A stretch of 64,000 nt of DNA from contig JARDVH010000140.1 in assembly GCA_030324005.1 (NCBI GenBank), positions 6,171,160-6,235,159 on the forward strand, written 5' to 3'. Under the pieces are notes generated by a model. That model saw nothing but the letters and a program-made list of their open reading frames with translations. It had not been told where the DNA came from and ran no database searches. The DNA comes from Negaprion brevirostris. Its lineage: Eukaryota. Both the position numbers and the translations under genes were made by a program. Shown here in pieces: positions 1-64,000 of this stretch. How positions within the stretch are numbered: the first letter of the stretch is position 1; the number at the start of each line of letters is the position of its first letter.

Positions 1-321
1 TGCCACTGACCCTGTAATCCGCATTCAAGTTTGTCCTACCAAAATGAATCACCTCGCACTTATGAGCATTAAACTCCATCTGCCACTTTTCTGCCTAGCT
101 CTGCATTCTATCATAGACCTCTTGTCTTACTGATTTCAGTACTCATTGCATTTGATTTAACTTTTTTAAATGCTCAAGGTGGTTCAGAAGTGTAAACAAA
201 TAAGGAGGCTAGATGGATAGATACATAAATGTTATGATGGGAAAGGACATTGATTGTGATATAGCTTGACAAAGTCTTGTAATTTGATTAAGGCTTTTAC
301 TAATTGTATTTTTCTTCAAAG

Positions 322-480
322 GGTCAATGGTATATGGTTATCGAAGAAGTGAGTCAGTTTCACCGTTCACTCATACCCTTGCCAGTTTGGTCTTGGTACC
401 TGATTGGTAACAAAGAATCAGATGGTTTTGCAATTTGGACTTTCGGTATTCTGCTAGGTTTGTTCTACCTCATACTCAAG
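322..480 (+). CDS. RNFT1: RNFT1 internal coding exon (transmembrane region), GQWYMVIEEVSQFHRSLIPLPVWSWYLIGNKESDGFAIWTFGILLGLFYLILK
   Basis: ttcaaAG acceptor at 320-321, GTAAGA donor at 481, 159 nt phase 0. The peptide matches the vertebrate RNFT1 segment G.WYM..EE..Q..R...P.PVW..YLI...W..GILL.L.YLILK. The gene's 5' part lies upstream of the window. Confidence 0.95.
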
Positions 481-838
481 GTAAGAGGAAAATCTTAGCT
501 TTGTTACGATATGGCGCGTGGTAATTACTGGGTTAACCAAATCTCAAAGGGAAATTTGGTCAAGCCACCACAACTATTTCCAATTGTATCTTTATTCTGA
601 GGTTTGGTTTGTTTTGCCTGTCTGTTTTGTAGGGGCACAAATGAATCCCCAGTTAATGTCCACAGTTTTCATACAATTAATACACAGTTAACAAAAACAT
701 GTATTTCTATAATGTTTTTCACATCTTCAAAGTGTTTTATAACCCATGAAGTACAATTGTAATGTAGCTGTTGTTTGTTATGCAGGACCACAGCAGTATC
801 TCCCAATAAAAACAGGGCAATTTTGCCAGCAGTAATAA

Positions 839-1036
839 TAAAAGCAAATTACTGTGGCTGCTGGAATCTGAAACCAAAAGCGAAAATGCTGGAAAATCTC
901 AGCAGGTCTGGCAGCATCTGTAAGGAGAGAAAAGCTTTGACAAAGGGTCATCTGGACTCAATGTCAGCTCTTTTCTCCTCTTACAGATGCTGCCAGACCT
1001 GCTGAGATTTTCCAGCATTTTCTGTTTTGATTTCTC
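839..1036. mobile_element. Penelope-like family B element, fold-back pair with a degenerate hammerhead at 933-969
   Basis: Arms ~868-936 and ~966-1033 are reverse complements (aaatgctggaaaatctcagcaggtctggcagcatctgtaagg / cttacagatgctgccagacctgctgagattttccagcattt). Core reads agct-TTGACAA-a-GGGTC-atctg-GACTC-aatgtc-agct. Confidence 0.8.
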
Positions 1037-1272
1037 CAGCAATATGTATGGAGTGGAGGATAGTTACAAAATACAACTGCGCATAAAACCAATATTGATC
1101 ATTAACAGAGGTCAGTCTCCAGATGTGATTGATTGGGTAAATCTCCTTTCTGCTGAAGAATACAGCACAACAGTAGACTTAACCCCATCCATCAATGCCC
1201 TATGCAAAGCAACTTTCTGAAATACACCGCAAATAGTGCTGGGGAATTTGGAGAAACATGTTGGAGTTTGAG

Positions 1273-1558
1273 CATTGCTGGCAAGGCCAGCGTTGTTTGC
1301 CCATCTCGCCCTTGCCCTTGAGCAGGTGGTGGTGAACCGTCTGCAATTGTGTTGGCTGCCAGACCATTTTGGAACGCAGTTAAGAATCAACCACATTGTT
1401 GTGGATCTGGAGTCAGACTGGGAAAGGGCGAAAGGTAAGTGGAACCAGATAGGTTTTTTAACAATAATTTGGTAGTTTAATTAATTTATCCATTAATTGA
1501 ATTTGAATTCTTCCAACTCTGGCCTCTGGATTATTAGTCCAGTTCCTAATCCACTGGA
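1273..1558 (-). mobile_element. Old tRNA-derived SINE (second family; a similar copy on + at ~40875-41165)
   Basis: Shares the CCACA.CAATG.GGTTGA.T and AAGGGC.A...GATGG.CAA.AA..GCTGG motifs with the 40.9 kb copy. Confidence 0.6.
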
Positions 1559-1802
1559 GAGCTGGTTAGCTCATTTAGCTAGACAACCACATATGGGCCA
1601 GATTAATCCCCACAGCACGGTTTGATCCCCATTCTCGCTCAAGCTGTAGTAAAATAAATCTTGCTCCTTTCCCGTGGTTTGCCAGGTAGTTGCCAAGGAT
1701 CTGCCTCTGGGTAGAAAACGTGAAAAATATTACCACTCTGCTGCGTGTGTTCATAACTCCAATTCCAGTCATTGTTCCTGATGCCATGTTTTTGATTCTC
1801 AG

Positions 1803-1868
1803 CTCCTTGGAATTTATGGTCGGTGGAGCAATTTCAGGAGAGTTCTGAAGAGTTTGACTCACAAGCAG
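1803..1868 (+). CDS. RNFT1: RNFT1 coding exon LLGIYGRWSNFRRVLKSLTHKQ
   Basis: tttgattctcAG acceptor, CAG|GTGAAT donor, 66 nt, in frame with both neighbours. Aligns with human LLEFFGHLRTFRQVLRIFFTQP. Confidence 0.88.
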
Positions 1869-2183
1869 GTGAATGAGTACGATATTGTTACGTTCCGGTA
1901 CAATGGTTCCCAATCCTTTTTTTTCCAGTCATGGCACAATATAAAAATTGAGGCAGATCTTCTTACTTTCTCCAACATTACTGCCTTCTAGCAAAAGCTT
2001 TTTATCTCTAAAACCTCCTAAAAACATGTCAAGACACCATTTAATACAATGAAAGCCTTATCACCTTATTGTGTGTCAAATACAATTTTTTTTATTGAAA
2101 ATTTACACAATTTAGAAGTGTTTCCCATTAAAGATTCCCATTGTCTTTTTTTCCACATCTGCATTTCTCAACATGAAATGAAG

Positions 2184-2290
2184 GGGTGGCATGGTGGTAC
2201 AGTGGTTAGCACTGGTGTGGAGAGTCTGCAGAAGGATCTAGATAGGCTGGGCGAATGGGCCAGAAACTGGCAAATGGAATTTAATGTTGG
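2184..2290 (+). mobile_element. SINE head fused to a CR1-LINE RT fragment, running into an N gap
   Basis: GGTGGCATGGTGGTACAGTGGTTAGCACTG (A box) followed by ESLQKDLDRLGEWARNWQMEFNV, a CR1 RT motif. Confidence 0.75.
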
Positions 2291-2444
2291 NNNNNNNNNN
2301 NNNNNNNNNNNNNNNNNNNNNNNNNNNNNNNNNNNNNNNNNNNNNNNNNNNNNNNNNNNNNNNNNNNNNNNNNNNNNNNNNNNNNNNNNNNNNNNNNNNN
2401 NNNNNNNNNNNNNNNNNNNNNNNNNNNNNNNNNNNNNNNNNNNN

Positions 2445-2545
2445 AAGGTCAGAGGCCGAATGCCCGTGACCACTGACCACTGTTCCCTTCCTGTTGGCGA
2501 ACACTTCTGTTTACCCCAGTCCAACGCCAGCATCTCCACATCATG
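2445..2545. mobile_element. Penelope-like fragment: endonuclease C-terminal peptide (partly inverted) joined to the family A terminus
   Basis: + strand encodes CSLPVGEHF and - strand encodes SGHGHSASDL, followed by TTACCCCAGTCCAACGCCAGCATCTCCACATCA, which is shared with the family A copies. Confidence 0.7.
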
Positions 2546-4559
2546 TCTACCTCTGTGAGCAGACTTTTGATCTGGAGCAGAATTGATGTCAGCTCGCAGG
2601 TCTTGCTGCACTGAAAGGCGCTCCGTCTTTTTTTTCCATAGTTTTGAGAACACCCACTTGCCCAGGTCAGTTGTGAGGAACTGCTGTAACACAATTTGAA
2701 ATAGATGATATTCTTGTCCCACAACAATCAAACTATATCCAGAGGCATATCTGCAAACTTAAATTTTAGTGTACAACTCCTCCTGAGCTCTAAATTCCTC
2801 TTGTTCTTTTAAGGACAATTTCTTTGATGATTCAAGAGAAAGTGAACTAAATGGATCACGTACCCAGTCAGAGTCTTCACGGAGGGGAAGTTGCATTAAG
2901 ATGTGTGGAGATGTGGTTGTGTATGGTTTTGCCAGCAGAATTTGCTGCTGCCAACTTGAACAGCTCAATCAACTCACTTGCCATGTTTTCCTGCCAAAGG
3001 GCCAGTTTTAATCTGAAGCCTTGAAGTTTATCTCTGGCAGTCAGCATGTTCTGGCTTCCCACCACCTGCTTTTTAACCTTCAACTCATTCAAACAGCTGA
3101 ATGTAACTGAAAGATACACAAGCTTAGCGCATCAAGAATCTTCATGTTTTAAATCTTTTTGAATGGCACTTCATGCAGAGCCTAAAACCCTTTCAGTGTG
3201 TCATGGAGCTTATTAATATGAGAGGACCTTTCCCTGAGACAGCCCTGCAAATCTGTGTGCATGAGTAAACCCTGGTACTTGACTCCCATCTTATCACACA
3301 AAACAGTAAAAATCAAAGGACGCGACTTCACATAATTCACGATCTTCCCTGTTTGGTCTAACACTGTAATTAACTCAAGTGGCATCATTTTGACAACAAG
3401 GGCTTCACAATGTCCTTAGCTAACCTGGATGTCAGGATTCTGTTTCACCTAACTCGCACATTCTTTGACTTTTCCCAGCAGGGGAGCTGCTCTCTCAGTG
3501 CAGTGTCACTGCAATTGGTCCAGTTCGGATTGTTTTCCTCCAGAGAAGCACTTGTGACGTGAATCGCTGGTTGTGTGGCCAAGTAATTCTTTGCAAAAGA
3601 AGATATTATTTTTCTTGGATTTTTGCCTATTTGTGCCACTGGCTAAGAGCTGGCAGAGTGAGCTAATATCTCAAGCTGCAGGGCGCATTTTCTACTTTCT
3701 AATTTCTCCTGAAGCACCTGTTCAGTATCAGATATTTAATCAAAATATCTTTTGATTGTGCCGTCAGAAAGAGGAACTTGTCAATTTCTTTGGCAGCATC
3801 AGCTGCCAAGGTTGCTTTCACGATTTGCATGCCGGCAGAATTGGGGTTTTGGCAATGGTTCTTGGGTTTCACTATTAGTTTGGCTGCCAGGTAACAGCCT
3901 CCTGCGCATTACCTGAAACCAGCACACACTCCATCACTTGAATTTTTCTTTACATTTTATTCTTTCAGTTGCTTGAACTGCTGTATATCCTTGCAGGAGA
4001 GCAAATGCTGCTTTGTATTCAAATGGTGCTTCTGCTTACTTGGTGCCATTGCAGCATTTGAGAGCAACTGCCTGCAGATTAGACATTCTGGGACAGGGCA
4101 AGAGGCACTACCAGTCCACCAAAATCCAAAGGCCAGTTGCTACCGCTGCGCTGTGTATACGGACGTTGCTTTTTTTCCTCCTGCAGTTCTGTTCTTTCAG
4201 CCACATCTGAATCTGAGTAGGATTTTTGACTTCTCTTCAAGAACCTATCCTTAGCAAACTTGGTCAAACGCACTACACTGCACAATAAATTCCCTCCAGC
4301 ATTAACTTACAAGCACAGTTTCAGCTCTTTGGCTGTGTTGAAAACTCCTCCAAACATGTATTCTTACCCCATCCTTGCATAGCATGGAGTTACCAACCCT
4401 CAGTTGCCTTCTCAGATCTTCAGAGCTTTTTTCGGGTCTCTTTGATCACCCATATCAATTTAGAGTCTGCTCCTCCCAGCCCTTTCTCTATGGAGCCTGT
4501 CTCTTTTCTTAGCTTCCTCAATTCCTATTTCTTAGCTCTATCATTTTCCCTTATTGGGC

Positions 4560-4700
4560 ATGATGTGAAATGTTGGAATTGGACAGGGGTGGGCACTGTA
4601 AAAAGTCTCTCAACACCAGGTTAAGAGTTTGTTTGGAATCACGAGCTTTCGGAGTGCTGCTCCTTCATCAGGTGAGTGGAGATTAGTTCGCAAACACGGC
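4560..4700 (-). mobile_element. Penelope-like family A terminal repeat
   Basis: Matches copies at 5.3, 19.2, 27.7-28.1, 55.5 and 62.6 kb. Confidence 0.8.
4639..4675 (-). ncRNA. Minimal type I hammerhead ribozyme (family A), intact core
   Basis: Minus strand: TCAC-CTGATGA-A-GGAG-cagca-CTCC-GAAA-GCTC^GTGA. Stem I TCAC/GTGA, stem II GGAG/CTCC, palindromic AGCT in place of stem III. Confidence 0.8.
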
Positions 4701-5296
4701 CTGCTGTGAAACCTCCACTCCTGTTTATCCTTGTCTCCTTCGTTTCTCCTAGGATTTTCACCTGTTTTTGCACAGGGCTGTAGTTTTCAGCTCCGAGTCC
4801 CAAGGAACCTTGTCTCCCATGTGCACGCTGGTGGGGAAAGGGTTGCAGTTGTGCAGTTTGAATAATTTTACGTTGGTAATCCGAACTGTGCACACAGCCC
4901 TTCCTCGGCTGTCGAGTGTGTAGGAGGCCTGAGATTTTGAATCTTATTTCACAGCACCCTTGGCTTCACTGAACCTGTATTCTAGTAAACTAATTGCTTC
5001 CTTTTCACATTCCCACAAGTGGTCATTTTTCAGATAGCAACAGCGGTGCTAATAAAATATTAACTGCTGCTATCTCTTGGTCACCTTGGGACACTGCAGC
5101 TGGTATTTGTAAGTCTGTCATTTGGAAATACAGAAGCACAAAATAAAAACTCCCCTCATTTAAAGATATTTGCCCCATCAGCCTTCAGGTTCTTCCCTAA
5201 ATTAACTGTAAAACCACAAAACAAAGTTTGCAGCATTTATTTTTATAAAAGAGCATTCAAATTTCTCCTTGGCCTCCTATGGTAATAGGAGTGTTC

Positions 5297-5403
5297 ATGA
5301 TGTGGATATGCCGGTGTTGGACTGGAGTAAACACAGTAAAAAGTCTGACAACACCAGGTTTCAGTCCAACCAATTTATTTGATAGTAAACTCACTAGCTT
5401 TCG
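5297..5403 (-). mobile_element. Penelope-like family A copy; hammerhead 3' half (CGAAAGCTA-GTGA) visible, remainder in N gap
   Basis: Similarity to 4560-4700. Confidence 0.75.
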
Positions 5404-6432
5404 NNNNNNNNNNNNNNNNNNNNNNNNNNNNNNNNNNNNNNNNNNNNNNNNNNNNNNNNNNNNNNNNNNNNNNNNNNNNNNNNNNNNNNNNNNNNNNNNN
5501 NNNAGTCCATGTCTCACATTGATTGCTGTGTTGAAGAGGAATTCGTGTTAAATTTCCTCTTGCTAGTTTGAACCTGTGCCCACTTATTTAAGATTCAGCA
5601 GGTTTTTTTTTTTAAAGAGAGCAATGCAACAGAGTACATTTCCACGGACAATTGGGCAGGTCCTTGACGAGGGTAATGGGGAAAAAGCCGGGGAATGGGA
5701 TTAATTGGATGTCTCTTTCAAAGAGTTGGCACAGGCCATCTCCTGTGCCTGGGGATTTTACAATTCTTTCTGATGCGTGGCATGGGGTTTAAGAGACTTT
5801 TATTTAAAACAAGCCCAGTCTCTTTATGGTGTTAGTCCTATTTCTGAGCTATCAGCACTACTACATTATTCTAACCTGACACACCACAAGGTTTGGAGAA
5901 ATATACAAGGAGGATTGAGCAAAGTGGGTAAAAATAACAACAACATTTGAATCTTTTGTATAGATTAACTGAAAATAAACCTAATTGGGCTTTTAATTAG
6001 CCCATCAGTAGTTGGACTTATTTTAATCTGTTCACGAGAAGAGTTGGGGTACTTTTGAATCACCTTGCTTGAAAAAGTGAACCATTTAGGTTGGTGTCTG
6101 TAAATCTGTAGTATATGTTTTCCTGATCTTCGTCCAAGAGCACTCTGATCGAACTCTATCCTGTTGTTTAATCAGTAGTTTCCCCAGGTGACCTAGCTAC
6201 TGAGTCTCATCTGTTTTATTTTTGAAACTTATTAGAAAATTGTCTAAACATGTTTTTAAAATGTGCACCACTTACTGGCCAACCCGTGCAACAGCCTTAT
6301 TACAGGCAACTGTTTACACTCAGATTTCTATTTTAAATGTGGATGATTTTAGTGTTAACATTTTATACAACAATTGACAAGAGTTGGTCTCTGTGCAGAC
6401 TTTTTTTAATCTGTGCATAAATATATGATTTG

Positions 6433-7045
6433 TGATGGCACAGTGGTTAGTGCTGCTGCCTCATAGTGCCAGGGACCCGGGTTCAATTCCTGCCTTGAGT
6501 GACTGTCTGGGTGGAGTTTGTACTTTTATTTTAAAGTTTATTTATTAGTGTCACAAATAGGCTTACATTAATAGTGCAATGAAGTTATTGTGAAAATCCC
6601 CTAGTCGCCACACTCCAGTGCCTGTTTGGATACACTGAGGGAGAATTTAGCCTGCCTGATATTCGATCCATCGAGCCTACACTGACAACAATCCCACCCA
6701 GGCCCCACGTATTTACCCTGCTAATCCTCCTGACACTAATGCTCAATTTACCATAGCCAATCAATCTAACCCACACATCTGTGGGGAGAATGTGCAGACT
6801 CTGCACAGACAGTGACCCAAGCTGGGAATCGAACCTGGATCCCTGGCACTGAGGCAGCAGTGCTAACTACTGTACTGCCCACATTCACCCCATGTATGTG
6901 TGGGTTTCCTTTGGGTGCTCCAGTTTCCACCCACAGTCCAAGATGTGTGGGTTAAGTTGTTTGGCGATGATAAACTGAGCATTAGTGTCAGGGTAAATAT
7001 GTGGGGGCTGGGTGGGATTGTTGTCAATGCAGGCTCAATGGACAA
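6433..7045. mobile_element. Composite of HE1/V-SINE-like pieces in both orientations
   Basis: A/B-box head on + (6433-6525), Rex1-type tail on - (6535-6655), SINE on - (6660-6870), SINE body on + (6880-7045). Confidence 0.8.
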
Positions 7046-7112
7046 AATGTCAAGATCCTGCATATATTCAACTAATAAAACCAGTAACCAATATCACTTT
7101 GCTCTGTTGAAG

Positions 7113-7214
7113 CACTACGGAACTGCAGCCAGCAAGCTTCAGTGCAGTGATGCAGGAGATATTTGTCCCATCTGCCAGACTGAATTCAGAGAGCCTATTG
7201 TCCTCATCTGTCAG
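7113..7214 (+). CDS. RNFT1: RNFT1 exon, first half of C3HC4 RING (HYGTAASKLQCSDAGDICPICQTEFREPIVLICQ)
   Basis: ctgttgaAG acceptor, CAG|GTAAAT donor, 102 nt; contains the CxxC motif and the third Cys of the RING finger. Confidence 0.96.
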
Positions 7215-7303
7215 GTAAATGTCTTAATGAGAAGTAGAAAAATAAAATTGAGAGATCCATTATCTTTAAGCTGTCTGAATTCCTTTCTTTTTCTATCCTG
7301 CAG

Positions 7304-7438
7304 CACATATTCTGTGAGGAGTGCATTTCACTCTGGTTTAATCGAGAAAAAACTTGCCCCTTGTGTCGGACTGTCATTTTGGACCACATTCAGGCCTGGC
7401 GAGATGGTGCAACATCTACCCATCTACAAATTTATTAA
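7304..7438 (+). CDS. RNFT1: RNFT1 last coding exon, second half of RING (HIFCEECISLWFNREKTCPLCRTVILDHIQAWRDGATSTHLQIY*)
   Basis: Polypyrimidine tract + CAG acceptor at 7301-7303, TAA at 7436-7438; near-identical to the RNFT1 C-terminus HIFCEEC..LWFNREKTCPLCRT...DGATS.HLQIY. Confidence 0.97.
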   Translation, partial: HIFCEECISLWFNREKTCPLCRTVILDHIQAWRDGATSTHLQIY

Positions 7439-10110
7439 CCAGCTGATCGAGTCCCTTTGGCCAACAACAACATTGAAATAAGACTGTATGCGCAACTAAG
7501 ATTTTCTAACAGTTAAATACAAAGGAGAGCTTTTTTTAAAAGAAACTTTTAGTAATAAAAAAATCTTAAAGAGAAATGCTTTATTTTGTTAACGGACATC
7601 ATTTGACCTAAGTCAGAATATTTTGATTTACATTTGCTGAAACTTGTATATTAAATGTATTATTCACTTATTGCAGTTCTTCTTAAGCCTCTCCATGCTG
7701 TTTTCAATTCCAAATTGGAAATACTGTTTAAAACCCATTATTTGAATTTTGGCTCAATGTTATCTTTAATGCCAAAAAAAAATCAGACTTTGGGTTCAGA
7801 CCTTTCATTGGGGAGGTTAAATTGCTGGGAATCATACTCCATCAAACCCAGATAGTTACTGAAGGTTTCCACGTCCTTATATATAAATTTCAGTGCCCCA
7901 GATAGCTGAGTATGTTCTCTTGAAGAATTCCTAAGGAAGTCTCGTTTAAAATTGCAGGCCACTGGATGGTCAAGGCTAGGCAATTGGTGCTAAAGCAGTT
8001 AATGCACCATCATAGAAGGTCTATCAAGTCACAGAGACATGGTGATGCTTATTTTCTTAAAAATGAGTTTGATTTTGGGAGAAAATTTTCACCCCAGTAG
8101 TCTGCCATCCAGGTCTACTGGATGTGAATTATAATGAACTTGTGTAGATATGGAAACAAACCATCTTAAATTACTCTTTATGCAGTAAGATGAAGCAATT
8201 TTGGAAGAAATTATGTTGGGTCAAAGTTATAAAATGTAACAATCTACTGTCTGATGTTTAAAGAAAGGTCCTAATTGGAAACAGGGAAGGAGCAATATGA
8301 GAAAATAAACAGTCATTAGAAGTCCGAATTCTTGCAAATAAGCCAGAGTACTATAATTCACAATGTAGGGAGGCAGATCGACGTGCCAGTTGTATGGAAA
8401 GATTGTACTCTGGAAGGCTGTGAGAATATGAGTAGCTTTCATAAAATTGCAAAAATGATAGTATTCAGCCCATCAGAGCCACGTCCTGTTTGTTACTTGG
8501 CTTAAGAGTTACATTGCCAGACATCCATAACTGGGTAAGTCCCATCCCACCATTTNNNNNNNNNNNNNNNNNNNNNNNNNNNNNNNNNNNNNNNNNNNNN
8601 NNNNNNNNNNNNNNNNNNNNNNNNNNNNNNNNNNNNNNNNNNNNNNNNNNNNNNNNNNNNNNNNNNNNNNNNNNNNNNNNNNNNNNNNNNNNNNNNNNNN
8701 NNNNNNNNNNNNNNNNNNNNNNNNNNNNNNNNNNNNNNNNNNNNNNNNNNNNNNNNNNNNNNNNNNNNNNNNNNNNNNNNNNNNNNNNNNNNNNNNNNNN
8801 NNNNNNNNNNNNNNNNNNNNNNNNNNNNNNNNNNNNNNNNNNNNNNNNNNNNNNNNNNNNNNNNNNNNNNNNNNNNNNNNNNNNNNNNNNNNNNNNNNNN
8901 NNNNNNNNNNNNNNNNNNNNNNNNNNNGATTCTCCTGAACAAGTAAAACCATGCCACTGCAGAGATATTGGTTTCATTGTAACTTCACAAAAACAGGTGG
9001 CATATTTCAAACCCTTTGTGCCACCATTAGCCAACACCACCACCAGAAGGCCAACTCATGCCATACGCAGTTCAACCTGAGTGGGGCTGTCTGGCCGGGT
9101 CAGAAGGGCTTGGTAGGGCAGTGTGTAAGCAGTATTGCTACCTGTCTAAAACTCATGCGAAAGTAGTGGGGGCTGGAATTGCTGGATTATTTATTCTTCG
9201 TCTGTCCCAGTTTTTAAATCCTGTGCTTCAGGGAATTACATTTCTCCAGAGCTGGAAAAAGGGTAGGAGCAAAATCTAGGCAGTGTTTAAAGTTTTAAAA
9301 CACCCCACTGCCTTAGAGAATTTATAATGTGTCAGGAATTTACATAGTCATGTTTTGCATATTACTGATCCTTTAAATTTTCAATCAATTCTACAAGGGC
9401 TTCATTTTAAGTAACACATGCAATTCTCAATTATGTTTGGTTTTGAAAGGAAGTATAAAACCCTATTAGCATTACCAAGATTTTAAAATAAAGACATTGG
9501 CTAAAGAAAATGTGGAATCATGAATAAACTCTGATACCAAATATGTCATTGTATTAAGGTGAAATCCCCTCTCCCTCAGGGATGCCAACAACTGTTGGTG
9601 GATCTGCTTTTGTAGATTTATTATTTAAAAAGTGCATTAAAGTATTCACTCCCACCTGTGTACCCAAAAGATGCAATGTCCTATTTGAGGGAGATTCCTT
9701 GAGTAGGTGCAAGCAAACAGGCAAAGAGGGCTTAATCTTTGTAACAGGATGGCCAGGTGGATCGGACGCTGCTGGCTGTAACCAGCTTCTGTAGCTCCTG
9801 TGTCTCAGCATTTGCATCATAACATGTTGTGGGTCAAAACCAGGAATCTAGTCTGTATTTCTTCTAGATTTGCTCATGGGGTGTGATTAAAATTTCAATG
9901 AAATCGAATTAAAACACCAGCCAATAAATTCTTATAATTGCTTTAGATGAGTCTGTTTTCTTTGATTTTGTTCTGGATTTAAGTAATTTCCTTTAATGTT
10001 TGTGGTTTTGAAATTTGGTTTATTTCACTTGGTAGAATGCTTGTTGTAAGGGGAATATGAAATTAATATTCTTTCCCTTTCCCAGTCTCATCTAGATTTG
10101 AAGAATTATA

Positions 10111-10116
10111 AATAAA
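10111..10116 (+). terminator. Candidate distal RNFT1 poly(A) signal (a proximal AATAAA is at 7554-7559)
   Basis: AATAAA followed ~20 nt later by a T/GT-rich tract, at the end of a repeat-poor ~2.7 kb stretch after the stop codon. Usage not verifiable from sequence. Confidence 0.4.
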
Positions 10117-10207
10117 ATGATTTATTTGCCAATGACTTGATGTTTACTTGTCTTCTAACAGCATCCTTAGAATCTCTAATGAGGAGGTAGCCATTTGACC
10201 CATTGAG

Positions 10208-10908
10208 TTATAGAATCATAGAAACTGTAGAGTACAGAAAGAGACCATTTGGCCCATTGAGTCCACACTGACCACAACCCCACCCAGGCCCTACCCCCCC
10301 CCCATATCCCTACATATTTACCCGCTAATCCCTCTAACCTACACATCTCCGGCCACTAAGGGGCAGTTTAGCATGGCCAATCCACCTAACCTGCACATCT
10401 TTGAACTGTGGGAGGAAATTTTTTGTGGGAGGAATAGCTTTTTCCGCTATTAGAAATGGATAGAACAAGGGGTCACGAGCTTAGGGTGAGGGGGGCTAGG
10501 TATAAGACAAATATTAGAGGGCAGTTTTTCACGCAAAGGGTAGTNNNNNNNNNNNNNNNNNNNNNNNNNNNNNNNNNNNNNNNNNNNNNNNNNNNNNNNN
10601 NNNNNNNNNNNNNNNNNNNNNNNNNNNNNNNNNNNNNNNNNNNNTGGACCTCCCTGATCCTCGCACATTAGGCGTAGACTAAAATCATGAATAGGTCACT
10701 GAGACAATGGGACGGCGGCGCAGGCTCGTTGGGCCAAAGGGCCTGTTTCCCGTGCTGTGTTGTTCTTTGTTCTTTGTAAACTGGAGCATCTGAAGGAAAC
10801 CCCCACAGACACAGAGAGAATGTGCAAACTCCACACACATAGTCATCCAAGGCTGTAATTGAACCCAGATCCCTGGCACTGAGACAACTGTACTAACCAC
10901 TGCTGCCA
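10208..10908 (-). mobile_element. HE1/V-SINE-like element interrupted by a CR1 3' fragment (+, ~10435-10775)
   Basis: SINE tail at 10208-10420 and head at 10779-10908 flank the CR1 ORF2 end (RTRGHELRVRG.RYKTNIRGQFFTQRV). Confidence 0.8.
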
Positions 10909-12017
10909 TGAAGATAGTTGGTGACAATTTATAGGTGGCAACAACTGACTGGATGTTGCTAAGAATGTGAAGCAATAGAGTAGACAGAGAGATCCAGCAG
11001 ACTGGAATAATAAATGGAGTCTGCAGACTGGAACTGGCAGAATGAGGAGAGGTTATATATAGTCAAACACTCAGCGATCTACAACGCACCTGCATTGTAT
11101 AGAGGTGTATTCTACATTTCACCTCCATTACCAAGATAGACAGATTACAAACACTTTATTTACTCTGCCTTTAAAGAATACCTAAATGTACCAAAACAAC
11201 TACTACAGGGGCCAATGGCTTCATAAAGAAGTGTAATCATTTGAAAAACAGAGAGCATTTGGGCAGGTGGGGAGTTACAAAAAACTACCAGGCCAGTGAA
11301 CGGAAACGCGGGAACTTCCCTCTAGTTGACAGTGTCCAAATTTTAATTGTAGAGGGGGAACTTACACACAAATTATTTTAATCTATTAAATGAATTTCAA
11401 CACGTCTCTCAGTAACAACTCAAAGCAGCAACAAGGAATCATCTTGTAAGAAGTGGGTTTTTTTACATACTAATCTCAATCTTTCGTTCACGCTTGCTTT
11501 CAATCGAGAAATCCCTATTCAGCAGGGTTCAAGCTCAACTTTTTACACCACATCCTGAAATTTAAATGTTCTGTCACAGTATTCTAGTTTAATGTGGTAA
11601 TTTAACTTTTAAGTTGAACTACCCACTGCTTTTTTTGAACTTTGAACATACTAATGAAGGTTGCTCAATGCAAGTATCAAGTTTTTTTTTAAATAGAACA
11701 GTTTAGCATGATAGTATCAAAATTTGGTTCNNNNNNNNNNATTTCTGCTTATATGTCATATTCTACGTTTGAATGTAGAGCTTTGAAAGTTCTGTTCTGA
11801 CTACTTAATTATTGTACCAATCTCAAACTTATGAACTTGGTAGAAGTGCTCTTATGAATTTAATAGAACAAAACTTATTATTCTTTGTCTGCGGCCTTTG
11901 GGGTTCTTATATATAAACAAATGGCTCATTAATAGCAAACATTTAGACCACATGAACAGAAACCTGGTTGCCTATTTTCAGTTGATCAACTAGTTGGTGG
12001 TGCAGAATATCGTAAGT

Positions 12018-12940
12018 AGAATCATAGAATCCCTACAACACAAAAGGAGGCCTTTCGACACATTGAGCCTGCACCAAAAACAATCCCAGCCATTTTATTA
12101 TCGTCACATGTATTAGCATAGTAAAAAAAATTGTTTCTTGCGCAAAAAACAGACAAAGCATAGAGAAGGAAAAGAGTGCAGAATGTAGTGTTAGTTATTG
12201 TTAGGGTGTAGAAAAAGATCAACTTAATGCAAGGTAAGTGTATTCAAAAGTCTGACAGTAGTAGGGAAGAAGCTGTTCTCGAGTCAGTTGGTACGTGACC
12301 TCAGACTTTTGTATCTTTTTCTCAACCTAAGAAGTGGGAAGAGAGAACATCTGGGTTGTGTGGGGGTCTTAATTATACTGGTTGCTTTTCTGAAGCACTG
12401 GGAAGCGTAGACAGTGTCAATGGGTGGGAGGCTGATTTGAATGACGGATTGGGCTTCCCTCATGACCCTTTGTACTTTATTGCAGAATTGGACAGAGCAG
12501 GAGCTATACCAAGCTATGATACAACCAGAAAGAATGCTTTCTATGACTCAGACTCAATCCCCATAACCCCATTTATTTACCCTGCTAATTCCCATTCAGA
12601 CTAAGAGGCAATTTAGCATAGCCAATCAACTTNNNNNNNNNNNNNNNNNNNNNNNNNNNNNNNNNNNNNNNNNNNNNNNNNNNNNNNNNNNNNNNNNNNN
12701 NNNNNNNNNNNNNNNNNNNNNNNNNNNNNNNNCCTGCTAATTCCCATTCAGACTAAGAGGCAATTTAGCATAGCCAATCAACTTAATCCACACATCTTTG
12801 GAGTGTGGGAGAAAACTGGAGCTCCCGAAGGAATCCCATGCAGACACAGAGAATGTGCAAACTCCACACAGTCAGTCAAGGTTGGAATTGAACCCAGATC
12901 CCTGGCACTGCGAGGCAGCATTGCTAACCACTGTGTCACC
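12018..12940 (-). mobile_element. HE1/V-SINE-like element interrupted by a Rex1/Babar-type LINE 3' end (~12092-12545, -)
   Basis: SINE tail at 12018-12090 and body/head at 12550-12940; the insert ends ...ATACATGTGACGATAATAAA on -. Confidence 0.7.
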
Positions 12941-13517
12941 AGAGTGTGTAATAAGTAGTTATTTGCCTCTCTGCAATCCAATCATGGTAGGAACAGAATA
13001 CTGGATAAAAGCTTCCATGCACTTACTTGTATTTTATTTCCAAGTTATTTCTTCCAATATCTTCTTCTGGCCTAGTCAAAATCAACATCTCAAGATTATC
13101 TAAATGTTGTTGGAGCACTTGCTGAGTACATGCACGTAGTGCTACACTTCAGAAGTACTTAATTGGTGGCTCTTCTACAGCATGGTTGTGAAGGGTGCTA
13201 TATAAATATAAATATTTTGCTTTAGCTATTATTTAACTGGTGTGGATGACTCTGAAATGGCCCAGCAAGTCACTCAGTTATATCAAATTGTGACAAAGCC
13301 CAAAAGGGATGAAACTGGATGGGTCACCCAGCATCAACTCAGGCACCAGAAATGACAGTAACACATCCAGCACTCCTTATTAATATTTTGACTTGTGTCA
13401 AAATTACAACCTTGGCCCAAACTTGGACAAGAGAACTAAACTCCTGTAGTGAAGAGAGAATGACTGCCTTTGATTGACGGTGACATCAAAAGCCTTAGCA
13501 AAACTGAAGGCAACGGG

Positions 13518-13752
13518 GAAATGCTGGAAAATCCCAGTAGGTCTGGCAGCATTTGTAAGGAGAGAAAAGAACTGACGTTTCAAGTCCAGATAACACTTTG
13601 TCAAAACCTTTGTCTGGAGCCCACTCAGCTTTGACAAAAGGTCATCTCGACTCGAAACTCGTTTCTCTTTTTACAGATGCCAGACCTGCTGAGATTTTCC
13701 AACATCTTCTGTTTTGGTTTCGGATTCTAGCATCTGCAGTAATTTGCTTTTA
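13518..13752. mobile_element. Penelope-like family B head-to-head pair with two U3-A8 hammerhead cores and a 13-bp flanking direct repeat
   Basis: Core on - at 13571-13608 (TTGACAA...GAAACGTC) and on + at 13627-13660 (agct-TTGACAA...GACTC-GAAAC). Flanks TGAAGGCAACGGG (13505-13517) and TGAAGGCAATGGG (13753-13765). Confidence 0.8.
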
Positions 13753-14472
13753 TGAAGGCAATGGGAATCAGGATTGATTGGAATCATACCTGGCACAAAA
13801 GAAGGTGGTTCCTTTGGGTCAATCATCTCAATTCCAGTACATCAGCTTAGAGACCTAGGCCCAACCATGTTCATGCCTGTAAAATCAATTTCAGCACCAT
13901 TCAGGACTTGCCAGGTACTGAAGCAGTTCATCTCCATACGCAGCAGGACCTGGACAATATTCAGGTTTGGGCTGATAAGTGGCAAGGAACATAATGCAGA
14001 GCAATGTCCATTTTCAACAAGAGATAATCTAACTATTCCCCTTCAACAAGTGGCATTACCATCTTGGAATCTCCCACTTGGGATTAAAATTGACTAGAAA
14101 CTGAACTGGACCAGCATTGTGGCTACAACAACAGCTCAGAGACTGGAAATTCTGCAGAGAGTGACTCACTTCCTGAGTCCCCAAAGTCTATTCACTATCT
14201 ACATGGCACAAATCAGGAGTGTGATGGAATACTCTCCATTTGTCTGGATACAAGTGCAGCTCCAACAACACAAGCAGCTCAACACCATCCAGGGCCAGAC
14301 AGTCCTCTTGGTCAGCATCCCACATTCAACATCCATTCTGTCCCATTATTAATGCACAGTATCAGCAGCATCTATAAGATGCACTGCAACAACTCACCAA
14401 GGCTGTTTCAACAGCACCTTTCAAACCTGTAATCTCTATCACTTTCAAGAGGCAGCAGATGTGTGGGAACAT

Positions 14473-16111
14473 TGTTAGGAAATAGAGGTACTTTTAAGTT
14501 CTGTTTGTATTGCATGGTGGATATTAGAAGTGAATATGGCTTTAAGTTTAAATTATATTTTTGTACTTGCAAGTTAAGAAAGGAGGAATTGAGTTTCAAT
14601 TACACTTTAAAAGATGCTTGCAATTTAATAAGGATTTATAACTTAAAGTAGGAAGAACTATGCTGTTGCCTAGCAATAGGGACCCCACAGACACAGGGAG
14701 AAACCAAACAGCAGTTTTTAGTTTAGAAAGATGGTGACACACATTTGAAAAAAAGCATTTTCTCAGAATCTACCACAGCAGACAGGGAAGGGGACAGCAT
14801 AGAACAGGTCCCAAACTAAAGAACAGAAAAGTCTCAGAACCAGGGAGAGATACAGAAGGAAGTTCCAAGAGAATATCAAAGGGAATAAGCAGAAATCTGG
14901 AAAATTTCCTGTTAAGCGAGGAGCAGAGGCTCCAAGTTAAATTACAGCTGTAAGGTGCAAAAAAACAGAAGACCTGAGGAGACAGCCAAAGTTTGGTGAT
15001 TTATTAGTACAGGCCAGTGAAGCAGCAGTGCTTTGTTGGCACAGTTTGGTATAAGAGATTGACTGAAAAACAACGCTTGAGTGCATATGGCAATCCAGGG
15101 GAGGGGAATATCAGGAGGAGAGGTTGCAATCCTGGAGGTGGATCCCTGAAGATATTCTGGAGAAAGCGTTGTTTGGGAGGAGGTTCCAAGGGGCATCCCT
15201 GGAGTGTGGAGATGGGAAACCCTTGTATGGAAGACAGAGTTCCAGCAAAACCAGTTGGCTGGGAATTGATGAAGAATCCACATTAGCTGTTTTGGGTGGC
15301 ATTTGTCACTTGGTTTTAGAGTATGGTGTGTCTGACCACAGGTCAATGATTGAATTGCACAGTCCATACTTACTTTGAACATAAGATACAAGTATATGTT
15401 ACCTGGATTGGGAGGCATGCTTTATGAAGATAGGTTGAAGGAGCTGGGACTCCTCCCTGGAGAGACGAAGGTTGAGAGGCAACATGATAGAGGTTTATAA
15501 AATGTTGAGAGGAATAGATAGGGTGGATTCTCAGAGGCTATTTCCCCGGGTTGGAATGNNNNNNNNNNNNNNNNNNNNNNNNNNNNNNNNNNNNNNNNNN
15601 NNNNNNNNNNNNNNNNNNNNNNNNNNNNNNNNNNNNNNNNNNNNNNNNNNNNNNNNNNGGTGGTGGAGGCGAACTCGCTGGGGTCTTTTAAAAGACTTCT
15701 GGATGAGTATATGGGATTTAATAGGATTGGGGGTTTTAGAAAGGTCTATAGATTGGTAGGTATGGAGGTGATCGGCGCAACTTGTGGGCCGAAGGGCCTG
15801 TTTGTGCTGTAGTGTTCTATGTTCTATATTCTATATGAATATAAGATAGATTTTGTAACTTGTGTTATCCTTACAAATCTGCAAATCTGTAAAGGCATAG
15901 TTGTGGGTGAAGGAGTAGTGTATTGTATGTAATTTATCTTTTCCTAAAATAAATGTTTTATTCTTTCATTAAAAGTACATCAGCAATTTCTGACTATACA
16001 GTAGCTGCCCTCCACATTTCTATACCAAAAATAAAATTTTTCTATACCAAAAATAAAGAAAGTTTCACTCTCAGATATGACTTGTTCAGTATATCAGCTA
16101 GGGTTGTGATA
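14473..16111 (+). mobile_element. Probable solo LTR inserted in the LINE
   Basis: Begins TGTTAGG, ends GGGTTGTGATA, has AATAAA at ~15948 and interrupts the host LINE; no coding capacity. Confidence 0.5.
15389..15835 (+). mobile_element. 5'-truncated CR1 (HER1-like) LINE with 13-bp TSD
   Basis: RGNMIEVYKMLRGIDRVDSQRLFP, (TTCTAT)n tail; TGAACATAAGATA (15376-15388) and TGAATATAAGATA (15836-15848). Confidence 0.85.
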
Positions 16112-17139
16112 CCACCAGCTCCCCCCACAAGCCACTCACCATCCTGACTTGCAAATATGTCACTGTCGCTGTGTCAAGATCCTGTAACTCCCTTTCCAAC
16201 AGCACTGTGGGTGTACCCACACTACATGGACTTCAGCAATTCAATTACACAGCTCACCACTATCTTCTCAAGGGCAATAAATATCAGCCTAGCCAGTGAA
16301 ACCCACATCTCATGAACAAATAAAAGACAAGAATCGACAGCTCACATCAGGCAAGCCATTTTAGAATTCATTTATAACTTATTGCTTAATCTAGGTCTTC
16401 ACGTGAGGGTCTTTACAGAGGTGTCATTACCAGTGCTATTCCTGCTCTAGCATAATCAATGTAAGGCAGTGCTCTCTCCCAGCAACTATCCCATTTTCCC
16501 ACAAACCTACCTTGGTCCTGGATCTTACAAATGGACATAAGGATGTGACCTCCATCATACATCCAGCAGTTCCAAACCAGAAAGAACTTGCTTGCTCAAC
16601 CTGCAATGGGCTTGTGTTGCCACATTTAAAGTACAGAGCAACGTTTTGCCCCATTTCATTTGCCCTGGAGGTCCACATTTCGCTCAAATTGGATCAACAA
16701 TGCAAAAGGAATGTTGAACTGTAACACAGTAGAGTACAATTCCTGAATGCTACCGTGCACATTGGGCATTGCCCAGTTTCAATCATATGACTATGGAAGT
16801 AATTAAGCCCCAAAGAGGATGCAGTGAAGACTCATCCTTGCCTCAAAGCACAATGTGGGAGGGAAAACTACAGAAACCAGAGGTTTTTAGCCTCAAAAGG
16901 AAGCTTGATTCCAAACAGCAAGGCCTCGACCTTCAACACATTTGGCTCTATACAATGAGGGCTTTTTATCACAGCTAATAACTGCTGTACCACATATCAA
17001 CCATCTTCACTAATAAGTCTGTGCTGCCAATGCTCAAATTGGAACTCAAAATCACAACCATAGAATGTTTACAGNNNNNNNNNNTTGTGTTGGCTCTCTG
17101 AAGGAGCAGTTCACCTATTACTACTCCCATAGCTCTGGA

Positions 17140-18460
17140 TGTTGTTCTTTTTCAGATAATCCAGTTCCCTTGCATCAAGCACACTGCATTCCAGATCCTA
17201 GCCACTCAGTGCAAGGTTTTCATGTCATCATTGCTTCTTTTGCCAATTACCCTAAATCTATGCCCTCTTGCCCTGAATTCTTCCACCAATGAGAAATCTT
17301 TTCCCATCTATCCTCTCCAAGCCCCTTATGGTTTTGAATACTTCTCCCAACTTTCTCTTTTGCCAAGGAAAACAGTTCCAACTTTCTAACTGAAGTTTCT
17401 CATTCCTGGAACCATTCTGGTGAATCTTTTCTGCACTCTCTAATGACCAGAGCCAGACGCAATACTTCAAACGGAGGCCGAACCTTTTCAGGATGAGTGT
17501 CTGCCTTCCCACTAATGCTACTCAGTCACTTGCACAGTAGCTAGTCTTTCATGAAGGTCCTGCCTTCTCAACCTTGCCCCTCACCCAAAGAATGGTGATC
17601 CTCAGGTTAAACCACCACCAGTCAGCTCTCCCCTTCAAAAAGGGAGAATAACTTATGGTCAGCTGGGACTGTGGCAACTTAGCCTGTCCTGAATGCTGCC
17701 ACCTATAATCAAGATGGTGCAGTCTGAAGCTGGTACTTCTAGGACAAAGCTCATTGAGGTCATGAATTATTCAGAACAGTAAGTAGCAAGGCTTGCATTG
17801 CTGCTGGGTTACTGACCACTTGAAATTCTGATTTTAATTTCCATACAACATTGATATAGATACTCTTGATTTCATGAGGTGCTCACTTTCATTAGCCTGA
17901 TTATGACTGTTATTGACTGATTATATTAAAAAAGTTAGAGACATAGAGGTTTACAGCGTAGACACAGGCTCTTTGGCCCAACTTGTCCATGCCACCCTTT
18001 TCTAACCACTAAGCTAGTCCCAATTGCCAGCATTGGGCTCATATCTCTCTATACTCAGCTTACCCACATAACTGCCTAAATGCTTTGTAAATGACAAGAT
18101 TGTACCTACCTCTACTATCACCTCTGGCAGCTTGTTGCAGACACTCTCCACCCTGTATGAAACAAATTGCCCCTCTGGACCCTTTTGTATCTCCTCCCTC
18201 TCACCTTAGGTTGATTCACCATGCTAAATTGCCATTTAGTGTTAGGGAATGTGTAGGTTAGAGGGATTAGTGGGGTAAATTTGTGGGAATAGGGCCTGGG
18301 ATGGAATTGTTGTCAGTGCACTAGATGGGCCAAATGGCCTCCTTCTGCACTGTAGTCCTTCTACAGCAGGGTGACCCATTCTGGTTCTAAACCTATGCCC
18401 TCTAGTTTTAAACTCCCCTACTTTTGGGAAAAGATGATTATCTACCTTATCTATGCCCTC
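17140..18460 (-). mobile_element. Cluster of CR1 3' fragments with a SINE 3' part (+, 18208-18360)
   Basis: LKYCV.LWS and EVFKTIRGLERID motifs on -; CR1 tail near 17935-17990. Confidence 0.6.
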
Positions 18461-18879
18461 ATTATTTTATTGACCCAAGTTGTATTAGTGTTTACAATTC
18501 TATTTATGTTTTCAACAATATACATTATTTTATTTCCACATTATCCTCTGCAATGTTTTTTCCTTCATACTGTGGTCCTTTCCTTCATTGGATACTCTGC
18601 TGGTAAATTTGCCCCAGTCCCCTGCCAAAGCAATTTTAAAACCAGCTGCTGATGTTGGTTAGGCCTACTCTCCAATTTTCTATCCATCAGGGATAATCCC
18701 TAATCTCTCCCTTGTCTCACCATCAGGTCATTCTATTGAGTGAGGTAGTTGTAAATTGTTGTCCTTTCCACACTGCAACAGATGAGATCAGCAACATGCG
18801 GACATCATTCTTTTTCAACTAAAGTTACAAATGTGCACACATTTTGTTCCTTGGGGCTTTGCACTGAGTAGGCTTCCTG

Positions 18880-19125
18880 TGCAGCATGGTGGCACACTGG
18901 TTAGCACTGCTGCCTCACAGCACCAGGGGCTTGGGTTGCTGGTTGAGTTTGTACATTCTCTCCATGTCTGCATGGGTTTTCTCCTGCTGTTCATGTTTCC
19001 TCCCACAGTCTGAAAGACATGCTGATTAGGTGCATTAGCCCAAATAGGTGCTGGAGTGTGGGGATTTTCACAGTAACTTCATTGCAGTGTTAATGTAAGC
19101 CTTATTTGTGACCAATAAACTTTAC
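18880..19125 (+). mobile_element. V-SINE-like element, Rex1-type tail variant
   Basis: tRNA head + V-core + GGATTTTCACAGTAACTTCATTGCAGTGTTAATGTAAGCC..TTGTGAC.AATAAAC. Confidence 0.85.
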
Positions 19126-19200
19126 TTATACTTCCTCGAATCTCACAACCCCCAGCTTGAAGTAAAACAAATTAAAAGCATAAGAGTGAAAAATGATGAT

Positions 19201-19290
19201 TCATGATTCCAGATAAACCTATTGGATTTTAACCTGGTATTGAGAGACTTCTTACTGTACCCACTCCAGTCCAACACTGGCACCTCCACC
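19201..19290 (+). mobile_element. Penelope-like family A copy beginning at the hammerhead cleavage position
   Basis: TC^ATGATTCCAGATAAACCTATTGG...CCAGTCCAACACTGGCACCTCCAC; no ribozyme core upstream. Confidence 0.7.
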
Positions 19291-20474
19291 TTGTAAAGAA
19301 ACAGAGCACCGCACATGCACTGCAATAGGGACCCAAGCGCAGGTCTATCAAAATAAGGACTTCTATGAATCAATTACTTTGCCCCAAATACTTTTAAATG
19401 TTCACTATTCCTTAGACATGATGTATCTGTAATTACAATAAAGGAATACATATAAAAAATGAATTCAAGTTCACCTTAACATTTGAGATGACATGACTGT
19501 CATGCACATTGCCAAATCCAGCAACTATCATTACTTCATTTGTGACCTGCCACCTAAACCGCAAACAAACAAAACAAAATTTATTCAACTTTACATTTAA
19601 TGGGGTTTTACAGATGTTCATTGACCTAGATTTATTTCATAATACAGCTGATTAGGTACAAGATGATTAAGATGAAAAAGAAAATGAGGCTTCACATCAT
19701 TTTTACTTGGGCAACCAAATAATGTAGTCCTATCAGCATAATGAGGCAAGAAGCCTAATTCTCTAGAAGTAAAGCACTGTGCCAACCTCCTGATCTTTGG
19801 AGTAGGGGGAAAAGTCATCCAAGATCAGGTATAATGTCCTACGTATAAAAAGTGTTAGGGTGAGATACTTGTGCTTTTTTTCAGGATTGGAATCATGAGT
19901 TGGGACAAAGATTGCAGAACTCCAGTTTTGTGTTCACTTTTGCAGAATTGAATTTTCTTACTCCTTCTGCCTGGCCAACTGTAACTAACAGGATTGTCCA
20001 TGCGACTAAAGTCAGATCTTCCCTATTGTCAAACGAATGCTCAGAAGTTCAAATGAACATTATAGAAAACTTCAAAAGGTGTCCTACTGAGACATTGTCA
20101 AGCTTGGCATAACAGATATTAGGGCAACAGTGATATCCTGCCACTCGTATTAAATTCCAAATTATACTTGTACACTAAAAACACCAACTTTCTCCAGCTG
20201 AATTCCATTAATCTAATTGAGATGCAGCATCCAAACATACTCCCAATGAGTACTTTAATACAAAGGTGCTTGTGGATGCATTAAATTCAAAATCAGAAAA
20301 GCTGTTGAATAGTTCTGAAGCCCTAATTTAACAAACATTTGGCCTATCGTTCTGTCACACTTTTTAGGGAAATACCATTTTTACTTGCTTTGCTTTTATA
20401 ATTTCTATTTTTTATGCTATTAACATTTATCAATATTCAGCATATGCAACTGTCTGCTTGACAACATGCTGCAC

Positions 20475-20885
20475 AGTTTGGGCCTATACTCTCTGGAATT
20501 CAGAAGAATGAGGGGAGATCAAATTGAGGTGAGAGAGATGAGGAGGTATGGATAAAGTATATGTGGAGCAGATGCTTCCTCTTGTGGGGCATTCTAGGAC
20601 GAGCAGTCATAGTCTTAGGATAAGGGGTAGCAAATTTAAAACAGAGTTGAGGAAAAACTACTTCTCCCAAAGGGTTGTGAATCTGTGAAATTCACTACCC
20701 CAAAGTGCAGTGGATGCTGGAATAGGGAGTAAATTTAAGGATTAGTTAGACATATTTTTAATTGGTAATGGGTTGAAAGGCTATGGGGAGAAGACAGGAA
20801 AATGGGGTTGAGGAGCATATCAGCCATGATCGAAAAGCGGAGTGGGCTCAATAGATCGATTGGCATCATTCTGCTCCTATATCTT
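20475..20885 (+). mobile_element. CR1 LINE 3' fragment (same subfamily as 24270-24785)
   Basis: Long near-identical shared sequence (GGATAAGGGGTAGCAAATTTAAAACAGAGTTGAGGAAAAACTACTTCTCCCAAAGGGTTGTGAATCTGTG). Confidence 0.85.
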
Positions 20886-21747
20886 CGGAACCATTCACAT
20901 AGTGGTGGTGTAACTCCTGGAATAATTGGATACCATAATGGGGAGACTGTAAGGTACTGCTGGACTGGTGAACTAAGTTAGGCTGAAATGGCCGAAAGCA
21001 TCATTATTCTCTTTTGATCTTGCTTAGCTGATGACATTAACATTTAACCATTCTTATTGCTAACCAATTTTAATTCTATTGCTGAGATTTCTCCTCATGT
21101 AGTATCTGCCAAAGTGAGAAACAAGAGCTCAAATACATGTACCATCAAATTAGAAACATTCCATGCATCCCCTAGCTACAATTAATTCTAAGAAATCCAT
21201 AAGCATTACAAAACTTACAGTGAAGATTACCATGCAAATAAATGGGGAAATTAGAAGAAATTCTAGCCTGGCTGTTGTAGCTAGTGATGAGTGAATGACA
21301 TTAGCATTTTTATATTTGGCTACAGCCTTTCCATAGACTTGCACTTAAATTTGTTGTAATTATGAAGCTATGGTGGACCAGTACCCTCTAAAAGGGAACT
21401 GAGAATTTTGTGAATGGGACAACAAGATGCTTATCTCCTTAACGCATCAGGTTGAAGAATCCTTCCCGAGGCATTCAGTGACTGAATCAGGTAATGAGTC
21501 AGATTAGCTAATTCAATGTCAAATCATGTACTGAAATAGAGAAAACGAAAGATAAATGAGACAGAAAGAAAAAGATATTAGAATTACTTAATTTTTTAAA
21601 ACTTCTAACAATAATTAAATCTGATGGAATAAAACACTACAATTGAAAAACTGGTGTTAAAACTTTACATACAATGGAATGAACACAAATTAAAACTTTG
21701 TGTCAAAATTAGTGGGTCTCTAATCAGACTACAGCAACTTCACACAA

Positions 21748-21878
21748 TGGGCAGGAGTTTCCAGCTGCACTCGCCCCGAAACCAGAAAATCCCACCCAAG
21801 GTCAATGGACCTTTGCATGGTCCGCTCCTTGCTCGTTATAATTTCCATGGCGACCAAAATGGGAAAATTTGACTCCAT
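21748..21878. mobile_element. MITE-like repeat (related pieces at ~22835-23006, 23204-23343, 62025-62170)
   Basis: Degenerate terminal inverted motifs GGGC.GGA.TTT(CC)...GGAAAAT...CC; the 22.8 and 23.2 kb copies share TGAATGGAGTTTTGGCTGGAA..CTAAATTTTC. Confidence 0.45.
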
Positions 21879-22004
21879 GTGTTTCAATGTTAAGTCCCTG
21901 GGCAATATGGCAAACTTTCTGGAGGAACCAGCATCTCAAACATGAACTTTCACATTTCCACGTTTAAATGCACATGCTTGGGCACTGCAGGTTGCACTTT
22001 AATA

Positions 22005-22215
22005 AATAAGAACATAAGAAATAGGAGCAGTAGGAGGCCATCTAGCCCCTCGAGCCTGCCCCGCCATTCAATAAGATCATGGCTGATCTTGTAGTGGTTC
22101 AGTTTCACTTACCCATCTGCCCCCCATTCCCCTTAATTCCCTTATTGATCAGAAATCTATCTACCTGTGACTTAAACATATTCAACAAGGTAGCCTCCAC
22201 CGCTTCAATGGGCAG
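22005..22215 (-). mobile_element. CR1 LINE 3' end
   Basis: (TAAGAACA)n tail on +; LP.EAVEA..LN.FK..VDRFL..KGIKG on -. Confidence 0.85.
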
Positions 22216-23007
22216 NNNNNNNNNNNNNNNNNNNNNNNNNNNNNNNNNNNNNNNNNNNNNNNNNNNNNNNNNNNNNNNNNNNNNNNNNNNNNNNNNNNNN
22301 NNNNNNNNNNNNNNNCTCCAGGCACTTTCCTCAATTTTTGGAGAATTTCCTAAATCCACCACCAGCAGTAAAGTCTGTTTCAATGATTCTTCTTTCCCCC
22401 TGATCATGGCAGGATAAATCTCTGGAAATTCTAGAAGGCTGCAGAATATATCTCTTTCTCTAGAAATGTCTTCCTCCCACATCTAATTGTGGTGTTCACA
22501 AAGCCAAGCAGCCTTTTCTCTTGCAGACCACATAGAACTTCTACTGCTTATACTATGACGTTCCTTACTTTAGTGGTAGCCTGTAACCTGATCTCAACAA
22601 TGACTTTCTCTGTCTTCTTCAACGTGGCAACATGAAACTCGTTGACCTTGCATCCAAATGCTGGTTGGCCATTCCTGACTGCAATTCTCTTTCATTTCAA
22701 ATGTGAAATGGACAGTTTATAGCACAACTGTATGCAACTCAATATCTTCAACATTTTTCTTTTCCTGGGACATTGGGAGAGTAAGGCCTCATTTTTTGTG
22801 CAAACGATGGCAGGAATTCTCTATCTTCATTCAAGGCTGGAATTTTCCTCTTGAAAGTGAATGGAGTTTTGGCTGGAACACTAAATTTTCTGTTCTTGCT
22901 GGCAGCAGAAGAGACTGAAGAAGGTACCTGGCAAAGTACTGGGGAAGCTGTCCTCCGCTTTTCCTGCTGAAGCCAAAGCTTTGAAGCAAAATTGAAAATT
23001 CTGCCCA

Positions 23008-23080
23008 TTAACTCTGTTTCTTACTCCATTGATGCTGCCAGACCTGCTGAGATTTTCTTTTTCAAGCACTTTCTGTTTAT
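23008..23080 (+). mobile_element. Penelope-like family B copy starting at the cleavage position
   Basis: TT^AACTCTGTTTCTT...GATGCTGCCAGACCTGCTGAGATTTT. Confidence 0.65.
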
Positions 23081-23349
23081 TTTATTCATTTATTCATTTC
23101 AGCTATGTCCCCTGTCTCCATGTGTCAATCCCCTTGTTGGAACTATTCAGCTCCGTGCCTTCTTTTACCATGCACACATGTTTATACCCTGGTCGAGATT
23201 TAAAGGTCAAAATCTTCCCTCCTCATTCGCGGCTGGGATTTTCTGGTGCTGCTGACAATGAATGGAGTTTTGGCTGGAATGCTAAATTTTCCATTCTCGC
23301 TCACACTAGGTCCTGCCACGGATGAAGCTGGAGAATCCCATCCAATTAC

Positions 23350-23662
23350 CATAGAACCCCTACAGTGCAGAAAGAGGCCATCCGACCCATTGAGTCTGCA
23401 CCGACCACAATCCCACCCAGTCCCATCCCACAACCCCAGTGTTTACCCTGCCAATCCCCCTTACACTAAGGGGCAATTTAGCATGGTCAGTCAACTTAAC
23501 CCATAGATCTTTGGACTGTGGGAGGAAACCGGAACACCCGAAGGAAACCCACACAGACAAGGTGAAAATGTGCAAACTCCACACAGTGACCCGAGGCCAG
23601 AATTGAACCGCGTCCCTGGCGCTCTGACGCAGCAGTGCTAACCTCTGTGCTACTTGCTGCCC
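23350..23662 (-). mobile_element. Full-length HE1/V-SINE-like element, CR1-type tail
   Basis: tRNA A/B boxes, V-core GGGTTTCCTTCGGGTGTTCCGGTTTCCTCCCACAGTCCAAAG, tail ...CTGCACTGTAGGGGTTCTATG. Confidence 0.9.
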
Positions 23663-24062
23663 ACACCTTCTCCCTTACATTGAACCCACTTAACAGCTTA
23701 CTATTGCAATAGCACTAGTGCAGGAAATATCCTGTGCATCTTGGTATTCTTCTCTGATATTACTACTCGTTACCACATACCTGCCAAATTAATTTAAACC
23801 CTCTCTAATGGCATGAGCAAGTTGTCCCACGAGGAACTCAGTCCCGACTCCATTTAAGTGCAACCTGTCCAGCCTATACAGGTCCCACCTCCCCTAAAAC
23901 TGGTCTCAATTTCTCAGGAATCTATATCTCCCACCCTCCTGCAACATCCTTCTTGTCATACATTCAGCTGCTTTACCCGTCCACTTCTACGCTCACTTGC
24001 GTGCGGCACTGGGAGTAATCTGGAGATTAATCCTTTTGAGGACCTACCTGTCAATTTCTGAG

Positions 24063-24190
24063 ATAAAAACAAATTACTGTGATTGCTGGAATCTGAAACA
24101 AAAGCTGTAAATGCTGGATAATCTTAGCAGGTCTGACAGTACCTATGGAGAGAGAATGGAGCTAACGTTTTGAATCTGGATGACCCTTTG
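24063..24190 (-). mobile_element. Penelope-like family B copy, truncated inside the hammerhead core
   Basis: Minus: CAA-a-GGGTC-atcca-GATTC-AAAA-CGTT-AGCTCC... Confidence 0.75.
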
Positions 24191-24269
24191 AAATGCTAAC
24201 TATATTCTTGTTTTTTGTTGCTACTTTGCTCCCCAGTTCCCTAACTTCCGACTGCAGAACTACATGCCA

Positions 24270-24785
24270 CTTTTGTCACCGTATCTGAGGAAAGATGTAG
24301 TGGCACAGGAAGCAGTTCAGAGGAGGTTCACTAGATTGATTCCAGAGATGAGGGGTTTGCCGTTATGATGAGAGATTGAACAATTTAGCCTATACTCTCT
24401 GGGATTTAAAAGAATGAAAGGAGATCAAATTGAGGTATTCAAGATGATAAAAGGTATGGATAAAATAGACGGGGAGTGATGCTTCCTGTTGTGGGGCATT
24501 CTAGGATGAAAGGTCATTGTCTTAGGATAAGGGGTAGCAAATTTAAAACAGAGTTGAGGAAAAACTACTTCTCCCAAAGGGTTGTGAATCTGTGGAATTC
24601 ACTACCCAAAAGTGTAGTGGATGCTGGGACAGTGAGTTACACCAATTTTTAATTGGTAATGGGTTGAAGGATTATGGGGAGAAGGCAGGAAAATGGGGAT
24701 GAGGAGCACACCCATGCAGCCATGATCGAACGGTGGAGCAGACTTGATGGGCCAAATGGCCTAATTCTACTTCTATTTCTTATGA
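24270..24785 (+). mobile_element. CR1 LINE 3' fragment
   Basis: SPYLRKDVVA.EAVQRRFTRLIPEMRG motif and CR1 tail. Confidence 0.85.
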
Positions 24786-25470
24786 ATGTACAAATAGCCA
24801 CAAATATGAGACCTAATGTTTTACAGATGATTGCGGGATGCAAGATAAATATAATGACTCCGTGATAAGGGGGCTTCAATAAAATGAAATTTGGTTATCA
24901 CAATATATTCAGCAGTTACTGCCATATTCAACTTCCCTTTTGGGACTGTTTACGTCAACTAGTTTACATAATGTTGGTAAAATATTGTGATTTCTCTCAT
25001 TGCTGGTCTCTAGAAATTTGGCAATCTCCACATGCATTCAGTCAAGGCAAGCCCAAAATATTGGCATTACCAGGAATAGCAAATGGGTTCTGGCTTTCAC
25101 CAACATAACTGTGTCTTTACTCAGTGTTTCGTCTGCAAAGACAAGACTTCATCCTGACCCTCAACTCCAATTGATTCAACATTTGCGAGAATGGCAACTT
25201 TACAACTACAGCACACCTGTTCAATATCTGTATCAGTTACAATTGAGCCACATCTAGCCAAGAACCTGGGTTAAGGTTTTATCTTTATATGCTAGTAATC
25301 TTAATGATGGTACAAGTCAAGAGTCAATGTGCACAGTGGTTATACAACAAGACAGTCAACAATTCTGAAGTCTGTTTTCTATGTTTTAAGCATTTGTGAT
25401 ATGATTGACAGCTTAATCTTGTTCATTTATCCTACTAAATTTTCTTTATAAAATAAAAAAGCCATCCTTA

Positions 25471-25765
25471 GTTTAAAGTTTATTTATTACTGTCATAAGT
25501 TGACTCACATTAACACTGCAATGAAGTTACTGTGAAAATTCCCTGGTTGCCACACTCCAGTGCTGGTTCGGGTACAGTGAGGGAGAATTCAGCATGGCCA
25601 ATGCACCTAACCAACACGTCTTTCAGACAGAGATGAAACTGGAGCACCCGAGGAAACCCACGCAGACATGGGGAGAACGTACAAACTCTGTATAGACAGT
25701 GACCCAAGCCGGGAATCGAATTCGGGTTCCTGGCGTTGAGGCAACGGTGCTAACCACCGCATCAC
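25471..25765 (-). mobile_element. V-SINE-like element, Rex1-type tail
   Basis: Same head, core and tail as 18880, 40512, 42757, 44150 and 50013. Confidence 0.88.
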
Positions 25766-26837
25766 CAATCCTGGCGGATGATCAATGAAACTGTAACGCG
25801 CAAGGACATTGCCTATAGAGTGAACATAGCACAAATATGAAGCTCCCTTGATAATTTTAGGAGTTCCTTGATGTTTGTTTGTAAGCATTTAAAATTCATA
25901 TTCAACCTAAACCACGCTGTTAATTCTCATCCAGTCCCTTATAATCCAGTGCAAGGTATTTTCTTTTGGTTGGGAGAGGATGAAAAGACAGGTTTCAAAT
26001 GAGGGCATTGCAAAAAAAGAAATAAAGTAGTCTTCCCTTCTGTTGAAGGAGTCTTAAGATTTTCAATGTCAAGGGCCAAATATAATTGCAAGAGACTGAT
26101 TAACACTTTGGGTGGGATCCTTAATCATAACTGACGTCATATTCTAGATATCAGGCCCCAACAGACTGATCTGCTGTGCTTTTCAAGCGGTTATTTCTGG
26201 TTTCCAACATTTGCAGTCTTTCTGCATAGCTCTGCAATGAGATTATGGTGTTATTATTAAAAGTACATATGAAATTTAGGCCAACAAAATTTCTAGAGAT
26301 GTGACGTATGGAGAAAGTATATCTATGCTGCTCAGCGAGAAGTAGCTGGTCACACAGATTATCCACTACACCATGAATTCATCCAAAAAGAAAAAGAGGT
26401 TGGAGGTAAGAGAACATCTGAACTGTTCAATCTTGTTCAGCACGCTGGAGTATGCTGCAACTTTTTAAACTTAGCACATTGCTTAGATAATAAAGTGACC
26501 TTTTTTAAAAAAAGTTGACTAATTCCTCTTTTTTTTGTGCCCTCTCTTTTTATAATCAGCAAGCAAACTGCTCATAGATCATCTGTGTAAGAGTAGCAGC
26601 ATAGGATGACTAATGTCCCAATCTTCCTTCTGTTGTACAGCAGTAGGCTTCTACATGGGGCTTCAGGACTTTCCAAATGAGAACATGATAGAGCCAGAAG
26701 ATAGGTTCAATCATACATTAGAGACAATCCATCATACCACCACATAAATAATCAGCTAATTGAGTTACTTGGCCAGCAAGCAAGCTATTAGACAACAAAT
26801 CAGTAAATGTATATGAAACAAAAAATTGTGGCAATAA

Positions 26838-27210
26838 TAGAATCATAGAAACCCTACAATGCAGAAGGAGGCCAATCGGCCCATCAAGACTGCACAGACA
26901 ACAATCCCACCTAGGCCTTACCTCCACTGGCCTATATGTTTACTTCACTAACAGGCCAAAGGGTCCGTTTCCCGTGCTATGTTGTTCTTTGTCCCTCTAA
27001 CCTACACATCTCATGACACTAAGGGTCAATTTAGCATGGTCAATCAACCTAGCCCGCACATCTTCGGATTGTGGGAGGAAACCGAAGCACCCGGAGGAAA
27101 CTCACGCAGACACAGGGAGAACGTGCAAACTCCACACAGCGACACAAGCCGGGAATTGAACCCAGGTCCTTGGAAGTTGTGACAGAGCAGTGCTAACCAC
27201 TGTGCCACCC
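26838..27210 (-). mobile_element. HE1/V-SINE-like element, CR1-type tail, with a small internal insertion
   Basis: TAGAATCATAGAA tail on +, V-core and A/B boxes. Confidence 0.85.
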
Positions 27211-27736
27211 AGAAATAGAACATGACTCAAATAAACCTGGAAAGATTTTGCTGCGTGTCTCCAACACGAGAAGACACCAAAAAAATAGAGCCTGCATCAC
27301 TATTTTGAGTATTACATGATGGATTCACTGGTTTTAATGCTCTGGAGCTGTCCTCTTCTGGCTTCACTTCAAGGGAACTGCCAATTGGTGCTCCCTGGCC
27401 ACGAACAAGATGAAACTCACTGCCTCACGTCCTTTGATTTCTTATTCCTCTGAGGAAGCCTGTGACTATTCTGCACTACTATCTGATAGCAGGGCTGAGG
27501 TAAGAAATTCACCAATGTTGAATCCATGAGCGTACATTCTAAAATTCAGGAATCTGTCTTTAAAAATAAAGTAGGTAAAACAATGACATGATACACGTGC
27601 ATATTAACAGAAGTCAATAATACCATGAAATGTGAACTAATCTAGTGTCATGTCAGCTATCAGCTGGTGAAAAAGGATGCACCTGCTTGCTTGGTTTTGG
27701 TTTCTAGTGCAGATGAGACTACTGTAGACGATGTGT

Positions 27737-28131
27737 AGCCATGATGTGGAGTTGCTGGCATTGGACTTGGGTATGCACAGTAAGTAGTCTCACAACACCA
27801 GATTAAAGGCCAACAGATTTGGCAGCACAAGCTTTCAGAGCTTTGCCCCTTCATCAGGTGAGTGGAGAGGTAGGTTTCACAAACACAGCATATACAGACA
27901 ACTGAATGGCTTGCTAAGCTTCTCAATAGTCCCTTGGGGAAGGAAATCTGCCGTCCTTACCTGGTTTCAACTGCTGCCTAGCAAGCCACTCAGTTGTATC
28001 AATTGCTACAAAGCCTCTGTCTACATATGCTGTTTGCGAAAGCTACCTCTCCACTCAATGAAGGAGCAGCACTCCAAAAGCTCATGATTCCAAATAAACT
28101 TGTTGGACTTTAACCTGGTGTTGAGATTATT
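27737..28131. mobile_element. Penelope-like family A head-to-head pair with a 17-bp flanking direct repeat
   Basis: Left arm on - (27737-27900), right arm on + (~28017-28137). Flanks TACTGTAGACGATGTGT (27720-27736) and TACTGTAGACAATGTGT (28132-28148). Confidence 0.8.
27826..27860 (-). ncRNA. Minimal hammerhead ribozyme (family A), core intact
   Basis: CAC-CTGATGA-A-GGGGC-aaa-GCTCT-GAAA-GCTT^GTG; stem II is held with G-U pairs. Confidence 0.7.
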
Positions 28132-28459
28132 TACTGTAGACAATGTGTGAAGGTGAACTGGACATGAATGGATTGTTAGCTCACAGAAAATTTTCAGAGG
28201 TTAAGACTAATTTCAGCACTTGCTCGACAATATTCCTAGAGAAAGTGAGCATACTTGGAGCTTGACCACAATGATAATTTAACCATTCTAGTTAGTTCAT
28301 GCCAAAACATCAGCAGAAATAAAAACAAGCATGTACACACTTCCCTGTTCTTCGCAACACTTAGATTCGCAAACTTTATTAAATGATCTGTTAATTGATT
28401 TAAAATAGTTATTCTTCCTAAACGGCCTAAAGACCCAAAACAATTTGCTTAGACTCCAA

Positions 28460-28644
28460 CAGAATCCCTACAGTAGGAGGCCATTCGGCCCATTAAATCT
28501 GCAAAGACCATAATCCCACCCAGGCCCTATTCCTATAATCCCCCATATTTACCCTGCTAACCCCCTGACACTAGGGTCATTTTAGCATCGTCAATCCACC
28601 TAACCCACACATCTCTGGACTGTAGGAGGAAACCAGAGCACCCG
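28460..28644 (-). mobile_element. HE1/V-SINE-like 3' part running into an N gap
   Basis: CR1-type tail and V-core. Confidence 0.85.
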
Positions 28645-28999
28645 NNNNNNNNNNNNNNNNNNNNNNNNNNNNNNNNNNNNNNNNNNNNNNNNNNNNNNNN
28701 NNNNNNNNNNNNNNNNNNNNNNNNNNNNNNNNNNNNNNNNNNNNNNNNNNNNNNNNNNNNNNNNNNNNNNNNNNNNNNNNNNNNNNNNNNNNNNNNNNNN
28801 NNNNNNNNNNNNNNNNNNNNNNNNNNNNNNNNNNNNNNNNNNNNNNNNNNNNNNNNNNNNNNNNNNNNNNNNNNNNNNNNNNNNNNNNNNNNNNNNNNNN
28901 NNNNNNNNNNNNNNNNNNNNNNNNNNNNNNNNNNNNNNNNNNNNNNNNNNNNNNNNNNNNNNNNNNNTGGGGGGGCGGGGTTAATAGCTTTATCGCAAT

Positions 29000-31900
29000 C
29001 CAGCCAACACTGAACTCCAGTTCATACACTTGAGCTGTGGCAACAACTTGATAGCAGTAGATAGCAAGCTGTCCAAGAATTAGGAAAGTGTCTGTTTCAA
29101 TTTCTACCTCGTCACCTAATGAACAAACTCAAACATTATGGCATCATCCATTTCCAAACAAAAACAAATTTAATAGCCTATGATTATACATTCATAAAAG
29201 GTTTAATAAAAATAAATTGATATTTCTCCCCACAAATCAGAGTTAAAAAATAATAAAGAAACCAATAATTCTACAAAATAAATTCCCGGGGAGGGAGGGA
29301 GGGAATGAAGGAAGCACTTTACAAAATGTTTCTTCTAATCTATCATTCAAATCAAACATCCATTTGCACCACAATTAAATTTCAAATCTATTGTACAAAA
29401 ATAAGGATCAACCCAAATGCTTATAAATCTGTTGAAATACAAAGCTTAATTGTGAAACCATTACTAGGCAAATTTATAGAGTCAGCCTTTTTATTATTTA
29501 CAAATAAAGTAGAATGGGTTGGGAGGGACAATTTGCATAGTTTGAACTTGACAGGAACCCGAGGCCCCAACATGACTATAATTGTCAGTACTGAAATGTT
29601 ATTTTCAGCCTTCCATCCCCCCAAATGTCAGATGGTCCCCCTCCCCCACCAAGTCAGAGGAAAGGCCACCACTTGGCAGGGTTTAGGGGGAGGGAGTGTG
29701 GGGGCAGAAACTCCTTGTTTTTTTCCCCCCGAACACATTCAAATACTAGCTCGTTTAAAAAGTTCAGACCAAGACAAGAGTTCTATGAAACTATTTGCTG
29801 CACCTCTCTTAAAAGAATCCATACACCACTGTTCTGATAATCATGTTTATGTACATGAATCATGCACTATGATCAGTGAATACATAGGCTAAAGTAAAAG
29901 TTAAACTCAGAATGGTAGAAGACTACATGGTCTTATGAATTATCAGAGTGGGTGTTTTAGCAATTTTATCATCAAGGATGCTCTCTCTGATGCTACATTG
30001 CCTCATCAGAAGATCAGATGTCAATTTAAGTCACTCAACAAAAGCTCAGCTGCATTTGTAAACTCTCTATAGCCCTTTAGAAATCCAACTATTACAATGA
30101 ATCAAGGTAACAAAATTCCCTCACAGCCCTGTACCTCAACTCTTGCAGCCTTTTTCAAAAATATTTGGTTTAAAAAGGAGATTGCAGCGGTGATTTTTGG
30201 GGGAGGGGGGAGAGAACGGGGGTAATGGTAAAGGGAGATATATCAAAGTTAGGATGTGAAACAGTTGAATTAAAGACATTAATTAAGCCTTCTGAGACTA
30301 AGGCATTCAATACTTTAAGATGGTTCTCTAGATGTCACGAAAAGCTCATTATACAAAAATCTTACTCAGATAACGTTCAGCAGAATTATTTGTAAGTGTT
30401 GGATTTTATTTAATAAAAGACACCAAAACGCATTCCAACATGTGTTTTAGTGCTCTGTAATTACAATCTTGAAAAACATATTGGCCTTTACATGATTGCA
30501 GATTGCTACATAAAGAATCATAGAAGAGACTGACTTCAGAACTAAGTGATTCTTTGCTTAATTGCTATTTTCTGTGGTCAGTCTACAGTGGCTGTGAAGC
30601 AGTACTGAAGTATGACAAAATGTCAACTTGCATGATCCACACAGCAAGTTTATTTCCCCCACACCTTCCCAAATAGTCCAGTGGGTAAATGCATCTTTTG
30701 TTAATCTGATAGATCATAGTTGTAAGCCACTAACAGATCCACTCCATCATGCAGTGCCTACGAAACACAATTAGACACAAGTGATAGTGAACATGCAGCC
30801 ACTGTTCTCTCAGCCTTCTTACATCCAGCACGGCAGCTCTAGTGGCCCCAGAATGTAGAGCAGCCAAGGGCACTGCAACCTAATTCCTAGCTCCTAGCAA
30901 GTGCGTGATCCATTGCCATTGAGTACAGCTTTTTTTGGATACAATATTAATGATTCAGCAAAATCAACCAAGGCATGGCGCTCATTCAAGAGCCTTTCTA
31001 ATCTAAGAGGCTCAATTTCCAGTACTTGCAAAAGAAATCTTTCAGAATTACTTGGAACTAGACATTTATAAAAATGCTATTTTTGGATGCTTTTATAGGT
31101 TAAATGGACATCATTCCCCAAACATAATACAGGTAACTGACTTGATTTTTATGCTGAAATATAGAAGTAAACAAGAGTTATTCGGGCAATGGGAATATTC
31201 AAATGTACAATTGCATTCATTCATGGCCTCTGACTTTGATTAATTCAGAAATGAATGGAATTGTGGAATACAATCCAACAATCTTTGTAAAATCTCTGAA
31301 CCCATCAACGTATAACGTAATTGGAGATACTCAAACAACAGATCCAATTATAGGGAATAGCTCTTTCATTATCATTAATAGCAGTAGATTTGAAGGGAGG
31401 TGTATACACTGGTTTTCAGCCTTTGTTGATTTTTTTATAGAGTTGAATAGAAATTTACAAGTTTCAGCACTAAAATACAAAAAAGTTTTTGAAGTCATTG
31501 AAAAAAAGTTGTATAACTAAGGTGAGAGGTAGTTATGCCTTTGTAAACTTAAAATGTTAAGCTTAAAACTTTTAAAATAAAAATATCATGACTTCAGCTG
31601 AGTTTTTGAGTTAAGAGCACAACTGTCCTCTTCATGGAGGATGTTTGCTGGCAAATATGGTTCGTTCTGTGAGTTTAGCTTCACAGTAGGTCACACATGA
31701 GGCTTGTTAAAATTGCTCCAACCAGCTCTCACATGACATTGCATTAAGTGCATTACTTGCAAGCTGACTATGTCAAGGTGTTCAATCTCAGTCTGGTACG
31801 CAACTTGTCAGCAGCCATTGGGCTGCAGCAGTGATGGGACACAAGTTCATAACGTAAACCTTTCTAATTTTAAAATAAAATCCCAACCTCAAGTTACATC

Positions 31901-34871
31901 ACCAAGAGAAGCTGATGTGTGAATGTATGCAAAATGTTTAATTGANNNNNNNNNNNNNNNNNNNNNNNNNNNNNNNNNNNNNNNNNNNNNNNNNNNNNNN
32001 NNNNNNNNNGGGCCGAAGATTTCAGATCAGCCTGAAGGAAAATTAACCAAGGCGACCGCAGCAGCTTTTAGAATAATTAAAACTGGATTGTATCACGGAT
32101 AATAAACTTTGAAAGGACTTATGGCAAACTGATATATGGTCAGCAGCACAGATCAGGAGCAGGGCCAATTTCAAACACCTGAGGAAGGCAGTTTTGGTGG
32201 GACAAACATGAGAAGTCAATTAAAAATGAAGATGACGCTTAGCATTTTTTGATAACTGAAAGGGCAAGTGTGCACTCAACTTAAGGTTGTCATTGAGTAG
32301 GCATGCTAGCTTGGGCATATATCATCTTGTGAGTCAAGTGGACAGATCCAAGGTGTGAGATTGATTGGGTGATGATGCACTCAGCCTCACAACATCAAGC
32401 ACAATATGTCAGCAAGTGTGAATATCCAGTACTGAAGCTCAAGCTCTTTTGCAGTAAATTATAATAATTGCCATTACTGATTATCAGCACAAGTTCAGTG
32501 CTAGCACATAAATCTCTCCACTTCTACAATGCAGGGAATTAATTATGGTGCTCCTTTTGTAATGCAAGATCCAAACGCATCTGCTTGTTTTTCCACATTA
32601 GGAGTGGAATTCTCAGCTAAGATTTCATTGAAAAATTGGACAGGATAATATGATTTGATGTCATTTGAAACACATCTATAAAGCACAATAGAATTATGGG
32701 GAGAGGAGAAGAAGAAGAAATAAAAGATGGAGTTAGCAATTAACCTCTGAAATAAATCTGAACTTTAGAGTTGAACATAATGAAGAAGCCATTTCTTCTC
32801 TCCAATTTATGATCTCTTGCTACCATTTCTTATGCCTCAGGCTGGCATACTCTGCCCAGATTAAGGTCATTTAATTTGCCATGATTTTCTACTCGAGAAA
32901 TGTGGGAAAAGCATCCAAATGAGGCTTTTAACCCATTACCAAAAGCAAACGTCGTTACTGACATAATCATCATGAAATGGGGTTAGGAGAAAGGTAAGAA
33001 AAAATCCTTTAAATAATGAACAAGTCCGGAATTTCTTTAGCCAAAACAAATGAAAAATTCAAGTAGCCTAAATTAATGAGAACACAATGCTTTGACCCAA
33101 AGGACAAGAAATGGGATTAAATATTTATAAATTTGACAAGAGAATAAAAATCACTCAAATGAATGGCTTCTGAACTGCATTTTCATGTCTCTCTATGAAA
33201 GTCTGTATACCTAACAGCTGCTTTTAAAGCTTGGATTTAAGCTGTCACATAGGTTCGTACTCAGAAAAGGGCCTATGGCATGCCAGACTGCCTTTCCGTG
33301 CATAAAGACATTTATGGCTTGTATCCTATGGCTCAACTGATTTCAATAGCAGAGACAGGTAGAGAAAAAAACAGCTTGTAAAAAAAAATTTCAGCACACA
33401 CACTTCACACATTCAGACCTGAACGTCCAGAACATAGCATGACAGAATCAGAACACATCAGTCAAGTACCATAACTGTGGAAAATGTGTCTTTTAGAGTG
33501 GTCAATGCAGCATCTTGCTCAGAACCACAGATTATCCGTGTGAGGTGCCTACACTCAATTTCAGACTCTTTGGAGTTTGGCTGAATGTAGGAAGGGAAGA
33601 TTTGGTTAAAGTCTAAACATTTAGTTTCTTCATTTCTCGTCTCCTCCTTATACTTACCACATCTAGCTGATTGAGCAAATACCAGTTTTGGGGCCTACTG
33701 CTACAAACGTGCAGCATGGGCACCAGCATGTCAGCACATTTCTAAATAGAAGTAGACAATGAAATTTAAAGAGTCTGAAAAGGAAGATAAAATTTAAACT
33801 CGAGCTTCATATCGAGCCAGAAATGCAAGTGGGCCAGATTTTAAAGTGCTGGTTGCACATCATCACCTATCTGGTGGCACAATCTTGGGAGACATTTATC
33901 CCTTTTTAAAAAAAAAACAGATCTATTGCAGTAGACAGCTCTAAGAAAGTATAGTTGCAGTAGGCAAAAAAGGCAGATAATGTGGTAAACTTCAAACCTC
34001 TTCAAACATTAAGTCTACATAAAGCAAATTTAAGCTTTTAAGACTTGTATGTACCAAAGAGTTAATACAACTGTATCACCACTTTACGCATTACAGCGTA
34101 GCATATAGATTTTTTTAATCCATGATCTCTCTCCATAAACTGTATTTATGCGNNNNNNNNNNNNNNNNNNNNNNNNNNNNNNNNNNNNNNNNNNNNNNNN
34201 NNNNACGACAGTGTGCAATCTTTCCTATCCCGGATGCAGACACACCCAGCATTCTCTGCACCCTTCCCCCACCCTCTGGACACAAGCGGCAGTTTGATTG
34301 AGATTCAGGCAAAGCCGTGCAACAACTCTGCCTTTGGTAATACTGTGTTCATCAGGCACCTAAGCAGAAAGATTTCTTCAACACCATTAACGATGATGAG
34401 CCACGGGACTTTTCTGTTAACGTCTAGTGCAGAACCTCAAGAGGTGAAATGCTGCGTGGAACGTTAATGCCCCCACACTTTAGCTCATTTTTATTACTAG
34501 AATACTAGCATTTCATAAATTTTCCAATTTGGTTTGGGTGAGTATCATTTGGAATTTGAGGTGTTTTTGATTTTTCTTTTTCATGATGGAGTTAGAGACA
34601 GGGTTAGCATAATCTGGATGAACAATCTCGAAATTAAAATAGTGAATTGACAATGCAAGGCTCGCTATAAAAATTTCGATTTATGTGACATCAACTTTTG
34701 TTTCTTGAATTTCAATTGNNNNNNNNNNNNNNNNNNNNNNNNNNNNNNNNNNNNNNNNNNNNNNNNNNNNNNNNNNNNNNNNNNNNNNNNNNNNNNNNNN
34801 NNNNNNNNNNNNNNNNNNCAAGCGCAGTCTTGCATTGATGATTTTTTTCCCCCTTCCATGTTCACTTGTTG
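29000..34871 (-). other. RPS6KB1: Probable long RPS6KB1 3' UTR region (end uncertain)
   Basis: About 5.9 kb directly after the stop with no recognisable young SINE/LINE (three short N gaps unseen). Minus-strand AATAAA (TTTATT on +) at ~34490, 30405-30410 and ~29489; ATTAAA near 29169 and 29202. Confidence 0.55.
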
Positions 34872-35115
34872 TCATAGATTCATTCGCAGGTGTGCTGGTC
34901 TGTTTGGGGGCACTGGATACGTTTGCTTTTTGAAAGGCACAGAGCTCACGCCCATGGGGTGTCGGATTGGCAGTGGAGCAGAAGCCTCTCCACTAACTGT
35001 CACGTCCATCTGTTCCATCCCGACGTCCATTGGGTAGTCTGATGATCCACGTTCTCTGGGTGGTTCCATGTTGGCTCCCCGACTCCAACATTCAGCAGAT
35101 GAGAACTTCACTGGG
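34872..35115 (-). CDS. RPS6KB1: RPS6KB1 last coding exon: PVKFSSAECW...GEASAPLPIR...PAHLRMNL*
   Basis: ttttgcAG acceptor, TGA stop. MEQMDVT.SGEASAPLPIR and the C-terminal HLRMNL are diagnostic of S6K1 rather than S6K2. Confidence 0.96.
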
Positions 35116-35494
35116 CTGCAAAATAAAGTGGCATTAGGTGAATTGCTCACAGACACTAATCTGCTCAACCTGGCCAAACGTAATCTAATAACATACAAAA
35201 TATGTGCAGTAGGAAACTAAACCAGACTCTTCTAACATTCTGTACAAACCCATCTACAAGACCACCTAAATTTGAGGCAACTCAAGGTTAATCTTTAAGG
35301 TAGGGACACGTTCGGCACAACTCTGTGGGCCAAAGGGTTTGTATCGTGCTATAGTTTTTCTATATTCTATGTTCTAACTCCTGCATGGGGTAACCTCTTG
35401 TTACGGCCAAGTAAACCTAAAAAGAAAGCTACGAACAATGTAAAATACATTGTCACAGTAAGAGGGAAAAAAACAAAGGCTTCTCCTCAAAGAC

Positions 35495-36710
35495 CATAAG
35501 ACAAAGGAGCAGAATTAGGCTGCTCTGTCCCATCAAGTCTACTCCGCCATTCAATAATGGAAATATTTTTCTCATCCCCATTCTCCTGCTTTTTCCCCAT
35601 AGTCCCCGACCCCTTTATTAATCAAGGGCCTATCTATCTTAAAGACACAATGAACTGGCCTCCACAACCTTCTGAGGCACAGATTTTTTTTTTTTTACAG
35701 ATTCACCACTCTCTAGCTGAAGAAGTTCTTCACCTGTTTTTAAAACGATCATCCCTTTAGTCTGAGTTTGTACCCTCTGGTTCTAGTTTTTTCTACTGGC
35801 GGAAACATCCTCTCCACGTTCACGCTATTGAAACTCCGCAGTATCCTGTATATTTCAATAAAATCCCCCCTCATCCTTCTAAACTCCAATGAGTTTAGAC
35901 CCAGAGTTCCTCATGTGACAAGCTCTTCATTCCAGGGTCATTCTTGTAAACCTCCTCTGGATCCATTCCAAGGCCAGCACAACCTTCCTTAGATATGGGG
36001 CCCAAAACTCCTCACAATACTCCAAATGGGGTCTGACCAGAGACTTATATAGCCTCAGAAGTACATCCCTGCTCTTGTATTCATGCCCTCTCAACATGAG
36101 TGCTAACATTGCATTTGCCTTCCTAACTGCCTGCTGAACCTGCACATTAACTTTAAGAGAATCTTGAACAATGATTCCCAAGTCCTTCTGTGCTTCTGAT
36201 TTCCTAAGTGTTTTCCCATTTAGAAAATAATCTATGCCTCCATTCCCCCTTCCAAAGTGCATAACCTCTCACTTTTTCAGTGTTCCACCTGCCACTTCTT
36301 TGCCCACTTTCCTAACCTGCCAAGTCATTTTGCAACTCCCCTGCTTCCTCAATACTTCCTGTCCCTCTACATATCTTTGTATCATCTGCAAACTTAGCAA
36401 CAGTGCCTTCAGTTCCTTCCTCCAAATCGTTCATTTATATTGTGAAAAGTTGGTCCCAGAACTGACCCGAGGCACACTAGTCACCAGCTGCCATCCTGTA
36501 AAAGACCCCTTTATCCCCACTCTCTGCCTTCTGCCAGTCAGCGAATCCTCTATCTATGCTAGGATATTATGTCAACACCATGGGCACAAGTTATTTAACA
36601 GTCTCCTATGCAGCAGCTTGTCAAAGGCCTTCTGGAAATCTAAATAAATCACGTCCACTGGTTCTCCTCTATCTATCTTCCTTGTTAGCTCCTCAACGAG
36701 TTCTAACAGA
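35495..36710 (-). mobile_element. CR1 LINE ORF2 3' 1.2 kb, in the last RPS6KB1 intron
   Basis: YLDFQKAFDK, KFADDTK-like, KDLGIIV, LLRLYKSLVRPHLEYC..FWAPYLRK...QRRFTRM. Confidence 0.93.
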
Positions 36711-38584
36711 AAGCTCAGAGAATTTTAGGATTGTGTCATTTATACATTTTGTCCCACAAAAATACACAAATTGCAAATGGAAATTGGAATTCACCCTTGA
36801 TTTATATGTTTCAACTACCCTTTATCTTTACTCACTTATCTAGTTCACAAGTTTCCTACTGTATGACTAACCCTCAAAGTGAATTCCACAAGCTAAGAAA
36901 ATTGTTCATTAGTGAATTAGTTGGGGGTTTTAATAACAACCTGTGAGCTTTGCAGTCAATTTCACTGATAGCTGTTTTTAGTTCGTTTTTTTTGTTAAAG
37001 ACTTAATTTTAGAAAACTGAATTCAAATTCTTAAATCGTTCTGGTGGGATTTTAATGCTCATTCTCTATCCAGGCCTCTGGATCATTAATCAGTAACATT
37101 ACCCATTCGATAACACTGCAACTAATGCTGAATTAGTGTAAAAGATCAGTGTATAATGCTACATCCGATCCACAATAAAGTCAATTTTTCTTTTGAAAGT
37201 ATACATTGTATAACTCAGCTACATATATTATTTCTGCCAGAATGATGATGACTGGTTAATTACTCCATCAATCACACCTGGAGATACCACTGTAAGCATC
37301 TAGGATTCATTGTCTGTATACATTTTTGTGTGACTCTTCTCCACTCACTGTAATTTGCTGGAAAAATAATCAATTCATGTTACTTAACTACCCTCCATTT
37401 ATTCCATGTTGCTACTATCAGGGACACTGATGTAGCTTCTGTCATGAATACCTTTGCTGTAGTTTCTGGCTGGATATCATGGCACCACTGGTTCACATCT
37501 GCTGTAGTATGTGATTTAAACAAATTGGTTGCTGAGTAACGAGACTTTGGTTTTTTGTGAATTTCATTATCAAGTGTTCTGCAGTAGTCCCAACCTGCCT
37601 CCAACACAATGGGGTCAATAGATACACTGTGGTTTTCCTTTTAACTTAGCCAGGAGCTGTTACGGACAATACAACACATCTCTGCTGCGTTGAATGAGAT
37701 CAGTGAACTGGGGACCAAAGCTGGGATCTTTTGTCTGCATGGCTTAGTATTATACTGAAAGTTTTATGGTCCATATGTTGGACTTCCTCAATCTGAAATA
37801 GTTGCCTCATAAATCCGTTTTCGATTCTGGGAAATAACATTACTTTCATATTTACGTCCATAGAAAAAAAGGGCTTGTTGAGAATTTGCTGGACAGTTTA
37901 AGCCAGCGCCAGAATACAAGTGAAGAGTTGCTTATGATATATTCAGTCGGGGCAGCCGTTGCAAAATGAATAACTACAGTTTGCTGGCCAACATCTTTCA
38001 TTCGCAACACTTCTACAATGAAGATAAAAATTACATTTCCACAGGAATTATACCACGAAGTACTTTATATTGATTTACTTCTGCCACAATATAAATCATT
38101 CAAATTAATTTTGTCCTGTGTGTTAGGAGGTAGAGTGGGCCCCTGCTAACGATGTAATATGAAATATCTCCAACTCAGGAAGCAATCATTTATTGTTAAT
38201 GTCAGCCTTGCTTGTAAAAGCTTGATCACTCAGTAATGTGTTAGAGTAATCTTTACATGACACCACTCCCTTTGTTGAAAAGACCATGAGTCAGGGGTAG
38301 GGCTAAAACATCAAATCATCACTTGCACCAGATAATTTTTAAATGATTTACAGAAGAACCAGAGGTGGCATGAGGATTTTTTTTTTAAAAACAGGTGGTT
38401 AGAATTTGGATACACAGCCAAAACAGATTCAAAAGGGAATTGGATAAATATTCAAGGATGAAAATTAACTGCAGAATGGGGAAGAACTGGCATAGACTCA
38501 GTGGGCTGAATGTGCTATGATTCTCTCTGATCCCAGTTAACAAGAGAGTCTACAACAACAGCTAGCCAATCTAAAACATTATCG

Positions 38585-38718
38585 TTTGATTATCTTTCTC
38601 TCCACCCTAGCTACGACTGTAACACTATATTCTGCACTCTCTCGTTTCCTTCTTTATGAACAGTATGCTTTGTATAGTGCACAAGAAACAATACATGTGA
38701 CAATAAATCAAATCAAAT
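38585..38718 (+). mobile_element. Rex1/Babar-type LINE 3' tail
   Basis: Ends ATACATGTGACAATAAATCAAATCAAAT; matches the 12.1 kb copy. Confidence 0.65.
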
Positions 38719-39776
38719 GATTACTGAGCATATTAGCCACAGAATTCTTTCCAAATTCTATAATCACTTCTGATCCATCTTTGTTTCTACATATAATTTG
38801 CATCTAACGTTCTTTTGAAAAATCAAGCTTACCTAACACTTTCACCAAATGAAAGTTGTCTGGGCTAAAGATTTTAAATTATGAGGTCAGGTTGCATAGA
38901 CTAGGTTCACGTTGCCTTGTGAATAGAAGGTTAAAAGGTGATCAAATTAAGATGTTGAAGCTGACTAAAGGATTTGATCAGGTAAATAGGAGAGAAACTA
39001 TCCTCCCCTGTGATAATCCCGAATAAGAGGCTCAAATCTTCACACAAAGGGCTATGGGAATCTGGAACTTTCACCCCCTCAGAAAGCCTTTATGATCTGG
39101 AGATATATTGGAAATGTCAGAATGTAAATTGATAGTTTTAGGTAAAGAGGGGGATCATAATGGCAAAATAGGATTGAGGCTGAATGGTCTCTGGCTCTCC
39201 CAGTTTTGCCTATAATTCCAGTTCCACATCAAGCAGATCAAATACCTATATCAATTAAGGGCAGCTCAGGATAGGTGACAAATGCTGGCTTTCCCAGCTG
39301 TGCATTCCAAGAATAAAATAAAACTACATCTCATCAGGAGTAGGGAATTCACCAACTTCAACAGAACCAATGAAACTCCAATCATCAAAACAAGTTCACA
39401 CCCAAAATGCTAGAAATACAAAGCAAGTGAGCTTGTATCTGAATTAGAACAATAGCTTAGATCTTCAGCCTAACGTGTGTGAAAGATAAATATTGAGTGT
39501 GTGGCTGGTCAAAGGGTTTGTTTCTCTCAGCATTCTAGGGAGGGGTTTACCCAAAACATACTTTCCTGTTGATCAACATGCATATTGCCAGTGTTTTGAC
39601 TTTTGTCCCTGACTTCCAGTCTTTTCTGTGTAACATTATCTCAGTTTAAGAGATAATGTTATCATCATTAATGATTTATGTCATTATCTGAGTGAAGCAT
39701 ATTATTAATACAAGAGATTGGTGTTATCAGTGAATAGTGTACTGGTGATACTGAACATACTGAGGAACACAATTAC

Positions 39777-39889
39777 CTGACTGGAGTCCTAGGGCTGCCA
39801 ATAAATCTGCGAGGTGAACGGATTTTTGGCTCAAATGAGAATTTTTCTTTAACGCTTTCCAGTACTGATGGAGCCACGTAAGTGAATCC
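39777..39889 (-). CDS. RPS6KB1: RPS6KB1 exon (~14): GFTYVAPSVLESVKEKFSFEPKIRSPRRFIGSPRTPV
   Basis: tttcAG / GTAATT, 113 nt; hydrophobic motif (FL|GFTY, mTORC1 site T389) and autoinhibitory SP/TP sites. Confidence 0.97.
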
Positions 39890-40511
39890 CTGAAAATGGA
39901 ATAAAGTGGTGATTTATTTTTATTCTCTCATGAAGATGCAATTCCATGTGATAAGCTGGGCAGCAATCACAAGGGCACTCAATCTTGTTCTTACCCAACT
40001 ATCCCTCACCTGCACTAGCCACATGATGTATTGAGATAGAAACAAGAATCCTGGTTCATCTTTTGCCTAATTAGTCTCATGCCTCACAACTCATTTCTCT
40101 GCTGTGATGCATTTCCAAGGAAAATATCTTATTGCAGTAATTTGCTGTAAACTTGTCAGGCTCTACATATCTTTTGGTGATGTTGATTGAGGGATAAATA
40201 CTGACCAGTTGCTTTAACCCCTAACCTTCAGATTCAGAGATGAGCATGCAAAGCCAAGACTGACTATCCATATAGTATACCATTTACATCTTTCACAACT
40301 CTGACTCTGAATTTTTTCAATTAAACTGGAACATCCTAAAATCAATGGGAATGTTGAAAGATCCTCTCGTGTATCTGATTAAAAACATCTATGAGAAGTA
40401 AGACTTGTGCTGGGGAACCAGAGGACACAATATTAGTGAAAAATAAACTTAAAATAGCATGGCGTAGTGGTGCTGTCACTGATCCAGAGGTAAATAAGCT
40501 TAAAATAGACT

Positions 40512-40812
40512 GGGGTGGCATGGTGGAAGTGGTTAGCACTGCTACCTCACAGCGTCAGTGACCCAGGTTTGATTCCCAACTCGGGTCAGTCTGTTTGGAC
40601 TTTGCACGTTCTCCGTGTCTAGGTTTCCTCCGGGTGCTCTGGTCTCCTCCCACAGTCAAAAAGACATGCCAGTTAGGCGTAATGGCAATGCAAAATTCTC
40701 CCTCAGCATAACTCAGCAAACAGGTGCTAGAGTGTGGCAACTAGGGGATTTTCACAATAATTGCATTGCAGTGTTAATGCATGCCTACTTATGACTAATA
40801 AATAAACTTAAC
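40512..40812 (+). mobile_element. V-SINE-like element, Rex1-type tail
   Basis: tRNA head, V-core, tail GGGGATTTTCACAATAA...GACTAATAAATAAACTT. Confidence 0.88.
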
Positions 40813-41489
40813 TTAATAGAAGCAAAATAGCATGGATGCTGGAATCAAAAACAAAGGGAAAAAAACCCAGAAAAATCCAGAGATCCAGGGTAATGCTCTG
40901 GGTTCCAGCTTCAAATCCTGTCACTGAAGATGGTGAAATTTGAATTCACTGAAGATCTGGAATTGAAAGTCCATGAAACCATTGTTAATTGTTGTAAAAA
41001 CTCATCTGGTTCACTAATGTCCTTCCATCCTTATCTGGTCTGGAGCACGTGACTCCAGACCCACAGCAATGAGGTTGACTTGTAACTGCCTCTGAGGGCA
41101 ATTAAGGATGGACAATAAATGCTGGTTCAACAAGTAATGCTCATGTCCAAGGAACTAATTTAAAAAAAACATTCTTTCCATTCAACTAACAGTAAGCTTG
41201 AATATATGCATCTTTGTCACACTGCAGCCAACCAATCATTTCTGGGATGGGGGTAACGGCATACACAACTTGATTTGAAGTCCTGCCAGGCTCATGGGGC
41301 AGAAGTTCTGGTTGCAATGGTTCTGTTAAGCGAATTTGAACAGTCTTAAACTAGCTCCTAGGTGGCATAGTAGACTTACAGAACAAAACTGTTCCCTATT
41401 TAGCACTAACTCGTATGAATGGTAAAATTGTCATATCGTCAGATGCTCAAGGTCAATGCTGAAACACATTAATAGAACCAAGGCTGGAG

Positions 41490-41798
41490 TCATAGAATCC
41501 CTGTAGTACAGAAGGAGGCTATTTGGCCCATTAAGTATATACTGATGACAATCCTACCCAGACCCTATTCCTGTAACCCCATGCACTTACCCTGCTAATC
41601 CCCCTGAAACTAGGGTCAATATAGCACGACCAAACTAATCCGCACATCTTTTGGAGTGTGGGAGGAACCTGGAGCACCCAGAGAAAATTCACCGACATGG
41701 GGACAATGTGCAGAGTCTACAAAAACAGTGACCCAAGCCGGGAGTTGAACCCGGAACTCTGGTGCTGCGAGGCAGCAGTGCTAGCCACTGTGCTGCCC
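41490..41798 (-). mobile_element. HE1/V-SINE-like element, CR1-type tail
   Basis: Same structure as 23350-23662. Confidence 0.88.
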
Positions 41799-42034
41799 AT
41801 GTGTTTGACATGATTTCCTTCTGCTGTACCTACTCGTGATGCTGACAGGATATTACATTTAGGTACAGCGCAGAAATGGACCATCTGGTCTATGCCTGCA
41901 CTTACACACCATTTCAGGACACCCTTTCATTTCTTTGTCCCTCACATGCTTATCTGCTTTCCCTTAAATGAATCTGTCCTCTTCCCCAAATACTCGTGTG
42001 CCATTTTGTGTTCCATTCTCCAATGTCAACATCA

Positions 42035-42217
<183 letters not shown>

Positions 42218-42756
42218 CTAGAGAAAAAAAGGAAACACGATTAATCCAGAATTGGGTGACTAATCCTTTGGATCTTCTCACCCTTTGTCTCCCATTCATG
42301 TTTTTTTGGACATTCAGCACAATTCTGAACAAAAATGTCTTTTGTTTACTTAGAGCTTGGGTTAACACGAGGCAGAACAATTACCTTGGTGTAAATAATT
42401 CAGCACATTTCAAACATTAGTTTGGGATCTGCAAAAAAAAAAGTTAACTCCTTTTTACATGCAAGTTTCTTTTACCAGAACTTTTGCCATCTACTGATGT
42501 TGCTTTCAGGAGCAAAGCATGACACAAATGAAATGAAATATGCCCATCTTATACTGGTGTAACAAGATAGAGCAAAACAACCTTGGTCAACACTAATTCT
42601 GCCACACTTCTCCATTTTTTCCTATCAGCTGACGAAAATCCTAATCAAGCAAAGCACTTTATTCTCTTTCCTTCCAAACTTTACCAAGGCTGCAGATGGA
42701 CGGGGACACCACCACTACGTGCAAGCTCCCTTCCAAACCACATACCAACCTGACCG

Positions 42757-43057
42757 TTTAAAGTTTATTTATTAGTGTCACAAGTAGGCTTACATTAACA
42801 GTGCTATGAAGTTACTGTAAAAATCTGGTGGCCACATTCCGGCACCTGTTCAGTTACTCCGAGGGAGAATTTAGCACGGCCAATGCACCTAACCCGCACG
42901 TCTTTCGGACCACGGAAGAAAACCAAAGCACCTGGAGGAAACCCACACAGACGGGGAGAATGTGCAGACTCCACACAGACAGTGACCCAAGCTGGGAATG
43001 GATCCCAGTCCCTGGCGCTATGAGGGAGCAGTGCTGACCACCGTGCCACCATGCCAC
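42757..43057 (-). mobile_element. V-SINE-like element, Rex1-type tail, inserted in an older LINE 3' end (42690-43250)
   Basis: Full head, core and tail; the host sequence continues on both sides. Confidence 0.88.
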
Positions 43058-44149
43058 CTGGAACTATAATCGCCATTCCTTCACTGTCTCTGGGTCAAAA
43101 TTCTAGAACTCTCTTCCTAACAGCACTCGGTGTACCTACATCAGGGACTGCAGCAATTCAAGGTGGCTCACCACCCATCCTCTCAAGGGCAATTCAAGAT
43201 TGACAATAAATGCTGGCCTAGCCATTGACAGGCATGTCCAATAAAAAGAAAAATCATTAGTCTGTAGATGGCTGATTGCAGCCAGAACAGTAGTTAAATG
43301 ACTCCAGAAATCCAAATATACTCTATAAAATCACTCAAACCTATATTTACTTCTATCTACTGATCTGTGTGTTATTTAGTATTTAAAACAAGAACAAAAA
43401 TTAGGCACCACGCAGTTGTGGCTGAGTGATCACAGCAGAGGGTTAGAGTCTATTCAAGCTTCTGTGCACAAGTTCATGGTCCCTCAGATACAATTCTAAG
43501 TAAATAATTTAGGCAGCACTTCCATAGTTTCCATCTTAAACACATCCTTAAGTGTTCGGTCTAACATTTAAGAGTTTTATTTTGTTTGTTCGCGAGATAT
43601 GGTCAATATTGACATGGCTCCAGGCATTGCCCATCCCTAACTTCAAGTGACTGTGATTTGCTAGCCAGCTCAGATAACATTAAAAGTGACCCTTGCTGTG
43701 CAAACTAGTCGAGTCTTTGCCAGATCAGGTAAACAAATTAGATTTTTACAATAGTTTGGCAAACTTTCATGTTCCATTATCAAATTTATCAGATTTACTG
43801 AATCCTATTGCATAACCTGCCATTGTGGAATTTGAACTCTAAACTTCTGGTTGCTATGCCAGTCCCATAACTATTACACAACCATACTCAAGTGTTTAAA
43901 ATGGACACGTGTTGTGTATAGCAGTTAATTATTTAAACAGCTCTTTGAACCTGTTCCTTTGGTTTGGAAACAAAGCTGTAAACAATTTGAATCCTATCTT
44001 CAATGTCAGACCATGGGCCCTTCAGAACAATAAAAGAAGCCCTACAAATTATTCAGGTGTATTTAAGTGCCAGTTCATTCTTGGTGGCAGAACTGTCTGG
44101 ACTGATGCCAGTGAGGTACTATTTTTCAGATTACTTAGCTTATTTATTT

Positions 44150-44430
44150 TATTTATTATTTATTTGTCACAAGTAAGGTTTACATTAACACTGCAATTAA
44201 GTTTTTGTGAAATTCCTCTAGTTACCACAGTTCAGCACCTGTTTGGGTCAATGCACCTTATCAGCATGTCTTTTAGAATGTGGGAGGAAACTGCAGCACC
44301 AGAAGGAAACCCATGCAGACATGGGGAAAACGTGCAAACTTCACACAGGCAGTGACCCAAGTCGGGAATCGAACCTGAGTCCCTGGCACTGTGAAGCAGC
44401 AGTGCTGACCACTGTGCCATCATACTGCCC
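44150..44430 (-). mobile_element. V-SINE-like element, Rex1-type tail
   Basis: Same structure as 42757-43057. Confidence 0.85.
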
Positions 44431-44439
44431 ACAGCTCCA

Positions 44440-44995
44440 TCAGGTGAAAGATTCCATGGCACCACTTCAAAGAGCAGCAATGCTTTTGGTGCCCTGTGCA
44501 ACATTTATCCCTTAACCATATTCATTAAAACAGGTTCTCCGATCATTAGCTCATCACTTGGTGGAATTACGCAGTGTGAAAATTGGCTGTGTTTCCCACA
44601 TCATCACAGTGACTATATTTCAAAAATACGTCAATCGCAAGGGCTTTAGGACACCCCAAGGTCACAAAACATGCCATCATAAGTACAAGTCTTTTTTCTC
44701 TAGGGAGTGCTACACAGTTCTATTTTTTGGATGAGATTTTTGACTGAAATCTTGGCTGCCTGCTCTGGTGGACAAGAAAAAAATCTCCAAACTCCAAAGA
44801 ACAGGGCTGTTTTCTCATTGTCCGGGCCAATATTTATTGTTCAACCAGCTAGACAGATCGTTTGGTCATTTATTACAATGTTGTTTGCGAGTGTATTTTT
44901 TCTTTCCTGCTACATTTCCCCTAATTTACAACAGTGACTACATTTCAAAGGTAGTTCATTGGCTCTGAAATGCGAGGGACATGTTGAGCTCATGA
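44440..44995 (+). mobile_element. Two tandem ancient Deu-domain-like SINE remnants (others at ~13010-13215 and 47590-47745)
   Basis: GATTCCATGGCAC...AACATTTATCCCT.AACC...AATTGGCTG...ACAGTGACTA.ATTTCAAA motifs characteristic of DeuSINEs (AmnSINE1/SacSINE1 group). Confidence 0.6.
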
Positions 44996-45519
44996 ATTAA
45001 CAATGGACACATGGGAACATCACCATCTGCAAGTACCCTTCCAAGTCACACACCATCTGGACTTGGAAATATATCGCCATTCCTTCATCGTCACTGCATC
45101 AAAATCCTGAAACTTCCTTTCTAATAGCACTGTGGGCGTACCTACTCCACATTGTTGTAGCAAGCAGTTCAAGAAAGCAGCTCACCATCACTTTCTTGAG
45201 GGAAATTAGGAATGGACAGTAAATGCTGACCTAGCCACAAACGTCCACATCCCATGAAATTAACAAAAAACAAATGACCATACAGCTGTAAATTGTTTAA
45301 TATTCCACCAAGAATCACCATCATGAAAACAAGCTTTATGTCAAGTAATGATTTTTAATCCACTGATTGGAAATCCAAGCTGAATTTTTAAGTAATTAAG
45401 TGCGACTTGAGCTCATGGAGGAAGATGATACCCAGTTTGCATCACTGTCCCATTCACACCCCAATTCACAGGAATGGAGCCATTATGTCTGCAAAGAAAA
45501 TCAAGGATAATGACCTTAA

Positions 45520-46040
45520 GGACATAGAACATTACAGCGCAATACAGGCTCTTCAGCCCTCAATGTTGCGCCGACCAGTGGAACCAATCTAATGACCCCC
45601 TAACCTGAGCTATTCCAATATTATCCATATGCCCTTAAAGTTGGCGAATCCACAACTGCCGCAGGCAGGGCATTCCATGCCCTTACTACNNNNNNNNNNN
45701 NNNNNNNNNNNNNNNNNNNNNNNNNNNNNNNNNNNNNNNNNNNNNNNNNNNNNNNNNNNNNNNNNNNNNNNNNNNNNNNNNNNNNNNNNNNNNNNNNNNN
45801 NNNNNNNNNNNNNNNNNNNNNNNNNNNNNNNNNNNNNNNNNNNNNNNNNNNNNNNNNNNNNNNNNNNNNNCTCAAGTCCTTCAGCCTTTCCTCATAAGAC
45901 CTTCCCACTATATCAGGCAACACCCTAGTAAACCTCCTCTGCACCCGTTCCAATGCTTCTACATCTTTCTCATAATGCGGCGACCAGAACTGTACACAAT
46001 ACTCCAACTGCGGCTGCACTAGAGTTTTGTACAGCGGCAA
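45520..46040 (-). mobile_element. CR1 LINE 3' fragment
   Basis: LYKTLVQPQLEYCVQFWSPHYEKDVEALERVQRRFTRVLP; VVRAWNALP. Confidence 0.9.
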
Positions 46041-46070
46041 TATGAATGAGTGAATGAGTAAAAGAATGAG

Positions 46071-46937
46071 TGTGCCACATATCCTGCCCCACATTAGCAG
46101 GCATAAAGGCAATCACCTGGGAATTCAACAGTAGGTTCCCAGACATGAACTTGTCTAGCTAAAATGGGAATATGCTTTAAATATAAGCACTGAAAAAAGA
46201 CATGAACTAAGTTACAAAGAGAAATACATTAGTAACTACCATTATTGAATCACTCAGTGACAGTCATGTGAGAGGCTCACCTTTTGTGTGTTTAAGCTAC
46301 AGCTTTCGCTGCAGAAAGAGAACAAACAGCCAAGGCACTGATGAGAAAACACCTGGTGGGGACCCCCTTGCCTCCCTCTCTCTCACCATCCCCCCTGATA
46401 AGCTGTTGAGCCGTACTTGCTGACCTTGACCATCCAGGGACACCCTGCTGCAGACAGAAACCATAAAGGAAATCCATCCTACAACGCTCTCGCTAAGAGC
46501 CAGCTACTCAGCTAGCTAAATGCTTAAATTGCATCAAGGGAAAACAACAGACCACTGAAATCAACCTGAGCCAACCAAGTCAGCAAACCCCAAGAGCCGA
46601 ATAACCATTTTTATTTTTCTAGATTCTAATTCAATTAATTGATCCTTTTCCATTCTGTAATCTATTTGTAGGAGCGCGTGGGAGTCCAAGTATAATAAAG
46701 CTAACCTCTGAATCGGGTGGGGGGTTAGTGAGAACAAGTGTGTCCATTTGAGAGAGTGCATGCATGTCCAAGTATAATAAGGCTAACCTCTGATAAAACA
46801 CAAGAAAGCCTGTCTGATTACCATGCAATTAAATACTGAATTCAGATATTCTTTTTAAAACAAAAAAAACTGTTGCAGTCAAACAACAAGAGCTAAAAGA
46901 GGGGAATCATTTGACTCGTCCATACCCAATCATAACA
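46071..46937 (+). mobile_element. Possible solo LTR-like element
   Basis: Starts TG, ends CATAACA, internal duplicated GTCCAAGTATAATAA.GCTAACCTCTGA; non-coding. Confidence 0.35.
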
Positions 46938-47318
46938 GCACAATTTAATTTTTAGCAAGTCATTCCCCTCTTGGTCAAAAAATAGATTATATTTGTTAAA
47001 ATCCTCCAAGAAACCCAGAGGTAGCTTAATCTGTACAGAGCTGGAAGATCCCATGTTCTATGCAATGTCTATGCTGACGTGGTTGATCTCAGCCAGAGCA
47101 ACATAGATATTATAATTAGCCCCATTAACCTGACTTTGGAAGTGGAAAATGGAGGATCCTCTGCTCCCAACACTCTACAGCAATCTTTGAAGTAAGCACA
47201 TGTGAATATGATCAGGCTCAACTGCATTGCCCTGCAATGGCCAAATGATTAGCTGACATTCACTAAGTAGGCTCACACAAGAAAAATGACGTGCAAACCA
47301 GCAGGGAGTTGTTGTTCA

Positions 47319-47486
<168 letters not shown>

Positions 47487-48486
47487 TTAAGTGAATTAAT
47501 AAACAAAATTTCAAATTAAAAACATCACATTAGTACCTATAACAGTCTGCATTCAAAGATAGAATTCCATATATAGATAATATCTGAATTAGTTGTTGGT
47601 CCCATCTGCTGTTTGCGGGAACCCGCTTAGCACGAAGAGACTTTTATTTGTCTACCCAACAGTGGAAAACTCTTAAAAGTAATTAGTTGGCTGTGAAATA
47701 CCTTGGGGCATCCTAAGAACGTGATATGATGCTTACATAAATTCACATTGCTACGTTTTTGTTGGGGACCAGTAAGTTTATTTTTAAAAAGAATCCTAAA
47801 ACCAGGTATTTATTAAAAGAATGAAGTTCATGGTTTAAAAATCAACAGAATTATACAAAACAAAAATCAAAAGGACATGAATAACTACATTATCTTAAAT
47901 TGTCAGTTATGTTAAAGATATTAAAAGTACAGTGAACAAAGTTACTCATTTTCTAAACTGATTTAACGTCAATTTCCTTCAACAATCACTTGGCCTAAAT
48001 CTCCAGAACTCAAGTCAGACTTTTCTGAGACTGCTTAGAGAACTCATATAAAGGTTGAGATTTCATGGGCCTTCCATTTATTTCCAGCAAGGTTTTCCCT
48101 TCAAATTTTCTACAACCGTTCCACAGTTGTAGAATCCCCATTCAACAAAGGCATCAGTAGCACCTTAAACCTCAGATCAGAACTCTGTGGGGTTGAATAT
48201 TCTTTAACCCTGCAGTCTTGCATTGAAAACTCTCTTCCACTTCTCAGCTTGATTATCCTTAGAAGTTCAACTTACTGTTAGGAGTCCTTCAGTCATCAAG
48301 AGGTTTATACTCTTTTAGCCAGCACACGGAATTTCAAATCAACATTGCCAGGGAGGGATGGCCCCTGCTCTGCAGTCAGATTGCTCTAAAATAAAACTGC
48401 TGCAACAGAACCATACCTAAAAATCCCTACAATTAACTCTTCTGGTGATTTTTTTTTCCCCTACTGCTTTATCTCCCAAGTAAGCT

Positions 48487-48652
48487 CATAGAATCGCACA
48501 GTGCAGAAGGATGGCATTTGGCCCATCGAGTCTGTACCGACAACAATCTCACCCTATCCTCACAAATGCACATATTTACCCTGCTAATCCCCCTGACACT
48601 AACGGCCAATTTAATATAGCCATTCCACCTAACATGCACATTTTTGGACTGT
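48487..48652 (-). mobile_element. HE1/V-SINE-like 3' half
   Basis: CR1-type tail CATAGAATC...GGCCCATCGAGTCTG on +. Confidence 0.8.
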
Positions 48653-50012
48653 TTGTATATTATCAGATATCTTTCAGAGAAACCTAGTTCTTAAAAGTAC
48701 TATCACCACCGACATAAAACATAGGTAGTACCATACCAATCTCAGTTGTATCATCATGCAGCAGAGAACAAGCAACTCACACAAAAAAAATTAATGGATG
48801 TTCAGCTTGGGACACAGCCTTTACTCATTAACAACCAATTACAAAAATATCATGCAAGAGATTTAACTTCTAACTTTTTGACAGCTGTATATTGCCTGGT
48901 TAGCCCAAAAAGTAGGGGGAAAGGAGCGCACATTTTATTCCTAGACTGAGTGGGGACACATACTACAACAAACACCAAAAGCCTTAAGCTACAGGGGAGG
49001 GAAGAGAGAAAAATTAACATGGCTTTTCACACCAGGCAGCCAACAACTGGAAAAATTGGTTTCCTCCCCAAGCTCCTTCCCTGTCAGATCCAATGTACCC
49101 CCCCATCCCAAAAACAACCACCACCTCAAAACAACTATCCATTAGTCCTCTCGCCAACACGATTCAACAACTCACTTATTTATCCACCTCCCTTTTACAA
49201 GCTGTTATGGATTCTGCTGCCACCATTACATGCAATGGAGTGTTATAAAGTTTACGTACAAATATTCGCACATCCTGTCATTATCAAACCTCTGCACACA
49301 GTATACCAACCTTGCTCAAGAGACCATTCTTCAGATATGAACTAGTGAATATTGTAGGCTGATTGTTCACAGGTGCAGCACAGCCCAGCATGATCCTTTC
49401 CTTCCCCTCAAGCATCTCTCAATTTCTACCACGTGACTAGACAGCAATCACAAGTGGGATATGGATTTAAGTTTTGTTCTGCCCAGCTGACAACAACCGT
49501 ATCACCCGTTACATAACATCTAACATTTCACAGACAATGGTTTGTAATTGGGACACTTTCTTCTGATGAATTAATTATACTAAGCAACACAGGAGGAGCT
49601 TTCAAATAATTATTCTTGAAGATTAAAAGGAAAATTTTAAAAAATAATTAACAAAGAGCCCTCTTCTTTCTTCCACACTTCATTTTTTGATGCATGCTGA
49701 AATATTTGTTTAAACATTTAATCCTTTTTAGAGGAATTAGCTGTAAACAGGCACTACGCCAGAAAATAGTAGAGAAATTGAATTAACAACAGGGTAAAAT
49801 TGATGAGAGTATAAAGTGGTGGTCCTTGCGCCAATCATATTCAAAGGAGTAATTTTAACTCAACCCTGACGTTTCCACGATCTTATTTTGGATGTGTTAA
49901 AGATGGCACTTCTGCAATTAATTTATCTAACTGATGAAGCTCACCAATTATTTTAAATCAGTTCAGTCAACCCATATTTGGAGAACTAAAGGAAGTAAGG
50001 ATACAAGGGTTC

Positions 50013-50317
50013 TTTAAAGTTTATTCATCAGTGTCACAAGTAGGCTTACATTAACACTGCAATGAGGTTACTGTGAAAATCCCCTGGTCACCCACACTCC
50101 AGTGCCCGTTTGGATACACAGAGGGAGAATTTAGCACAGCAATGCACCTAACCAGCAGGTCTTTCACACTGTGGGAAGAAACTGAAGCACCCGGAGGAAA
50201 CTCTCACAGACATGGGTAGAACATACACACTCTGCACAGTGACCCAAGTCAGGAATCAAACCCTGGCACTGGGTCCCTGGCACTGAGAGGCAGCAGTGCT
50301 AACCACTGTCACCACCC
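50013..50317 (-). mobile_element. V-SINE-like element, Rex1-type tail, ~40 nt downstream of the RPS6KB1 exon 11 donor
   Basis: Full head, core and tail. Confidence 0.88.
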
Positions 50318-50356
50318 CCTCCATTCAGAATTTTAGTGTCTCTGCTGAAAACATAC

Positions 50357-50419
50357 CTGGACATCTGCTGCATCCCCAACTCCAGCCCCAAGGCGTGACG
50401 AAGCATTCCTTTTTAGAAG
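50357..50419 (-). CDS. RPS6KB1: RPS6KB1 exon (~11): LLKRNASSRLGAGVGDAADVQ
   Basis: ttttAG / GTATGT, 63 nt. Confidence 0.96.
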
Positions 50420-51107
50420 CTAAAAATAAAAAAAATACAACCTTTAACAATGTTTTACCTCATTTGAAAGCTATGTGAGCGACTTCAGACTGTTTAAATT
50501 TCTAAACGTGTTTAAAAAAATGATCAGTTTCATGAAAGTGATGCTGTCCCATTTACAAAGTTCCAGGTTCAATTTTTGACAAAGTTTTCTGACACTTCAT
50601 TGAACCCAATGCTTTAACAGGGGCTGTGAACAAAATATACCCATCTTAACTGGATTCCCTCCATAGAGCAGAAGTCAGCTTACTAGGTCTGGGCAGTTCA
50701 AATATTTACATCGTCGGCTTAATTTGTGAAGGTGCTATTTCAGATTCTCTCTGAATTTGGTGAAATGCCATTCAGACCACCATTTCAATTCTATCCTCTG
50801 GTCACACTCAAAAAGAATCATTAACTTAATTTTAAAAAAATGAATTGACCCTTTGACTATTGTACTTTCAACTGGATCATATCTAGAAGGGTTAGTGGTT
50901 AAAGAGGGATGGAGAGAAGAAAATAAAGTAATAATATTCAAAAGCCCTTGTGATTCTTAGAGAAGGGGGACTAAGGTGAGCAACTGGAATTAAGGTACAG
51001 ATCAGCTATGGTCCAAATAAGTAACAGGATAGGCTGAATGATCCTCAGAGTAACAAAAGGAGGACTGAGGAAGGCACGGAATTCTCAGCTTTGAGACCCT
51101 ATACCAA

Positions 51108-51205
51108 CAAAAAAAGAAAATAGTGGAAAAATTCAGCAAGTCTGACAGCACCTGTGCAGAGAGAATAGACCTAACATCGAGTCTGGATGACCCTTTGTCA
51201 GAGTT
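51108..51205 (-). mobile_element. Penelope-like family B copy with a CTGACAA core
   Basis: Minus: aact-CTGACAA-a-GGGTC-atcca-GACTC-ga-tgtt-aggt... Confidence 0.7.
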
Positions 51206-51568
51206 GCTCAGCAAGCACAGGAGCACTATTTAATGCTATTTAAGACATGATGATAAACACTTCCAAATTTAGTGTGGTGTGGTATTTGGAACATTTAGCT
51301 CTGCTCTTAAGTAATTTGATCTAATTAATTACGTATGCCTGTGCTCAAATTCAAGCAATATGGAGATCTCAATACAGTTCAACAGATCAAAAAATCAGTG
51401 ACCATAGTTACTCCGTGGCTCACTTTTCCACCCAATGTTACACAGCATAGGACTGGAGAGGACTATATTAGCTGATCAAAATCTAAGGCCAGATCTCAGT
51501 GCCTACTTTATTCATCACACCTGTCAGTAACCATTTTTGCCAAGAATTTCCCATTATAAGCCAGCTTA

Positions 51569-51703
<135 letters not shown>

Positions 51704-52684
51704 CTAAACAAAAATGGAACAAAAAACAAATCAACTCATACCAAAGAAAAAAACTGAAATTTTAAGTGTCAAGGAAGGATCTTAAGAATTTCTGATCAAC
51801 CACTGGAAGTTACCAACTAATAATCAAGATAAATCTTTAAATATAAAAGATGAAAATTATCTGGTATCTAACTTGTCAAAGCTACCAGTTCATTTTTGTT
51901 CCCTATCCTTCCTCATCTTGTAATTCTCCACTTCAAAGGAAGGGGGAAGCAATTTATGCCTCAGCCCACCCTGTTTTTCAGGAAGTTACCAAGAGNNNNN
52001 NNNNNNNNNNNNNNNNNNNNNNNNNNNNNNNNNNNNNNNNNNNNNNNNNNNNNNNNNNNNNCCCGCTCTCATTCAAAAAGCTGGTGTAAGCTTGAGAATA
52101 AAACAGTGGAAACTGCAGAAGACAATTCGATTATTTTACAGCACAGATGCGACACAGAAGTATTGAACAGAATTCGCCCAAAGTTTAAATGTTTCTAATT
52201 CTGGAATACTAGTCAAACCCATTATATTCCCTCAAGGTATTTCCTTACAGTATTGCAAAATTCCTCATGTTGACAATTTTTACTCAAAGAAAACAGCTGA
52301 AATCTGAACAAAAATTATTTTATATTTTACGATTTTAGGTTTTACCCACAGGCTTTTTTTTGGGCACAAACTTTATAATTGCACAGTTTGGAGATTCTTC
52401 GTATATGATCACAACTTAATGTTAGGAACAAAAAAAAAATTAAAATATTTGCAACTATTGTGCATACCCCAGTAGAGATGCATACTTTAAAGTGTACGAA
52501 GTTGCTTGACATTTTTGAAAGCACCATAGGGTTTAGTTTAGAAGTCTATCTTTTATCTTCAAAAGTTCTTAATGTAAAAAAGGGAGGATTTAAAAAAAGT
52601 GGGGAAAATATCAATGCCACTGTGTGCCAAAGGATCAAATCTATTTGCTTCCCAACCAGAAATCATAGATGAACCAGGGATATC

Positions 52685-54040
52685 TGCTTGCTGAAGTCCA
52701 GGTCTGAGGCATTCAAGTTAGGTGATTCTGACCTACAAGAAATCCAAAGATACCAAAAGACAGTGCCAGACTAAGCTCGAGTCTGAGGCTAGCCATGCAG
52801 GCTCCCACTGACTATGGCATGGTCTGCAAGAAATAATAGGCTATAAAATAAAGGTATGTAGAATCTCCAGCACCAATGCACCCCTCCCTGATGAGCTCAA
52901 CATAATCAATATCCATTTTGAGCAAGAGGTCAGCGGCAGCACGACTTCTGCCCCAGAAGCCTCAACTGAACCGGTATGCAAGGTGACCAAAGTCGTCTGA
53001 TCAGCCTTTTTGAAAGTTAGCCCCCAGTAAATGACTGGCCTGGATAGTGTACATGGACGAGCACTTGGATCCTGCGCAGACCAGCTTTCAGGGGTATTCG
53101 CAAACATCTTTAAGCTCTCTTTACACCAATTTGAGGTCTCTTTCTGCATCAAAATGATAACCATCATCCCTGTACCAAAGAAAGGCCAGGCAGTGTACTA
53201 ACAACTATGGTGACTCTGACATCCATCATTATGAAGTGCTTTGAAAGGTTAGTCACGACACAAGTCAATTCCAGCCTCCCAGACTACGCTGATCCACTAC
53301 AGTTCGCCTATCATTACGACAGGTCCACAGCATCTCCGTGGCCTTGCACTCAACCCTGGAACACCTTGATAACAAAGACGTCTATGTCAGGCTCCTATTT
53401 ATTGACTACAGCTCAGTCTTCACCAGTGTGATTCCAACAAATCCCATCTTCAAACTCTACGGTCTGGGGCTTGGCTCCTCCCTCTGTGACTGAATCCTAA
53501 ACTTCCTAACCCACAGATGGCAATCAGTAAGGATAGCAACACTTCCTCCATGATCATCCTCAATACCGACGCCCCACAAGGCTGTGGCCTCAGCCACTTA
53601 CTATAATCCTGATACAACTATGACAATGGGGCCAAATTCCTATTCAACTCAATTTTCAAGTTTGCTGATGACACCACCGTAGTGGGTCGAATCTCAAACA
53701 ATGAGACAGAGTACAGGAGAGAGAGAGAATCTGGTGAATTAATGTGATGACAATAATATCTCCTTCAGTGTCAACAAAACGAAGGAGATAGTCACCGACC
53801 AGGAATTCTGTGGAGGGCATGCCTGTCTACATCAATGGGGATGAAGTGGAAATGGTCAAGAGCTTCAGGTTTCTAGGTGTCCAGATCACCAACAAGCTGT
53901 CCTGATCCCTCCAGGCCGATGCTATAGTTAAGAAAGCCCACCAATGCCTTTATTTTCTCAAAAGGCTAACGAAATTTGGCATGTCCATCACAACTCATCA
54001 GCTATTACAAACGTACCATAGAAAGCAACCCTTCTGGTTA
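52685..54040 (+). mobile_element. Rex1/Babar-type LINE reverse-transcriptase remnant
   Basis: [84 protein letters not shown]; multiple stops and frameshifts. Confidence 0.92.
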
Positions 54041-55462
54041 TGTCACACATTAATATATAACCCATAACAATTTGAATCATGAAGTGAAACATATTATCCT
54101 AGCCAAATTCAAGATGCAAAATTTATGATCCAGGCGGGCTCCATAAAACACTTGTGTTTCTGACTTGAACAGTAACAGCTGTCCGTCATAATGTTCCAAT
54201 AATGCCACTACAGAAATGTTTAAAATAAGCTACAAACCCTGGCAAACCAAAAGCAGTGCTTTGATCAGTATTAGAACAAGACCTTAAAGAATAATGCGAT
54301 GCTATTTGAGGGTTAAAAGGAATCATTTAGGGTCATGATGAATGTAACGAAATTTCTTATGATAGATAATTATTACTTCTATCACCTATTAATTAGCATC
54401 CTCCTTTTAACCCACTAGTAAACTGAAATTGTGTCCCTTTCTCACCAATACACTTACCTGTGGAAATGATTTCACTGTTTATTTACCAGCAAAGGCTTGC
54501 ACCATTTTAAAATATTTTTCCCCAATAAACTATTATCCAATACAGTAACTCAAATTTTTCAGCATTCACGGCAATCTTGCAATCATGCCACTGAATTTTC
54601 ACTGTACCTTTCACCTGACTATCTTTTCCATACACCAAATGTTTGAAAAACAGTGTCAGTTAAGTAGCAGACGTCTGCCACACAACTTAAAGATGGCCAA
54701 TTTGGTCACACCATTCCTAAGGTATGAAAATTCAATTATTGCCTAATTGGAGAGGGAATTAGTGTGGGTATGAGATGATCACTTGTCTTTTGTTATGGGG
54801 CTTCAGTTTATGTCTGGATTAAATAAAATCAAGACTACCTGAAGATGATTTACAACAAAAAACAAAGACAAAACAGATCAATTAATCCTACAGTCCAAAG
54901 GATTTAAATGTGCACTTTAGGGAGATTTGGGGGACAAAAGATTGTATATTGTAAATCAAGCTAAGGCAATGGGAGTCAGACTACTTCAACACACGTTGAA
55001 CAGCCATCACACCAACACAAAAGGTAAAGCACAGGAGGGAGAAGAATGGGACCTAGAAAAAACAAAAATCTCTGCATTTCTACAATTTCTTAAAAACAAT
55101 GGAATGCCCATTAAATATTGCTGATGTACCATTCTTTTCTTCAAGTACAATTACCACAGCCAAACCGTGGAACATCAGCCTTGTAAATAAGCAGGATTAT
55201 ATGACTAGCACCTATCGACATCAACCATTAATCAGGCAGGGCAATGAGGTTAAAACGATATGCTGCATGTCATTTGTGTCTCACAAAGCCCAGGGCGACT
55301 ATTTCTGCTCATGTTGCTCACCTACTTGTTTTTCTTGTTTGCTTCATTGTTACATAAATCCGAAGTCATAACACCAAGCTCAGATATCAGCAGTCTGAGA
55401 TAAGTACGAGTGAATGGGCAAGTGATTCAAATTCTATTGAGACTCCATGGTAAAATTTTCTG

Positions 55463-55673
55463 AAGTCTCTCAACATCAGGTTGAAGTCCAACAGGTTTAT
55501 TTGGTAGCGCAAGCTTTTGGAGTGTCGTTCCTTCTCCAGGTGAGTGAAGAGTTCATTCACCCGAAGGAGGAGTGGCATTCCGAAAGCTACCAAATAAACC
55601 TGTTGGACTTTAACCTGGTGTTGAGAGACTTCTTACTGTGCTTACCCCAGTCAACACGGGCATCTCCGCATCA
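55463..55673. mobile_element. Penelope-like family A fold-back pair with two degenerate hammerhead cores back to back
   Basis: Arms 55463-55548 and 55552-55631 with a 3-nt loop. Flanks AAAATTTTCTGA (55452-55463) and AAGATTTACTGA (55673-55684). Confidence 0.8.
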
Positions 55674-55741
55674 AGATTTACTGAGCCACTCACTCCCTAC
55701 TCGCTTCCTCACCATGTTTTACAGCATGTTAGTGATATCTA

Positions 55742-55927
<186 letters not shown>

Positions 55928-57150
55928 TTAATTTTGTTCCATATGTGACAGCATTACATTGAAATGGGGGAGGAGGATGCAAATCTTTGTAGGTTTTCTT
56001 ATCAGGAGCATGCAAGTTGTACAATTTTGAGGAAACCCGAGAACTGCTACAATACTGGATCTTATTCTGAGTTGCATCTCAGTTTGACACAGAATTTCCT
56101 CTAAAGGAAGGGCTTCTCCGAAGTAGCAACAGGGCGATACACTGCCCAGGACATCACATCATCATTCAAGTGCATCAGAATGGTAGGGTCATTTTCAGCA
56201 CAGGAGGTGCCAAGTTGACCACGGACTGGTGTTGGCCTTGCCAATATGAATGTTGCAACTGGGGCAATCCCAAGCTTTCAGCAAAAGATACAAGATGGGG
56301 AAGTACCAAAAAAAGACACTTTTCAATAGATAAGGAATCAAAATATTGAAATGCAAGTTACCCACGGCACTAAAATCAGCTTAAACTAGTTCTCAAGATC
56401 AGGAAAAAATATAAAATAAATGTAAATTTGATGTGTATCAAATTCCCAAAGCACCTCATATTCAATGAATTATTCCAAACTGAAATTGTATCTATATGAA
56501 CAGTAGCTACTTTACATTGAACTGTGAGATAAAAGATCAATTAAAGTCCTAATGGTGTTGGTGAGGGAAGTGTGTCAGTCAGGTTAACTTGATGCTATGC
56601 CATGGGAACTTCTTTTGAACTGGCAGGGGAAGCAAACAGGCATTGGTTTAAAGTCTCACGGTGTGTAAAAGAATGACTGAGTTATACCAATATCTTCATG
56701 AGACACATTCATTTTTAAAAGCCGTTAAGGCCTGAATTTCACTGGAATTCTAACGTGCTGCACTGTGATGTGATTAAGATGTGTGACACCTTGACTACAG
56801 CTGACCTAAATATTTTCCAATCTTGACCTTGCATCTGGGAAAAACCAACAAGTGACCATTCTCTCTCGCAAAGATTTCAAATAGTATTGATCATCAAAGC
56901 AGAAGTCTGGGGAGAACCACATTAAGATCTCCAGCCAGTCATCACAGCCAACAAGTAAAGGTAAGTGGAAAAACAGTGAAAATTCAAGTTACTAAGCAAG
57001 CTCAAATAGACTTTAATTAACTTGAGCTCTTTATAATCCAGTTACAGATATGATTATTGGGAAGAAAAGGTTAAAAAAAGTCCTCAAGGTTGATGGCATT
57101 CTTGTAGTCACCATATTTCCAAACAATACCGTCAAAAATAAATATACTCA

Positions 57151-57330
<180 letters not shown>

Positions 57331-60237
57331 TTACAGGGTTCAAACAATTCAAGAAACACTGGGCATCCAGTTTACTTCAAGCTGCCAATTTACACTTAAT
57401 TCTAAGCAGTAGTGTACACTTGGCCAATAACCATTATCACCTGAACCTATACACTGAAGTACAATTTTGTAATCTCACTCCAATATTGGCTATTTGTATT
57501 TTCTGCTCACTGTTTATCCTGAAAATACTGATTTTTGTTGTGCTACAATTCCCATGGAAGCTAAGACCTGATCCAATTGGCCATTATTCACATAATCGTG
57601 TCCAGCAAATGCCATCAGGCTCCGCAGAGGGCATCGGAATGGAGTTCAATAATGTCCTTATTTGACATGAATGCAGCAGTTCCAGAAAGGGCCATGGATA
57701 CTTAACAGACGCAGAACACCTAGCTAATTCTTTCCTGTGACTAAACATAGCACTTCACATCTAATCAGCTAATTTAGAATAAGAAGCAAGTCAGAACAAA
57801 GTCCTTACTGTTGTGTTAAGTTGTGTAGTTGCCCATTAGAGCAAATTAGATTAAGATTTGGTTTTTAAACTTTAAATTTTTAAATTTTAACATTTTATGC
57901 TGTAGTTGGTGAGTTTTGGCACCTGCCAACAGGTTTCTTCAAGTAGATTGACAATTGTGTTTTCAACAATTTAAGTTTTGGAAAGAAATATGCAGTTAAA
58001 TTGGGACGTACGAGAGGATCTGAAATATAGGTTTGAAAAACAAAAATTGCAAAACTTTAGCAACACAACAATGTATATTAAACTGAATGTTAAATTGACT
58101 CCAAAACAAAAGAGATTATAAAGTTAAGGAACATAGACTTCCTAGTGACAATCCTTCCAGTGAATAAAATGATATGCAAAAGCCATCAGAGATAAGGTCA
58201 GAGATGAAAATGCATTATTTAATTTCAGACTTTAAATCAGAAGTAAATCAGCATGTTAATAACTGATTTGCATCTAACAAAACATGACATGACAGGCAAA
58301 TTAATTTTTCTACTCTGCTTAAAGGATCTATAGTAGTGTGGCTCGAAGTGAGTCACTGGATATACTATCAACTTTATGTTGATGTCTCTCTCTTCTAACT
58401 CTGTTATTTTGCATCTCTACCCAATTCTTTTCTCCTTTACTTTATTTAATAATTTATTCTCTACCCAAAGTTACCTTGTGTTTTTTCATTCCCAGTGAGG
58501 GATATACAGCTTATTCATGGGTTGGGCTACTTAACAGCACATTCTTTTCAAGCCAGAGGCAGTGGTTGAAGGTAGGAGAAGAGGCCCCATTTTAGGAGTG
58601 ATGTCTGAGGGAGGAATCCAGCCAACCCAAAGATGCCCTTGAGTTTACAGGTGGCAGGAGATACATTGTTCACATGGGTAGATGTGGTATGCCAGTTTGA
58701 AGTATAGTACAAAAGGAGTCAACTGCACCAGGGGAAGAAAATCAACCAAAAAGAGGTAGCAATGCAGAGAATTATGTTAGTGTCCCCCTACATTGGAGAT
58801 GCAAATCATGGGCTGGAAGTACAAGAAGATTAGGTAAATGGAAAACCTAACTTCTGCCTACAGATACAGAAAGCATGATACAACCTGCTACCACAAAGTG
58901 CACACCATAGAAAAATCATAGAAGTTTACAATAATCTGTACAGTCCACCACTGTACTTGCTATTTGCTAAAACAATCCAAAACTCATATTAGCCCAGTCC
59001 CCCTCTATAACCACGCATCTCAATTTGATTCAAATATTCACCCCATATTTCCTTGGGAGCTGCAATGGTCACTGTCTTAACTGTTTCTGCTGCACTAAGT
59101 TATTTACAGTGGATTGTTCTAACAATCCACTATAAATAATTGCCCCAACTTCTCTCATTCTTAAACTGGTGACCCTCCTCACTAATTCCAAGAGCAAATA
59201 AATAGTCTTCCCCGGCTCACCATCACAATTCATAATTTTTTCAACCTCCAAAAAATCTCCAGGGCCAAAGGAAATAGCCCCAGTTCCTCAGGTCTCTCCT
59301 CTGTTTCACATCCCTGATATCACCAAGTGAATCTAACATATGATAGATAAAGTGTGCATGTGCACTTGGGGTGAAGTGAGGTGGTCAATAAGCAAACATT
59401 AACACTCAATATTACTGTTTTACTACATTCACCTGCAGAACAAACTGCAACTCTTTTAGGGTCATATGGAGTGGGACTTCCACATTAATACTGAATTATA
59501 GCCCTTACTAAAACCTAACCTCTTCATGCACCAAGTAAAAAGTCAACCCAAAAAGGATCAAATATGGACTTCACAGGGTAACCAGTTTGAGTTGAGTATA
59601 TTCAATTGGTGCTCTACGATCTTTTATCAATGTCCATGCAAACTTGTGATAACAGCAAGTATTGATCTTCATATCAAAACACTCCATTGTAAATCTCCTA
59701 CCTGTCAGCACAACCTTGTACATGGGCCATGCATGCCAAGAAGTGTACATCAACAGAGAAGCAACTCAGAAGACTAGAGGTGGGGCTGCCGCAATCAACC
59801 TACTTGATATTATGCTACCATACAAGCCTGAAGCTGTGGTTACTCTTTATTTGCATCATTTTGAATTAAAGAGTCAGTCGAGCTCCATGTCTATGTGTAC
59901 ATACATTTCTACCAATTGTCCAGTCAGCCTTCTTCAACTGAAGCTATTTAAACCAAGGCACTCAGGTCAGGCATTCTTAATTGCAAAGTTTTTTGTAAAA
60001 GTTTAATAAGGAAGGCAGACTTTGTATTGACAGTATTTGTGAAATAAAATCAATTCTTGAAAGTCTCACTTTTATTAAGTCCACTGACAGTTTTCTTTAT
60101 ATGCTTTATATTCAATTTCAGGCACTGGGACAATGAGAATAATGTAACTGTATAAACGCATACAAATTAATACAAAAAGTCAATTACTTCTTTAGGCCAA
60201 CTATCAAGGTCAACTTCTGCAATTATGTATTGCATTG

Positions 60238-60695
60238 AGCAGCACGGTGGCAAGAGTAGTTAGCACTGCTGCCTCACAGCTCCAGGGATCTGNNNNNNNN
60301 NNNNNNNNNNNNNNNNNNNNNNNNNNNNNNNNNNNNNNNNNNNNNNNNNNNNNNNNNNNNNNNNNNNNNNNNNNNNNNNNNNNNNNNNNNNNCACAGCTC
60401 CAGGGATCTGGGTTCAATTCCAGCCTTGGGTGACTGTAGAGTTTGTACACCCACCCCACGTCTGTGTGGACTTCAAGGTGCTCAGGTTTCCTTTCACAGT
60501 CCAAAAATGTGCAGATTGGGTGGATTGGCCATGCTAAATTACCCCTTAGTGTCTAGGATGTGCAGGTTAGAGAGATTAAATATACAGGATTAGAGGGATA
60601 AGCCAGGAGAGCGCACCTGGGTAAGATGCTCTGTCAGATAGTTGGTGCAGACTCGATGGACCAAATGGCCCCTTCTGCACTGTAGAGATTCAATG
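60238..60695 (+). mobile_element. HE1/V-SINE-like element, CR1-type tail (spans an N gap)
   Basis: A box, B box GGTTCAATTCC, V-core, tail CTTCTGCACTGTAGAGATTC. Confidence 0.85.
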
Positions 60696-62330
60696 ATTGA
60701 ACTATTTGATGTAAAATGATCCTCATTGGAGGTTGGCACTGTTGAACAAAACACCAAACTGTGCACTTGGTGTTAGCAAATGAGGTGGTCACTAAAAGCC
60801 TTTGCAGCAGCACAGAACATATCCAGATAAGGGTAGTCAAATGACCTGCACTCAAGATGTTGCTGACCTCAAAAAAGTAGTTTGGAAAGGTATGCTCACA
60901 ATTTTTTTTCAACTTTCAGGGAAACTGAGACAATGCAGGCAGTTACAGAAACAAATCTGTATCCTGTTTGCCTTGTGCTACGCTGTTACTGGAATTTCAG
61001 TAAACATTATGCAAATTATTTCTATGAAATCTACCAGAACAGCGAGAAAATCTCGGTTTAGGAGCCACCCGTGGTTCAGCAGGTGAAGGTTGGTGGAGTA
61101 ACTTAAGCTTTAGAGAAGATTCAGCAGTAGCCTTAACATCTCTGTATTTGATTAGGATAAAAGAAATTAAATACAACTTCCTGGTTCCTAATCCTGATTG
61201 CTATTCAGGAACATAAATGATTGCCAATAGAATAGGGTAGCGCTACGAAATGACGCACTTAGTGTTTGGGTGGGCAGCAAATTCTAATACAGCTCACACA
61301 TTGAGAAACCACATGGACAAAGTACCAGAGAACTACTTCTGCAAGACCATCCAAGAGGAGGATTACAGATTTTGACCTGTTCAAGTAAGTCTAATGACAA
61401 CACTGGTGGGATATGGTGCGGTTTCAAATGTCTAACATGACTAGATTTTCCACTATATTTTTGGAAAAAAGGTGGTTCGGGAAAGGCCACACTGTAAGGC
61501 CTTTTAATAGAGGCAGACTGAGGGCCCGGGAACTGCAGAACACCCTCGAAATGCGCAACTGTATGCCAATCTGAGAAATAACGGCACATAGTAATTTTTG
61601 AGGCATGTATACAGTTTTCAGGTTTGAAATGTTATGACTGTAATTTGTATAGAACTGTAAAAAGGTTTAATTCTGCACTGTAGGAAATGCAAAGACATGT
61701 AGAAACGCAATGGTTTATTTGAAATTTTTATGAATAAAGTATATTTTTGGAAGAAAAGATTTTCCACTATACAACATTTATGTAGTTTTAGTAACACTTA
61801 TTACAAGAGCAGAGGTGTACCGAAGCCAAGAAAATACATTTTCACAGGAATGCCTGAGATTTTAAAAATTAAAATGTTATTGCAACATCTAAGAATTAGA
61901 AGAATTAGACTAAAATGTTAACTACGCTGGAATTATTTTATACTGGAAGCAGTTGAGAAAGAACCAAAGTAACAGTGTTTCACATCAACTTTTAATGCAA
62001 CAACTGATATTAAATTAATAAATGGGGACTGGGTAGTTCTGGTCGTTCACACTAATGGCGCATGTTTGCCACAGGTTTCCTGGCAGCAAGGGTACATTCA
62101 ACGGGAAACCCCTTTGACAGTGGGAGGAACCAGAAAATCCTGTCGCCAGCCAATGGCAGACCTGCCCACGATCTTTGCAATTTGTCTATCAAACTTACAC
62201 AGAAGCACATTTAATCAATTCCTATAAAATTCCTAAGCACAATTTCATTAAGATAAGCAAATACCAAAAATTTGACTCAAAATGCAGCTTACATAAAAAT
62301 AATAAAATTTCTTCAGCAGCTGGGTTTCTA

Positions 62331-62471
<141 letters not shown>

Positions 62472-62565
62472 TTAGTATTTTTAATTTCGAGAGGAAGAAA
62501 GTTACACAACAGCTTTTTCTTGGAAATGGTATGCCAGTAACCATACCTTTTAATGTCTTAACCTA

Positions 62566-62717
62566 GAACAGTAAGAAGTCTCACAACACCAGGTTAAAGT
62601 TCAACAGGTTATTTGGGAGCACAAAATTTGGTGCTACCAAATAAACTTGTTGGGTTTAATCTGGCGTTGAGAGACTTCTCACTGCGCCTAGCCCAGTCCA
62701 ATGCCGGCATTTTCACA
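62566..62717. mobile_element. Penelope-like family A fold-back pair lacking the ribozyme core, with a perfect 10-bp TSD
   Basis: Arms 62569-62622 (-) and 62631-62717 (+); TCTTAACCTA at 62556-62565 and 62718-62727. Confidence 0.82.
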
Positions 62718-64000
62718 TCTTAACCTACCAATGCAGAATATCTTCCAAATTCAGATTAGCTATTCAGTTATAAGTTGTAACAAAATGAATAGATAATTTA
62801 CAATCTCAGTAAAATGACAAGATTTTCTCACAGCTATCCATCTTNNNNNNNNNNNNNNNNNNNNNNNNNNNNNNNNNNNNNNNNNNNNNNNNNNNNNNNN
62901 NNNNNNNNNNNNNNNNNNNNNNNNNNNNNNNNNNNNNNNNACCTACAACAGACGTTAAACTAACCGGCCTATAATTCCCTGCCTTTTGCCTGCCACAATT
63001 TCATGATACACTTGAGAAATTTTGGATCTCTGATCTTCCCTTTCCAAAAAGCTCATCTGGGATCATTTTAACGTCTAAATTTTGTGCTAACAAATGAAAC
63101 CCTCGTCCTTCTGCTCTGCCAGCTATGATCAATGAATTGCAGGCAATCTGGTACATTCCTTGCATTTTTAAATTCTATTTCCTCATTCCTCCTCAAAACC
63201 ACAATTTGCAGCCAATGCTATTCTATGACAAGTCCTAATAGGAAGCAACCACAAATGGTCCAGGATGGCTTTTCCCTTCTTGACTGGCTGAAGCATCCAA
63301 GATCCTGCTGATGTTAAATACTCTGGGCACATAGGTAATTTCAACAATCACCTCTTCTCAGATTTTTGATCCGTTTTCTGTTTAAATTTAGGAGATTTTT
63401 CTCTCTGTATATTTCTAATTGTTTATTGGATAAATTCCAATCGGGAAATAGTAGGAAACTTATGTTCTTGAATGAACAGCCATTTGTCCCATTGTAAAGT
63501 GTTACTATTCAAATTTGTAGCTATCGCCTTTAGAATATATTATGAAAGCTGCCAGTTTCCCAATTTAAGATTTCTTCAGTTCTTAAGTGTTTCAAATGGT
63601 TTGCTCAAAGAGCAACTTTCCCAGCTTTGCGCCTTAGTGCACCAGAGTACTAATTGGTTAAGTGGAAATTCACTTTCCCAACACTAAACACAAGGGCTTT
63701 CTCTCAGCTAAGAGGGGTGGTGGTCAGAGGCAAGAAAACAGAACATAGATCAAGCAGAGGTTGATCAACATTTTACAGGAATTAACTGCACCCACATTAA
63801 TAGCTGGATACAATATGACATACGGAATGGAGGTGGCCATCTGCCAATACATTTTGACTCATGAGAAAAATAGCTCCCTGGAGTGCAGTCTTAAAGGAAA
63901 ACAAGTCTCAAACCTAGTTTGGAAATCGAGCCAGGTTAGAAATTGCCCCTAAACTCTGATTCCAAGTTTTGCGCTGCTCAATTGCACATGGCTGGGAACA

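Follow-up and report, generated by a model that had tools for sequence, protein, structure and literature searches.

Decayed Copies of a Penelope-Like Element Hammerhead with a U3-A8 Core in Negaprion brevirostris

Hammerhead Copies in the Window

The window, the whole stretch of 64,000 nucleotides of the Negaprion brevirostris genome that was analysed, contains damaged minimal type I hammerheads within fragments of a Penelope-like element (PLE; table 1). The first-pass annotation had placed copies with the core UUGACAA at 933-969 (+), 13571-13608 (-), and 13627-13660 (+), each with further damage, and all three positions were borne out. In the first copy, AGCT occupies 933-936, U3 is at 937, A8 is at 942, and stem II covers 945-959. 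The sequence after stem II reads AA-TGTC-AGCT, so that G12 and one A have been lost and C15.2 has become T. With G12 gone, this copy itself lacks a complete minimal-hammerhead core, which the subfamily-B master possesses. In the inverted copy U3 is at 13604, and the core and GAAACGTC are undamaged beside a damaged stem II; in the third copy U3 is at 13631, G10.1 has become A, and the cleavage site and stem III are missing. All three UUGACAA copies in the window are thus damaged, and from their sequences they are predicted to be inactive. The partial copies at 24.2 and 51.2 kb, which had been taken to support the same family, do exist, but they carry subfamily-C markers downstream.

Table 1. 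Penelope-like element fragments and hammerhead copies in the window
Feature	Position	Strand	Remarks
Damaged subfamily-B minimal type I hammerhead	933..969	+	Starts at element position +1
5'-truncated 3' pLTR fragment of Penelope-like element	933..1030	+	Runs from +1 as far as the short 3' end, which has no tail
Inverted pLTR fragment	838..934	-	Carries the ~38-nt tail; AG forms the joint with the direct arm
Inverted subfamily-B pLTR fragment	13519..13608	-	Undamaged core (UUGACAA) and GAAACGUC; mutations in stem II
Direct subfamily-B pLTR fragment with tail	13625..13753	+	Core is UUGACAA; deletion of stem III/cleavage site
Eroded copy with subfamily-C tail markers	24084..24197	-	Core unreadable
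Subfamily-C copy	51106..51206	-	Core CUGACAA, a CpG-decay product of the C master CUGACGA

The copy at 933 is the direct arm of a near-perfect palindrome (about 838-1030) made from two ends of one repeat, with a predicted RNA hairpin of -127 kcal/mol. The inverted junction at 931-937, in which the left arm stops just past the cut site and is followed by AG and then by +1, was also seen at an independent locus (L054). Weak miRNA-hairpin matches from Rfam in the window were due to the palindrome and were discarded. The Rfam covariance models gave no hammerhead match at E<=5 across the window, even for canonical copies of another repeat family (A). These family-A copies are CUGAUGA minimal hammerheads with TCAC in stem I, located at about 4640-4677 (-) and at 27825-27863 (-), and they are also common in the genomic loci that were fetched. 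Positions 22980-23078 (+) hold a further fragment of the PLE end family to which the B copies belong; it is older and eroded, with an unreadable core.

Other features were found in the window. Positions 322-480 (+) form an open stretch of 53 codons bordered by AG and GT, likely a coding exon, for which no match was found in Pfam or Atlas; if it is an exon, the palindrome would be intronic and is predicted to form a long hairpin in the pre-mRNA. The tRNA-like heads of a SINE-type repeat lie at 27141-27206 (-) and at about 2185-2215, with a weak mascRNA-menRNA match at 27.1 kb.

The Host Element

The subfamily-B hammerhead is part of the pLTR of an abundant PLE with a unit of about 3.2 kb. Proceeding upstream from hammerhead copies, a pyrimidine-rich 3' UTR is followed by a GIY-YIG endonuclease and then by RT. 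Pfam identified the RT as RVT_1 (E=2.6e-8) and the endonuclease as GIY-YIG (E=0.007, under the curated cut-off); the RT thumb region had HTH_animal neighbours at 0.94. Four further ORF pieces yielded one weak RVT_1 match only. The organization is that of EN+ PLEs: a single ORF in which RT precedes a C-terminal GIY-YIG, direct and inverted pLTR structures, 5' truncation, and an optional tail of 30-40 nt; every ORF seen was broken. According to the accessible text of PMC8557442, a CX2-5CxxC linker upstream of GIY-YIG marks the Neptune and Nematis clades of PLEs. A CX4CxxC linker was readable in 7 of 30 decayed copies (strict pattern), and judged by its sequence the B-carrying element has a linker of the Neptune/Nematis type and is a candidate member of these clades.

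The complete order of parts was seen at one locus (L162), with pLTR-ORF-pLTR across ~3.2 kb between two pLTR remnants, and the inverted 5' pLTR that is usual in PLEs was present at another (L107). At two more loci (L161 and L163), the upstream pLTR continues into the ORF, and the first ATG is ~185 nt past the hammerhead. Several pyrimidine-tract-AG motifs resembling 3' splice sites lie between hammerhead and ORF start in the pLTR/5' UTR of these two loci; introns are known in the 5' UTR of PLEs. The pairwise likeness of element copies was about 80%.

The 39-nt consensus proposed for family B had 123 exact matches in the 2.69-Gb genome, compared with 0 for the reversed-pattern control, and the motif is therefore not due to chance. 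The 23-nt tail word occurred 3625 times. Evenly spaced genome samples (L061-L100, 328 kb) contained 21 matches to the PLE end superfamily, or ~1 per 16 kb, the majority of them from subfamilies other than B. A non-LTR retrozyme, with tandem non-coding repeats and a separate non-autonomous master, was rejected, as no tandem array was found in the window. When 100 short and 74 long B copies were compared, every column majority was common to both. Thus, the short copies derive from the coding element by truncation, and a separate short non-autonomous master was ruled out.

Subfamilies and the 3-8 Pair

Copies were assigned to subfamilies by markers outside positions 3, 7, and 8, and the hand tallies covered the first 100 listed matches of each subfamily (of 1635 in B, 1198 in C, and 121 in D). 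We found that 89 of the 100 B matches listed were U-A, while C-A (5), U-G (2), C-G (0), and other combinations (4) were rare; at positions 7/8, TG was seen in 0/100. The 100 C matches listed were C-G (54), C-A (29), U-A (6), U-G (6), and other (5). Their positions 7/8 read CG in 19, TG in 37, CA in 32, and otherwise in 12, and the symmetry of TG and CA is the pattern of a decaying CpG. The D set also contained some B and C copies; among its 100 listed matches, 85 had C3, and AG was the commonest state at 7/8 (about 44). A script was also run over all loci in hand, with overlapping loci merged only if identical; it retained 266 of 454 matches covering both sites and returned U-A for 172 of 187 B copies, C-G for 25 and C-A for 17 of 53 C copies, and C-G for 5 of 10 D copies, with 16 unclassed.

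The masters are UUGACAA in B, CUGACGA in C, and CUGAAGA in D. U3-A8 is fixed in B and has no CpG-decay signature there, and the sisters C and D are C3-G8. The first-pass annotation was thus right to propose a distinct family with UUGACAA as its master core. It had also read CUGACAA at 51.2 kb as an uncompensated copy, and this does not hold: the core reflects neutral CpG decay of C, as in the 7/8 counts above. B is not itself a CpG-decayed TTGACGA, which was ruled out by the absence of TG and the rarity of CG (2/100) at positions 7/8 among the matches listed. One candidate for a separate intermediate subfamily (U17/A1.1 class, 208 matches) was also rejected, the 100 listed members being read by eye as a mixture of mutated B and C; other intermediates may exist.

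A tabulation of positions 3 and 8 by subfamily had been suggested as the check on their covariation. The pooled data did covary (p=6e-16), but within C (p=0.35) and within B (p=1.0) the two positions were independent, by Fisher tests that are phylogenetically confounded. Strong covariation between subfamilies and none within them points to one switch between masters. Since the covariation represents one change in the master element, the three UUGACAA cores of the window are pseudo-replicates. Selection in the master, which had been argued from them, is still probable; the use of three cores as three observations is not valid.

Tail divergence was 6.1% in B, 7.9% in C, and 12.5% in D (n=9); the age order rests on these samples, which are biased in that B and C were partly chosen on exact tail words. 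Two C3-G8 sisters together with the lowest tail divergence in B suggest that U3-A8 is likely the derived state. It would likely have had a single origin in two steps: the CpG at G8 was deaminated in a source copy, and C3 then changed to U. Among the 40 variants listed (of 92) in contigs of runs from other organisms, positions 3, 7, and 8 were absent.

Hammerhead Fold and Probable Selection on the Master

The hammerhead of subfamily B has a 4-bp stem I, a 5-bp stem II, and, as first described, a bare ACGU palindrome as stem III. The core of a minimal type I PLE hammerhead (CUGANGA...GAAA...UH or a covarying 3-8 pair) is present in the B master by way of U3-A8. The structural elements are also present: stems I and II, an unpaired base after A9, G10.1-C11.1, and a palindromic 15.2-16.2 without loop III. 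Stem II pairing is retained between subfamilies, as A-U in D and as G-U in B and C. In D, the 5' strand of stem I is AGCT in 8 of 15 copies and is opposite AACT, a C-A mismatch, so that stem I is not strictly kept. ViennaRNA gave -8.3 kcal/mol for the monomeric hammerhead fold against a minimum of -9.8 kcal/mol, and -14.9 kcal/mol for the double hammerhead of the dimer against -23.2 kcal/mol; thus, the hammerhead is not the predicted minimum in either case.

These energies bear on the idea that the main advantage of U3-A8 was to weaken an inhibitory misfold. A canonical core combined with C7 and C17 would be perfectly complementary to 15.2-1.2, and the 6-bp helix formed by the two would lock the core; the prediction for B with both positions reverted was -13.4 kcal/mol, compared with -9.8 for natural B and -8.3 for the hammerhead-compatible fold. 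However, this is a two-dimensional prediction for the monomer only, and a comparable misfold is predicted for natural C copies (-9.5 to -11.1 kcal/mol), yet C amplified. We regard relief of misfolding as a rather unlikely main cause; it is compatible with the explanation that we prefer and not exclusive of it.

The changes that separate B from its sisters also speak to selection. About nine changes over 135 nt are specific to B, and at conserved core positions they affect only 3 and 8; position 17 was also altered, from U to C, as the H rule allows. The chance that core changes fall only on 3 and 8 was 0.004 under uniform rates, a value that is too low because G8 lies in a hypermutable CpG, and that becomes ~ten-fold higher if this site mutates ten-fold faster. 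The B master had lost the CpG at 7-8 (CA in 167/184 copies) and the one in loop II (TG in 159/186). In contrast, two CpGs are kept in the B master although they decay freely in its copies, at 11.1-12, which includes G12 (CG 84, TG 29, and CA 55 of 176), and at 15.2-16.2 in stem III (CG 66, TG 33, and CA 68 of 182). Selection on the fold of the master appears likely, given that G12 and stem III retain their CpGs whereas those of G8 (with compensation) and loop II are gone. The compensated swap that became fixed in the core of a successful master, together with the retention of essential CpGs, is evolutionary evidence for a selected fold.

Copy Ends and Putative Transcription Start

The ends of B copies were read at the first 90 listed tail-word places, which gave 93 copies, 13 of them excluded because their ends abut assembly gaps; for C, the first 50 listed places gave 51 copies, of which 3 were excluded. 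The tail word maps downstream of the cut site (+35/+36). Among the B copies listed that were still at risk, 4 of 76 ended at +33..+38, 38 of 53 at -6..+7, and 2 of 15 at -7..-56, and 13 continued further. The C copies listed were alike, with 1 of 43 at-risk copies ending at the cut site and 20 of 23 at -6..+7. In the copies listed, then, neither B nor C had an excess of ends at the cut site, and the copy ends hold no genomic trace of cleavage.

The 5' ends cluster at the first base of the hammerhead, 30 nt downstream of a conserved TATA box. In 46 of 48 matches, 43 of them B-type and 3 C-type, a spacer of 22 nt separates the TATA box from AGCT, and in four D copies the TATA box was found at -31/-32, though their spacers differ. 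The 3' ends group at ~+96 and at +133-135. Loose ends at +1 recurred in contigs from three runs of other organisms, contigs of a kind that can show neither starts nor cleavage. RT stalling at the hairpin is an unlikely source of the 5' pile-up, since a stall would be expected at the 3' edge (+39) and not at +1. We infer from the pile-up at +1 below a TATA box that the transcript would start with the ribozyme and that the templates would be mostly uncut. Catalysis is compatible with these copy ends but not demonstrated by them, since cut RNA may simply be lost.

Proposed Explanation

We consider the motif to be the decayed minimal hammerhead of a subfamily-B PLE pLTR, in whose master U3-A8 likely preserved the 3-8 tertiary pair and, with it, a weak self-cleavage assisted by dimer formation or by protein. 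Taken on sequence evidence, this explanation has a probability of roughly 0.7. Transcription would start at the first base of AGCT, and the hammerhead would then form the first ~35 nt of the RNA. The RT of the element would prime internally ~100 or 135 nt downstream, as in the PAc element discussed below, and run to the RNA 5' end. Such priming would yield thousands of ~135-nt fragments, as well as inverted pairs such as 838-1030, and the mobilised templates would be mostly uncut RNA. A ribozyme at the putative 5' end would point to regulation of the transcript and not to the making of templates. A more far-reaching version, which we offer tentatively, is that the TATA-driven transcript opens with a hammerhead placed to cut off its own capped leader, and that B, rescued from the CpG loss of G8 by a compensating U3 that also breaks the core-locking misfold, stayed catalytically competent and out-amplified its C3-G8 sisters, only uncut RNA being copied back.

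It is improbable, in our judgment, that the B hammerhead was already non-functional, such that CpG decay changed G8 to A, C3 happened to become U, and amplification went on with cleavage dispensable. The exact complementarity of the changes at 3 and 8 argues against it, as do the remaining conserved core and stem positions, which are unchanged and include the two CpGs that decay in copies and persist in the master, and the same swap was reported independently in Schistosoma PLEs (available text of PMC4209133). Decay would nevertheless agree with a switch that was one event at a G8 within a CpG, with the lack of a 5'-end excess at the cut site, and with the stem I mismatch in D; moreover, hammerhead mutants leave PLE insertion in vitro unaffected (PMC11167929), and Naiad PLEs thrive without hammerheads. 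Constraint on the 39 nt as a promoter/initiator, a protein-binding site, or an upstream reading frame rather than for catalysis is very improbable, for although the motif is placed at the putative transcription start and a frame from the core is open through the pLTR with both changes silent, this frame has no ATG after +1 and differs from that of the main ORF, which begins ~185 nt downstream, and stem II pairing is maintained across subfamilies.

The preferred explanation, a selected U3-A8 hammerhead, is of interest because PLE hammerheads persist though they are poor cutters and cleavage is dispensable for insertion in vitro, and the swap in B bears on why. The variant itself is already known; the subfamily series, the CpG route, and the start-site map are added here. 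The first-pass annotation had read the core of the family correctly, and it overlooked both the membership in PLEs and the published U3-A8.

Comparison with Known Systems

Promoters differ among PLEs: in the accessible portions of the two papers, an Adineta pLTR has a TATA box and an initiator (PMC3846280), and the Penelope element of Drosophila has a TATA-less internal promoter (PMC2377424). The supplements of a preprint include one chondrichthyan genome (bioRxiv 10.64898/2026.07.22.740005), and further related literature comprises PMC6155905, PMC3884650, and PMC7151607. In the literature searched, which held few subscription papers or repeat databases, we found neither a vertebrate U3-A8 PLE family nor a report of copy ends mapping to the first base of a hammerhead.

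The closest system is that of Cervera and De la Pena (2014; PMC4209133), whose available text describes minimal hammerheads with U3-A8, about 1300 of them, in the PLEs of Schistosoma, along with a low in vitro activity of minimal PLE hammerheads. The Cercyon PLEs of Schistosoma mansoni share with B, in that text, U3-A8, an extra base between A9 and G10.1, G10.1-C11.1, a bare palindromic stem III, the location in the pLTR, numerous scattered and truncated copies, and closely spaced pairs on opposite strands. Unlike Cercyon, B has the core UUGACAA (N7=C), a large animal genome as host, and a Neptune/Nematis-type linker. In part 2 of 3 of the supplementary table of that paper, all vertebrate rows are C3-G8, and the supplement gave no match to "shark" or "Callorhinchus".

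Natural U3-A8 hammerheads were also reported by Perreault et al. (2011; PMC3088659), who, in the text available, cite activity in vitro, and their variants have the same 3-8 covariation as B. As a monomer the B motif has no stem III, and a partner is predicted to be necessary; the comparison with the examples of that paper is by description. U3-A8 in B is real and is a further instance of an already described hammerhead variant, with catalysis as a prediction.

The Poseidon element PAc of Anolis carolinensis (PMC11167929) primes RT internally and uses uncut RNA as the dominant template, and its insertion in vitro does not need cleavage. PAc resembles B in having a pLTR hammerhead and two 3' ends one 30-40-nt tail apart (~+96 and +133-135 in B), and uncut RNA would be the main template of B as well. 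The two differ in the 3-8 pair, C3-G8 in PAc and U3-A8 in B, and in the ORF, which begins within the hammerhead in PAc and ~185 nt past it in B; the CX2-5CxxC linker, present in the B element, is not a feature of Poseidon in the accessible text of PMC8557442.

Follow-up and report, generated by a model that had tools for sequence, protein, structure and literature searches.

What is the short dispersed repeat that bears a hammerhead-like motif at 4.6 kb of the DNA studied here, and does the motif still work as a ribozyme? The whole 64-kb stretch that was analyzed (the window) holds further copies of this repeat, which we call family A. Our results indicate that family A very probably represents the fossil 3′ pseudo-LTR (pLTR) ends of an endonuclease-bearing, Neptune-like shark Penelope-like element (PLE). 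The copies in the window look like decaying fossils rather than working ribozymes.

The hammerhead motif at 4.6 kb

The minus strand at 4675-4639 reads TCAC CTGATGA A GGAG cagca CTCC GAAA GCTC GTGA. This bears out, letter for letter, the preliminary description of the locus, including the core and the 4-bp stems I and II; the putative cleavage site is between 4643 and 4642 (Table 1). Positions 15.1-16.1 are the palindrome AGCU, without a loop. It had been claimed that this stem III cannot close within one unit, and the fold predicted for the monomer indeed has stems I and II and lacks stem III (-8.1 kcal/mol, z -0.65). With such a z-score, the stability by itself is unremarkable.

The consensus of minimal PLE hammerheads (min-HHRs) given in Figure S3 of Cervera and De la Pena (2014, PMC4209133) is NNN CUGANGAH GNNNNN..NNNNNC GAAAN-palindrome-NU H NNN. 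The 4.6-kb motif fits it, down to an additional base ahead of G10.1, a G10.1-C11.1 pair, and a palindrome at 15.2-16.2, as expected from its original assignment as a PLE-type minimal type I hammerhead.

A min-HHR descriptor matched the window at only two places, 4671(-) and 27857(-). Both have the complete core CUGANGA...GAAA...UH, which is absent in the three other arms that span the region. At least one match was found in 3 of 400 dinucleotide shuffles and two matches in none, a chance rate of 0.0075 matches per window; the two sites are homologous and thus not independent of each other. The 4.6-kb copy combines stems I and II with three features outside the demands of the descriptor: the extra base (between 9 and 10.1), the G10.1-C11.1 closing pair, and the palindrome. 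No hammerhead family of Rfam matched the window, even at E<=5, which by our own reading is explained by its hammerhead models requiring a real stem III. The missing Rfam match, the non-significant fold z-score, and the lack of covariation (see below) would suit a chance resemblance in an unrelated repeat. Nevertheless, the low chance rate, the presence of all three undemanded features, and the location of the motif, which is that of PLE hammerheads (in the pLTR, just upstream of the ORF start), make such a coincidence extremely improbable.

Anatomy of the family A copies

Using nhmmer at E<=1e-8 (an eleventh match, with E 0.42, was left out), we found 10 arms of family A at seven loci, and the recurrences listed previously were all real. 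The arms are 85-93% identical to their own consensus. Table 1 gives their positions together with those of the other features discussed.

Table 1. Positions of family A, its hammerhead, other repeats, and host exons in the 64-kb window
Feature	Position	Strand	Remarks
Minimal type I hammerhead	4639-4675	-	Whole motif, in the 4.6-kb family A arm
Stem I	4675-4672/4642-4639	-	4 bp
CUGAUGA	4671-4665	-	Extra A at 4664
Stem II	4663-4651	-	4 bp, closed by G10.1-C11.1
GAAA	4650-4647	-	
AGCU palindrome	4647-4644	-	
C17	4643	-	
Family A 3′ end only	2508-2545	+	About 38 nt, stops at ATG, without ribozyme; RNFT1 intron
Family A arm, 5′-truncated PLE pLTR	4559-4712	-	Intact hammerhead; solo, RNFT1 intron 1869-7112
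Family A arm	5296-5403	-	RNFT1 intron, antisense; meets the 100-N gap 5404-5503
Family A arm from the cut site on	19201-19289	+	Without ribozyme; intergenic
Long arm of inverted pair	27740-27900	-	Second intact core, stops at ATG; intergenic
Short inverted arm	28018-28137	+	Stops 37 nt before the ATG end; core broken (deletion and G12A)
Flanking duplication, left copy	27720-27736		17 bp; overlaps arm end (microhomology)
Flanking duplication, right copy	28132-28148		17 bp; 16/17 against left copy
Short arm of inverted pair	55462-55552	-	44 nt short; core broken (A6G, G12A); RPS6KB1 intron, sense
Long arm of inverted pair	55554-55676	+	Core broken by deletions; RPS6KB1 intron
Short arm of inverted pair	62565-62622	-	34 nt short, begins past the cut site; RPS6KB1 intron
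Long arm of inverted pair	62631-62719	+	Without ribozyme; RPS6KB1 intron
Family B	838-1034, 13492-13753, 23017-23079, 24063-24196, 51097-51206		
Families D1-D14, D19, D20	6433-6870, 10210-10420, 12016-12946, 18887-19061, 23343-23650, 25468-25757, 26837-27203, 40519-44427, 48498-50309, 60246-60553		
RNFT1 exons	About 322-480, 1803-1868, 7113-7215, 7301-7438	+	
RPS6KB1 exons	About 62.4 kb to stop near 34.9 kb	-	

The 5′ ends of the arms are ragged (consensus positions 1 to 123) and the 3′ ends are fixed. Seven of the 10 arms terminate within about 6 nt of one ATG, 90 nt past the cut site. The remaining three, which are the short partners of inverted pairs, terminate 34, 37, and 44 nt earlier, so that one-sided tails of these lengths occur at three of the seven loci. 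These are the loci with head-to-head inverted pairs (27.7-28.1, 55.5, and 62.6 kb); all close family A pairs are inverted, not head-to-tail.

The core is full in two arms and broken in three. Four of the 10 arms (2.5 kb, 19.2 kb, and both at 62.6 kb) lack the ribozyme and begin at or downstream of the cut site. The 5.3-kb arm shows the 3′ half of the hammerhead (GAAAGCUA, then GUGAGU), its 5′ half being lost in the N gap; it lies on the same strand as the 4.6-kb arm, with the cut sites about 750 nt apart. The AGCU palindrome is present in five of the six arms that cover the site, and the fourth stem I pair in one of five only. The core at 27861-27826 (-), which had been reported as a second intact one, keeps 11/11 core letters, but its stem II is closed by a G-U pair, its stem I is down to 3 bp, and its triplet is CUU (U at 17); the minimum free energy (MFE) fold of the isolated core is not a hammerhead.

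Flanking duplications were sought at five family A loci (4.6, 19.2, 27.7-28.1, 55.5, and 62.6 kb), of which two were significant, one was borderline, and two, the solo arms at 4.6 and 19.2 kb, had none. The 16/17 duplication at 27.7-28.1 kb was matched by none of 3000 random flank pairs. At 62.6 kb, 10 bp are identical (62556-62565/62718-62727, null 0.13%), and a possible 12-bp duplication at 55.5 kb (55452-55463/55673-55684, 10/12, null 6%) was not significant.

The published signature of PLEs consists of 5′ truncation, an adjacent inverted and truncated copy, and a tail of 30-40 bp at one end (PMC8557442; also PMC11167929). The tail is explained by two start sites of the RT (PMC11167929), and duplications of 8-10 bp have been described (PMC3846280). 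Judged from its sequence anatomy, family A matches this signature in truncation, inversion, tail, and duplications.

The spacer at 27900-28018 contains a piece of another repeat, in which 27976-28015 matches 13260-13300 (85%, E 3e-6), and this piece is partly mirrored in both arms. This suggests a template jump or read-through capture preceding the inversion. The window has 17 N runs (10- and 100-N, e.g., 5404-5503), which point to a short-read assembly. Such gaps are where PLE tandems and inversions are prone to collapse, so longer copies may be hidden; a full-length partial tandem (pLTR-ORF-pLTR) was not found in the 64 kb.

The preliminary description regarded family A as non-autonomous. 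One alternative is a self-standing unit, retrozyme- or SINE-like or a MITE-like palindrome, which is transcribed, cleaves itself, and is moved in trans by a PLE. We consider this unlikely. Its density (seven loci in 64 kb), the absence of an ORF remnant from the window, and the mirrored non-pLTR sequence in the 27.9-kb spacer are in its favor, as is the description of vertebrate non-LTR retrozymes as pLTR derivatives, found in one chondrichthyan (Li et al., 2026, bioRxiv 10.64898/2026.07.22.740005). However, ragged 5′ ends with fixed 3′ ends are those of truncated retrocopies, and for a MITE the palindrome centres vary too much by locus and the arms are unequal. There is also no tandem unit at 4.6-5.4 kb: upstream of the 5.3-kb arm the inter-arm DNA is absent (score 35, within 50 random controls). 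The most fitting reading is that an autonomous element left these copies as dead insertions truncated at the 5′ end; a separate non-autonomous family fits less well.

An indirect link to a PLE ORF

The Pfam scan covered 426 of the 427 N-free ORFs of at least 50 aa (one touching an N gap was excluded), and none of the 426 had an RT or GIY-YIG domain. In tblastn searches of the window, the proteins P0013-P0017 had no match at E<=0.5, and a set of eight proteins gave matches only from repeat-derived stretches.

We built a profile from the translations of eight arms, each read in the frame set by the terminal ATG. A word-indexed protein search with this profile found nothing among 583 candidates, and a search of the ESM Atlas returned only a sub-threshold, unrelated match. 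The full HMMER search of 1.84 billion proteins gave five matches. P0008 and P0012 were dropped as repetitive proteins without a credible match to the profile, and P0010 and P0011 were uninformative, being bare repeat translations without an ORF link. The fifth, P0009 (E 2e-7), joins the last repeat codons to a different coding piece. Its residues 9-93 are 87% identical to P0013 of Mustelus asterias and 77% identical to P0014 of Heptranchias perlo, and the coding piece is also related to the longer RT proteins P0016 and P0017 (five matches among 31 candidates).

P0014 contains an in-frame junction between the repeat and the PLE ORF. Its residues 64-74 are repeat translation (E 5e-4 among six proteins), and the last residue of this stretch is a Met that lies opposite residue 1 of P0013, P0016, and P0017 in the alignment. 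After the terminal Met, the window reads M-A-T (27.8 kb) and M-S-T (2.5 kb), compared with M-T-T in the shark proteins.

P0017 (881 aa) has an RVT_1 domain (E 4e-10), a CX4CxxC at 743, and, at 781-832, a GIY-YIG-type motif that contains cysteines and is followed by histidines. It thus has a CX2-5CxxC linker between the RT and the C-terminal GIY-YIG, a region that P0013 and P0014 are too short to cover. The clade call, Neptune-like, derives from P0017, whose identity to the P0009 segment is only 53%, and we regard it as probable.

The link is based on one named gene model (P0014; 9/11 profile positions, low score) and a second record, P0009, of 630 nt with its pieces in rearranged order. These protein records, rather than genomic DNA, support a pLTR that runs into the start of a PLE ORF, in agreement with the independent anatomy of the DNA copies. 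The proposal that the repeat is a PLE terminus is upheld through this link.

Host genes and strand

The exon at 322-480 belongs to RNFT1 and shows 91-94% identity with four sharks and 79-83% with three rays (seven matches among 89 candidates), which supports a shark as the host. RNFT1 (1-7438, +) and RPS6KB1 (34880-62500, -) are arranged tail to tail, the neighborhood that they also have in mammals.

The RNFT1 exon positions place the 2.5-, 4.6-, and 5.3-kb copies within one intron. RPS6KB1 introns hold the 55.5- and 62.6-kb loci, the latter by inference, because it precedes an internal kinase exon. Five of the seven loci are therefore intronic, and those at 19.2 and 27.7-28.1 kb are intergenic. 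The hammerhead strands at 4.6 and 5.3 kb are antisense to RNFT1, and on the sense strand none of the intronic arms in the window retains an intact core. The suggestion that the genome is densely seeded with these ends, including in introns, agrees with the copies in the window, which are dense and mostly intronic; the implied working ribozymes are not supported, as full cores occur in 2/10 arms only and are antisense or locked in a hairpin. It is very unlikely that the 4.6-kb copy acts in the RNFT1 pre-mRNA, because it is on the opposite strand.

Decay and activity of the copies

In the five arms covering both halves of the core, mismatches were 9/55 in the core and 62/370 in the flank (Fisher p=1, a comparison of low power). 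Leaving out the discovery copy gave 9/44 and 49/296 (p=0.52), and the finding of two intact cores in five arms had p=0.13 under the neutral expectation. The family A core is lost at the neutral rate, and no selection on it was seen; the core is no better conserved than its flank, an outcome that the preliminary description had named as one that would count against it. The CpG at 11.1/12 is mutated in three of the six arms covering it, and the one at 17/1.1 is TG or CA in three of the five arms with the AGCU palindrome.

The stems pair in register in 77% of cells, compared with 20-49% when slid. Covariation in the five informative arms was not above shuffles (420/500 as high), and weak covariation is expected because the copies are dead copies of one master.

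Folding predictions were mostly unfavorable to activity. The 27.7-28.1-kb insertion is predicted to form a hairpin of -191 kcal/mol with its inverted arm, with the core buried. For the 4.6-kb copy, a trans homodimer (-14.5 kcal/mol) is predicted to be less stable than two monomers (-16.2), so the energy model disfavors simple dimer cleavage. Published min-HHR monomers are inactive and their dimers cut weakly (PMC4209133), and eight of nine Xenopus dimers showed no cleavage (bioRxiv 10.64898/2026.07.22.740005). By its architecture and by analogy with this literature, the family A hammerhead would depend on dimers, and the genomic copies are probably inactive in vivo.

The 4.6-kb arm alone has 0/11 mismatches in the core and 13/74 in the flank, and it might be a functional ribozyme that has been retained, e.g., one that cuts antisense intronic RNFT1 RNA with the 5.3-kb arm as partner. 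When folded together as isolated pieces, the catalytic half of the 4.6-kb arm and the substrate half of the 5.3-kb arm give a hybrid hammerhead with a 6-bp stem I and a 4-bp stem III (-14.3 kcal/mol, MFE -14.4, vs. -10.4 apart). In the 804-nt cis context, however, the hybrid is disfavored by 11.4 kcal/mol, with pair probabilities below 0.5%. Each arm has a 13% chance of an intact core, this arm was chosen because its core is intact, the antisense transcript is hypothetical, and the published min-HHRs and Xenopus dimers cited above are weak or uncut. Retention for function is thus highly improbable. We hold it equally doubtful that the neighboring fossil pLTRs (4.6 and 5.3-5.4 kb) complement each other, as the folding of the pieces might suggest, to form a working split hammerhead on an antisense RNFT1 transcript. 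If they did, dense shark PLE ends would create host-locus ribozymes by chance pairing.

Taking family A as truncated ends of a shark PLE, we propose the following course. The pLTR of the master element would have contained a minimal type I hammerhead, with the ORF start codon about 90 nt further downstream. Two such motifs, from tandem pLTRs or held by protein, could form a 4-bp stem III by pairing of their AGCU palindromes and, as in other PLEs, would cut after GCUC. The hammerhead would have belonged to the RNA of the master element, where most likely it acted as a dimer or with help from the protein of the element. The GIY-YIG would nick the DNA, and reverse transcription would start either around the ATG or about 35-45 nt inside it. 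Synthesis of most copies would abort after 40-170 nt, and an inverted second copy would often be made, which would leave either single arms or unequal palindromes flanked by short duplications. Once inserted, the copies decayed neutrally, CpG sites first. The genomic copies would bear the hammerhead as cargo, with the 4.6-kb core kept by chance.

Other repeats in the window

A second repeat, family B, has seven arms at five loci, two of which are lopsided head-to-head palindromes. A flanking duplication of 12/15 (null 2%) was found at its 0.9-kb locus, and three of four family B loci were negative. From its alignment, family B can be read as a minimal hammerhead of the U3-A8 core type (UUGACAAA); GAAACGUC is kept in the 13.5-kb arm. 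Stem II has 5 bp and stem I has 4 bp, with 82% of cells paired and without covariation. No single family B arm passed the min-HHR descriptor. Cores of the U3-A8 type are reported in Schistosoma (Cervera and De la Pena, 2014, PMC4209133). If the assignment is true, sharks would have two parallel abundant families, one with a C3-G8 core (A) and one with a U3-A8 core (B), a natural comparison of this core pair within vertebrates. The 0.9-kb hairpin of family B mimics a microRNA precursor in Rfam; a miRNA at 886-1018 was rejected, as the Rfam matches are far below the cut-offs and arise from the family B palindrome.

Further abundant dispersed repeats are families D1-D14, D19, and D20, which to us resemble tRNA-derived shark SINEs with composite tails. 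Family D16 is a 160-nt direct repeat (20571-20730 and 24478-24637) of 93% identity, younger than the other repeats. A Pfam ALKBH8_N match (53906-54064, +, E 1e-4) lies within 52800-54100 (+), which we take to be a decayed LINE-like RT fragment; ALKBH8_N commonly matches the C-termini of LINE ORF2. In an RPS6KB1 intron, 37383-37640 (-) matches Pfam Topoisom_I weakly (E 3.5e-4, below cut-off), possibly the remnant of a tyrosine-recombinase element, or chance.

Comparison with known systems

This kind of PLE hammerhead has been known since 2014, including solo copies and opposite-strand pairs (PMC4209133). Among the papers surveyed we found no account of family A or of shark PLE hammerheads, and Repbase, Dfam, or preprint supplements may already hold the family. 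Penelope elements are already listed for the whale shark, and hammerhead tandem repeats have been counted in one chondrichthyan (bioRxiv 10.64898/2026.07.22.740005). Our results add sharks to the hosts of PLE hammerheads, with a defined family, the ORF linked to it, and clear instances of insertions with tail and inversion. They are useful for repeat annotation (families A and B occupy 12 loci in 64 kb), and they reveal no new ribozyme class and no sign of a host function.

Family A shares with the min-HHRs of Cervera and De la Pena (2014, PMC4209133) the type I topology, the CUGANGA-H core, and the stem III without loop, as well as the predominance of solo genomic copies and the opposite-strand pairs 100-700 bp apart. 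Their lamprey entry has the UCAC/GUGA stem I of the 4.6-kb motif, and their turtle and rotifer entries have a G-C palindrome like that of family A. In contrast, the stem II of family A is short (4-5 bp), and none of the 56 motifs in their Figure S3 comes from cartilaginous fish.

With the non-LTR retrozymes (Li et al., 2026, bioRxiv 10.64898/2026.07.22.740005), family A has in common that it is pLTR-derived, non-coding, and dispersed as monomers with a type I hammerhead. Those retrozymes are defined by head-to-tail tandem units that each have a hammerhead, of which none was seen in the window.

Only Neptune and Poseidon are reported among vertebrate PLEs in the same preprint. Poseidon-Ac of Anolis (Frangieh et al., 2024, PMC11167929) resembles family A in its two preferred 3′ end points a tail-length apart and in a hammerhead near the ORF start. 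Its cleavage needs the protein of the element and is dispensable for insertion in vitro (PMC11167929). The ORF of Poseidon-Ac starts inside the hammerhead and its copies end 111-118 nt into the ORF, whereas in family A about 90 nt separate the cut from the downstream ATG, at which the copies end. Poseidon also lacks the Zn-linker of the ORF family linked to family A.

A further comparison is with the EN+ Neptune PLEs (Craig et al., 2021, PMC8557442). Unlike them, family A has no evident microsatellite target at its loci, and its ORF is absent from the window. The two share a pLTR with a hammerhead, 5′ truncation, an inverted adjacent copy, and a one-sided tail, and the linked ORF family has the Neptune-like layout of RT, CX2-5CxxC linker, and CCHH GIY-YIG (PMC8557442). 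Nematis also has this linker, so the layout of P0017 is that of Neptune/Nematis. As Neptune-like material, family A may serve studies of the role of PLE hammerheads.

Follow-up and report, generated by a model that had tools for sequence, protein, structure and literature searches.

A minimal inverted-repeat-plus-tail Penelope-like insertion in a shark RPS6KB1 intron, and an arm-specific step in family fold-backs at a predicted hammerhead cut

Penelope-like elements (PLEs) are described as inserting in units in which a 5′-truncated direct repeat lies beside an inverted copy, with a tail of 30-40 bp and target duplications of 8-10 bp; palindromic junctions, a hammerhead ribozyme in the pLTR and the order RT then GIY-YIG are further features of the group (PMC8557442, PMC3846280). 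For PAc, a Poseidon element of Anolis, the protein was reported to cut and extend both strands in vitro, with two start sites bracketing the tail; ribozyme-dead mutants inserted normally in vitro, and no RNA-seq reads were found to end at the cut (PMC11167929). In R2 elements with an HDV-like ribozyme, cleavage sets the 5′ end of genomic copies (PMC3774820, PMC11331408), and from what these sources describe R2 comes nearest, by analogy, to a case in which genomic 5′ junctions preserve the record of a ribozyme cut. Non-LTR retrozymes, which are non-autonomous, derived from PLEs and carry a type I hammerhead, have been reported in a cartilaginous fish (10.64898/2026.07.22.740005).

We analysed a window of 64,000 nucleotides (the whole stretch of shark DNA under study), in which one short insertion, the focal copy, was found to have the following layout.

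62556..62565, plus strand: left target duplication (TSD), TCTTAACCTA, from the sequence and a family-wide duplication test
62566..62622, minus strand: inverted, tail-less copy of the 3′ end of the PLE pLTR, which may extend to 62624 or 62630
62623..62630, no strand: 8-nt centre AAAATTTG, readable in two ways: as hammerhead GAAAGCTT in reverse complement, now decayed, or as the end of an arm followed by ATTTGG copied again from a template
62631..62687, plus strand: direct pLTR arm with the first bases GTGCTACC, at +1 of the cut if of the 6-nt subtype and at +8 if of the 13-nt subtype
62688..62717, plus strand: PLE tail, 30 nt, on the direct arm only
62718..62727, plus strand: right TSD, from the sequence
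62336..62436, minus strand: host RPS6KB1 exon, 101 nt, with the acceptor AG at 62438-62437 (context, outside the element)

The two copies of TCTTAACCTA that flank the insertion are the only ones in the 64-kb window, confirming the perfect 10-bp TSD claimed in a sequence-only reading of this DNA; the first two bases of TCTTAACCTA overlap the 3′ end of the Penelope-like family. The succession of inverted arm, 8-nt spacer and direct arm given in that reading was likewise recovered, the inverted arm terminating in GGGAGCAC at 62622. The arms 62569-62626 and 62627-62684, of 58 nt each, were 78% complementary, and the hairpin fold had a z-score of -8.2, with none of 200 shuffles being equally good. 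The ATTTGG of 62611-62616 was repeated at 62626-62631, in the region of the spacer. The copy has no ORF and retains just the final ~90 nt of the element. It is a minimal inverted-repeat-plus-tail Penelope-like unit within a 10-bp target duplication, and on its own it is an ordinary intronic repeat and weak evidence for cleavage in vivo. The neighbouring exon matched human S6K1 in all 33 residues, and the distance from its acceptor was 118 nt to the TSD and 128 nt to the element, in agreement with the ~130 nt from the RPS6KB1 acceptor put forward before; we take this exon to be exon 7. In RPS6KB1 pre-mRNA, the hairpin 62566-62687 (about -73 kcal/mol) would form ~128 nt before the acceptor.

When compared with the inverted pLTR-plus-tail units of endonuclease-bearing (EN+) PLEs, the layout of the focal copy and its family shared all the features listed above, and PLE fold-backs as such have already been described. 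The differences are that the focal copy has been cut down to ~90 nt and that the accessible texts of PMC8557442 and PMC3846280 make no mention of an arm-specific step at the cut. Non-LTR retrozymes are described as head-to-tail tandems with intact ribozymes, whereas the focal copy consists of one head-to-head unit flanked by a target duplication, and membership in this group was rejected on the lack of a head-to-tail tandem in the focal copy. A MITE reading was also dropped, as the repeats are head-to-head, the tail is one-sided and the repeats are joined to a retroelement ORF.

The family comprised at least 6,560 tailed copies with exact anchors. In the long copies L376, L157, L010 and L364, a broken ORF end adjoins the pLTR; shark homologues of this ORF end (77-89%) matched RVT_1 at E 3e-10 and GIY-YIG at E 8e-4, the latter below the curated cut-off, and no Pfam or NCBIfam match was obtained with the ORF piece of L376 alone. 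The sequence CHSNLCKTC, a CX4CX2C linker, was present between RT and endonuclease in P0001, P0009 and the long copies, and a CX2-5CxxC motif at this position is described as marking the Neptune clade (PMC8557442). Judged by its coding sequence, the family is an EN+ Penelope-like element, and by the linker motif it probably belongs to the Neptune clade. An inverted arm was present in 32 of 70 unselected copies, and the inverted arms begin near one common point across the family. Target duplications of at least 8 nt (8-18 nt) were found at 80 of 135 family fold-backs and at none of 135 mismatched controls, and the fold-back centres measured 2-3 nt at the shortest and several hundred nt at the longest. 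In two copies (L004 and L442) several hundred nt of the endonuclease region were included in the inverted arm, and L004 was tailed at both ends.

The family arms carry a predicted minimal type I hammerhead. Measured against the features described for such ribozymes (PMC4209133), 123 core-bearing arms fitted, with CUGANGA and GAAA boxes, a bulged base, G10.1-C11.1, stem II, a palindromic 15.2-16.2, an NUH triplet and stem I all present. Stem II was 89-98% paired at four positions, with exchange among A-U, G-C and G-U; stem I consisted of 3-4 pairs, and base 17 was A, U or C in 121 of the 123 arms. The predicted hammerhead and its cut thus fall where the first reading had placed them. Rfam gave no hammerhead in the window or in eight loci, and its miRNA-like hairpin matches in the same sequences were discarded as palindrome matches. 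Two spacings were found in the family, the predicted cut lying either 6 nt or 13 nt before CCAAA, and the 13-nt form has a second GCTT-GTGCTA 7 nt downstream of the cut.

The place of the focal arms relative to the cut depends on this spacing. Among the 37 core-bearing arms with a GTGC-type start like that of the focal copy, 23 were of the 6-nt and 14 of the 13-nt form, and the nearest neighbours were mixed; typing from arm and tail gave model evidence of 19.95 vs 18.08 bits, which does not separate the two spacings. Under the 13-nt form the focal arms start at +6 and +8 (+1 being the first base after the cut), and if the copy is of the 6-nt form, its direct arm begins somewhere from +1 to +3. 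The best fit under the 6-nt form has the spacer as a decayed reverse complement of GAAAGCTT, with the inverted arm reaching to -8 and the direct arm at +1, and in a model without templated insertions the class posterior was 0.69 for this decayed-core fit against 0.01 for both arms at the cut. Templated re-copies resembling ATTTGG were seen in 7 of 89 family centres, and the focal inverted arm bears AA matching -1/-2. Both arms at the cut would be incompatible with the 13-nt subtype or with an intact AAGCTTTC centre. Earlier, both arms had been taken to start at the cut and the core to be absent. The arm coordinates and the 8-nt spacer stood, but the cut position on this copy was not established, the subtype being ambiguous, and nor was the absence of the core, the spacer being best read as decayed core under the 6-nt form. 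The chances that the direct arm starts at the cut appear evenly balanced, and it is doubtful that both arms lie within 2 nt of it with no core.

The arm ends were mapped in the main, 13-nt subfamily, which contained 193 fold-backs with centres of 0-34 nt and 299 with centres of 35-75 nt, with a local excess at 19-28 nt. Independent extension of the arms over-ran the palindromic centres, and a partition model was therefore used instead, in which the insertion penalty was of our own choosing and templated inserts were ignored; 89 of the 193 short-centre fold-backs were partitioned, two copies resembling the short spacing and centres containing N having been dropped beforehand. The direct-arm ends of these 89 had a posterior mass of 27.6 at +2..-1 and 8.8 at -2..-8, and the inverted-arm ends had 14.5 and 26.7 in the same intervals. 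Among fold-backs with one short arm, 19 of the long direct arms ended at the cut and 5 beyond it, compared with 7 and 24 of the long inverted arms (Fisher p=4e-5). The junction and its mirror share identical microhomology and so provide an internal control, indicating that sequence alone cannot yield the arm asymmetry. In at least 35 of the 89 short fold-backs (24+7+4) it was the inverted arm that belonged to the more 5′ class, and both arms were at the cut in 8 of 89, with 5.6 expected from independent arm ends.

After 29 of the 299 longer-centre fold-backs had been added (1 of 30 was dropped), ends per nt were weighted over centres of 0-75 nt; the values for +8..+3, +2..-1 and -2..-8 were 15.7, 24.4 and 8.6 for direct ends and 14.4, 16.0 and 13.8 for inverted ends. 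In a test unrestricted by centre length we obtained ~75 ends at +4/+3, ~52 at +1/-1 and ~9 at -3/-4, scaled from 11, 10 and 5 of the 30 first-listed loci among 244, 157 and 55 matches, respectively. The arm-end samples are first-listed loci with exact anchors in an assembly that is gapped at many palindromes, and those of the unrestricted test were classed by eye; 20 random 10-kb stretches held too few family copies to be used. The ratio of +1/-1 to -3/-4 was 5.6 (range 2.2-16.5), or 4.5 without the stem-I microhomology cases. A sharp truncation peak at the cut, the pattern that the earlier model called for, was not seen: relative to the 3′ side the ratio of +1/-1 to +4/+3 in the unrestricted test was 0.7 (95% range 0.34-1.43), and the ends stepped down instead. 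In this subfamily, ends of the tail-bearing arm become about 5-fold rarer immediately 5′ of the predicted cut, a step absent from the inverted arm. The share of copies concerned is, on a rough estimate, a few percent.

Of 65 assessable unselected copies, 58 retained the core's 3′ half on the direct arm (5 of the 70, with gaps, were left out of this count, and the inverted arm was counted over all 70), indicating that most templates were uncut; no copy ending exactly at +1 was found by eye among the 65. At the arm junctions, base -1 was often the templated A. In the centres of L288, L276, L094 and L280, TG immediately preceded +1, or CA followed the inverted arm, doubling the first post-cut bases; such a repeated TG occurred in about 6 junctions, half of which were accounted for by templated TTTGG, and it could be slippage at the template end. 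Many junctions (in L104, L117, L152 and others) clustered at ACTCAC/GTGAGT 5′ of the core, where the antisense strand reads CAG-GTGAGT, the consensus splice donor.

No arm asymmetry was detected among the 28 copies analysed of the 6-nt CCCAC subfamily (1 of 29 was dropped), and its step ratio of 3.4 fell to 1.9 (0.57-6.9), which is not significant, without the stem-I microhomology cases. The natural control, a step shifting with the ribozyme, was thus not obtained. Short-centre fold-backs with the TTTAC tail (193) were far commoner than those with the CCCAC tail (29), beyond the shares of the two among unselected copies, and this imbalance may come from the repeated GCTA/GCTTT microhomology in the 13-nt form.

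We consider it probable that these copies arose by a two-cDNA PLE insertion in which, in a minority of family events, the tail-bearing cDNA stopped at the hammerhead cut or immediately 3′ of it. Two staggered nicks would prime the cDNAs and give the target duplication; one cDNA would start at the tail end and the other ~30 nt upstream, both would run toward the 5′ end of the RNA, and their 3′ ends would be joined through microhomology, sometimes with templated inserts. Most templates would be uncut; in a fraction the ribozyme would already have cleaved, leaving a wall from which the ends were trimmed back during end-joining. Such pre-cut templates offer the simplest reading of the step, and one that we slightly favour. 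The arm-end step may thus record self-cutting of ribozyme RNA in vivo, of which a single focal copy is no proof. The broader proposal, that shark PLE hammerheads cleave in vivo, the tail-primed cDNA running off cut RNA in a few percent of cases and the second cDNA using uncut RNA, is advanced tentatively; it would imply two templates, or cleavage between the two priming events, within one integration complex. We found no report of an arm-specific step at a hammerhead cut in the main texts of the open-access literature, and this family-level step is the result worth following: since the two arms lend themselves to separate mapping in thousands of dated fold-backs, cutting in vivo and the use of one or two templates become testable from genomes.

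The same element and the same joining of two cDNAs could give the step if RT paused at the folded, uncut hammerhead, either at stem I or at a dimeric stem III. We regard this account as a whole as possible, and if the step is real, pausing as its cause comes somewhat short of an even chance. The A at -1 is often included, the templates are mostly uncut, minimal hammerheads are described as weakly active in vitro (PMC4209133), and insertion in vitro is reported to need no cleavage (PMC11167929), all of which would suit a pause. A pause at stem I, however, would be expected at +4/+5, and there is no clear reason for the inverted arm to escape it; moreover, a non-A base stood right before +1 in ~8 of 11-14 judgeable junctions, a count made by eye that is not statistically decisive.

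The first reading had proposed that RNA already processed by the hammerhead was copied and the element then duplicated in inverted orientation during integration; taken as copying up to the 5′ end of the cleaved RNA with snap-back of the cDNA, this model has both focal arms start at the cut. The start of the direct arm at +1 under the 6-nt subtype, the possibility that ATTTGG is a templated insert and the 8 of 89 family fold-backs with both arms at the cut agree with it, but the last count is close to that expected from independent ends, the AA in the focal inverted arm corresponds to -1/-2, and decayed core is one possible reading of the spacer. Nor can the direct cDNA, by snapping back, produce an inverted arm that reaches further 5′, and duplication in inverted orientation after copying accordingly failed for those 35 or more copies. 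Together with the core kept in most unselected copies, this indicates that simple snap-back from cleaved RNA was not the rule, and we judge it unlikely for the focal copy. The idea of copying from hammerhead-processed RNA survived in part, in the direct-arm step at the cut in the main subfamily; for most copies it gave way to copying from uncleaved RNA. That both arms of the focal copy contained core sequence at insertion, and that its palindrome centre disappeared later through hairpin instability or mis-assembly, is very improbable, since such loss should hit both arms alike and the family is strongly arm-asymmetric (an argument at the level of the family, not of the focal copy), even though the assembly is gapped at the centres of many family palindromes and templated inserts also arise in break repair.

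The preferred two-cDNA insertion resembles what is described for PAc in the cutting and extension of two strands, the two starts bracketing the tail and a protein-assisted hammerhead (PMC11167929). It differs in that, in the text of that study, uncut RNA is the main substrate of PAc and no RNA ends lie at the cut, whereas in the shark a minority of genomic ends suggests a wall; the CX4CX2C linker of the shark element also points to Neptune, not Poseidon. R2 is similar in that its 5′ junctions show snap-back, untemplated bases and joining through microhomology (PMC11331408, PMC3774820). The cut is described as defining the 5′ end as a rule in R2, whereas in the shark family it would do so in only a few percent, and with a minimal hammerhead.

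Two further fold-backs were observed in the window. The one at 55462-55670 is a second fold-back of the same PLE family with the core in both arms, and in its direct arm the few bases surrounding the cut, between a pair of GCT motifs, are missing. The other, at 886-1018, forms a strong hairpin with Rfam miRNA matches below the gathering score, and it looks like a fold-back of another repeat family with a decayed hammerhead-like core at its centre.
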